Assembly: GCA_045543775.1 (NCBI GenBank)
Contig: JAZPXS010000345.1
Coordinates: 1-33,146 of the forward strand
Source: Clostridia bacterium
GTDB lineage: Bacteria; Bacillota; Clostridia; UMGS1810
Length of the DNA: 33,146 nucleotides
Direction of reading: 5' to 3'
Part shown: in pieces, positions 1-33,146 of the stretch
How the letters are laid out: every line of letters starts with the position of its first letter
Numbering within the stretch: position 1 is the first letter of the stretch
Notes under the pieces: model-generated
What the model saw: the letters and a program-made list of their open reading frames with translations, nothing else
Databases searched by the model: none
What the model was told of the DNA's origin: nothing
Made by a program: the position numbers and the translations under genes

Positions 1-117
1 TAAAATTAAAGTCAATTGTATAATTATTGTTTTGGAATTTTTCCTGCCCGATATATAAATGTTTATTATGGGCAAACTAATTTATTGAATTTTATAGACT
101 TGACACAAGTAAAACAT

Positions 118-480
118 TTAAAACATAAAATATATCCAGTGCCAAAAATATGGATAAACTGTTTTATCTGCATTCCCAGATGCAGACCAAGGGGTTGACC
201 ATGAGACCTCTTCCCACTTCCCATCCTCATAAGCAAAAGTCAGTACACTACCCAACGAATATCCTTTAGAAACATAATAAACTTGAGCAAAATCACAAGC
301 CTTATATTCTAAGACCTTAAAGAATTCCATTTCTCCAAGCATTGCGTTTTCTTGATAAGCGTACTCGAACTCATCATAATATTTATGTGTAAGAACTTCA
401 CATTTAATTAGCGAGAAAACATAAGAAACTATCAGACATAAAACAAATCTTATTATTAAGTATTTAATTTTTGTTTTCAC
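118..480 (-). CDS. small hypothetical protein with N-terminal signal-anchor/TM helix
   Basis: ORF track 118..504. The track start (GTG at 504) has no SD. The in-frame GTG at 480 is preceded by AGGGG (488-492) at 7 nt, giving VKTKIKYLIIRFVLCLIVSYVFSLI (hydrophobic) followed by a Tyr/Trp-rich soluble part. No family recognised. Confidence 0.45.
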   Translation of the reverse strand: MKTKIKYLIIRFVLCLIVSYVFSLIKCEVLTHKYYDEFEYAYQENAMLGEMEFFKVLEYKACDFAQVYYVSKGYSLGSVLTFAYEDGKWEEVSWSTPWSASGNADKTVYPYFWHWIYFMF

Positions 481-664
481 AGATATTCCCCTTTCTTTCT
501 GCACCTTTCAACATTATTCGACACAATTATTGCAAGTTGTAAGGTTTAGATGCACGCCTTATGGATGTGAGGTTCGTGTTATGTTGGGACTAAAAAATTA
601 AGCATTTAAGCTATCAAAACATTGAGGTCATTATACCATAAAACCACGGTTTTTTCAATTACTT

Positions 665-693
665 TTGACAAGATAGTTCACATATGATACAAT
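665..693 (+). promoter_or_regulatory. sigma-A type promoter for the Dabb gene
   Basis: TTGACA (665-670), 17-nt spacer, TACAAT (688-693), with TG at 685-686 (extended -10). Lies about 38 nt upstream of the ATG at 731. Confidence 0.6.
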
Positions 694-730
694 ATCTTTA
701 TACAAACAATCAAAAAAGGAGTTGTATATT

Positions 731-1033
731 ATGGTAAAGCATATGATAATCTGGAACCTCAAGGAGGAGTTCTCTCCCGAGGAAAAAGCACAGATAAAAA
801 AGGAAATGAAAGAAAGTCTTGAAGCACTAAAAGGTCAAGTACCCGGTCTTGTGGATATAAAGGTTCATATTGACCCCCTGCCCTCCTCTAACGGAGATGT
901 AATGCTTGACTCTACACTGGAGAGTGAAGAAGCACTAAAGGCTTATGCAGTGCATCCAATCCACGTGGAAGCTGCAAACACAAAGGTGAGACCTTTTACA
1001 GCATCGAGAAGCTGTATGGATTTTGAAATATAA
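731..1033 (+). CDS. stress-responsive A/B-barrel (Dabb) domain protein
   Basis: ORF track 722..1033 (TTG). ATG at 731 is preceded by AAAGGAG (715-721) at 9 nt. About 100 aa, MVKHMIIWNLKEEFS...VHPIHVEA, which is typical Dabb length and pattern. Confidence 0.75.
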   Translation: MVKHMIIWNLKEEFSPEEKAQIKKEMKESLEALKGQVPGLVDIKVHIDPLPSSNGDVMLDSTLESEEALKAYAVHPIHVEAANTKVRPFTASRSCMDFEI

Positions 1034-1039
1034 TAAGAA

Positions 1040-1085
1040 AATGGTTTGTAAAAAATTCCGAAAAATTTTTTACAAACCATTTTTT
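1040..1085. terminator. bidirectional intrinsic terminator
   Basis: Perfect 18-bp stem aatggtttgtaaaaaatt (1040-1057) / aattttttacaaaccatt (1064-1081) with loop ccgaaa. T-run on the plus side (1081-1085) and A-run before the stem, so a U-run for the minus-strand transcript. Sits between the convergent Dabb gene and the araB operon end. Confidence 0.8.
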
Positions 1086-1200
1086 ACTTTATAAACATCC
1101 ACAATTCGTTTACACCTTCGTAACTAAACCTTGAAAGATAGTTGTCGGAATATGTCGGTTGTCTGTGAAGAAAGGGATCTTCAAGATAATCTTTTTTCAT
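1084..1200 (-). CDS. possible 38-aa small ORF at the operon end (MKKDYLEDPFLHRQPTYSDNYLSRFSYEGVNELWMFIK)
   Basis: Hand translation. ATG at 1200, GGAGA (1206-1210) 5 nt upstream, TAA at 1084-1086 abutting the terminator stem. Below the ORF-track length cutoff. No homology recognised. Confidence 0.25.
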   Translation of the reverse strand: MKKDYLEDPFLHRQPTYSDNYLSRFSYEGVNELWMFIK

Positions 1201-1213
1201 AACAATCTCCACT

Positions 1214-2842
1214 TTATTTTTTAAGCTTTTTCATTAGTTTTTTGTTATCTTCTCCAAAAAATCGGGACAATTCTTTGTAAATCTCATAAAGTCTCAAATA
1301 GCTTTGTACATTGGTCTCGTCGGGAATATATGTTATTGATTCCTTGTCAGCCATAGATTTTGCCGCATCATCAAACGAAGTGTAATAGCCGCTTGCACAG
1401 GCAGCAAGAATCGCACTTCCTTTTGCACCTGCCTGTGTGCTTACGGGAACTACTATCTTCTTGCCAAGGACATCTGCATAAATCTGCATAAGGAATGTAT
1501 TCTTTTGAGAAATACCTCCTGTTGCATATATCTCGTCAATCTTAACTCCGTTATTCTCATAGAGTTCAACAATCCTTTTTGTTCCGAATGCAGTTGACTC
1601 TATCATCGCCCGATACACTTCTTCCGGCTTGGTGCTCAGGGTGAGTCCGACTATTACTCCCGATAAATCATAATCTGCATAGGGAGTCCTGTTTCCGTTC
1701 CACCAATCCAGTGCTACAAGCCTGCTTTCTTCCACTTTTATTTTTTCTGTCTTTTCGGTAAGAAGCTCGAAAATATTTTTGGAAGATTTTTTTGCTTCCT
1801 CATAGTATTCTCCCGGAACACTGTTTTTCACAAACCAGTCAAAACTATCGCCTACGCAGGCTTGTCCTGCCTCATATGCAACATATCCGGGGATAACACC
1901 ATCCTCAACACTTCCGCAAATGCCCGGAATATTATACATATTTTTATCCATTACAATATGGCATGTGGAGGTTCCGATAATAAGCATAAGCTTTTTGTCA
2001 CTGACGATTCCTGCAGCCGGAAGTGCCGCATGTGCATCAATTATGGGAACGGCAACAACTGTGCCGGATTTCAAGCCGGTTAAAGCTGAGCCGTATTCAT
2101 TTATTTCTCCTGCTTTGACACCCGTAGGTTTAACTTTTTCGGAAATTTTAGTACCCACAATATTTTCAAATTGCGGCGATATCTTCTTTAAAAACTCACT
2201 GTTCGGATAGCCGCTTTTTTTATTCCACAGTCCTTTATATCCTGCCATACAACTGCTGTGGCTTTCCTCTCCGGTAATCATCCACACAAGCCAGTCGGCA
2301 GCTTCTATAAATCTTGATGTGTCCTCAAAGAGCTTGGGAGCCTTGTTCAAGGTTTCCAGAATTTTTGGCAAAAGCCATTCGGATGATACCTTTCCGCCGT
2401 ATGTATCCAGCCACTCTTCTCCGTTTTCGATTGCTTTTTCTGTAATGAAATCCGCCTCATACTGTGCACCGTGATGCTTCCATAGTTTTACATACGCATG
2501 AGGCTCATTTGCATATTCATCCTTGAAGCACATCGGTACACCGTTTTCGTCCACAGGAAGCATAGTGCAGGATGTAAAATCAATACCTATACCCAAAACA
2601 TCCTCGGCATCAACTCCCGATATTACATTTTTAACCACATACGAAAGGCAATTAAGATAATCCTGCGGATTCTGAAATGCTGAACTGCGGTCGACTTTTT
2701 TGTTCCAACAGGGTTCATCGCACATTACCTGATGGGCATATTCCATCTGGGCTTCGGCAACGGTATTGCCGTTTTCCATATCAACAAGTATTGCCCTTGC
2801 GGACAAGGTGCCAAAATCAACACCAACTGAATATTTACTCAT
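1214..2842 (-). CDS. araB: ribulokinase (FGGY carbohydrate kinase family)
   Basis: 542 aa. The N-terminal VGVDFGTLSARAILVD motif, FGGY-type length and C-terminal GGISQKN/GAKGSAILAA segments resemble Firmicutes AraB. Confidence 0.7.
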   Translation of the reverse strand: MSKYSVGVDFGTLSARAILVDMENGNTVAEAQMEYAHQVMCDEPCWNKKVDRSSAFQNPQDYLNCLSYVVKNVISGVDAEDVLGIGIDFTSCTMLPVDENGVPMCFKDEYANEPHAYVKLWKHHGAQYEADFITEKAIENGEEWLDTYGGKVSSEWLLPKILETLNKAPKLFEDTSRFIEAADWLVWMITGEESHSSCMAGYKGLWNKKSGYPNSEFLKKISPQFENIVGTKISEKVKPTGVKAGEINEYGSALTGLKSGTVVAVPIIDAHAALPAAGIVSDKKLMLIIGTSTCHIVMDKNMYNIPGICGSVEDGVIPGYVAYEAGQACVGDSFDWFVKNSVPGEYYEEAKKSSKNIFELLTEKTEKIKVEESRLVALDWWNGNRTPYADYDLSGVIVGLTLSTKPEEVYRAMIESTAFGTKRIVELYENNGVKIDEIYATGGISQKNTFLMQIYADVLGKKIVVPVSTQAGAKGSAILAACASGYYTSFDDAAKSMADKESITYIPDETNVQSYLRLYEIYKELSRFFGEDNKKLMKKLKK

Positions 2843-2979
2843 AATTATTTCCGGTATAATGTAATTGGCTCATATCACCGTTACAAATATACCTTTCCCC
2901 TTTCTGTTATAACGCCGGATTCCCTCTCAAAGCAATTTTATTTTAATAAATACACATAATCCTCATTTGAGCACTATGA

Positions 2980-4179
2980 TTACTGCAGATTACACATCCA
3001 TTTTTCGCTTACAATCCTGCCCCCAAAGAAAACTGTATTTACCTTTTTTATATTGTGTAAATCTTCGAGGGGGTTTGCATTCAGGAGAACCATATCTGCA
3101 ATTTTATTACATTCAATTGTTCCTATCATATCGTTTTCCACTATTTTTGCACCGTTGGATGTTGCAGCTTGCAATGCTTCATACGAAGAAAGACCTGCCT
3201 TTTCCAGTATAAGTAATTCGTCGCACAAATCACCCAATGTATCGGTTCCGGCACCGATTAAGATACCTTTTTTGTGAGCTTTCTTTATGCTCTCAAGTTG
3301 CGGAAATACAACCTCATTGCAGATTATGTCTGCAAGGCTTGTATTTCCGTTTTTCCTTTCTTTTTGGGCAACAGCCGCAATTCCGCTGGCCGTTGGAACA
3401 TAGTAAACTCCCTTTTCCGCCATTATATCCAGTGCTTCATCACTGAGGGAAGCTCCGTGTTCTATTCCGTCAACCCCAGCTATAAGTGAATTCATAACCG
3501 GAAGTGAGCCCATGGCATGAACAGTCACCTTTTTGTTATGACTGTGTGCCGCCTCACACGCCGCACGAATTTCATCCACACTAAGCTCAGACCATGCAGG
3601 ATGCTCATGCTCCGGCATTCCTCCAATACCACCGCTTGCCATAACTTTTATGAAATCTGCACCGTATTTTATTTCGTTTCTAACTGCTTTCAGAACTTCT
3701 TGCTTGCCGTCAGCTTCCACCGCACCCTTGTAACGGTGTGTTTCGTGTCCTCCTGTTGCGGCAATACCCATACCGCAAACATATAATCTGGGCCCACGAA
3801 TAATTTCCTGTTCAATTGCATCCTTTAATGCCGATGCCGTCCGTCCCACAGAGCACAAATCTCTCATGGTTGTAACACCTTGGGACAGTTCATACCACGC
3901 ATTGCGTGCCGCATACAGAATTCTGTGAAAATCCGAACTGTTTTCTATTGCAGGAGCACCCGAACGGAAAGAGCTCTGTGTTCTGGAGACATTTCTTCTG
4001 TTTATGTGTACATGCAGATTTATAAGCCCCGGAATGAGATATTTGCCCTGTCCGTCAATTATTTCCTCACCCATAAGATTTTGCCCTATTTTTGTTATGA
4101 TGCCGTTTTCTGCCTGCACATCCGAAACATAGGGTAATCTTCCTGTGCAATCTATAATAGTACAATTTTTTATAACCAT
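2980..4179 (-). CDS. metal-dependent amidohydrolase (COG1228-like, imidazolonepropionase/Xaa-Pro dipeptidase-related)
   Basis: 399 aa. HxH motif (LINLHVHIN), KVMASGG lysine, VHAMG and IEHG histidines and GTDT aspartate lie in the order expected for the amidohydrolase superfamily. SD GGGAGA 7 nt upstream of the ATG at 4179. Confidence 0.75.
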   Translation of the reverse strand: MVIKNCTIIDCTGRLPYVSDVQAENGIITKIGQNLMGEEIIDGQGKYLIPGLINLHVHINRRNVSRTQSSFRSGAPAIENSSDFHRILYAARNAWYELSQGVTTMRDLCSVGRTASALKDAIEQEIIRGPRLYVCGMGIAATGGHETHRYKGAVEADGKQEVLKAVRNEIKYGADFIKVMASGGIGGMPEHEHPAWSELSVDEIRAACEAAHSHNKKVTVHAMGSLPVMNSLIAGVDGIEHGASLSDEALDIMAEKGVYYVPTASGIAAVAQKERKNGNTSLADIICNEVVFPQLESIKKAHKKGILIGAGTDTLGDLCDELLILEKAGLSSYEALQAATSNGAKIVENDMIGTIECNKIADMVLLNANPLEDLHNIKKVNTVFFGGRIVSEKWMCNLQ

Positions 4180-4196
4180 AGAATTTTCTCCCTTTT

Positions 4197-5690
4197 TTAA
4201 AACAGCTTATTTATTTCCTCAAGTGTGTTGGCTACAAGCAAATCTCCGCCCTCATGTCCCACAAGTCCGCTGGAAACAAACGCACTGTAATGTCCGCCCT
4301 CTTCCGCTTTTTTTGTTGGAAGATAGTCCTCACAGCCACAGGCAAGCTGTACAATAAATGTTTGCTCTGCCCTGCTTCTTGCCTTAATCCGGTTTCCGTA
4401 TTCAAGAAACAGTTCAAAGGGGTTTGTGGCCATGACAATACTGCCGAGCCTCACAATATGGACTTCTGCACCGTATATGCTGTTGGAATTCTGGAATTCA
4501 AGACGGTTTAATATTCCGAGATGAACCTGAAGATTTGCAAGGTCATAAAAATCCACGTCGCCTTTTTTGTCACGCAAATAATCGTTAATTGCTTTTTGTG
4601 CCGCCAGCCCTTGCTCCAATGTTACTTTTCTTATGGGTAATTTGACTATCTCCGTATTATGCACAAACCGAACATCCGACTGAAGCTCTTCAAGTCCGTC
4701 TTCGTATACGGATATGATTTCTCTGGCAATTCGTCTTCCTGTCAGCTTCATTCCTTTCAAATCGAACATTGAAGGATCCGCTTTTCTTTTTACGGGATAT
4801 TTTCTTACTATGTTAGGATCATTGACATCACTTTCCGGCTCAACCCACCTTATTAAATCAATGGGAGCCTGATCTCCTGCCGCACTGCACTGTGCAAGAA
4901 TACAGATGTCACTGCCAAATCTTTCACGAAGAAGGTATCTTACCTCACCCCAGAAATCAGGAGAAATAAAATGTCGGTGCTGAACGCATTGTGCAGGACA
5001 CGCAAGATTTACTACTATACCTGTTAGCCTGTTTTGAGTGTCAAACACGTACAAAAGTTCAATACCCGTGTCGCTTCCACCCTCAAGAGATACAAATGTT
5101 GCCTGATTTGTCTCCCCCCACATCTGAGCACTGCCATCGTTGTATGTAACCCTTCGGCACATACCCACAGGTGCACGGCCAAAAGCATTTACAAAAGAGC
5201 TTTCCTGCCTGTTTTGCCATGCCTCTGAAACTGCTTGGGATATCCTGTCTACCAAGAAAGTAAATGTCTCCTCCGGAGTAATTATTTCGGAGCTTTTTGT
5301 TATCTTTTGATTTGCAATATATTTTCTTCCGTCTTTCAAAAAGGCTTCAAGTAAAGTTCTTGTTGCTCCGGCTGAAACGGAGAATTTTTCCCTCGGGTAC
5401 ATTGGTCCGGTGTGAGTATGTATCGCATTTAAAATGATTTTTTCGGGGATTATACCTACGGTGTTATTTTTAAACCGCTCCCTTACTGCAGATACAAGAT
5501 TTGTGGCTACGCTAACTAAGTCACAGCTAACCATAATCATCTGTTCGTCATCTGAAGAAACTGCAAAAGCGGTAGCAGTGATGGGCTTTTCAACATACTG
5601 TGATATTCTTTCTGCAAACTGACCTACAAGTGAAACTTTTTTATCGGGGGTTATGCTTACTTCTGACCAACCGATATAAATCTTACTCAT
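4197..5690 (-). CDS. neutral/alkaline ceramidase N-terminal-domain-like hydrolase (function unknown)
   Basis: ORF track 4197..5702 (GTG overlapping the SD). ATG at 5690 follows AGGAGG (5702-5707). The N-terminus GWSEVSITPDKKVSLVGQ...VSCDLVSV...NAIHTHTGP matches the pattern remembered for bacterial ceramidase_alk N-terminal-domain proteins. No signal peptide. Confidence 0.5.
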   Translation of the reverse strand: MSKIYIGWSEVSITPDKKVSLVGQFAERISQYVEKPITATAFAVSSDDEQMIMVSCDLVSVATNLVSAVRERFKNNTVGIIPEKIILNAIHTHTGPMYPREKFSVSAGATRTLLEAFLKDGRKYIANQKITKSSEIITPEETFTFLVDRISQAVSEAWQNRQESSFVNAFGRAPVGMCRRVTYNDGSAQMWGETNQATFVSLEGGSDTGIELLYVFDTQNRLTGIVVNLACPAQCVQHRHFISPDFWGEVRYLLRERFGSDICILAQCSAAGDQAPIDLIRWVEPESDVNDPNIVRKYPVKRKADPSMFDLKGMKLTGRRIAREIISVYEDGLEELQSDVRFVHNTEIVKLPIRKVTLEQGLAAQKAINDYLRDKKGDVDFYDLANLQVHLGILNRLEFQNSNSIYGAEVHIVRLGSIVMATNPFELFLEYGNRIKARSRAEQTFIVQLACGCEDYLPTKKAEEGGHYSAFVSSGLVGHEGGDLLVANTLEEINKLF

Positions 5691-5711
5691 ATTAGATTCC
5701 ACCTCCTGACA

Positions 5712-6737
5712 CTAAACTATATCGTTTAAATCCTCAAAATTATATCCTGTGGAAGTATAATCTGCTTCCATAATTAAACTTGCTAATTTAATTACCAAAT
5801 CAATTACAGGTGTTTCGACACAGCAGCATTTTGCAATAGAACTTGCCGCAACAAGCAAATAAGGTACATCCTCGACTATATACCTGCTATTTAGTCCAAA
5901 CCCTTTAACATCAGTATAAGGTCCCTTTTCCGAGGATATGTACTCTGTCATGGAGTTTAAGCCGCGCTCTCCGTAATACTCTCTTAGCTGCTCAAACGCA
6001 CTTGTTAGTTTTATTCCCAATGCTTTTCCTATTTTCATTCTTTCTTCGTCCATTCTCTCCATAAGCTTTCCAACTGACGGAGAAACGCCCTGAGTATAAT
6101 GATAAAATTCTTTTTCGTTATTTTCAACAGCACCTACATTCAACAATACAGGCAGTGGATGCAGTGTAAGATTCATATTGTCAAGGCTGGTTTCAAGAAA
6201 ACTCTTTGCAGGAACTAAACCTTGAAACCATTTGTTTAAAAATGATATGGTTTCGTCGGTTTTTTCTTTGGGGTTTACTGCCATTTTTATGCTGTTTTTT
6301 ACTGCTTGTACAAATATTGTATCTTCATCGCACTTTTCACAAACATATAAAAATGATACCGCCTCGCACACTGTTACATCAATATTTTTCTCTTTAATGG
6401 CTTTTAAAAAATTTATAGCACCAAAACAAGCAGGAAAAAATATTATTGTTTGACCATCATGCAAGAACGAAATAATATTTTCCAACACTTTTTGATGTTG
6501 TGATGCAGTCACAGTAATTATAATAATATCTGATTTATCAACATAACTAAAATCTTTTGTGACTTTTTTAATAAGTGTGCTGTACTCTTCGGCTCCGACA
6601 ACATTAACTTTGTAATTATCAATATCCGCTTTATTACTTCGGCACAAGTCTATATAAATAGTTTCATCTCCTTTTGAAGACACCTGTGCCGCGACACTAA
6701 GCGATAACACACCGTTTCCTATTACAGTAACCTTCAT
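5712..6737 (-). CDS. NAD(P)-dependent octopine/nopaline (opine) dehydrogenase family protein
   Basis: ORF track 5712..6773. The ATG at 6737 (MKVTVIGNG...) is preceded by AAAAAGGAG at 9 nt. N-terminal Rossmann motif, then LHPLPVLLNVGAVEN, resembling the helical domain of the opine dehydrogenase family. Confidence 0.55.
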   Translation of the reverse strand: MKVTVIGNGVLSLSVAAQVSSKGDETIYIDLCRSNKADIDNYKVNVVGAEEYSTLIKKVTKDFSYVDKSDIIIITVTASQHQKVLENIISFLHDGQTIIFFPACFGAINFLKAIKEKNIDVTVCEAVSFLYVCEKCDEDTIFVQAVKNSIKMAVNPKEKTDETISFLNKWFQGLVPAKSFLETSLDNMNLTLHPLPVLLNVGAVENNEKEFYHYTQGVSPSVGKLMERMDEERMKIGKALGIKLTSAFEQLREYYGERGLNSMTEYISSEKGPYTDVKGFGLNSRYIVEDVPYLLVAASSIAKCCCVETPVIDLVIKLASLIMEADYTSTGYNFEDLNDIV

Positions 6738-6788
6738 TTGTAAATTGCTCCTTTTTAAAATATCAGCACTCATTACTTTTGTGATATG

Positions 6789-8093
6789 TCAAGCCTTACA
6801 TTCCTTATTTTCAAAATCACAATCCGCAACAGATAAATTATGTGCATTGTGTGTCATAAGACCGTATTTCCATCTCTTGTCATCTGTTTGCCATATTATA
6901 CGGAAGTTTCTGAAACGGACATCCGAAGCATTGCCTACAAATACTCCCGCAGGCGGCACACCGAATCCGTAGGAATCACTGCCTCTTGGGGGATATGGAG
7001 CATCGGAAAAACTGATGTCGTCTGCTTTTCTTTTTGTAAATTCTACATTGTCAAAAGAGATATTATGAATTGTTACAGATTCATTGCCAAGAATTACACC
7101 TGGTTTTGTACATGTTCCGCGGATATGAGAAAAGGAAATATTACGGATAAATCTATCGGTTTTTTCCGGTCCTTCCTCCAGCATTGAAGTTACGATATTA
7201 AATGGGATTTCCGTATCCATCACAATGTTACTAAACATAATATTTTCCAACCGTGCATAGGGTGCCGTGCCGACATACCGTCCCACCATGCAGACACCTG
7301 TACGGGACTTATGGATTACAATATTACTTAATGTGCAATTCCTCACATCACCGCTTCCGACTCCGATTCTTATTGCATTGCTGAAAGAACGAAGCACACA
7401 ATTTGAAATCGTGATATTTTCACAAGGTTTTTTGTTAACCAGACGCTTGTCACTGCAACGAAGCGTAATAGCATCATCCGCAGAATCAATGTGACAATTT
7501 GATACCGTAACAAAGCGACAGCAATCTATATCCAGACCGTCTGTCTGATGTCCGCATACGGGATTGCGGCTTTTTATTCCGTCGATGGTTACAAATTCAC
7601 ATCCGTGAAGAAAGCAAGTCCAGTAAGGAGGATTTGTCAGCTCCACATCCCGAATTGTAACATCGGAGCATTCGCAGATGTAAATCATCTGACCGGGACG
7701 CCACTCACCAATGGAATGTTTACCAAATCTGTCAACCTCATTTTCATTATAGAAAGCACTGCGGTTTCCGTCAATTTTTCCACCGCCGCAAATGGTGATG
7801 TTCTTTTGCTCCAGTGCGATGATAAGATGTGCACCGGATGCGTGCTCTGCAATACTGAAGCCGTTTTGAGGGCAAAAATCGTCGGCATTGTAATCCTCTC
7901 TGTCCGGACTGGCATAAATTGTTGCACCGGGAGAAAGATTGAGTCCGCCGTTGGAGTGCAAATACAGTGTGCCGCTGACATAAGTTCCCGGAGGAAAATA
8001 CACAATACCACCTGCATCAATAGCACGCTGAATGGCGGCAGTGTCCTTGGTAATACCGTCACCTTTTGCACCGTAATCCTTTACATTTATCAT
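6789..8093 (-). CDS. glycoside hydrolase family 28-like (polygalacturonase/rhamnogalacturonase-type beta-helix), cytoplasmic
   Basis: 434 aa. N-terminal pectate_lyase_3-like VKDYGAKGDGITKDTAAIQRAID. GH28-type motifs QTDGLDID (NTDG-like) and SADDAITL (GDD-like). Repetitive N/C/I/V-rich beta-helix coils. No signal peptide. Confidence 0.75.
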   Translation of the reverse strand: MINVKDYGAKGDGITKDTAAIQRAIDAGGIVYFPPGTYVSGTLYLHSNGGLNLSPGATIYASPDREDYNADDFCPQNGFSIAEHASGAHLIIALEQKNITICGGGKIDGNRSAFYNENEVDRFGKHSIGEWRPGQMIYICECSDVTIRDVELTNPPYWTCFLHGCEFVTIDGIKSRNPVCGHQTDGLDIDCCRFVTVSNCHIDSADDAITLRCSDKRLVNKKPCENITISNCVLRSFSNAIRIGVGSGDVRNCTLSNIVIHKSRTGVCMVGRYVGTAPYARLENIMFSNIVMDTEIPFNIVTSMLEEGPEKTDRFIRNISFSHIRGTCTKPGVILGNESVTIHNISFDNVEFTKRKADDISFSDAPYPPRGSDSYGFGVPPAGVFVGNASDVRFRNFRIIWQTDDKRWKYGLMTHNAHNLSVADCDFENKECKA

Positions 8094-8103
8094 ATATATC
8101 CCC

Positions 8104-8721
8104 CTAAAATTCTAAATCATAAGACTGTATAAGCGGTTCGTGATAAATCTTGCGTACTTGAATATCCTTTATCATAAGCCTTGTGCAGAAAGGTGAAAAG
8201 CCTGCGTGTCCGCCCTTTAAGTAGTCGGGATCTTCAAGCTCGCACACAAGGATGTCGTTTACTGTCATAAAAAGGTGTCCCTCCACGGAGCCGAAGTTAA
8301 TCTGAATTTCTTCTCCGGGGGTGTAGTTAAACATTGTGTTGATGGAGCGTGGTCTGCGTCTGTGACGCTCAATACCGCTTTTGTGCTCGTACCAACCGTT
8401 GACACCGCAGATATATGCCTCGCCCAAATAGTCAATCTCATCGTTCCAGTGACCACAGATAACCGCATTTACATCACGGGTTGCGGGAAGAGCCGTCTTT
8501 GCGGTAAAGGAGAGCATAATGTCATCCTCGTAATAATCCTTGGTAAAAAGGATGCCCCCTTTGTTTCCTCGCTCTGTACCGATGAGCCATCCGTCCTTTT
8601 GCTCCCACTCTCCGCCCTTGGGCACAAAGTAGTCAAGCCAGTCCTCGCCGGGTTTGTAGTCAAGAAGTAATTCCGACTTATCGGGAACTATGAGTTTGTA
8701 AAAAAGTTTAATATCTTTCAT
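8104..8721 (-). CDS. concanavalin-A-like lectin/glucanase-fold protein (DUF1961/YesU-like or DUF1080-like)
   Basis: 205 aa, beta-rich, GGEWEQKDGWLIGT...GGILFTKD pattern. Size and context next to GH28 recall YesU of Bacillus rhamnogalacturonan loci. Assignment from memory only. Confidence 0.4.
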   Translation of the reverse strand: MKDIKLFYKLIVPDKSELLLDYKPGEDWLDYFVPKGGEWEQKDGWLIGTERGNKGGILFTKDYYEDDIMLSFTAKTALPATRDVNAVICGHWNDEIDYLGEAYICGVNGWYEHKSGIERHRRRPRSINTMFNYTPGEEIQINFGSVEGHLFMTVNDILVCELEDPDYLKGGHAGFSPFCTRLMIKDIQVRKIYHEPLIQSYDLEF

Positions 8722-8736
8722 TTTGTGTATCTCCTT

Positions 8737-9474
8737 TTACTGTATAAACTCCAATACCAGATTGGCAAACAGATTATTTCCGTTGTCGTCTTTTTTATTT
8801 AAGTAACCGCAATGGGTTGAGTTCATTTCCTTGTAAGTAACCTTTGACATATCGTATCTGAAATGTTTTAGTGTTGACATAACCAGCTCTGTCTGTTCAT
8901 AGCGGTTTTCCATATCGTTATCGGAAACGACAATCATCATGGGAGGATACTCTTTTTCCATACCGATAAAGTACAGGGGTGCTGTTTCGTCAACGATGAT
9001 TCTTCTTGTGTCAATGCCCTTTTCACGAAGAACGTTGAAATGAGACGTGGGTTGTCCTGCATCGTGTATATATCCTGCAATATCATCGGGACAAACACCT
9101 GCATCCAGAAGATATCTCTTGTCAAAGCAAAGCATCATGGATATGTATCCGCCGGCGGAGCTGCCGCCAACAAATAATCTCCTGCAGTTTCCGTATTTTT
9201 GCATATTTGCCTTAACCCATGCAATGGAATTTGCGGAATCCACCAGAAAATCGGGGAACTTTGCATCGTTGTACAGTCTGTAATCCACGGATACAACTGC
9301 AATGTTTTTATTTGTAAGATCTTCGGCAAAAAGATCCGCAGCACCTCTGCTTCCGTTTTCGAGACCGCCTCCGTGAAAATATACAAACACATCAAAATCC
9401 CTGCTGTCATCGGGCAGATATATTTTCATCTTTAAATCGTGCTTTTCGTCATATACTATATCATTAATTACCAT
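8737..9474 (-). CDS. alpha/beta-hydrolase fold-3 esterase (HGGG / GxSxG), cytoplasmic
   Basis: ORF track 8737..9528 starts at a TTG inside the terminator hairpin. The ATG at 9474 (MVINDIVYDEK...) is preceded by GGAGG at 9 nt. HGGGL oxyanion motif and GGSSAGG nucleophile elbow. Confidence 0.7.
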   Translation of the reverse strand: MVINDIVYDEKHDLKMKIYLPDDSRDFDVFVYFHGGGLENGSRGAADLFAEDLTNKNIAVVSVDYRLYNDAKFPDFLVDSANSIAWVKANMQKYGNCRRLFVGGSSAGGYISMMLCFDKRYLLDAGVCPDDIAGYIHDAGQPTSHFNVLREKGIDTRRIIVDETAPLYFIGMEKEYPPMMIVVSDNDMENRYEQTELVMSTLKHFRYDMSKVTYKEMNSTHCGYLNKKDDNGNNLFANLVLEFIQ

Positions 9475-9516
9475 TTGTATAAACCTCCGGGGAAATTTTT
9501 GTATATCGTCAAAATT

Positions 9517-9545
9517 ATTATACAACAAGCGTTGCCAAATGGCAA
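9517..9545 (-). promoter_or_regulatory. candidate internal promoter for the esterase-to-araB sub-operon
   Basis: Minus strand reads TTGCCA (9545-9540), 17-nt spacer, TATAAT (9522-9517). The -35 lies in the descending arm of the terminator hairpin. Confidence 0.4.
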
Positions 9546-9552
9546 CGCTTGT
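9525..9552 (-). terminator. GC-rich hairpin downstream of the 651-aa gene (partial or leaky terminator)
   Basis: 12-bp stem acaagcgttgcc / ggcaacgcttgt with a 4-nt loop. On the minus strand it is followed by TGTATAATAATTTT, an interrupted U-tract. It is the only hairpin of this kind inside the long locus. Confidence 0.5.
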
Positions 9553-9573
9553 ATAATTTTGTTCCGGGATAAA

Positions 9574-11529
9574 TTATTTTTTGTAAAGAGGCTTTAAGGA
9601 GTCAAAGTTATCCCAAGCAAACACCTTAAGCTCCATAGTATCAGCATTTTCAGGAAGATTGGTGAATGTAAATTCATTTTCACCCATCTTGCCTGCAACT
9701 ATATTTTTGGTCTGTGCCCATACGAGCTTATCAGAGTTTTCTCCGCTAAAGAGTGCTGCAATAACCATTGCATTGAGTTCATCAACATTTTCGTTTGTAA
9801 ATGTTACGGGAACTGTCACTTGTGTTCCGTTATATGCAGGCGTGCCCACTGCCATTGTACCTACGCTGTAAACAGGTGTCTTTAAGGAGAGTGCAGTTGT
9901 GGAGCCTGTTGCAAGTCCCTGATTATTAAGTCCCTTGATACCGGAAAGGTCAAGAGTATAGCTTGTGTCATAATCAAGAGGAGTAACAGGTGCTATTTCT
10001 ACAAGAGATGAACCTGTAAACTTAACGGTAGCTGAAATCTCTTTGTCTGCTGAAACAAACTTAGCAGTAGAACCATCTGCTACTATTCCGTCAAAGGAAA
10101 CTTTAACAGCAGGAGTTGTTGTGCTGAGATTTTCTTTAGATTTTCCACCCAGAATTTCTGTCATAACGCTACCATTAATAATATTTGATACTGTTGACTC
10201 TTCGTGAATAACTTTAACATTATCAATTGAGAATTCAGTATCAGCTACGCCATATCCCTCAAACCACACAGCAGCAAAGGTTATAGCAGTTGTATCTGCC
10301 TCATCCGATAAAACAACGTTTCCATCTTTATCATAAATTTTAATGGTAAGGTGATTTGTTGTACCTTTATTTTCAAAAGTAGTTACAATTGTGTACCACA
10401 CATCTCTTGTGTATGCAACCGCTTTGCCGTCTGTAAACGGAGGTCTCAATCGGAAAGTACCATTGTGCACCCAAAGATATTCATTGTAATCGTTGACACC
10501 AAGCTGTGCAATAGAAGTTCCCGCTGATGTGTCAGTTGCTCTCAAATCGTTGGTGATTTTGAAATCAAACGCTGTGTATGCTACCCCTGTTTCAAAGGTT
10601 GTAGATTTACTTGCTCCATTGGGCTTATAGCTACCCAATGTTTTTATAGCAGGGCTGATATTGCCATCACATTCTTCTCTGGTAATTGTAGAACGCTCAC
10701 CATCGTATATGTATCTACTTGCCCAGTTTCCGCTGGTTCCCATATATGCTTCCAATTTTCCGTTTGTCCAGCCTTCAAAAGTTTCGTTTGCCACTACTGT
10801 TTTAGTAGAGGGAGAAGAACCGTAACTTGATGCAGTGATGTTCAAAGCGTCTGTACCGTCGCCCTGAATTATTCTGATTTCATCAAGAGCAATTGATGCA
10901 TTTTCCAACATATTTACGTTCTTTATTCTTATATACTGAGATGTCTCGTTTCTGGAAGCTGTGTTGATATGTCCGTGCATATCAGAAACTTTAATCTCTG
11001 TTTTGCCCACTGTCATTTTAACCTGTACGTCAACCCATTCGCCTTCAATACATTTAAATCTTACTGTATCACCGGCGTGCCACCACATATAGGTATCGCC
11101 GTTTTTCTGAATGTACATCAATGAGCTGCCGGCACTTGTCTGAATCTGAAAAGCCTGTGTTTCGTCTATACTGTCTACAATTTTCATTTTGAAGTTAAGA
11201 TATACGGGTTCATCTGCAGTAGGTGCAAAGTTCGCATTTTTCTTACCATCTCGTATATCAATCAAAAAACCGCTGCCGCCATCTTCTACAAATGTAACAG
11301 CATTTCCCATATATCCATCATTTGTTATGGATATAGCAGCTCCGTTTGGTCTGAAATAGTTACAGTTATCAAACGCATTTGAATAAGCTGCAATATCTGC
11401 TGCCGAAATAGTTCCGACACTAAGGTCATCAAATGTATCTACCTGGTTGATGCTTGTTGCTGCCTGTGCCACACAAACCAGTGACAGGAGCATTGTTATG
11501 CACAAAAACATTGCACATAATTTTTTCAT
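9574..11529 (-). CDS. secreted protein with two LamG/ConA-like jelly-roll modules, a Big_5 (SbsA Ig)-like domain and a C-terminal beta domain
   Basis: 651 aa. Signal peptide MKKLCAMFLCITMLLSLVCVAQA. N-terminal module is paralogous to the 427-aa neighbour (FAPTADEPVYLNFKMKI, LDEIRIIQG). A second module ends IDNVKVIHE. YTLDLSGIKGLNNQG is Big_5-like. Confidence 0.6.
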   Translation of the reverse strand: MKKLCAMFLCITMLLSLVCVAQAATSINQVDTFDDLSVGTISAADIAAYSNAFDNCNYFRPNGAAISITNDGYMGNAVTFVEDGGSGFLIDIRDGKKNANFAPTADEPVYLNFKMKIVDSIDETQAFQIQTSAGSSLMYIQKNGDTYMWWHAGDTVRFKCIEGEWVDVQVKMTVGKTEIKVSDMHGHINTASRNETSQYIRIKNVNMLENASIALDEIRIIQGDGTDALNITASSYGSSPSTKTVVANETFEGWTNGKLEAYMGTSGNWASRYIYDGERSTITREECDGNISPAIKTLGSYKPNGASKSTTFETGVAYTAFDFKITNDLRATDTSAGTSIAQLGVNDYNEYLWVHNGTFRLRPPFTDGKAVAYTRDVWYTIVTTFENKGTTNHLTIKIYDKDGNVVLSDEADTTAITFAAVWFEGYGVADTEFSIDNVKVIHEESTVSNIINGSVMTEILGGKSKENLSTTTPAVKVSFDGIVADGSTAKFVSADKEISATVKFTGSSLVEIAPVTPLDYDTSYTLDLSGIKGLNNQGLATGSTTALSLKTPVYSVGTMAVGTPAYNGTQVTVPVTFTNENVDELNAMVIAALFSGENSDKLVWAQTKNIVAGKMGENEFTFTNLPENADTMELKVFAWDNFDSLKPLYKK

Positions 11530-11559
11530 AATAAATCATCCTCTCAAATAAATAATATT

Positions 11560-12843
11560 TTATTCAAAGCAATTTATTGCTTCACATACAGGAATAAGTT
11601 TTGGTGAATCGGCAAAAACCAAAATAGTTAAATCACTAAGCTCTTTGCCCTCAGGGAGAGTATATGATGAAAGAATTAATTTGCCGTCAGCATCAATGAC
11701 ACCGTTTCTAAAGTCTAAATAAGACATCTCTCCGTCAGAGTAAATGACACTAAGAATTTTTACATCTGTTGTCGGATAGCCGTTTGTACCGTCAAATGTA
11801 AGTTCAATGGCAGGGGTATCACCAGAGGATATATTCAAGCCGTTCTCTGCAAGGGTGAGTCTGCTGGCTATTTCTGTAGTAAATGTAAATTCATAAGCCG
11901 GTACTTCCAAACCATCCATATCCTCAACGCCGGATAACGTAACGGTATATTCGGTATCCTTATCCAGCATATCTTCAAATATGACATTTACTGTTTCATA
12001 GCTTGTTGTAACCTGATACTTATCAGTGTCCACGGTGTTACCGTCTTGGTCTGTTACAGTAACAACCACATTATCCTCACTAACCTTCATAAAGGGTTCA
12101 TAACGGAAACTAAATTCAGGCATTCTGCTTACATTTTCTGTCTCAGGAGTATTTACCGGCTCCGTTGAGATTTCCTCGCCTTGGGAAATTCTTATTTCAT
12201 CAAATATGATTTGCTGTCCTGCAACAGAAGCCCATCCATTGCCGCGGCAGGAATACATATATAAATAGTTAGCGTTATTTGCTCTGTAACCGGTTACCGA
12301 TGTACCATACTTATCGGTAATTCTGATGTCTGCACGATTTGGTGAAAACTTAACCTGTATGTCGTACCATTCACCGGGTGTGCAGGTGAGATTACCGCTT
12401 TTGTTAGTGGGCATAAAGATATAATCACTGCCGCTTGTCATAATGTAGCACAGGGAATCATATCCGGAATTTATCAGAAAATCTCCGGTATTTCCATCAA
12501 CTTTCAGCTTGAATGAAACATATACAGGTGCATCCGCAGTGGGTGCAAATACTGCAGTATCATTCAGAAGTGCTATCTGGAATTTTGTGGCATCGTTTTC
12601 TGTGATTTTGAGTGCTTTTCCGCTATAACCGTCCTCTATAATTTCAAGAGAAGAACCTTCGGGATAGAACCAGCTTCCAAAGGCCTTTGCATATGTTGTA
12701 ACATCTGCGGCTGAAACGGTTCCGGTATTTAAGGTGTCAAAAGAGTCAAGCGAGCTTAGAACAGGAGTGTCTGCCGACACTACAACTGCACTTCCAAGCA
12801 GCATAACCGCAGCTATAAGAAAGAAAGCTATATATTTCTTCAT
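11560..12843 (-). CDS. secreted LamG/ConA-like plus Big_5-like protein (paralogue of 9574..11529)
   Basis: 427 aa. Signal peptide ending VVSA/DT. FAPTADAPVYVSFKLKV and FDEIRISQG match the neighbour. YTVTLSGVEDMDGLEV is Big_5-like. AAGGAGGA SD. Confidence 0.6.
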   Translation of the reverse strand: MKKYIAFFLIAAVMLLGSAVVVSADTPVLSSLDSFDTLNTGTVSAADVTTYAKAFGSWFYPEGSSLEIIEDGYSGKALKITENDATKFQIALLNDTAVFAPTADAPVYVSFKLKVDGNTGDFLINSGYDSLCYIMTSGSDYIFMPTNKSGNLTCTPGEWYDIQVKFSPNRADIRITDKYGTSVTGYRANNANYLYMYSCRGNGWASVAGQQIIFDEIRISQGEEISTEPVNTPETENVSRMPEFSFRYEPFMKVSEDNVVVTVTDQDGNTVDTDKYQVTTSYETVNVIFEDMLDKDTEYTVTLSGVEDMDGLEVPAYEFTFTTEIASRLTLAENGLNISSGDTPAIELTFDGTNGYPTTDVKILSVIYSDGEMSYLDFRNGVIDADGKLILSSYTLPEGKELSDLTILVFADSPKLIPVCEAINCFE

Positions 12844-12860
12844 TTATTATCTCCTCCTTT

Positions 12861-15482
12861 CTACTCCCAGATATAAACGGCTGCACTATAGAATGCGTAA
12901 GCACCCATATGGATGAAGACCGTTACCTTTTCGGCACTGTTTATATATGTGGGAATGTTCTGGAAATCTCCGCTATAAAGCGTTATTGTTCCGTCTATCA
13001 TATTGTACACGGGGATTTTTGCGGGGTATTTGTACGCAAACACAAACTTTTCATCTTCGGTTACATCACTGAGGTCAGTCTTTGCCACAGCTTCAAAGTG
13101 AGTTGCATTTGTGTTGTAGAGTGTACCGTATTCGTAGTGAAGTCCGCTGGCGGTTAGATCGTCTATATGCATTGTGGGTTCTTTTTCTACGGCAAATGCC
13201 CTCTCAAGCTTGACGATTTTTCCGCTTGCATTCTCTGCAAAACGTACGATATCTCCCTTTCTTATATCAGAAAGTGTCTTGTTTGTAGCTTCGGACACAT
13301 CGGTAAATATGAACTCGTCGCCATCAATCAAATCCTTTGTAATACTGCCTGCGTAACCGTGGAGGTAGAATCTTGTCACATCGTCACCGCTGTCGTTAAG
13401 AGTTTTTACTACCTTTTCTACCATATATGCACGATTCATAAAGCTGATATCGTCACTTACATCTGCATATACAAGTATGCAGGCTGTCTTACCTACCTCA
13501 CCGATATCGTAGCTTTCGTAGTTATAAAAAGTGGATGAAGCGAAAATCAATGGTGACTCTGCCTTAAAGGCGGATTCGTCTGCATCTGCATCGTCTGTTA
13601 CATAGAACACCTTGGTGTCGGAAGCAACAACGGTTCTGTGATCTTCAAATCCGTTGAAGTCGCCCCAGTAACGCATCGCGGTATCCTTTGCACTATAATC
13701 CAGAGAAAGCGAAGTATCTGGAACTTCCTTATCGCCGATATTGGCAGTATCTATGGCTATAATCACACCGCCGGAGAGCTTGTATCTTATGAGCTGACGG
13801 GAATTGAGGACTGCCGGAAGAGTGTATCCGCCATCTATAACCTCTCTGTCTCCGTCGAGGAAATATTTTTCCTTTACATCATAGACAAGAAGCTCGGAAT
13901 CATTATTTAATATCTTAACCTGCATCTTGCTGTCAAATGCATTGCTGTTTACTCCGGCAGCCATAAGATATCCGTACTGCATTTGCTCACCCGATTCTAC
14001 AAGTTCAAAATCGCAAATGGCTCCGAAAGCATCAATTGAAAATTTGTAGGTCGATGCCAATTCAAGAGGATTCTTGACATTCATATCGGATATTACATTC
14101 AAAAGACTGCCGGGAACAAATGTTCTTTCGTCTATTACACACTCCTCAGCGGACATATGCTCAAGCACGCCGGTAACTTTTCGATTGCTTACATATACTC
14201 TCACAAACTCTGCCTTGGAATAATCAAAGCTCAGCTTTCCTGCAGAAATTGTATAAGCATCACACGCAATACTTACTACGGAGTCTGCCTTTATGGCAGC
14301 CATACCGACCTTCATATTGTTTTCGTACAGAGCAAAGGCATTGTCATTTCCATCAAAGTCTATATGCTGTTTGGTGTATTTTGTGTTTATGGCATTACTC
14401 TGAATGCTTGCACTCTCTACTACTTCTGTAACGCATAATGACATATCAACTGTGTCATAGCCGCCGTTATTATCGGAATCGAATACCTCCATAGTACCCG
14501 AGGTGAATACACTGAAAAGCTCCTTGGTTAAATCTCCGGGTTTACCATTTACGATAATTGTTGCAGTGTGAGGAATGCTCACTCTTTTTCCGTCATCGTA
14601 CTTAAATTCCACCTGACTTCTGCCAACCTTAACGTCGTATATGTCGTCGGGATAAAGTGTGAGGGATTCTCCGCTTATGTCTGCAAGACTTACAACAGTT
14701 TTTACTCCACCGACACTGCGAAGATAGTACTTTACCAATCTTCCTGCAAGGGCATCATCAATATCACACTCAGCCTTGTAGATTTTACCGTCGAGATTTA
14801 TGTAGCCTTCCTCACAAAGAACGGCACCCACACTTCTTGAATCTGTGGAAAGCAGCTTAGCCTCTCCTGTTATGAGATTTTTGCTTTCAAGAACTGTCGG
14901 CTGTGCCATCAAAGCACCGTCGTAGGAAATCTCTGCCGGAAGAATTTCCAAAGCATTGAGTATCATAGTTGCCAGGTCGCTTTTTGTAGGATATCCGTCC
15001 GAGGGAGCGACTACGCCGTCAACAAGTCCTATTCTCTTTGCAGAATTCAAATAGGCAGAAACTGTTCCGCCGTTGGCAAGAGCAACTCTGTCGTAATCAA
15101 GAAGAGTTACAAGAGCTATAACTGCATCGTTGTATGTAACCTTCTCATTGGGATTAAAATTGCCATTGCCATCAAGAGCAAGATACTTCTTTTCTATTGT
15201 ATATGCTGCTGCCTGCTTGTCATCCTGCTTATCAACATCGTGTACAAGCTCAGTATCTGCAACTGCCGGAAAATACTCTGGATCGAGTTTGCAAAGCATT
15301 CTGGCAAATTCCATTCTTGTATAATTCACGTGAAAGTACGGAAATTTGACCGCAGTAGCTATGCCTAAATCCTCCAAAACCTCAGCAGGATTTGTTCCAT
15401 AGAATGCAAATGCCAGATTTGCAGGGATAAGCATAGTAAAAGCAATTATTAACGAAAGTACTTTTTTTAGTGTTTTATTCAT
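12861..15482 (-). CDS. large surface protein with divergent N-terminal SLH-like triplet and beta-rich repeats (S-layer-associated, function unknown)
   Basis: 873 aa. Signal peptide ...ANLAFA. Three degenerate SLH-like segments (YTRMEFARMLCKL; GNGNFNPNEKVTYNDAVIALVTLL; GYPTKSDLATMILNAL). The start codon overlaps the upstream stop (ATGA at 15479-15482). Confidence 0.6.
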   Translation of the reverse strand: MNKTLKKVLSLIIAFTMLIPANLAFAFYGTNPAEVLEDLGIATAVKFPYFHVNYTRMEFARMLCKLDPEYFPAVADTELVHDVDKQDDKQAAAYTIEKKYLALDGNGNFNPNEKVTYNDAVIALVTLLDYDRVALANGGTVSAYLNSAKRIGLVDGVVAPSDGYPTKSDLATMILNALEILPAEISYDGALMAQPTVLESKNLITGEAKLLSTDSRSVGAVLCEEGYINLDGKIYKAECDIDDALAGRLVKYYLRSVGGVKTVVSLADISGESLTLYPDDIYDVKVGRSQVEFKYDDGKRVSIPHTATIIVNGKPGDLTKELFSVFTSGTMEVFDSDNNGGYDTVDMSLCVTEVVESASIQSNAINTKYTKQHIDFDGNDNAFALYENNMKVGMAAIKADSVVSIACDAYTISAGKLSFDYSKAEFVRVYVSNRKVTGVLEHMSAEECVIDERTFVPGSLLNVISDMNVKNPLELASTYKFSIDAFGAICDFELVESGEQMQYGYLMAAGVNSNAFDSKMQVKILNNDSELLVYDVKEKYFLDGDREVIDGGYTLPAVLNSRQLIRYKLSGGVIIAIDTANIGDKEVPDTSLSLDYSAKDTAMRYWGDFNGFEDHRTVVASDTKVFYVTDDADADESAFKAESPLIFASSTFYNYESYDIGEVGKTACILVYADVSDDISFMNRAYMVEKVVKTLNDSGDDVTRFYLHGYAGSITKDLIDGDEFIFTDVSEATNKTLSDIRKGDIVRFAENASGKIVKLERAFAVEKEPTMHIDDLTASGLHYEYGTLYNTNATHFEAVAKTDLSDVTEDEKFVFAYKYPAKIPVYNMIDGTITLYSGDFQNIPTYINSAEKVTVFIHMGAYAFYSAAVYIWE

Positions 15483-17218
15483 TTTGCTCCTCCCTTCTTG
15501 TCAAGAAGCCTGCAAAGCACTGCACAGCTCTCTGCTCTGGATATGGAATTCATAGGTTTGAATGTTCCGTCGGTGTAACCGTTTATAATGCCGGAAGCGT
15601 TCATAACTGCTATAGAATCCAAAGCATAGGGTGCAATATCGCCTTTATCTGCAAAAGCTACCTCTGTGTCTGACTTTGATGCAAGTGCACGGCTTAATAT
15701 AACTGCCGCATCCTGTCTGGAAAGGGTGTCCCCTATACCAAAGGTGCCGTCACTCTTGCCGGATATGAGTCCTGCATTGACCGCAGCGGTAACATAGGGT
15801 GCATACCACGCATCTACAGTTACATCTGCAAAATCAGAAGTTTTTTTGCTTATATCAAGCTTAAGTGCAGAAACAACGAGTTTGATAAACTCTTCCTTTG
15901 TAATGGAGGCATCAGGACTGAATGTTTTTTCATCCTTGCCTGCTACTACACCGATGTTGTAGAGTCTGGACACATATTCGTATGCCCAGTGAGTGATTGC
16001 AACATCATTAAAGCTGAGGGGTTTAATCTGTTCCTTTTCCGACTCTTCGGTTACTTCAACAACGGGAGGTCTGTATGAGCCGCCTCCGCCGCTGCTTACA
16101 CGGTTTGAACTGCTGTCGTCCTCGTCTTCTTCCTCAAGACTATCCAGAGCATCGTTATATAGACTAAGGACATCATCATATTCCAAAACTCCATCCTTGT
16201 TTTCGATAATGTAGCTGCAGATGTCTGCCCTGTCATAGTCCGAAAGTCCGCCATCAAGATATGCATCCTTGTCAAGACCGAAGACCTCATAGTATTTCAA
16301 TATAAAATCTTCTGCATCGCCTTTGACAACAACATTATCTTTGAGAACTTCAAGACCGGTAAGAGCCGTAAATTCATTGGCAATACCCTTACCTCTTGTG
16401 ATTTTTGCACTCTTTACTGCAGTCTTTATTGCAGTAAGTATGCTCTCTTTGGTATCACTGCCAAGTAAGCTGAAATCGTCATCCTCGTCTATATCCACAC
16501 TCCAGTACTTGGTGTTGTACTTTGCAAGTGCAGATAGTGTATCGTCACTTTCTGCAAGCTCCTGAAGTGCAAGTGCCTCGTTAAAGGATGTACTGAAATT
16601 GAGTACCGCTGACATATTCTTGTTGGGTTTTCCCTCTTCAAAGGGTGCAAAGGTCTTTAATATTCCGTGAAAAGCTGTCTTTTCCGAGATATTTTCATAG
16701 CTCTCTTTGTCAACACCTATGTTGGAGAGCAAATCCAGATTGGAATCAGTGAGTATGAGTGAGTAGTCTGCATCTTCACTGTTAAAGCTCTTTACCAGAG
16801 ATTCCAACTCGTCAGCATTAATGTGCTTGAAGCTATCTATCTTTACAAGCTCATTTTCGCCCATATAACTCATATAGACAGCACATATGCCGCTTTTGAG
16901 TCCGTCTTTCAGGTTGATTTTGTAGCCTTCGCTTCCAAATGAGAGTGCATCGTCAAGAGTAGTTATTCCAACATACTCCAGAATGCCGTTATATGCTTCT
17001 GTGCTGTTTGCACCTTCAATTTCTGAAAGCTCCCGTTCAGAACCGTCAGCTGCCGGATTTACAATAATTATTGCAACCGGATTTTCTGCATTGGCATTTT
17101 CTACTGTTCCTTTGACAATTACCGATGTTCCATCGTATGAAATTTCGGGAGCCGCACTGACAACAAATGTCGAAAACAGCAAAAGAAAAGCCAAAGCTAA
17201 GGTTATAGTTTTTTTCAT
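15479..17218 (-). CDS. surface protein with C-terminal triple SLH domain, acidic/Gly-rich linker and unknown N-terminal domains
   Basis: 579 aa. Signal peptide ...VVSA/AP. Linker EEEDEDDSSSNRVSSGGGGSYRPP. Three clear SLH repeats (FNDVAITHWAYEYV..., FADVTVDAWYAPYV..., FADKGDIAPYALDS...). AAGGAG SD. Confidence 0.7.
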   Translation of the reverse strand: MKKTITLALAFLLLFSTFVVSAAPEISYDGTSVIVKGTVENANAENPVAIIIVNPAADGSERELSEIEGANSTEAYNGILEYVGITTLDDALSFGSEGYKINLKDGLKSGICAVYMSYMGENELVKIDSFKHINADELESLVKSFNSEDADYSLILTDSNLDLLSNIGVDKESYENISEKTAFHGILKTFAPFEEGKPNKNMSAVLNFSTSFNEALALQELAESDDTLSALAKYNTKYWSVDIDEDDDFSLLGSDTKESILTAIKTAVKSAKITRGKGIANEFTALTGLEVLKDNVVVKGDAEDFILKYYEVFGLDKDAYLDGGLSDYDRADICSYIIENKDGVLEYDDVLSLYNDALDSLEEEDEDDSSSNRVSSGGGGSYRPPVVEVTEESEKEQIKPLSFNDVAITHWAYEYVSRLYNIGVVAGKDEKTFSPDASITKEEFIKLVVSALKLDISKKTSDFADVTVDAWYAPYVTAAVNAGLISGKSDGTFGIGDTLSRQDAAVILSRALASKSDTEVAFADKGDIAPYALDSIAVMNASGIINGYTDGTFKPMNSISRAESCAVLCRLLDKKGGAK

Positions 17219-17238
17219 ACTGACACTCCTTTTGTCAA

Positions 17239-20235
17239 TTATTTTCTAACTAATGTGTATCGTGTTTGAGTATGATGTTTACCGTCTTCGGATATTACAG
17301 TAAATCTTATTTCATCTCTTCCTGCCAAGCCTATTGTTCCCTCCGTATCATTGGGACAACCGTTCACTATAATGCGTGCATCGGGGTGGATGTCTGCATT
17401 GTAGCAAAGATACTCTGCATCGGCAGGGATATGGATATAATTGACTCCATCCTTTTGTGACACGAAGAAGTTATCCTCTTCAAAACCAAAATGTATGTTT
17501 TTAAGCTCACAGTCATAGGATGGCTGGTCTATCTGGTCGACGATAAGTATTTCTACACCTAAACCGTCCACGCTGAGCTTTACACTTCCGTCGTCGCCAA
17601 TTGAATAGGTCTTTTGACTTTCGGCACCCAATACAGATTTTGCATCGCTTAAGCTAAAGTTCACATTCTGAGCACCTTGGGACATATTTACAAGGAAAAT
17701 ATATGTTTTTCCGTTATGCCGTTTTACAAGGTGGGCAAATCTGTCCGGGATAGCTGCACTAAGGTGTATGTCGGGAACATCCTCCACGGAAAGTATGACA
17801 TCCTTGTACTTAGCCAATTCCTCGCTCACATCGGTAACGTCCTTTAAGGCTTCCGCTTTATCTCTCATACCCTTGGTACCGTCGGGGTCATATAGAGTAT
17901 TATCCAGATGGAAGTGGGAGTACCAGATAACAGCCTGTGCACCGGCACATACGGACTGCCATGCCATATTGCGAAGCTCGGTAATGTTGGGGCCTCTTTT
18001 GCGGTTAGCATAGGTTCCGCCCATTGTGGGTCCTAAATCGGAAATCTGAACTACTGACCATACGGGGCGGTTCTTTATTCCCTCACTAAATCCCTTTACA
18101 TGCTCATAGACTTCCCAGATGGGATCGGTTACTCCGTCGTTACCTGTAATTGGATACAGGTCGGGGGCATACACATCGTGACTGCCCGAATAGCCAATTG
18201 CATTGGTTTTTCCGCCGCCTCCTGTACCATAGGTGAGATGATCCATATCTATTTCACTTAATATCTGATTTTGCCACGTAAGTCTTTCTGACCACTGAAG
18301 ATAAGGAGCTTCATTATTAATCTGATAGCCCATATGAGCCTCCAGATTTTTAAGGTCCAAATCCTCTACTATTCTTTCCAGCACGACTCTCTCACTGGCA
18401 ATGGTGGATATGTCGCTGTGCTGAAACTGTTTGCGGAAAGCATCCTTGTATACAGATTCGGTATTTAGCATAACGGATATTCCGCTTTGTGCAAATTTCT
18501 CATAGTTTTCATAATTTTCCCAATGGGAAGAAAAAGAATTTTCTATTATAAAATCTATGGGTTTATTTGCAAAATCCGTCAACACCGACATATCTTTGAA
18601 GCTTCTTGCATAAGCACCGATTCCGAAATACGGTTCCCCATCCTTAACCACGCGTCCGTAGTCATCGAAATAGTATTTGGGCTTGTAATCTTCCTCTCTT
18701 TTTCGGAGTATCCAGTGATTGACATCAAGCTCTGTATTATCATTAATGTTTATAAGTCTTATTGCCAGATCATAATCACCGATTGCAAGCTCTCCTGACG
18801 AAAAGCTGATATCCATTCTATCCGAAATATCCGATATCTCCGAATGTCTTATAACATTGGAAATCTTGCCGCCGGTTATAGGTGATATTTCTGCAATAAG
18901 CTTATAGTCCTCTTCATTCAAAAATGTGCCAAGTCCATTTATATAGGAAGTAACCCGTATATCTCCCCTGCCGTCCGGGTCTGTTATAAGACCTTTGTAT
19001 GCAGGTTTATCAAGAACTGTTGTAAGCGGATTATATATAACTTTAAATATTTTTATATTGTCAATCCATACATTTCCCTTTACAACAGAATTGCTATCGG
19101 CAGTATTGGCGTCCTTTATCTGGATTGCCATACGCACAAATTCCGGATTGCTTTCTGCACTTATGGCACCGGAAACATAGGTCTGCTTAGTCCAGTCGGT
19201 ATTTTTGGTAATATCGCCGCCGTAGATATACCCGCCTCCGATATTTGTATTTGATGCGTTGTACCACTCAATACCTATACGGACACTTGCGTTTTCCATA
19301 CCCTCTGTCTTGATATCCCAGCTGATACAGTACTCTGTTCCGGCTTCTACATCATCAAAAAATATATTTTCGGTAGAGGCACTGCCACCGGCTGAGTGCT
19401 TTATTGAACGGGATGAATCCTTACCCACGGTTGTGTCTACTACTGCCGGAACAGTGTCTACTCCGGTATGAGTAAGATCAAAGGAAATATTGTCATCCTC
19501 AAAATCTTCAAAAGCTACCTCAACGCTGGGATACTGCAAAACTGTCTTTTCCACAGGAATTATATCCTGTAAATGGTCATCATAGGCATTTACATCGGAT
19601 ATGAGAACTCTGTCTATAAACACACAGAATTCAAGCCTTGTAATATCGTCTGTAGGCTTAAAACAATTATTGCCATTAAGGTCGGCAACATTCATATTTA
19701 CAAGTGTTGTAACAGCATCCAGAGCATAGTCGGATATACTATCCGCATCGGCAATAGTATATCTTTCTGTTTCTTCCAGTGCTATTGATTTGTAATTTGC
19801 CATATTTGCAACAATTACTGCGGCATCCTGACGGGTTATATTGCTTCCTATTCCAAAGGAGCCGTCACCTGCACCCTGCATAAGACCTGCACTGCAGGCG
19901 GCATTTACATAGCTCTCATACCAGGAGCCTGCCTCAACATCGTTAAACGAGCTGCCGGCACCGCTTAATGGTGCCCCGGCAGCCTTGACAATAATCTTGG
20001 CTGCCTCTTCACGCGTGAGAGTGTCGTTGGGGGCAAATTTACTGCTCGTTTTCCCTTCCACAATACCCTGCTCATAAAGACTCTTTACACTATAGTATCC
20101 ATTGGAAAAAGTCCAGGCACGAGGCATATCGGTAAAAGGTAATTGTGCCGCTGCAAAAGCCGTTGGGATAACCGAAGTAAATATTGCAAAAGCAACAATC
20201 AGGGTTATTATTTTTTTTAGATGTTTTCTATTCAT
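17239..20235 (-). CDS. SLH-anchored multidomain putative glycoside hydrolase (SLH x3, CBM4/9-like, beta-sandwich, TIM-barrel-like with NNE motif, beta domain, cadherin-like C-terminus)
   Basis: 998 aa. Signal peptide ...TAFA/AA. SLH repeats (LTREEAAKIIV, ITRQDAAVIV, ITRLEFCVFI). CBM_4_9-like segment ending NVWIDNIKIF. GEPYFGIGAY and QINNEAP (Glu codon 18310-18312) resemble clan GH-A strands. C-terminal Cadg-like RFTVISEDGKHHTQTRYTLV. Confidence 0.65.
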   Translation of the reverse strand: MNRKHLKKIITLIVAFAIFTSVIPTAFAAAQLPFTDMPRAWTFSNGYYSVKSLYEQGIVEGKTSSKFAPNDTLTREEAAKIIVKAAGAPLSGAGSSFNDVEAGSWYESYVNAACSAGLMQGAGDGSFGIGSNITRQDAAVIVANMANYKSIALEETERYTIADADSISDYALDAVTTLVNMNVADLNGNNCFKPTDDITRLEFCVFIDRVLISDVNAYDDHLQDIIPVEKTVLQYPSVEVAFEDFEDDNISFDLTHTGVDTVPAVVDTTVGKDSSRSIKHSAGGSASTENIFFDDVEAGTEYCISWDIKTEGMENASVRIGIEWYNASNTNIGGGYIYGGDITKNTDWTKQTYVSGAISAESNPEFVRMAIQIKDANTADSNSVVKGNVWIDNIKIFKVIYNPLTTVLDKPAYKGLITDPDGRGDIRVTSYINGLGTFLNEEDYKLIAEISPITGGKISNVIRHSEISDISDRMDISFSSGELAIGDYDLAIRLININDNTELDVNHWILRKREEDYKPKYYFDDYGRVVKDGEPYFGIGAYARSFKDMSVLTDFANKPIDFIIENSFSSHWENYENYEKFAQSGISVMLNTESVYKDAFRKQFQHSDISTIASERVVLERIVEDLDLKNLEAHMGYQINNEAPYLQWSERLTWQNQILSEIDMDHLTYGTGGGGKTNAIGYSGSHDVYAPDLYPITGNDGVTDPIWEVYEHVKGFSEGIKNRPVWSVVQISDLGPTMGGTYANRKRGPNITELRNMAWQSVCAGAQAVIWYSHFHLDNTLYDPDGTKGMRDKAEALKDVTDVSEELAKYKDVILSVEDVPDIHLSAAIPDRFAHLVKRHNGKTYIFLVNMSQGAQNVNFSLSDAKSVLGAESQKTYSIGDDGSVKLSVDGLGVEILIVDQIDQPSYDCELKNIHFGFEEDNFFVSQKDGVNYIHIPADAEYLCYNADIHPDARIIVNGCPNDTEGTIGLAGRDEIRFTVISEDGKHHTQTRYTLVRK

Positions 20236-23196
20236 TTATTCTACCGGCTTTTCTCTTATTACAATATTATAGGTTGTGTTGCTCTCATGTGCACCGTCCT
20301 CGGAGACAACGGTAACTACGAATTTGTCAAGACCTTCTATGGAAATCTTTCCGCTATGAGATACCTCACTGCCATTTATTAATAGCTTAGCATCCTTGTG
20401 AGTTTTAGCATCGTAGTAGATTTCTGTAGCACATGATGGCAGGAAAACTGTACGTTCATTATCGCCTATAGATACAAAGTAGCTCTTTTCACCGTTTGTA
20501 ATATTAAGGTTATCAAGAGTGCAATCGCAGGAGAGCTGTTCGCCCTGTTCGATTATAAGCACTTCTACACCGAGAGCATCCAGACTAATGTCTACATAGC
20601 CCTCTTCGTCAACCTTATATTCCTTGTTGGCGTATGCACCAAAAACGGATTTTGCATCAGAGAGCTTTATGCTTACAGACTGCGACTGCTTTTTATCCAT
20701 ATTTACAAGGAACACATATGTCTTTCCGTCATATCTGCGGACAAGATGCACAAGCTCCTCGGGAATTCCTGCTTTTGGATACACATCGGGAGCATCCTCC
20801 ACGGACAAAATCGCATCCTTGAACTTGAGTACTTCCTCGGTTACACCAAAGTATTCGGGCATTGTTTCCGACTTGGGACGGGAGATATTGGGATATGCCT
20901 TTTCGTCCAGATGGAAGTGTGCATACCATATAATACCCTGTGTTCCGCCGCAAACGGACTGCCACGCCATATTTCTGAGTTCCGTTTCGTTAGGTCCTCT
21001 TTTTCTGTGAGCATAAGCTCCGCCCATGGTAGGTCCAAGGTCGGAAATCTGAAGTGCGAACCACATAGGACGGTTAAAGGAGTAATCATAAAATCCCTTT
21101 GCCTGGTCGTAAACACTTCTTATGTCATCTGTATCGAAGCCTTCAATAGGATAGCGGTCTGGAGCATATATATCCTGACATCTTGCATAGTCAATTGCAG
21201 CCTGCTTACCACCGGCACCAACGCCGTAGGTAAGATGGTTAAAATCAACAGCATCAAATATTTTCTGCTGCCAAGCAAGTCTTTCCGCCCATTCGTTTGC
21301 AGGGCTTTCGTTGTTGGTCTGATAACCCAGATGAGCAGGATGATCTATAAGTCCCAGATCCTCAATGGTTCTCTCCACAATTGCTCTCTCCGAGGCAATT
21401 GTAGTAACATCAACGTGCTGATATGCAGGTCTGAAAGCATCCTTGAACATTGACTCTGTGCTTATCATTGATGTCATTCCATACTCTGCAAGCTTATCCA
21501 TAACCTCTTTACTTGTCCAGTAACGGCTAAAGGAGTTCTCTATAACAAAATCAATGGGAGAATCCTTAAAGTCCTCAACTGCATCGGGATGGGTGTTTCT
21601 TGCATAGACACCAATCGCAAACCAGGGTTCACCGTTTCTCAGCAGTCTGCCGTATTCGTCAAAGCTATAGGTTGATTTGAAGTCGGGTTCTCTTTTTCTT
21701 ATAACATAGCCGTTATAACCAATTTGTCTTCCCGTCTCAATATCCATAAGCTTTGTATACAGGATATAGTCACCTACGGATAAATCCTTTGACGAGAATG
21801 TAACATCCATTTCCTTTGTAGGATTGGTGATTTTGGACTCGGTTATAACATTGCCGTCCATATCGGTAAGAGCAGTTGTAAGCTCGCATTTTGCCGGATC
21901 GTAGGAAGCACCGAGACCTTCTATATATGTAGTAAGGTGAATATCGCTTTCGCCATTGGGGTCAGTGATGAGGCCCTTGTAGGCAGGCTTGTTGAGATAT
22001 GACTTAACAGGTTCAAAAACGATTCTGTACAGGTCAAGATTATCTATATAAACCTTACCGTCGGTCTTTCCTCTTATGGAGATTACTATACGAAGATACG
22101 CAGGAGGCTTATCCGGTGAGGGGGATGTGGTTGAACCCTGATAGGTCTTCCAATCTGTATCGCCATAGGTATCTGCTGTCTTTATGTAGGAACCGCCCAA
22201 AGCAACACCTGATGTTGTTACCCACTCAAGATTTACACGGGCATAGCAATCGCCAAGCCCCTCGGTCTTCATATCCCAGCTCATAATATAGTTGGTGCTG
22301 GGAGCATAATCATACAGATATAGCTCAAATGATGAGTAATCATCGCCGTCGCCCTCGAGCACCAGAGCACCGCTTCCGTCTACGCCGGCATCCTTAACAA
22401 GGTACTCAGAGGCAGGCTTTCCGCCGTGTCTTGCCTCATAGTCGCCAAGTGTCTTGATTTTGCCTTCAAAATCCTCAAAAGCAACAGACTCATTGTCATA
22501 TTCGGATATATCCTTATCCACGGGAATCCAATCCTGAATATGGTCGTCATATGCATTTACATCGGATATAAGAAGTCTGTCAAGCCATACGCAAAAATCA
22601 AGTCTTGTTATATCTTCTTTGGGTTCAAACTTGCTATTTACAAGGTCAATTACATTGAACTTAACAAGCTTTTCTATAGCTTCCTTGGCATAAGCAGATG
22701 CATCTGCAATGTCAGCTACAGTATGTTCTGTAATCAGCTCTATTCCGATATTCAGGTAATCTGCCATTCTGACAAGCAGCACTGTTACATCCTGACGGGT
22801 AATATTCTGACCTACGCCAAACTGATTGTTCCCGATACCTTTCATAAGTCCGGACTCATTTACTGTTTCTACATTCTCTTCATACCAGCTTCCGGAAACT
22901 ACATCTGTAAATGTATCTCTGTTTGCTGATACCGGAAGCTCAGCAGCCAGAGAGATAATCTTGGCTGCTTCCTCACGGGTAAGAGGGTCATTGGGAGCAA
23001 ATAATGTATCGGTTTTTCCTTCTATTATGCCTTTTTCCCACAGAGCTTTAACATTCATATAGCCGGAGCTGTTTGTACGCACAATATCTGTAAATGGGAA
23101 CTCCGCCTTGTATGTTTCGTCTGCAAAAGCAGGCATAACACCAAAGGAAGAAAGAAGCATTGCAAAAACCAGCAATAATAATGTAAAACGCTTCAT
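20236..23196 (-). CDS. SLH-anchored multidomain putative glycoside hydrolase, tandem paralogue of 17239..20235
   Basis: ORF track 20236..23226. The ATG at 23196 (MKRFTLLLLVFAMLL..AFA/DE signal peptide) follows AAGGAGG. Collinear with the neighbour (NKPAYKGLITDP, QTNNESP with Glu codon 21307-21309, LQISDLGPTMGG, RKRGPNETELRNMAWQSVC, FLVNM). Its TAA stop directly abuts the next ATG. Confidence 0.65.
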   Translation of the reverse strand: MKRFTLLLLVFAMLLSSFGVMPAFADETYKAEFPFTDIVRTNSSGYMNVKALWEKGIIEGKTDTLFAPNDPLTREEAAKIISLAAELPVSANRDTFTDVVSGSWYEENVETVNESGLMKGIGNNQFGVGQNITRQDVTVLLVRMADYLNIGIELITEHTVADIADASAYAKEAIEKLVKFNVIDLVNSKFEPKEDITRLDFCVWLDRLLISDVNAYDDHIQDWIPVDKDISEYDNESVAFEDFEGKIKTLGDYEARHGGKPASEYLVKDAGVDGSGALVLEGDGDDYSSFELYLYDYAPSTNYIMSWDMKTEGLGDCYARVNLEWVTTSGVALGGSYIKTADTYGDTDWKTYQGSTTSPSPDKPPAYLRIVISIRGKTDGKVYIDNLDLYRIVFEPVKSYLNKPAYKGLITDPNGESDIHLTTYIEGLGASYDPAKCELTTALTDMDGNVITESKITNPTKEMDVTFSSKDLSVGDYILYTKLMDIETGRQIGYNGYVIRKREPDFKSTYSFDEYGRLLRNGEPWFAIGVYARNTHPDAVEDFKDSPIDFVIENSFSRYWTSKEVMDKLAEYGMTSMISTESMFKDAFRPAYQHVDVTTIASERAIVERTIEDLGLIDHPAHLGYQTNNESPANEWAERLAWQQKIFDAVDFNHLTYGVGAGGKQAAIDYARCQDIYAPDRYPIEGFDTDDIRSVYDQAKGFYDYSFNRPMWFALQISDLGPTMGGAYAHRKRGPNETELRNMAWQSVCGGTQGIIWYAHFHLDEKAYPNISRPKSETMPEYFGVTEEVLKFKDAILSVEDAPDVYPKAGIPEELVHLVRRYDGKTYVFLVNMDKKQSQSVSIKLSDAKSVFGAYANKEYKVDEEGYVDISLDALGVEVLIIEQGEQLSCDCTLDNLNITNGEKSYFVSIGDNERTVFLPSCATEIYYDAKTHKDAKLLINGSEVSHSGKISIEGLDKFVVTVVSEDGAHESNTTYNIVIREKPVE

Positions 23197-23238
23197 AAAT
23201 ACCTCCTTGCTTAACTTTTCTATCATATAATGTGAATT

Positions 23239-24816
23239 TTACTTACCTATTGTCTTATTCATTTCATTACTTACTTCGTCGATCTTGTTCTGAATGCTCT
23301 TGAGCTTATTCTTCCACTCTTTTTCTACATCGTCTGTTTTGGTAATGATTTCTGCCATTATTGTGCTTATATCGTGTGTGGAAGAGAACTTGCTGTAAAT
23401 GTCGGAATTGTAGAATTCCACATCAAGGTCAAGCTTCTTTGTTTCGGGCTTGGAATCAAATTTCGCCTTCATAAATGCACTTACTGCATCGACATTTTCC
23501 TTTTTAACGTTGGCACCTATACGTGCAACAGGGTTAAAGCTGCCAAAGAAGTCTGCAGATGGATATACATCGGAGAGCTTTGCAACGGAGCCGTCTTCCT
23601 TTGGAGGAATAAGAGAGGAAATTGTTCCGTCTTCCTTAACCTCGTAGTCCTTACCCTCAAAACCGTTTAAGAGAAGCATTCCGCCCTCTTCACTTGCAAA
23701 GAAGTCTATCATAGAAAGAAGTCTGTTATATGCTTCGTCATCTATTTCAGGTCTGAAGTACAGGCAAGACCAGTAGTTTGCCATTTCTCTTGCTCTTACC
23801 TTGCCATCCTTACCCTCTATCCACGCAAGCTTTAAGCATTCGTCGGGATTAAGTCCGGGGTTTGCCTGACCAAAGGTTGTTTTGTATGACTGGAAGTCCG
23901 AAGCACCGCAGCTTGTAAAGAGTATGCCGGCTTTTCCTGAATGAAGATATCCGGCAATATCGGATGCTTTGTGTGTAAAGAATGTGGGATGGAGCACGCC
24001 TTTGTCATATGCTTCCTTATATGCTTTAAGTCCCTCTACGGTTGCCTTGTCGTTATAGCCGGAAACATATTTGCCCTTGCTGTTTTTGTAGAAAACATTC
24101 CAGTTGGGGTTCTGTGCATGAACAAATATGAAAGGTGCGTTTGCAGGACTTACTGCAACACCCATATTATTTGACTGACCAACACCGCCAAGGTCGGCTT
24201 TCTTAAATTCTACTGCCATATTGATAAAGTCATCATAAGCCATAATATCGGATGTTTCGATACCAAGCTTATCTGCCCAGTCTTTTCTGTAGATAAAGCC
24301 GTGTCTGTCAAGGTTGGGAACATCCGAACCAAAGCCGTACTGCTCAACTGAGCTCATAGCTCTGGGAATACCGAATATCACACCGTCTCCCTCTTTTTCG
24401 AGCTTTTCGAGTATTCTTGTACGCTCAAGTCCTGCTTTAATGTTGGGATATTTTTCTGCATAATCTTCAGGAAGTGCTTTAACAAGTCCCTGCTTGCCCC
24501 AGCTGATGTAGTCATTGTACACAAACTCACTGAAAATCATATCGGGCAGTGTGCCTGCTGTAGCAAGAAGTCTTGTCTTTTCTGCCATACCGTCCATTGT
24601 CATTGACTGAACATCAAACTCTATGCCGAATTTATCGGAAATGAATTTGCAGAGTTCATCGTCCTGCCAGCCTTCAAGAGGACTTAGTGCACCAACTGTA
24701 ACAGTGATTTTTTCTCCGTCAGCAACATTTGTTTTCTTGTCTCCGCAAGAAGCAAACATTGCCATAGCCATAACGGCTATCAACATAACTGCCAAAATTC
24801 TTGTAAACTTTTTCAT
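23239..24816 (-). CDS. ABC transporter extracellular solute-binding lipoprotein (family 1, LplA/YtcQ-like, oligosaccharide)
   Basis: 525 aa. Lipobox MFASC. Size and composition are typical of large CUT1 sugar-binding lipoproteins. AGGAGG SD 7 nt upstream. Confidence 0.75.
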   Translation of the reverse strand: MKKFTRILAVMLIAVMAMAMFASCGDKKTNVADGEKITVTVGALSPLEGWQDDELCKFISDKFGIEFDVQSMTMDGMAEKTRLLATAGTLPDMIFSEFVYNDYISWGKQGLVKALPEDYAEKYPNIKAGLERTRILEKLEKEGDGVIFGIPRAMSSVEQYGFGSDVPNLDRHGFIYRKDWADKLGIETSDIMAYDDFINMAVEFKKADLGGVGQSNNMGVAVSPANAPFIFVHAQNPNWNVFYKNSKGKYVSGYNDKATVEGLKAYKEAYDKGVLHPTFFTHKASDIAGYLHSGKAGILFTSCGASDFQSYKTTFGQANPGLNPDECLKLAWIEGKDGKVRAREMANYWSCLYFRPEIDDEAYNRLLSMIDFFASEEGGMLLLNGFEGKDYEVKEDGTISSLIPPKEDGSVAKLSDVYPSADFFGSFNPVARIGANVKKENVDAVSAFMKAKFDSKPETKKLDLDVEFYNSDIYSKFSSTHDISTIMAEIITKTDDVEKEWKNKLKSIQNKIDEVSNEMNKTIGK

Positions 24817-24849
24817 TGTGTTTCCTCCTTAAAATACTTGGATATTAAA

Positions 24850-25719
24850 TTAACCTTTTACTGCACCTACTGTAAGTCCCGACATAAAGTACTTTTGCAG
24901 GAAAGGATAAAGTACCATAATAGGTGCCATTGTTACAACAAGGCTTGCCATCTTGATGCTCTGCGGAAAGACCTTCTGGTCAGCGATATCCGCATTTGCC
25001 GCCTCAGACACCGTGGTGTTTATTATGTTTCGAAGCACAAGCTGAATAGGCCATTTTTTCTCATCATTCAAATAGAGCATTGCCTGATACCACTGATTCC
25101 ATGTGCCGACACATATGAAGAGAAATACTGTTGCCAGAATCGGAAGTGCAAGAGGAATATATATTCTTGCATATATTGTAAGGTCGTTGGCACCGTCAAG
25201 CTTTGCTGACTCCTCTAAGCTATCGGGTATAGTATAAAAGAAGCTTTTTATGAGTATCATATTATACGGACTTGCAACCATCGGGAGAATGACCGCCCAA
25301 AGAGAATTCATAATACCCAGATTCTTTATGAGCAAATATGCAGGAATCAATCCGCCGCCGAAATACATAGTAAGCACTACCATATTGTTTATCGTTTTGG
25401 AAAAAAGAAAGCTTTTTCGGGAAAGTGAATATGCTATTGCTGAATTTACCACCATATGCATCGGTACTACTGTAAAGATAAGTATAAAGGTGTTTTTGTA
25501 GCCTGTGGGTATTTTTCCACCTGAAAAAAGCTCTCTGTAGGCTGCCAGTGTAGGCTCTTTTACCATATACGGGATGGGGTTTAAGGCAAGCTCCTTTTCT
25601 GTCATAAACGAAATCAGAATACTGCTGTAGAAAGGATATACAACAACGATTGCCAAAACAACAAAAACAAATGTCAAAACGATATTGACTACGTCTATTT
25701 TCTTATTTTTCAACATCAT
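24850..25719 (-). CDS. carbohydrate ABC transporter permease (LplC/YtcP-like)
   Basis: ORF track 24850..25752 overlaps the upstream gene. ATG at 25719 or 25716 follows AAGGAAAGGAG. Multi-TM protein with an EAA-like loop (SLEESAKLDGANDLTIYARI). Confidence 0.8.
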   Translation of the reverse strand: MMLKNKKIDVVNIVLTFVFVVLAIVVVYPFYSSILISFMTEKELALNPIPYMVKEPTLAAYRELFSGGKIPTGYKNTFILIFTVVPMHMVVNSAIAYSLSRKSFLFSKTINNMVVLTMYFGGGLIPAYLLIKNLGIMNSLWAVILPMVASPYNMILIKSFFYTIPDSLEESAKLDGANDLTIYARIYIPLALPILATVFLFICVGTWNQWYQAMLYLNDEKKWPIQLVLRNIINTTVSEAANADIADQKVFPQSIKMASLVVTMAPIMVLYPFLQKYFMSGLTVGAVKG

Positions 25720-25732
25720 TATTCTCCTTTCC

Positions 25733-26689
25733 TTAAGACAGAATACCCACATCGCTGATGCGTTTGGATATGTGGTCTACAAAAATAAGAATTGCAAGGT
25801 TAATAACCGTCTTAAAAAGTCCGACTGCTGTACTGAACGAAAAGTCACTGCCGGATACAAAGGTTATTCTGTAGATATATGTATCGAGTATATCACCTGC
25901 GGTCTGTACAACAGGGTTAGCAAGGTTCATTATCTGGTCAAAGCCGTCATTGAGCACCCTGCCTGCATACATTGTAAGAAGCATAAGTATAGTCGGACGG
26001 ATGGAGGGAATGGTTATATGCCATATCTTTTGAAGTCTCTTTGCTCCGTCGATATCAGCTGCCTCATAGAGTGCATGGTCAATACCCGTTATCGCTGCGA
26101 GATACACTATACTGGAATATCCGGCATCTTTCCATATGCTTGTTATATACAGTATCGGAACAAATGCTTTCTCGTTTCCGAGAAACGCCTGTCTCTCAAA
26201 ACCAAGTGCCTCCAGAATAGCATTGATAGGACCGCTGAAATCAAGGAAATTGATTATAATTCCGGCAAGGATAACCCAGGAAATAAAATGCGGGAAGGTG
26301 TATACTGTCTGGAGTATCTTCTTTCTCCTTCTTCCGCGAAGTTCGTTGAACAAAACTGCCAATATAATCGGCATAGGGAACTCTATGAGAATTCTTCCGA
26401 AATTAATCTTTAAGGTATTAAAGAGAACATACCAAAAATAAGAATCCGTAAAAAGAGATTTAAAATTATCAAATCCAATCCATGGACTTCCGATAATTCC
26501 CAGACCGGCATTGAATTCCTTGAAAGCCAGGGTTATACCATACATTGGTATATAGTTGAATATAATATAGAATATTATAGCCGGGAGCATGAGAAGATAA
26601 AGATATCTGTTAGTAACAAGCTCACCAACAATATTTCTTTTCTTTTTTGGCACAGCATCCGCTTTTTTTGAAAGCGTCACATAAATCAC
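25733..26689 (-). CDS. carbohydrate ABC transporter permease (LplB-like)
   Basis: 318 aa. The KKKRNIVGELVTNRYLYLLMLP N-terminus is typical of LplB-type permeases. EAA loop ALYEAADIDGAKRLQKIWHITIP. Start (GTG at 26689 or 26680) is uncertain. Confidence 0.8.
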   Translation of the reverse strand: MIYVTLSKKADAVPKKKRNIVGELVTNRYLYLLMLPAIIFYIIFNYIPMYGITLAFKEFNAGLGIIGSPWIGFDNFKSLFTDSYFWYVLFNTLKINFGRILIEFPMPIILAVLFNELRGRRRKKILQTVYTFPHFISWVILAGIIINFLDFSGPINAILEALGFERQAFLGNEKAFVPILYITSIWKDAGYSSIVYLAAITGIDHALYEAADIDGAKRLQKIWHITIPSIRPTILMLLTMYAGRVLNDGFDQIMNLANPVVQTAGDILDTYIYRITFVSGSDFSFSTAVGLFKTVINLAILIFVDHISKRISDVGILS

Positions 26690-26748
26690 ATCCTTTTTTA
26701 ATTTTGTTGTTTATCAAAACACTTTTCGTGAGTAAAGAGTTATTAAGG

Positions 26749-27654
26749 CTACTGTTTCATATACTCCTCTACTTCCCGTTTGGACGGAATAGAATCCGCC
26801 GCTCCGGGACGTGAAACAGTAATTGCCGAAGCATTTGTTGCAAATATAGCTGCCTCCGCTATGCTCATCCCCTCACCCAGACAAACAAGAAAGGCTCCTA
26901 TAAAAGTATCTCCTGCAGCAGTTGTATCTACCGCCTTTACCTTGCGTGCCGGCGTGTGTTTTATATTTTCTCCGTCGTTATACACGCTTCCGTCTTTGCC
27001 AAGGGTGATAACAACCTGTGACAAGCCCTTGCCAAGAAGCACTTCCACTGCCTTTCCTGCACTGCAAAGGTCTACATCACATCCTGCAAGATATGCCGCT
27101 TCGTGTTCATTGAGAACGATAATATCTATGTAGCTATACATATCCTCGGGAATATCATATATGGGTGCGGGATTGAGCACCACCTTTTTGCCCAGGGATT
27201 TAACATACTTCATAGCTTCGAAAACGACATTCAAGGGGATTTCGAACTGAAAAACAACATAGTCCGATTTTTTTATTATATCTGCTTTGGATTTTATGTA
27301 CTCAAGAGTTACTTCCCTGTTTGCACCGTCGTCCAGAATAATGAAATTATCTCCGCCGACTACTGTTATCACCGCAACTCCGGTGTTGGTATCAGCCCTG
27401 TCTATGCCAATGGTATTGACTCCGTTTTTTTGGAGACTCTCTATACACATATCGCCATAGGCATCACTGCCTGCCAGGCCTATCATGGAAACCGCTTTTC
27501 CAAAATGTGCTGCGGCTATTGCCTGATTGGCACCCTTGCCTCCGAGACTGACACGGTATCCCGTACCCTTTACGGTCTCACCGATTTTCGGAACAGAGTC
27601 TACCGCTATGGAAATATCAGTATTGATGCTTCCTATTACAGCTATTGCTGACAT
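26749..27654 (-). CDS. rbsK: ribokinase (PfkB family)
   Basis: ORF track 26749..27663 (GTG). ATG at 27654 follows AAGAGG at 8 nt. Signatures LGGKGANQAIAAA and DTTAAGDTFIGAF are ribokinase-type. Confidence 0.8.
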   Translation of the reverse strand: MSAIAVIGSINTDISIAVDSVPKIGETVKGTGYRVSLGGKGANQAIAAAHFGKAVSMIGLAGSDAYGDMCIESLQKNGVNTIGIDRADTNTGVAVITVVGGDNFIILDDGANREVTLEYIKSKADIIKKSDYVVFQFEIPLNVVFEAMKYVKSLGKKVVLNPAPIYDIPEDMYSYIDIIVLNEHEAAYLAGCDVDLCSAGKAVEVLLGKGLSQVVITLGKDGSVYNDGENIKHTPARKVKAVDTTAAGDTFIGAFLVCLGEGMSIAEAAIFATNASAITVSRPGAADSIPSKREVEEYMKQ

Positions 27655-27655
27655 A

Positions 27656-28600
27656 TCACTCACCTCTTATGATATTATCAATATAGTATCTGCACAGCTC
27701 CCACATCTGTTTTGTGGAATCCTTCATATAATCGGTGAGCTCTGCACTGTCTCTGTTTCGTGCATAGTTTACGGTTTCTATCCCCTCAAGACACATACTG
27801 TATTTTGCAGTTAATGGATACGGCATTCCTATTTCGGTATAGCCCACAGTTCCTATAAGGTTTTGAACTATCTGTGCTTTTTCGGGATTCTCTCTGAAAT
27901 TATTGCAAAGCCACACATAAAGCTCAGGGTGGAAGTTACACATAATTCCGCAGTAACCGCTTCCTCCCGTCTGCAAAGACGAAAGAAGTGTCTGACAGTT
28001 TGCATTGAGAAGTCTGAAATGACTGCCTCTTATAATTTCGTTTCGTTCTGCAATAACTGCCGCATCACAGCAGGTGTCTTTCATATAATAGAATCTTCCG
28101 GTGTCAAGACACCACTTTAGTATCCTTGGTGTGACGAGTCTCTTGTATGGGGACGGACATTCGTAAAGTCCCAATTTAATATCCTTTGGAAGCTCTGAGA
28201 GAAGTCTCTTTGCATTGGCAATCCACACATCATCGCCCTCATTATTGATATCAAGGCGGTTTGTGATGAGTATGAGAGCATCAGTTCCGCTCTCTGCCAC
28301 CATATTGAGTTCCTTAATCTGGTCATCAATACTGTCGGAAACATGCCCGGAGGAAACAACAGTAAACGTTTTGCCGCTTTTCTGTTCTATCTCTTTTGCC
28401 TTGTTCCACACTACCGTGTTAAGCTTTATTCTCTCCTCAAGCGAGAGAAAGAATATCTCACTGGACTGGCAAATGGCAAAAACCCCGTTGCAGCCTTTAT
28501 CAAAATACCACTGCACATATTTTTCTGCAGTTTCATAATCTATGGTACCATCCTTTTTGTAGGGCGTAATCATAGTAGGAAATATGTCAAATTTGCACAT
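27656..28600 (-). CDS. DHDPS/N-acetylneuraminate-lyase family class I aldolase, atypical motifs
   Basis: 314 aa. CQSSEIFFLS sits in the place of the GTTGE/GSTGE motif, LYECPSPY in the place of the YN.P motif, and YYMKDTC carries the candidate Schiff-base Lys. The stop TGA lies 1 nt before the rbsK ATG. Confidence 0.65.
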   Translation of the reverse strand: MCKFDIFPTMITPYKKDGTIDYETAEKYVQWYFDKGCNGVFAICQSSEIFFLSLEERIKLNTVVWNKAKEIEQKSGKTFTVVSSGHVSDSIDDQIKELNMVAESGTDALILITNRLDINNEGDDVWIANAKRLLSELPKDIKLGLYECPSPYKRLVTPRILKWCLDTGRFYYMKDTCCDAAVIAERNEIIRGSHFRLLNANCQTLLSSLQTGGSGYCGIMCNFHPELYVWLCNNFRENPEKAQIVQNLIGTVGYTEIGMPYPLTAKYSMCLEGIETVNYARNRDSAELTDYMKDSTKQMWELCRYYIDNIIRGE

Positions 28601-28637
28601 AAATATACCTCAGCTCCTGAAATCCTATTGTAAATTA

Positions 28638-28666
28638 ATTATATCAAAACCGCTATTTCTCAACAA
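28638..28666 (-). promoter_or_regulatory. candidate promoter of the long minus-strand locus (weak -35, extended -10)
   Basis: Minus strand reads TTGTTG (28666-28661), 17-nt spacer ending TGA, TATAAT (28643-28638). The weak -35 lies directly next to repeats R1-R2, as expected for an activator-dependent promoter. Confidence 0.5.
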
Positions 28667-28670
28667 TACG

Positions 28671-28800
28671 CAAAAAGGACTTTATTTTATAAAAAAAGGA
28701 CAAACGTTCAAAAAACCATTTGGAAAGAAAAGTCAGTCAAAACCTGCATCTTTATACAAAAAACAGACCTTTTTTTATAAAAGACGGACATTTTATTGAA
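28671..28800. promoter_or_regulatory. four 21-bp-phased direct repeats, candidate AraC-family operator half-sites
   Basis: R1 caaaaaGGACtttattttata (28671-28691). R2 aaaaaaGGACaaacgttcaaa (28692-28712). R3 aaaaacAGACctttttttata (28759-28779). R4 aaagacGGACattttattgaa (28780-28800). Core spacing is exactly 21 bp within each pair. R1 abuts the operon -35 and R4 overlaps the regulator -35. Confidence 0.45.
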
Positions 28801-28824
28801 AACAAAAAAATTCTATGCTATAAT
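28796..28824 (+). promoter_or_regulatory. promoter of the AraC-family regulator gene
   Basis: TTGAAA (28796-28801), 17-nt spacer with TG at 28816-28817, TATAAT (28819-28824). A second gcTATAAT copy lies at 28827-28834. Confidence 0.6.
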
Positions 28825-28866
28825 TCGCTATAATGTTAGACCAGCATGAAAGGAGGGTATGCAGAT

Positions 28867-29724
28867 ATGTTGCTGTCTCAACCAAAAAACGCTTGCAAAC
28901 ACATTTCTTTTCCTTTCCTATCTGACGCATATAAAATATCATCATGCTGCTTTAAAAAGGAACACATATTCACAAGGTACACCCATGTCAACAGAAAGTT
29001 TCACCACCACTCTACCTTTGAAATACATTTTGTTCTTGATGGACGTCTGGTTTATGAAGCAGATGATAAAACCATAAATCTTGAAAAAGGACAGATACTT
29101 CTTTTGCTTCCAAAAACCAATCACCGCATTGTGGATGTTAGCGAAAAGGTGGTAAAGTGTTCCCTTATGCTCTCTTTTGGTGATACAAACAACAAGGCAA
29201 TACTCAAAAATATGTCAGGGCACAAGGTCTACAAGGGCAAAATTACCGAAGATATTTATGAGGGACTTCAATATCTGGCGGATGCAAAGCCAGCTTCAGA
29301 AGCAAACGGTCCCTTTACAGTAAGTGCCAAGGCATATGCACTTATTTGTTCGCTACCGTTCAGCTTCTTTGACTCCAAGATAGAAGATATGAACGATGAT
29401 ACTCCCGATGTTCGTCTTGCTGATGCAAAGCAATATATAAAAGACAATCTTGTGTTCAACATAACCTGCAACCAGGTTGCTCAGCACTGCTACCTTAGTG
29501 TTAAACAGCTATCCAGGATATTTCTTAAATACGAGGGAATTACCCTTATGCAATATATAACAAATGTAAAAACAGAAGCCGCGGAACAGCTCCTTATGGA
29601 CAGTGATATTTCCCTCAAGGAAATAAGCGAAAGACTTGGCTTCTGCAACGAATACTACTTCAACACGTTCTTTAAGAAAAATGCCGGAATGTCCCCCGGC
29701 GATTACAGAAAATCCTTCAGATAA
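28867..29724 (+). CDS. AraC/XylS-family transcriptional regulator (N-terminal cupin sensor, C-terminal double HTH)
   Basis: ORF track 28846..29724. The ATG at 28867 is preferred because GGAGG (28852-28856) lies upstream of it, whereas 28846 lies just after the predicted transcription start with no SD. The C-terminus QVAQHCYLSVKQLSRIFLKY...ISERLGFCNEYYFNTFFKKNAGMSPGDYR is canonical HTH_AraC. Confidence 0.85.
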   Translation: MLLSQPKNACKHISFPFLSDAYKISSCCFKKEHIFTRYTHVNRKFHHHSTFEIHFVLDGRLVYEADDKTINLEKGQILLLLPKTNHRIVDVSEKVVKCSLMLSFGDTNNKAILKNMSGHKVYKGKITEDIYEGLQYLADAKPASEANGPFTVSAKAYALICSLPFSFFDSKIEDMNDDTPDVRLADAKQYIKDNLVFNITCNQVAQHCYLSVKQLSRIFLKYEGITLMQYITNVKTEAAEQLLMDSDISLKEISERLGFCNEYYFNTFFKKNAGMSPGDYRKSFR

Positions 29725-29729
29725 ATAAC

Positions 29730-29780
29730 AAATCCTCCGCCTATGGCATAGTGCCATAAACGGAGGATTTTTTATTTTTT
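29730..29780 (+). terminator. intrinsic terminator after the regulator gene (probably bidirectional)
   Basis: Outer stem aaatcctccg (29730-29739) / cggaggattt (29761-29770). Inner stem atggca / tgccat. Followed by tttatttttt. It also lies downstream of the convergent 144-aa gene. Confidence 0.8.
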
Positions 29781-29867
29781 CAAAAAACACAAAAACAATT
29801 CCTATTTAATAGATATGTTATATGGGATATTTGGTAAATTACAGCAATTACGCTACCTCCGGGTTTT

Positions 29868-30302
29868 TTACAAAAATCTCCGTATATCCACCGCAAGCTT
29901 TTCTTCAAGATTTATAAGCCGTTTTGCCACATCCTTTGATACTTCGTCTGCGGCTTTGTACTTGTTAAGATACTTGTTGAGTGATTTGACACCCATATTG
30001 CAACCGTCTGTCATAAGATCGGCAACAGTCGCATCTGACTCATTCATTGCCAGCATCACATTTGTTTTTATCCACGACATCCCCTTTGCAATGGCAGCAG
30101 GCTCTTTTCCCTCATCATTGTACTTATCCAGAAGAGACTGAATTTCGCTATCGAGCTTGTTATGTTCATTTTTGCAGTCTGTGAGAATTTTTTCAAATTC
30201 CTTATCAGACACATTATCCAGCACCTCTTCGATGGAGGAAATGCCCATTTTTACTCCGGCATCACATTCTCTCAAAAGTTTAACGGTATCTTGTTCTACC
30301 AT
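29868..30302 (-). CDS. hypothetical all-helical protein (four-helix-bundle-like prediction)
   Basis: 144 aa. GGAGGTG SD 8 nt upstream. Heptad-like charged helical composition. Family not recognised with confidence. Confidence 0.55.
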   Translation of the reverse strand: MVEQDTVKLLRECDAGVKMGISSIEEVLDNVSDKEFEKILTDCKNEHNKLDSEIQSLLDKYNDEGKEPAAIAKGMSWIKTNVMLAMNESDATVADLMTDGCNMGVKSLNKYLNKYKAADEVSKDVAKRLINLEEKLAVDIRRFL

Positions 30303-30340
30303 AAAAAAATCACCTCCGGAATATTGTTTCTCCGAAGGTG
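30303..30340 (-). terminator. terminator-like hairpin plus U7 between the MATE gene and the 144-aa gene, sequestering the downstream SD
   Basis: Minus-strand RNA CACCUUCGGA (30340-30331) pairs with UCCGGAGGUG (30320-30311): 10 bp including one G-U, with a 10-nt loop. It is followed by AUUUUUUU and then the ATG at 30302. The 3' arm is the SD of the 144-aa gene. Confidence 0.5.
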
Positions 30341-30344
30341 GTTT

Positions 30345-31679
30345 TTATGCATTTATTATATACAAAGCTTTAAAACATCCTTTTATGTTTATCATTAAGG
30401 CTACTGATTCAAAAATCCAGGAAAACACCCACGCCCAATAAACACCGACCATTCCGTAGGGGGCCAGCACAAATGTGGCAATAATCCTTGACACAGAGCC
30501 AATGGCGGTAAATGCAACCAGATGCCCCATAGCCTTTATTCCCCTGAAAAAAGAATGAAACAGATTGTTTATTACATTAAAAACTATAAAAGGCAGGAAG
30601 AACTTTGCAAAGGTAACACAATAGTCAAGTGCCTGTCCCTCAAAACCGGAGGGAAAAAATACTCTGCAGAACTTTTCTGCAAATCCGACACTCACAATAA
30701 GGAACGGAGCAAGAAAAATAAGTGCCTGAATCAGTCCTACTCTTATTCCCTTTTTTATCTCACCGGTTTTTCCTGCGCCAACACACTGAGCTGTGTAATT
30801 AGTGAGAGTTTTGGATGAATTCTGATACACGCCTGCATTAATGTTGTATATCCTCATGGCAATGCTGTAAGCTGCTGTAGCACTGCTGCCTATGGAATTT
30901 ACTATGGGCGCCACAAGGATTGATGTCACATACATAACAGACTGCTGAACCATCACGGGAAGCGAAAAGCCAAAGGTCTTTTTTACACATCCAAAGGATA
31001 GTTTCACCCTATATTTATGTACTCCCAGCTCCCTGAAACATTTCCGGAGTTTGAAATAGTAGCATACGCATACTGCAAGTGCCGCAACAACCGAGGCTAT
31101 ACCAATACCAAGAACTCCAAGGTCGAATACGGTAACGCTGAGAATGTTTCCTGATATATTAATAATGGTAGACAAAACCGACATTCTGAGAGAATATCCG
31201 CTTATTCCAAGAGCGTGCATAACACTGATTCCGTAGTGGCTGAGCATAAAAAATCCAAAACCGCCTATGTACACCAAAAAGTATGTAAGTGCATCTTTGC
31301 GGATTGCATCATCCACCCTGAGCAAATCGAATATCAGATTTCTGAAAATTATTGAAATTATACTCACTGCAAGGGTAGCACATATAATAACCATTGCATT
31401 ATTGTATATATTTTCCTTGAGAGCACGGTAGTCCTTTGATCCGAAAAGGGTTGCGGTAAGCACAGATGCCCCCGTACCATAGCCCCAGAAAGCTGACGAA
31501 AAAAATGTTATGAGAGCCGATGTTGCTCCTATTGCTCCAAGCCCTGTTTCACCAAGATACTTCCCTGCTATTATCCCGTCAACAACATCGTACAGTTGTG
31601 ACAAAAGTCCCGACAAAACTATGGGTATTGCAAAAACCATAAAATTCTTGTAGATGTTTCCTTCTGTAAGATTTTTCAT
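30345..31679 (-). CDS. MATE family multidrug/metabolite efflux transporter
   Basis: 444 aa with about 12 predicted TM segments. The N-terminus GNIYKNFMVFAIPIVLSGLLSQLYDVVDGIIAGKYLGETGLGAIG is typical of MATE proteins. Confidence 0.85.
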   Translation of the reverse strand: MKNLTEGNIYKNFMVFAIPIVLSGLLSQLYDVVDGIIAGKYLGETGLGAIGATSALITFFSSAFWGYGTGASVLTATLFGSKDYRALKENIYNNAMVIICATLAVSIISIIFRNLIFDLLRVDDAIRKDALTYFLVYIGGFGFFMLSHYGISVMHALGISGYSLRMSVLSTIINISGNILSVTVFDLGVLGIGIASVVAALAVCVCYYFKLRKCFRELGVHKYRVKLSFGCVKKTFGFSLPVMVQQSVMYVTSILVAPIVNSIGSSATAAYSIAMRIYNINAGVYQNSSKTLTNYTAQCVGAGKTGEIKKGIRVGLIQALIFLAPFLIVSVGFAEKFCRVFFPSGFEGQALDYCVTFAKFFLPFIVFNVINNLFHSFFRGIKAMGHLVAFTAIGSVSRIIATFVLAPYGMVGVYWAWVFSWIFESVALMINIKGCFKALYIINA

Positions 31680-31905
31680 AAAAGTGCCTCATTCTCAAAA
31701 ATTATCAAGTCCGTAACAGTTGTTCTGTCAATATACGCCCTCTGTTTGAGCGATATTTTGATACAAAATAAATTCCTTTCATTCCTCCGAAGCTCATTCC
31801 GATAATTACACATTTTTTGCTCACACCAAATCTTTCGGTCATATATGCAGCCGGTTCTTTCCTCGCTTCCGTATCCGATGGGTGATGCCATTCTCAGTAT
31901 GGAAA

Positions 31906-31933
31906 ATTATAACCTCTCTTCCATTTAATTCAA
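31906..31933 (-). promoter_or_regulatory. candidate promoter for the MATE gene, giving a leader of about 220 nt
   Basis: Minus strand reads TTGAAT (31933-31928), 16-nt spacer, TATAAT (31911-31906). Confidence 0.45.
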
Positions 31934-31970
31934 ATAGTTTTAGTTTATTGTCTCCCACATTAAATACTTT

Positions 31971-32112
31971 TTAGGGACTGCAAAAAAGTCACCGTTTGAC
32001 GGAAACTGCCAAACCCTGCAAAAATGATATACCTCTAAATGAATTATACCTGTATTTTGCAGGGAATGATGCTTGCCGACATTCCGAAACAGACTTTTTT
32101 TACAGTCCCTAA
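31971..32112. repeat. about 142-bp nested inverted-repeat element (long closing stem plus internal hairpins) just downstream of pnp
   Basis: Arms ttagggactgcaaaaaagtc (31971-31990) and gactttttttacagtccctaa (32092-32112) pair over about 20 bp. Inner 10-bp stem ccctgcaaaa (32014-32023) / ttttgcaggg (32055-32064). Small stems ccgt/acgg (31992-32002) and ggaatg/cattcc (32063-32085). Confidence 0.6.
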
Positions 32113-32137
32113 ATAAATTACATTATAATCTTATATA

Positions 32138-33146
32138 TTATTCCTGTTCTGCATTAAGCTCTGCAAGAGCATCTTTTCTGGAAAGGTTGTTTCTGCCCAT
32201 TTTGTCAATTTCCACGAGTTTAACCATAATTTCGTCACCCTCGCTTACTACATCCTCAACCTTGTTTACTCTCTTGTTGTCAAGCTTGGAGATGTGTACA
32301 AGACCTTCACGGTTAGGCATAAATTCCACAAAAGCACCGAATTCCATTATCTTTGTAACCTTGCCCTTATAGATTTTGCCGACTTCGGGCTCTGCCACAA
32401 TGCCCTCGATTGTTTCCAGAGCTCTGTTTGCAGCTTCTGTATCCTCAGAAAGGATGAATACGGAGCCGTCGTCGTTAATATCAATCTTAACTCCTGTATC
32501 TGCAATAATCTTCTGGATTACCTTACCGCCTGTACCGATAACATCCTTAATCTTTTCCACAGGTACCTTGGTGGTAATAATCTTGGGAGCATACTTGGAA
32601 AGCTCACTTCTTACTTCGGGAATAGCTTTGAGCATTACTTCATCTAAGATATAGTTTCTTGCAACTCTTGTCTTTTCAAATGCTTCCTTGATTATATCGT
32701 AGGTGAGACCGTCTACCTTGATATCCATCTGAATTGCTGTGATACCTTCCTTGGTACCTGCAACCTTAAAGTCCATATCGCCGTAGAAATCTTCCACACC
32801 CTGAATATCTACCATTGTTATAAAGTCATCATCCTTGGTTACAAGACCGCAGGAGATACCTGCAACGGGAGCCTTGATGGGAACACCTGCATCCATAAGA
32901 GCCAATGTGCTTCCGCATACGGAACCCTGTGATGTGGAACCGTTGGAGGAAAGTACTTCAGATACAAGTCTTATTGAATATGGGAATTCCTCTTCGGAGG
33001 GGATTACAGGCTTAAGAGCTCTTTCTGCCAATGCACCGTGACCGATTTCTCTTCTTCCGGGACCTCTGGAGGGCTTTGTTTCGCCAACAGAGTATGAGGG
33101 GAAGTTGTAGTGGTGCATATATCTCTTTGAGGTTTCCTCATCTATA
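32138..33146 (-). CDS. pnp: polynucleotide phosphorylase, C-terminal part (second RNase PH domain, KH, S1); 5' end lies outside the window
   Basis: The frame is open to the window edge (..[23 protein letters not shown]..). KH motif [13 protein letters not shown]1 domain [15 protein letters not shown]...GLVHISKL. Confidence 0.9.

Follow-up and report, generated by a model that had tools for sequence, protein, structure and literature searches.

Beside the genes of an oligosaccharide ABC importer, a contig of an uncultured and probably animal-gut Clostridia bacterium (JAZPXS010000345.1) carries six consecutive genes, here called g1 to g6, for large secreted proteins. The locus raises the question of what these proteins do outside the cell: whether any of them degrades a glycan, by which chemistry, with which partners and on which substrate. 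We analyzed the whole stretch of 33,146 nucleotides in which they lie (the window). On balance, we favor an explanation, taken as a whole with its catalysis, scaffold and substrate, in which the six genes encode that part of a Gram-positive polysaccharide utilization locus (PUL) which works outside the cell.

Layout of the block and its conservation

On the minus strand, positions 9574-23226 hold six co-directional ORFs with successive gaps of 0, 20, -4, 17 and 30 nt (Table 1), and these coordinates confirm the tight packing reported in a preliminary description of this DNA. The start of g2 abuts the stop codon of g1, its paralog (46% identity over the full length), and an AAGGAGG motif precedes the g1 ATG at 23196, which yields the 986 aa given for g1 in that description. 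Judged by eye, all six N-termini run from a K/R-rich segment through a hydrophobic stretch to an A-x-A motif, which bears out the signal peptides previously proposed for every protein of the block. A promoter-like site (11 of 12 matches) overlaps the hairpin that follows g6; neither an Rfam element nor a tRNA was found in the whole window.

Four of the proteins had also been described as SLH-anchored, and this holds for g1, g2 and g3 by Pfam and for g4 by predicted fold. Pfam identified three SLH repeats each in g1 (E 2.5e-26), g2 (Table 1) and g3 (E 3.8e-32). For g4 the Pfam value is E 0.032 only; its predicted N-terminus superposes on the SLH trimers of SpaA and Sap (Foldseek probability 1.00, target TM 0.53-0.72), and two g4 homologs have a precomputed SLH match. 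Neither SLH (Pfam) nor an LPXTG motif is present in g5 and g6, and sortase anchoring was rejected. Regarding the accessory modules proposed earlier, Big_5 passes in g5 (24.9 bits, cutoff 23.6) and is sub-threshold in g6, the CBM4/9-like (g2, Table 1) and cadherin-like (22.4 bits in g1, cutoff 24.2) modules are sub-threshold here and above the Pfam cutoff in relatives, and the LamG-like module found no support from any tool. The family-wide profile matches CBM4/22-type PDB chains, in support of the g2 jelly roll. The only NCBIfam models that matched the block were SLH-containing "exception" models.

Table 1. Positions of genes, domains and candidate residues of the locus within the window.
Feature	Position	Strand	Remarks
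AraC regulator, divergent	28846-29724	+	
DHDPS-family aldolase	27656-28600	-	
Ribokinase-type PfkB	26749-27663	-	
Two ABC permeases	24850-25752, 25733-26689	-	Pfam
Lipoprotein substrate-binding protein (SBP)	23239-24816	-	Pfam; lipobox-like FASC; distant likeness to FusA and AlgQ1/2
g1, ORF	20236-23226	-	996 aa counted from the first ATG
g1, SLH-anchored multimodular glycoside-hydrolase-like protein	20236-23196	-	986 aa from the RBS-backed ATG
g1, predicted (beta/alpha)8 barrel	20740-21687	-	Mapped by alignment to g2
g1, Glu630	21307-21309	-	Alignment to g2 (Glu642)
g1, Asp680	21157-21159	-	Alignment to g2 (Asp692)
g1, Gln716	21049-21051	-	Alignment to g2 (Gln730)
g2, paralog of g1	17239-20235	-	998 aa
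g2, SLH triplet, aa ~30-215	19591-20148	-	Pfam E 3.9e-27; PDB matches to SLH of Sap and SbsB
g2, CBM4/9-like jelly roll, aa ~237-400	19036-19527	-	Pfam CBM_4_9 E 0.0099, sub-threshold; model all-beta
g2, Ig-like beta-sandwich, aa ~404-512	18700-19026	-	AF2 secondary structure; fits the GH2-like domain order (Foldseek)
g2, predicted (beta/alpha)8 barrel, aa ~520-830	17746-18678	-	Eight alternating strand/helix units, AF2 model
g2, Asn641-Glu642, end of strand 4, candidate acid/base	18310-18315	-	Family alignment
g2, Asp692-Leu-Tyr694, end of strand 6	18154-18162	-	Aligns with N466-R-Y468 of UidA
g2, Gln730, last residue of predicted strand 7 (727-730)	18046-18048	-	AF2 model
g2, C-terminal beta-sandwich and cadherin-like domain	17245-17739	-	AF2 model
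g3, secreted	15479-17218	-	579 aa
g3, SLH triplet, aa 402-575	15494-16015	-	C-terminal
g4, secreted	12861-15482	-	873 aa; start overlaps the g3 stop by 4 nt
g4, divergent SLH-fold trimer	~14943-15395	-	N-terminal
g5, secreted, unanchored	11560-12843	-	427 aa
g6, secreted, unanchored	9574-11529	-	651 aa
Terminator-like palindromic hairpin	9525-9552		12-bp stem, just after the g6 stop
BD-FAE/Abhydrolase_3 esterase, signal-less	8737-9528	-	Real start probably near 9474
Conserved 205-aa protein, signal-less	8104-8721	-	
GH28, signal-less	6789-8093	-	

The flanks are those indicated before, with the ABC importer and its lipoprotein SBP upstream of the block and a signal-less esterase, a GH28 enzyme and kinases downstream. 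A reading of the PfkB and DHDPS genes as a KDG kinase/aldolase pair was dropped, since the score of PfkB exceeds the equivalog cutoff for ribokinase; both genes and that of the AraC regulator are 93-96% identical in locus L004. The ribokinase, ribulokinase, opine-dehydrogenase-like and amidohydrolase (Amidohydro_1) genes of the locus have no obvious fit to pectin.

The same arrangement of genes was found in at least five further lineages, at identities as low as about 25-30%. In L002 the esterase and the 205-aa gene again follow a complete block, two tandem versions of the block lie on contig JAZQBI010000044 (L001/L004), and the enzyme, g3, g4 and g5 are retained at 23-33% identity in L011, L005 and L017. 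Even the 4-nt overlap between g3 and g4 is found again in L001, L002, L004 and L011. The block stays together in several further genomes and contigs of metagenomes, and the comparison shows that even deeply diverged lineages conserve the set of ABC importer, enzyme, g3, g4 and g5, in some cases with a g6-like gene. For the family members of about 640 aa in Kiritimatiellia and other contigs, the gene contexts were uninformative.

Fold and family of the g1/g2 barrel

According to the preliminary description, none of the roughly 4500 aa of the block could be placed in a catalytic family. For g1 and g2 this was too strong: a modeled barrel in a GH2-like domain order, combined with profile ties to GH158 and GH2, makes their fold and their clan, GH-A, assignable, although not their family, mechanism or substrate. 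The AF2 model of g2 (pLDDT 83, pTM 0.84) shows eight units of strand and helix between aa 538 and 830, and the top 50 Foldseek matches of this model are all GH2 enzymes (beta-galactosidases, beta-glucuronidases and relatives; E 1.9e-18 to 7e-15). We confidently predict that both proteins are built of three SLH repeats, a CBM4/9-like jelly roll, an Ig domain, the (beta/alpha)8 barrel and further beta domains, in a GH2-like order. At the sequence level, a 60-member family profile matched GH158 in the PDB (9oro_A) at E 5.9e-10 and GH2, GH42 and GH5 weakly, and hhalign paired the barrel family with E. coli UidA at 91% probability (E 1e-6). Judged by these profiles, the barrel is a remote homolog of the clan GH-A families GH158 and GH2.

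No family in Pfam, NCBIfam or the PDB claims this barrel. Single-sequence or close-family profiles of g1 and g2, and profiles of the barrel alone, retrieved from the PDB only SLH domains or nothing. In Pfam, g1 and g2 have no match to Glyco_hydro_2_N, Glyco_hydro_2 or Glyco_hydro_2_C at E<=0.01; a few distant relatives match Glyco_hydro_2_C weakly, barely at the 21-bit cutoff and over part of the model only, and Glyco_hydro_42 gave sub-threshold or borderline matches in relatives. With Pfam, NCBIfam and the PDB as proxies, the large proteins thus fall in no characterized family with a known substrate, as had been anticipated. A search at E<=1e-3 with clustering at 50% identity placed at least 3,026 representative clusters in the barrel family, which is unannotated in these three resources, and the source names of its members read only "hypothetical protein" or "S-layer homology domain-containing protein". 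The literature on new rhamnogalacturonan GH families, on DUF4434 and on Monoglobus SLH proteins yielded no description of it. Judged by Pfam, NCBIfam and the PDB, the barrel has a large family to itself that carries no annotation; CAZy may already list this family.

Like g1 and g2, the GH2 enzymes UidA of E. coli and BuGH2A of Bacteroides proceed from a jelly-roll sugar-binding domain through an Ig domain to a (beta/alpha)8 barrel, and the strand-4 acid/base Glu and strand-6 Tyr of UidA can be aligned with those of the two proteins. In contrast to GH2, with which they share about 10% identity, g1 and g2 would have a Gln at the nucleophile site, an Asp in place of Asn466 of UidA, and additional SLH anchors and C-terminal cadherin-like domains. 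The GH158 endo-beta-1,3-glucanases (BuGH158, GH158(Pro), PDB 9oro), with a barrel and an Ig domain, provide the best sequence-level link to a solved structure; their catalytic geometry is of the clan GH-A type, with Glu143 and Glu229 (PMC13195107). Their nucleophile Glu229 (VTEFG), however, has no counterpart in g1 and g2, which also lack a laminarin-type context. Membership in GH158 was rejected: the match is partial, covers barrel strands 3-6 only and needs the broad family profile, the profiles at the level of g1 and g2 are empty, and the nucleophile is not conserved. GH148 (EngU) has a strand-4 motif of the INNE type, as do g1 and g2, together with weak local GH42 similarity; in GH148, a CBM4 insertion separates strand 4 from helix 4 and the nucleophile lies in a VTEYN motif (PMC5725463). 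Membership in GH148 was likewise discarded, as helix 645-662 of g2 directly follows strand 634-641 and there is no strand-7 Glu.

Active site and possible chemistry

In clan GH-A enzymes the nucleophile is a Glu at the end of strand 7. The barrel and the strand-4 N-E pair of this clan are present in g2; the strand-7 Glu, in the register adopted here, is not. Across 164 family members, the candidate acid/base Glu642 is kept in 163 and preceded by D in 148 and by N in 15, with N-E in the g1/g2 subfamily; the pair corresponds to N412-E413 of UidA (hhalign, in which the strand-6 D-P-Y of the family faces N466-R-Y468) and to the N-E of GH158 (Glu143). At strand 6, Asp692 is found in 158 and Tyr694 in all 164 members, residue 730 is Q in 162, and Arg747, Arg755, Gln760 and Tyr772 are also conserved. 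We infer from motif and secondary structure, against RPWLVTE of GH158 and QPIIITE of UidA, that Gln730 occupies the nucleophile position; HMM alignments are not significant past strand 6, and the greedy hhalign extension against UidA gave no trustworthy strand-7 register.

With the expected nucleophile absent, hydrolytic activity is not guaranteed. Catalysis would be non-canonical, with the strand-4 D/N-Glu as acid/base, the strand-6 Asp-x-Tyr kept and a Gln replacing the strand-7 nucleophile. The invariant Gln at the expected nucleophile site suggests that Asp692, as a second carboxylate, or neighboring-group participation may serve instead.

Such participation could come from the substrate, if g1 and g2 were retaining, substrate-assisted enzymes acting on beta-linked 2-acetamido sugars; the target would then be a HexNAc glycan (host mucin or glycosaminoglycan, chitin-like, or microbial) and not pectin. 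Families GH18, GH20, GH56, GH84, GH85 and GH123 have a strand-4 D/N-Glu pair with a conserved Tyr and no enzymic nucleophile, which resembles the D-E of most family members (N-E in the g1/g2 subfamily), the conserved Tyr694 and Tyr772 and a strand 7 without carboxylate; in addition, the Amidohydro_1 gene lies within the locus and a DUF4838 protein near one family member. We nevertheless regard this reading as rather unlikely, given that no hexosaminidase model of Pfam or NCBIfam matches, that the locus has no recognized nagA, nagB or GlcNAc kinase, that the observed neighbors are GH28, GH78 and carbohydrate esterases, and that N-E is also an ordinary clan GH-A motif.

The Gln in place of the expected strand-7 Glu and the lack of any GH family HMM at threshold for g1 and g2 would also fit pseudo-enzymes, whose barrel would be a lectin-like binder in a block serving for capture, with the depolymerases encoded elsewhere. 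This is unlikely: the Gln is family-wide and not a recent loss, and it co-occurs with near-invariant Glu642, Asp692, Tyr694 and Tyr772 in over 160 diverse representatives, a pattern that points to preservation of the active site. Besides, at most loci the family proteins are the sole candidate extracellular enzyme beside the importer.

Four consecutive SLH proteins, including g4 with its resemblance to an S-layer-type chain of beta domains, might alternatively constitute cell-envelope machinery, in which g3 and g4 would belong to the S-layer or be associated with it and the task of g1 and g2 would be to remodel the secondary cell-wall polymer or the capsule of the bacterium itself. We consider this very improbable, since in the window, L002, L001/L004, L017 and L012 the block is consistently accompanied by genes for an AraC regulator, cytoplasmic sugar catabolism and the ABC-type import of oligosaccharides, the CBM4/9-type modules of g1 and g2 are typical of polysaccharide depolymerases, and the tandem duplication seen in one MAG is common for nutrient loci. 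Finally, the missing nucleophile, the conserved Arg747, Arg755, Gln730, Gln760, Tyr694 and Tyr772 and a context (GH28) pointing to uronate-type substrates could be reconciled with a lyase or non-hydrolytic transglycosylase of uronic-acid polymers, Gln730 and Arg747/Arg755 handling the carboxylate and a Tyr or Glu acting as base or acid, but this purely speculative reading is extremely improbable, as the window has none of the unsaturated-uronate enzymes GH88, GH105 and KduI/KduD and we know of no polysaccharide lyase with a clan GH-A-type barrel.

Partner proteins, substrate and significance

The remaining four proteins look like anchors or binders. In g3, an N-terminal part of about 380 aa and an acidic/Gly-rich linker precede the SLH triplet; PDB matches were to SLH only, and Pfam had nothing else at E<=5. 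In g4, the divergent SLH-fold trimer is followed by a string of small beta-barrels (AF2 pLDDT 77), for which the only Foldseek matches, all of low TM, were to OB/SH3-like and beta-propeller chains; g4 has no Pfam or NCBIfam match and its model no enzyme fold, and a metagenome scan seeded with it found nothing. A beta-rich N-domain of about 200 aa, Big_5 and a C-terminal domain of about 100 aa make up g5, and two N-domains of the same type (homologous at E 6e-37), a Big_5-like domain and a C-terminal domain make up g6. Profile searches of the PDB gave SLH or nothing for g4 and g6 and no match for g5, no catalytic match was found for g3, g5 or g6 in Pfam, NCBIfam or the PDB, and the g6 N-domain alone returned no homologs; g6-like proteins elsewhere carry a DUF4886 (SGNH-like) domain.

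From this architecture, g3, with its C-terminal SLH, and g4, with its N-terminal SLH, may form a wall-bound non-catalytic scaffold, their genes being probably translationally coupled, while the beta-rich, secreted and unanchored g5 and g6 would bind the glycan and/or dock on the scaffold. A wall-anchored non-catalytic scaffold that holds unanchored partners recalls the idea of cellulosome and amylosome scaffolds, with docking hypothetical in the present case. A cohesin/dockerin system was rejected, as Pfam gave no such match in g3-g6 at E<=5 or in g1 and g2 at E<=0.01.

Gene content and synteny support the layout of a Gram-positive PUL that had been proposed for this locus: the AraC regulator, the ABC importer with its SBP, g1/g2, and the GH28, esterase and kinases are present and conserved together, and the PUL-type context recurs in L001/L004, L002, L011, L017 and L012. 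Gram-positive PULs with SLH-anchored CAZymes are known from Paenibacillus, Caldicellulosiruptor and Monoglobus-type systems. This locus shares with them the regulator, the ABC importer with lipoprotein SBP, the wall-anchored enzymes and the cytoplasmic exo-enzymes. It differs in that the enzymes are accompanied by a conserved set of three or four secreted proteins without catalytic role (g3-g6) and in that no extracellular protein falls in a named CAZy family, as judged by Pfam, NCBIfam and the PDB. In the favored explanation, it is at the cell surface that g1 and g2 would cut the polymer, the oligosaccharides would be taken up through the lipoprotein SBP and ABC permeases encoded next to the block, and the cytoplasmic GH28, esterase and sugar kinases would complete the breakdown.

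As for the polymer, a GH28 gene adjoins the family enzyme both in the window and in L011, a GH78 rhamnosidase follows it in L012 of Paenibacillus, and esterases (BD-FAE, GDSL, CE15-like, DUF4886) recur. This handful of neighboring genes hints at a pectic or rhamnogalacturonan substrate, and an acetylated pectic or rhamnogalacturonan-type plant glycan is, with low confidence, the most likely one.

Gram-positive Clostridia of the gut are major fiber degraders, and much less is known of their surface machinery than of the Sus-like systems of Bacteroidota. Within a simple and well delimited locus, the barrel family, GH2/GH158-like and unannotated despite its 3,000 or more clusters at 50% identity, is a target for enzyme discovery, and the departure of its active site from the clan rule adds a mechanistic question, namely how a clan GH-A scaffold might work without its nucleophile. 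The non-catalytic wall-anchored and secreted partners that travel with the enzymes and the ABC importer suggest a dedicated capture complex. It is tempting to speculate, and we do so tentatively, that the barrel defines a new GH family, widespread among gut and environmental Clostridia, Paenibacillus and Kiritimatiellia, derived from clan GH-A, in which a strand-6 Asp or substrate participation replaces the strand-7 nucleophile, and which in Clostridia works within an undescribed, conserved four-protein SLH-anchored complex of a g3-g4 scaffold and g5/g6 binders. If so, Gram-positive bacteria would possess, in this complex, their own equivalent of surface glycan-binding protein systems.

Fold and remote homology of the large SLH proteins

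Over the full length, g1 and g2, the two large SLH proteins of the six-gene block, share 46% identity. A model of g2 built from a 15-sequence alignment (pLDDT 83, pTM 0.84) comprises the SLH region (residues ~30-215), a beta jelly roll (237-400; Pfam CBM_4_9, E 0.0099), an Ig domain (404-512), an eight-stranded (beta/alpha) barrel (538-830) and, at the C-terminus, two beta domains (833-997), the second of which is cadherin-like. The order of jelly roll, Ig domain and barrel is that of GH2, and the best 50 Foldseek PDB matches to the model were all GH2 enzymes (E 1.9e-18 to 7e-15, ~10% identity), which contradicts the preliminary description of these proteins as unplaceable. No enzyme relative was found at sequence level, whether the query was g2 itself or a profile of the g1/g2 family or of the barrel.

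A word-indexed search with the C-terminal part of g2 returned only 15 relatives; when the barrel profile was run exhaustively with HMMER, the representative clusters numbered 3,026 at E<=1e-3, of which 1,057 reached E<=1e-10 and 138 reached E<=1e-30. Most members are ~640 aa long and combine the barrel with an Ig and a CBM4_9 domain, and named members, from Kiritimatiellia, Oscillospiraceae, Clostridia and Paenibacillus, are labelled "hypothetical protein" or "S-layer homology domain-containing protein". A 60-member family profile matched GH158 (9oro_A; E 5.9e-10) across barrel strands 3-6 and, weakly, GH2, GH42 and GH5, while hhalign of the family against the E. coli beta-glucuronidase UidA gave 91% probability (E 1e-6). 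The D-E pair of the family (N-E in g1/g2) aligns with the acid/base N-E of GH158, whose acid/base residue is Glu143 (PMC13195107), and with UidA N412-E413; D692-x-Y694 (g2 numbering) aligns with UidA N466-R-Y468.

A putative active site with an apparently altered catalytic set

Among 164-167 barrel-family members, we found Glu642 in 163/164, Asp (148) or Asn (15) at 641, Asp692 in 158/164, Tyr694 in 164/164, Gln730 in 162/164, Arg747 in 137/162, Glu753 in 150/164, Gln760 in 157/164 and Tyr772 in 147/164. Gln730 closes predicted strand 7 (727-730) of the g2 model, and the g2 motif RPVWSVVQ parallels RPWLVTE of GH158, QPIIITE of UidA and VTEYN of GH148; thus, the clan GH-A nucleophile position appears to be taken by Gln in this family. 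The strand-7 register and the placement of Gln730 are inferred from motif and predicted secondary structure, since HMM alignments are not significant beyond strand 6. Conservation across the whole family argues for an active site that is maintained but works differently, rather than for a recently dead enzyme. The second carboxylate may be Asp692, or there may be neighbouring-group participation like that of the D-E hexosaminidase families. This pattern is compatible with a HexNAc substrate, and a HexNAc-directed enzyme is a less likely alternative to one acting on a pectic or rhamnogalacturonan-type glycan; a pseudo-enzyme or lectin, envelope remodelling and a lyase are the other, likewise less likely, rivals.

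Structurally the barrel belongs to clan GH-A but apparently departs from it at the nucleophile, and despite an architecture like that of GH2 it falls outside GH2, as it does outside GH158, GH148 and GH42. Judged against Pfam, NCBIfam and PDB, it is an unannotated GH-like family, though CAZy may already list it.

The conserved accessory module

Features of the window
Feature	Position	Strand	Remarks
Dabb stress-barrel protein	722-1033		unrelated flank
Ribulokinase	1214-2842		FGGY kinase, clear assignment
Amidohydrolase	2980-4179		best match Xaa-Pro dipeptidase, sub-threshold
501-aa protein	4197-5702		only weak neutral-ceramidase N-terminal match
Octopine-dehydrogenase-like	5712-6773		octopine/nopaline type
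GH28	6789-8093		best NCBIfam rhamnogalacturonidase and polygalacturonase models, sub-cutoff
Conserved 205-aa protein	8104-8721
BD-FAE/Abhydrolase_3 esterase	8737-9528		no signal peptide
Six-gene block	9574-23226	minus
g6	9574-11529	minus	651 aa
g5	11560-12843	minus	427 aa
g4	12861-15482	minus	873 aa
g3	15479-17218	minus	579 aa
g2	17239-20235	minus	998 aa
g1	20236-23226	minus	996 aa from first ATG
Lipoprotein SBP	23239-24816		525 aa
Two ABC permeases	24850-25752, 25733-26689
PfkB kinase	26749-27663		above NCBIfam ribokinase equivalog cutoff
DHDPS-family aldolase	27656-28600
AraC regulator	28846-29724	plus	divergent
DUF2383 protein	29868-30302		unrelated flank
MatE efflux pump	30345-31679		unrelated flank
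PNPase-like, C-terminal part (RNase PH, KH, S1)	32138-33118		cut by window end; unrelated flank

The block genes are separated by 0, 20, -4, 17 and 30 nt from g1 to g6, the g2 start directly abutting the g1 stop, with clear Shine-Dalgarno sequences ahead of g3 to g6 and even GC content throughout. AAGGAGG precedes a g1 ATG at 23196, a start that yields the 986 aa previously proposed. By eye, all six N-termini resemble Sec signal peptides. A terminator-like hairpin with a 12-bp stem and a T-rich tail lies 3' of g6 (9525-9552). It is overlapped by a promoter-like site (11/12 matches, 9545-9517, minus strand) and contains the TTG start of the esterase ORF (9528), whose true start is probably an internal ATG near 9474 (MVINDIVYD...).

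Three SLH repeats each are present at the N-termini of g1 and g2 and the C-terminus of g3 (Pfam E 2.5e-26, 3.9e-27 and 3.8e-32). g4 has no Pfam or NCBIfam match at normal thresholds; the helical trimer at the N-terminus of its AlphaFold2 model (pLDDT 77) superposes on SpaA/Sap SLH domains (Foldseek prob 1.00, target TM 0.53-0.72), two homologs carry precomputed SLH matches, and the remainder is a string of small beta-barrels with no enzyme-like Foldseek match to the predicted model. g5 and g6 have a homologous N-terminal domain of ~200 aa (E 6e-37), present twice in g6 and followed by a Big_5-type Ig domain and a ~100-aa C-terminal domain; they contain neither SLH (Pfam) nor LPXTG and have no PDB relative, profile search included. 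The "LamG-like" module formerly suggested was not reproduced. In other loci the N-domain is fused with esterase domains. A DUF4886 (SGNH-hydrolase-like) domain occurs in g6-like proteins of two distant loci (L011, 5731-9849; L005, 2908-6339 and 6397-9810), which points to a portable targeting module on varied payloads.

The co-location of AraC regulator, ABC importer with SBP (distant kin of the oligosaccharide binders FusA and AlgQ1/2), block, esterase and GH28 agrees with the Gram-positive polysaccharide utilisation locus of the preliminary description. The PfkB kinase matches ribokinase, above the equivalog cutoff, and not KDG kinase; together with the ribulokinase, it ties the locus to pentose catabolism besides GH28. 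The genes at 2980-6773 have no evident glycan role. The signal-less 205-aa protein has no family match beyond a faint one to 3-keto-disaccharide hydrolase (E 0.043). No Rfam family or tRNA was found across the window.

The six genes are conserved together, as the preliminary description required: L002 (GCA_052839965.1) keeps the order AraC, permeases, SBP, g1-g6, esterase and 205-aa gene (the last 77% identical, in the same post-esterase position). JAZQBI010000044.1 (L001/L004), from a closely related "Clostridia bacterium" MAG (AraC 96%, DHDPS 94% and g1 83% identical to the window), holds two tandem modules, AraC-g1-g3-g4-g5, with a single enzyme and no g6, and DHDPS-ribokinase-ABC-SBP-g1'-g2'-g3'-g4'-g5'-g6'-g6'', with two g6-like genes. 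The enzyme/g3/g4/g5 core persists at 23-33% identity in L011, the partial locus L005 and L017 (ABC-SBP-enzyme-g3-g4-g5). L011 combines g3-g4-g5 with a 1,372-aa g6-like DUF4886 protein, a 782-aa enzyme lacking SLH, GH28, CE15-like and GDSL esterases and a beta-helix protein. A 4-nt overlap of g3 stop and g4 start recurs in the window (15479-15482) and four other loci (L001, 14678-14681; L002, 14731-14734; L004, 14729-14732; L011, 1670-1673), an indication that the two genes are translationally coupled and that their products may form a stoichiometric complex. In Paenibacillus sp. IITD108 (L012; JAZHCT010000008.1, 10001-18954), two family enzymes, one with SLH, lie between an ABC importer and a GH78 alpha-L-rhamnosidase, and a two-component system comes next.

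Proposed function and significance

Taking the anchoring domains, fold, remote homology, conservation pattern and conserved neighbourhood as established, we propose that g1 and g2 would cleave a polymer at the wall surface, with g3 and g4 as a putative non-catalytic, wall-bound scaffold and g5 and g6 possibly serving in glycan binding and/or docking. Products would be imported via the SBP and ABC system and trimmed by the cytoplasmic GH28 and esterase. The recurrence of GH28, GH78 and acetyl and other esterases beside family members makes an acetylated pectic or rhamnogalacturonan-type glycan our best guess for the substrate, with low confidence.

The locus type and SLH-anchored CAZymes are both already known; what we describe is a GH-like barrel family with an apparently altered catalytic set, embedded in a conserved accessory module. 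It would be paradigm-changing only if its mechanism or complex turns out to be new, but family and module are of value to carbohydrate enzymology and gut microbiology and can be tested directly, and the Paenibacillus locus offers a relative from a cultured genus tractable for experiments.

Follow-up and report, generated by a model that had tools for sequence, protein, structure and literature searches.

A tandem pair of SLH proteins from a Clostridia bacterium with a predicted clan GH-A-type barrel lacking the beta7 glutamate

Clan GH-A enzymes closest to the pair

No group of glycosidases is larger or better understood than clan GH-A, whose retaining mechanism using two glutamates is taken as defining the clan. 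The characterised GH-A families are all retaining and have a beta7 glutamate, the nucleophile being located on the loop directly after beta7, and the canonical Asn-Glu pair binds the 2-OH (PMC7157763). In GH158 the pair is N136/E137 and the nucleophile is E220, mutation abolishing activity (PMC7157763). In crystal structures of GH42, exemplified by BiBga42A, Asp285 forms hydrogen bonds to the -1 sugar, at O2 and at O1 on its alpha face, and Tyr287 contacts O1. In the E160A/E318A mutant, Asp285 binds a water that occupies the site of the nucleophile oxygen, and Y287F has kcat reduced by 80-170 fold (PMC10688820). The GH148 beta-glucanase EngU is a GH-A enzyme whose barrel is GH42-like; its acid/base motif is INNE, a CBM4 module interrupts the barrel just behind beta4, and the nucleophile, Glu581, lies in a VTEYN motif (PMC5725463). 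The exo-beta-D-glucosaminidase GlmA (GH35, with a GH42-like layout) has Asp-Glu for Asn-Glu after beta4 and keeps its beta7 nucleophile, E347; it is the sole GH-A precedent found for Asp-Glu at this place (PMC6566704).

The two genes considered here, A and B, lie in a stretch of 33,146 nucleotides of Clostridia DNA (the window). The profile matches indicate that the family to which they belong arose from clan GH-A barrels; those closest to it are GH42, GH158 and GH148. When the family profile was compared with PDB sequences, the best match to a solved structure was GH158 (BuGH158; 9oro, 3e-15), followed by GH42 (9ta3, 2e-11; 3tts, 7e-10) and GH2 glucuronidases (~1e-7), and this bears out the GH-A likeness proposed in an earlier note on this DNA. 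The GH158 alignment runs from beta1 to beta6 and includes the HPAxLxW..(N/D)E block, where 'HPAVLMWALGNE' is set against 'HPALLaWylnDE'. In both families an Ig-like domain comes after the barrel, and the GH158 endo-beta-1,3-glucanases are surface endo-glycanases, as A and B may be. However, only the E137 equivalent is aligned in the A/B family, the alignment ending at beta6 (chain residue 198), and GH158 has Asn at the position of D692 (numbering of A throughout).

Several features are common to the family and GH42 (3tts, 9ta3, BiBga42A): beta4 is followed by [N]-E, beta6 has D-x-Y-P, the beta7 loop carries an N/D-aromatic pair, the alpha7/beta8 block reads 'R..(W/S)xQ..A.GA.G..(F/Y)' and a beta-sandwich follows the barrel. 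In contrast, beta7 reads MEQ in GH42 and has no Glu in the A/B family, and A and B have neither the EKFH sugar-binding motif nor the trimerisation domain (GH42M), but carry N-terminal CBM-like and beta-sandwich domains instead. Pfam PF02449 did not match A or B at E<=1 and was sub-threshold in 18/65 relatives, best 6e-6; the weak Pfam matches among these 65 were to GH42 (18), DUF4434 (12) and GH2_C (6). PF08532 (GH42M) did not match A or B, and the model shows a beta-sandwich straight after the barrel. No match was found by hhalign between the family profile and a single GH42-like protein, L010. Unlike EngU, A has a contiguous barrel (beta4 240-247, alpha4 251-268), an N-terminal CBM-like domain and no nucleophile. 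Membership of GH148, and likewise of GH123 (DUF4091) and GH163/GH185 (DUF4838), was rejected on domain content and motifs.

The gene pair and its domains

Features of the two genes are collected in Table 1. The stop of B abuts the start of A (gaa TAA ATG aat; stop 20238-20236, start 20235-20233), as the earlier note had described. Its account of tandem, collinear paralogues holds on BLASTP, which aligned the proteins from residue ~22 to ~996 with 452/983 identities (46%, 880 bits). All the common blocks that it had quoted are present in A and B, namely LTREEAAKII, KPAYKGLITDP, GEP(Y/W)F(G/A)IG(A/V)YAR, Q(I/T)NNE(A/S)P, (V/L)QISDLGPTMGG, RKRGPN.TELRNMAWQSVC and FLVNM. A and B resemble each other most closely over aa 720-779, from beta7 to beta8.

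Table 1. Positions in the window of genes A and B, their domains and their predicted active-site motifs.
Feature	Position	Strand	Basis or remark
Gene A, 998 aa	17239..20235	-	ORF; Pfam SLH, weak CBM_4_9, weak Cadherin-like; AF2 core model
Gene B, 996 aa, paralogue with the architecture of A	20236..23226	-	ORF; Pfam SLH 2.5e-26, Cadherin-like 1.7e-4
B stop TAA abutting A start ATG	20233..20238	-	sequence read
A: three SLH repeats, aa ~31-212, cell-wall anchor	19600..20145	-	Pfam SLH 3.9e-27; aligned to B. anthracis Sap SLH domain 3pyw/9g93
B: three SLH repeats, aa ~40-220	22567..23109	-	Pfam SLH; collinear with A
A: CBM4/9-like beta-jelly-roll, aa ~243-394	19054..19509	-	Pfam CBM_4_9 E=0.0099
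A: beta-sandwich ahead of barrel, aa 404-512	18700..19026	-	AF2/DSSP strands, core 10-118
A: (beta/alpha)8 barrel, aa 538-809	17809..18624	-	AF2 pLDDT 95.7, pTM 0.94; profile matches GH158, GH42, GH2
A: barrel strands b1 144-149, b2 168-171, b3 193-197, b4 240-247, b5 273-278, b6 294-298, b7 331-336, b8 372-378			core numbering
B: (beta/alpha)8 barrel, aa ~537-801, by homology to A	20824..21618	-	BLASTP register; common family-invariant residues
A: N640-N641-E642, end of beta4	18310..18318	-	E642 predicted general acid/base
B: N638-N639-E640, end of beta4	21307..21315	-	BLASTP alignment to A
A: D692-L-Y694-P, end of beta6	18151..18162	-	D692 candidate second carboxylate, Y694 partner; aligned to GH42 WDxYP
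B: D690-R-Y692-P, end of beta6	21148..21159	-	counterpart of A motif
A: Q730-I-S-D733	18037..18048	-	Q730 last residue of beta7 (DSSP); D733 on beta7 loop
B: Q726-I-S-D729	21040..21051	-	counterpart of A motif
A: post-barrel beta-sandwich, aa 833-901, with VKRHNGKTYIFLVN block	17533..17739	-	AF2 strands, core 439-507
A: cadherin-like beta-sandwich, aa ~934-995	17251..17436	-	Pfam PF12733 E=0.015 (A), 1.7e-4 (B)

A and B are an old, retained paralogue pair, as had been proposed from their divergence. The DNA identity is 57% overall, falling to 41% at third codon positions. No conversion tract was found between the two, the best 60-codon window having 73% identity. A tree of homologues of the SLH clade divides the A-type from the B-type copies, each type having a clade of its own, and at least three other assemblies carry one A-type and one B-type copy on the same contig (P0009 with P0014, P0010 with P0015, P0012 with P0017). 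Thus the duplication is older than the species concerned.

Both proteins have the order signal peptide, three SLH repeats, CBM4/9-like domain, beta-sandwich, (beta/alpha)8 barrel, beta-sandwich and cadherin-like domain. The signal peptide is evident from the sequences and the three tandem SLH repeats downstream of it, which also align to the SLH domain of SbsB, give the arrangement of an SLH-anchored surface protein. CBM_4_9 matched 24/65 relatives, and the family profile matched CBM-type PDB chains (8zdo, 9e-16; 4d0q, 7e-12; 1gui, 4e-9). The post-barrel beta-sandwich gave only weak, non-significant profile alignments to the C-terminal region of GH42 chains (domain E = 60, 3.4e+03). The match to PF12733 was precomputed for fragment P0001.

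The TIM-barrel core suggested previously, with GEPxFxIG as beta1, is supported by an AlphaFold (AF2) model of eight alternating beta/alpha units. The model was usable only when built from an alignment of 137 sequences, a single sequence giving pLDDT 31. Foldseek against the PDB placed GH66 dextranases (5axh, 7e-16), GH2, GH13 and a GH27-like protein among the top matches, with TM of 0.3-0.47 and ~10% identity. Since these matches are multi-domain and of low TM (TMq <=0.47), none represents a solved close relative or gives a residue-level superposition, and they probably reflect a common three-domain layout.

An exhaustive representative search showed the A/B family to contain ~3,300 clusters at 50% identity from many lineages. 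Word-indexed searches had reached 3 and then 16 proteins, and a third, with a broad alignment, made no additions, so that only the exhaustive search revealed the family. No Pfam, NCBIfam or PDB sequence family covering the A/B core was found, nothing relevant was found in the literature on DUF4434 or on GH-A enzymes without a nucleophile, and the source names seen for relatives were all 'hypothetical protein'.

Residues at the active-site face

Conservation was counted in an alignment of 137 relatives. The Glu of the NNE motif, which the earlier note had likened to the beta4 acid/base, is indeed at the end of beta4, is present in 137/137 sequences and aligns with GNE of GH158 and NNE of GH42. 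The residue before it is Asp in 120/137 and Asn in 15, Asn being found in 13 of the 14 SLH-clade sequences. A and B thus have the Asn-preceded Glu right after beta4 that is usual in GH-A, whereas the wider family has Asp, the state for which GlmA is the precedent; relative to it the pair has gone back to Asn-Glu.

No glutamate follows beta7. In A the strand ends V-V-Q (VQISD codons 18051-18037; Q codon 18048-18046, D codon 18039-18037, where they had been placed before), and the Gln (column 336) is present in 134/137 sequences, preceded by P, L, V or I in column 335. A beta7-end carboxylate is absent throughout the 137 relatives with the exception of one Glu, in P0104. The missing nucleophile had been described for these two genes; it is the rule across the ~3,300 clusters. 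Two HMM alignments disagree on the register of Gln730 against the GH42 nucleophile. As one of them sets the Gln on the residue after the nucleophile, to say that the Glu has been replaced by Gln may be wrong by one position.

The Asp of QISD, which had been put forward together with the Glu and the Gln for a check of invariance, is much more variable than either. Its position (339) has Asp in 37/137 and Asn in 49, and otherwise Trp, Ser, His or Ala. Only in the SLH clade is D733 invariant, and there it accompanies Asn641: all 15 sequences with Asn641 have Asp733. P0016 and P0021 have Asp at both the 641 and 733 positions.

The motif at the end of beta6 had been overlooked and contains a better-conserved candidate for a second carboxylate, Asp692 (134/137), with Tyr694 (136/137). 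Other conserved residues are D687 (137/137) and D663 (136/137), and R747 and P749 are also among those on the active-site face. That E753, where alpha7 begins, is a hidden nucleophile is unlikely, as this residue is on a helix and is conserved in 126/137 with Q, H, D or A as exceptions.

Possible catalytic routes and genomic setting

As the acid catalyst has been kept and the usual second catalytic Glu lost, a non-standard route of cleavage is probable. Our preferred reading, offered tentatively on the basis of sequence, is that A and B are active wall-held glycanases using Glu642 plus an Asp, possibly with inversion. Catalysis is favoured by the retention of an invariant acid/base across the ~3,300 clusters. 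The proteins would be secreted, tethered on the cell wall by their three SLH repeats and would cut glycans there. Glu642 would protonate the leaving group and an Asp would take over the function of the missing Glu nucleophile, Asp692 being the best candidate by analogy with GH42. Recalling that Asp285 of GH42 holds a water at the site of the lost nucleophile, Asp692 could act as a general base on water, in a single displacement with inversion, or as a short nucleophile, and Gln730 and Tyr694 could keep the water or the intermediate in place. Asp733 would have arisen in the SLH clade along with the change of Asp to Asn at 641 and probably assumes the role that Asp641 has elsewhere in the family. 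An inverting single displacement is, to our knowledge, unprecedented in clan GH-A. The placement of D692 comes from the HMM alignment to GH42 and the published GH42 structure, and its conservation is no proof of a new role since GH42 has an equivalent Asp which is not its nucleophile; the beta6 Asp may also be too distant from C1 to act.

A GH-A-derived family of this size without a nucleophile Glu would mean that an old scaffold has acquired a new way of catalysis, or else that there is a large reservoir of enzymes mis-predicted as 'inactive'. In its fullest form, the preferred reading would make the ~3,300 clusters a GH-A branch that dropped the beta7 Glu and works with Glu (beta4), Asp (beta6) and water in the old nucleophile site, the first inverting family of a retaining clan. 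A carboxylate would have hopped in the SLH clade from 641 (Asp-Glu, 2-amino-sugar-type) to 733 (Asn-Glu plus a loop Asp) as a switch of substrate or mechanism, with A/B a fixed pair having a conserved cassette of surface SLH proteins. We regard this whole as unlikely. In practical respects, thousands of 'hypothetical' proteins found in metagenomes from the gut and the environment would be given a family, and herbivore-gut Clostridia with SLH-anchored pairs a candidate surface glycan system.

Substrate-assisted catalysis, one of the options named in the earlier note, is a rather unlikely alternative, in which the enzyme would provide only Glu642 and a group of the substrate, such as 2-acetamido, would attack C1, oriented by the residue before the Glu (Asp mostly, Asn here as in GH85). 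Such neighbouring-group catalysis is used by GH18, GH20, GH84, GH85 and GH123. The GH20, GH123, GH84 and GH85 hexosaminidases are like the A/B family in having a (beta/alpha)8 barrel, no enzyme nucleophile and Asp (or Asn)-Glu after beta4. They are mechanistic analogues only, belonging to another clan with no sequence or Pfam relationship found. The lack of a beta7 carboxylate would suit this route, as would the family consensus of Asp-Glu after beta4 (120/137), a GH20/GH123-type hallmark (PMC11087588; PMC10570127), and the occurrence next to relatives of GH20, DUF4838 (GH163/GH185-type) and GH109-like genes. However, A and B themselves have Asn-Glu rather than Asp-Glu, the canonical GH-A pair for binding the 2-OH (PMC7157763), and the Asp-Glu of GlmA recognises a free 2-amino group with no assistance, GlcNAc being expected to clash (PMC6566704). 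Neither protein matched GH20, DUF4091 or DUF4838 in Pfam. The operon contains ribokinase, ribulokinase and a GH28-like gene and no NagA/NagB-type genes.

The Asp nucleophile suggested in the earlier note is also unlikely; on this view Asp733, three residues past the end of beta7, would be a relocated nucleophile for a retaining double displacement in the SLH clade. Its invariance in that clade, its constant company with Asn641 and the intermediate-like P0016 and P0021 point in this direction. It is aligned just before the conserved GH42 Trp at the -1/+1 boundary (PMC10688820), and the loop directly after beta7 is where GH-A nucleophiles are found (PMC7157763). However, the variation of the position family-wide means that D733 is not the general nucleophile of the family, and the correlation with Asn641, being essentially confined to one clade, represents a single evolutionary event.

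Loss of the nucleophile is a classic path to lectin-like relatives of glycosidases. The extra binding-type domains (CBM-like, cadherin-like) and the adjoining SLH proteins would likewise fit a surface glycan-binding pseudo-glycosidase, for example one capturing substrate for the transporter or for neighbouring cassette proteins. Such a non-catalytic scaffold, likewise among the options of the earlier note, is improbable given the acid/base Glu in 137/137 and the conservation of D692, Y694, Q730, R747, P749 and E753 over the ~3,300 clusters, which is unexpected for a protein that only binds. Very improbable is a pair moved to beta4 and beta6 for alpha-linked glycans, as in the alpha-glycosidases GH27, GH31, GH36 and GH66 with nucleophile on beta4 and acid/base on beta6. 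Glu642, or in the wider family Asp641, would then serve as nucleophile with Asp692 as acid/base, and there are conserved carboxylates exactly at these strand ends and GH66, GH13 and GH27-like Foldseek matches, but those are the low-TM matches mentioned above and the sequences are clearly homologous to GH-A, in which the Glu on beta4 has the acid/base role.

If A and B are glycanases as preferred here, they probably differ in substrate or act jointly, supplying oligosaccharides to the adjoining ABC importer. The genes adjoining relatives include GH28, GH20, GH2, GH42-like, sulfatase, esterase and lyase-like genes in addition to the DUF4838 and GH109-like genes; the neighbourhoods of eight relatives are glycan-related and too mixed for naming a substrate. 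A neighbouring 651-aa protein was rejected as a diverged member of the family. A and B are in a single minus-strand string of genes which also contains the ABC sugar importer, the GH28-like gene, an esterase, ribokinase and ribulokinase, and they adjoin other SLH proteins.

The tandem pair and its predicted fold

The two minus-strand open reading frames recognised in the earlier note, A (998 aa) and B (996 aa), were recovered with the same boundaries (see table). They are collinear end to end, as described there, with 452 identities over 983 positions (46%, 880 bits). All of the shared blocks quoted in that note are found in their alignment, the stop codon of B abuts the start codon of A (gaa-TAA-ATG-aat) and the V-Q-I-S-D codons of A are at 18051-18037. 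Divergence at the DNA level is also evident, the overall identity being 57% and that of third codon positions 41%, and the DNA comparison revealed no conversion tract between A and B. The best-conserved stretch between the two proteins is aa 720-779, from beta7 to beta8. In a tree of close homologues the A-type and the B-type proteins fall into clades of their own, and at least three other assemblies have a contig that encodes one protein of each type (P0009 with P0014, P0010 with P0015 and P0012 with P0017). Thus the duplication is old and both copies have been retained, as had been supposed from the sequence.

Pfam found three SLH repeats in each protein (3.9e-27 in A, 2.5e-26 in B) and weak CBM_4_9 and cadherin-like matches, with no Pfam match for residues ~395-905; NCBIfam and PDB sequence searches of A and B matched the SLH part alone. 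An AlphaFold model of the core (A residues 395-905; add 394 to core numbering for the residue number in A) was built from a 137-sequence alignment and has a mean pLDDT of 95.7 and a pTM of 0.94. It consists of a beta-sandwich, eight beta/alpha units and a second beta-sandwich, which establishes the fold as the TIM barrel suspected earlier. The strand assignments made from motifs are borne out by the model: GEPxF..G forms beta1, NNE closes beta4 and the Gln of hhhhQISD closes beta7.

Minus-strand genes (nucleotide positions; the string in order from its first to its last member, then two further genes) and predicted strands of the AlphaFold core model of A (core numbering)
Feature	Position	Strand	Remark
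DHDPS-family protein		-	first member
Ribokinase	26749-27663	-	TIGR02152, 324.9 bits, cutoff 299.65
Two ABC permeases		-	
525-aa solute-binding protein		-	
B	20236-23226	-	996 aa
A	17239-20235	-	998 aa
579-aa SLH protein, 873-aa protein, 427-aa Big_5 protein	11560-17218	-	873-aa gene at 12861-15482
651-aa protein	9574-11529	-	
Esterase		-	
205-aa protein	8104-8721	-	
GH28-like protein		-	
Octopine-dehydrogenase-like protein		-	
501-aa protein	4197-5702	-	
Amidohydrolase		-	
Ribulokinase	1214-2842	-	last member; 677 bits, cutoff 428
MATE efflux gene	30345-31679	-	
Polynucleotide-phosphorylase-like ORF	32138-33118	-	326 aa, right end of the window
beta1	144-149		FGIGAY
beta4	240-247		Glu248 (E642) immediately after
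beta6	294-298		last residue Asp298 (D692), Tyr300 follows
beta7	331-336		last residue Gln336 (Q730)
beta8	372-378		

Extent of the family and relation to known glycosidases

No more than about 16 relatives with SLH repeats came out of word-indexed searches, and all of these come from metagenomes or MAGs under the label 'Clostridia bacterium'. When 1.84 billion cluster representatives were scanned exhaustively with a profile, 3,310 proteins scored E<=1e-3, of which 1,258 reached <=1e-10 and 152 <=1e-30. Most of the top 150 of the 3,310 have lengths of ~650-800 aa and no SLH repeats. Some of them carry T9SS sorting tails, and the source names are all 'hypothetical protein'. None of the NCBIfam models covers any of 65 sampled members, for which Pfam gave sub-threshold matches to Glyco_hydro_42 (18/65, best 6e-6), DUF4434 (12/65) and Glyco_hydro_2_C (6/65), together with CBM_4_9 in 24/65. 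One relative of 3,748 aa, P0120, has four stretches matched by the profile.

When compared with PDB sequences, the family profile matched GH158 (9oro, 3e-15), GH42 (9ta3, 2e-11; 3tts, 7e-10) and, at ~1e-7 to 1e-5, many GH2 glucuronidases and galactosidases, while its N-terminal domain matched CBM-type jelly rolls. The GH158 match spans beta1 to beta6, with 'HPAVLMWALGNE' aligned with the family's 'HPALLaWylnDE'. Given these profile matches to GH158, GH42 and GH2, the barrel is, judged by sequence, a diverged GH-A barrel. GH42 is its closest likeness in the second half, sharing D-x-Y-P at beta6, an N/D-aromatic pair on the beta7 loop and the alpha7/beta8 block. A Foldseek search of the PDB returned no solved close relative; its matches, to GH66, GH2 and GH13, were loose and spread over several domains (TMq <=0.47, ~10% identity). 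By the features compared, A and B are outside GH42, GH158, GH148, GH20, GH123, GH163 and GH185, though a recently created CAZy family lacking a Pfam model or structure may already cover them.

Catalytic positions and mechanism

In clan GH-A the acid/base follows beta4, the nucleophile follows beta7 and the Asn before the acid/base binds substrate; mutating N136, E137 or E220 abolishes the activity of BuGH158 (PMC7157763). Residues were counted over 137 aligned relatives. The Glu of NNE, at the acid/base position, is invariant (137/137), and the Gln of QISD (Gln336) is near-invariant (134/137). Asp293 is present in 137/137, Asp269, Tyr300, Pro355 and Gly371 each in 136/137 and Asp298 in 134/137, so that the beta6 Asp/Tyr pair is conserved. 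As a rule there is no acid at the beta7 end among the 137, column 335 being Pro, Leu, Val or Ile and column 336 Gln, the last strand residue of beta7 according to DSSP. One HMM alignment places Gln336 on the Gln of the GH42 'M-E-Q', which makes column 335 the nucleophile position, and a second gives Gln336 a different register; the canonical beta7 nucleophile, reported missing from A and B in the earlier note, is absent family-wide in either. A and B lack one defining feature of the clan, the beta7 Glu, but show its barrel fold, its sequence relationship and its Asn-Glu pair after beta4. A single relative, P0104, has Glu at the Gln336 position ('RPVWIVPEIMEY').

The beta6 pair has a counterpart in GH42, HMM alignments equating Asp298/Tyr300 (D692/Y694 in A) with Asp285/Tyr287 of BiBga42A. 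In that enzyme Asp285 binds the -1 galactose twice, at O2 together with Asn159 and at the alpha-face O1 together with Tyr287. In the E160A/E318A mutant an Asp285-bound water lies where the oxygen of the nucleophile would be, and Y287F lowers kcat 80-170 fold (PMC10688820). Our preferred reading, held tentatively, is that A and B are active glycanases in which Glu642 would be the general acid and Asp692 the second carboxylate. Asp692 would act as the base for a water that takes the nucleophile's former place (inversion), or would itself be a short nucleophile. In this reading Asp733 would be an addition specific to the SLH clade (relatives with SLH repeats like A and B), compensating for Asp641 -> Asn.

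Immediately ahead of the catalytic Glu, 119/123 non-SLH relatives have Asp and 13/14 SLH-clade proteins have Asn. Asn at this site goes with Asp339 (D733 in A) in each of the 15 sequences that carry it, and in P0016 and P0021 the two sites are both occupied by Asp. Tyr244, on the same strand as position 247, becomes Gln, Gly or Leu in the SLH clade, where nearly all family-conserved residues are otherwise kept. The active-site face thus changes in a correlated manner, from Tyr244...Asp247-Glu248 with a variable 339 to Gln/Gly/Leu244...Asn247-Glu248 with an invariant Asp339.

Substrate-assisted catalysis is a less probable explanation. The Asp-Glu consensus of the wider family and the GH20, DUF4838 and GH109-like genes near relatives point towards it, but A and B carry Asn-Glu and the precedent of GlmA weakens it. 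This GH-A enzyme has Asp-Glu in place of Asn-Glu and recognises the glucosamine 2-amino group; its D178N mutant lacks activity, and a clash would be expected with GlcNAc (PMC6566704). The Asp-Glu pair of the wider family fits this precedent for 2-amino-sugar recognition.

The suggestion in the earlier note that Asp733 is a relocated nucleophile seems unlikely. The Asp of QISD did not prove invariant in the family: column 339 is Asn in 49, Asp in 37, Trp in 11 and Ser in 10 of the 137, and Asp is fixed within the SLH clade. HMM alignments equate this column with the residue preceding Trp326 of BiBga42A, which lies eight residues past the nucleophile at the -1/+1 boundary (PMC10688820). A non-catalytic binder is more doubtful again, as the Glu is invariant and the active-site face conserved, and a beta4/beta6 catalytic pair of the GH27/GH66 type is the least probable arrangement. 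The absence of the beta7 Glu is real and family-wide and brings an unusual mechanistic question within direct reach of experiment; function and substrate we infer.

Gene string and recurring cassette

A and B belong to a long string of closely spaced minus-strand genes, with 20 nt, for example, from A to the SLH gene and 12 nt from the solute-binding protein gene to B, and the start of the 873-aa gene shares 4 nt with the stop of the SLH-protein gene upstream of it (15479-15482). The overlap and short gaps would fit a single long operon whose genes are translationally coupled. A divergently transcribed gene encodes an AraC-type regulator. Both the ribokinase and the L-ribulokinase exceed NCBIfam equivalog cut-offs and, with the GH28-like, esterase, octopine-dehydrogenase-like and amidohydrolase genes, hint that the substrate contains pentose and uronic acid. 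As a whole the genomic setting is clearly related to glycans. No significant family match was found for the 873-, 651-, 205- and 501-aa proteins, the last having just a weak ceramidase-like Pfam match, and the 873- and 651-aa proteins had no PDB sequence match. The 651-aa protein was considered as a member of the barrel family and is unrelated.

Directly after the barrel genes comes a trio comprising the 579-aa protein, with C-terminal SLH repeats, the 873-aa protein, in which no known domain was recognised, and the Big_5 protein. An SLH / ~880-aa / Big_5 trio recurs beside family members in other Clostridia contigs (loci L002, L003, L011/L012 and L013), the 873-aa protein being 27% identical to its 914-aa counterpart in L011 (E 2e-69), and the trio may form a conserved surface complex. 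Contig JAZQBI010000044.1 of a Clostridia bacterium MAG (L002, L003) has three SLH-clade paralogues, a 996-aa gene and a tandem pair of 983/980 aa. Each of these two groups is followed by an SLH / ~900-aa / ~440-aa cassette, indicating that the whole module was duplicated there. More distant relatives adjoin GH28, GH20, GH2, GH42-like, sulfatase and AXE1-like esterase genes and are also near heparinase-II/III-like and GFO/IDH/MocA genes. The polynucleotide-phosphorylase-like ORF, which has RNase PH, KH and S1 domains and is shorter than a full PNPase, and the MATE gene appear unrelated to the glycan operon.
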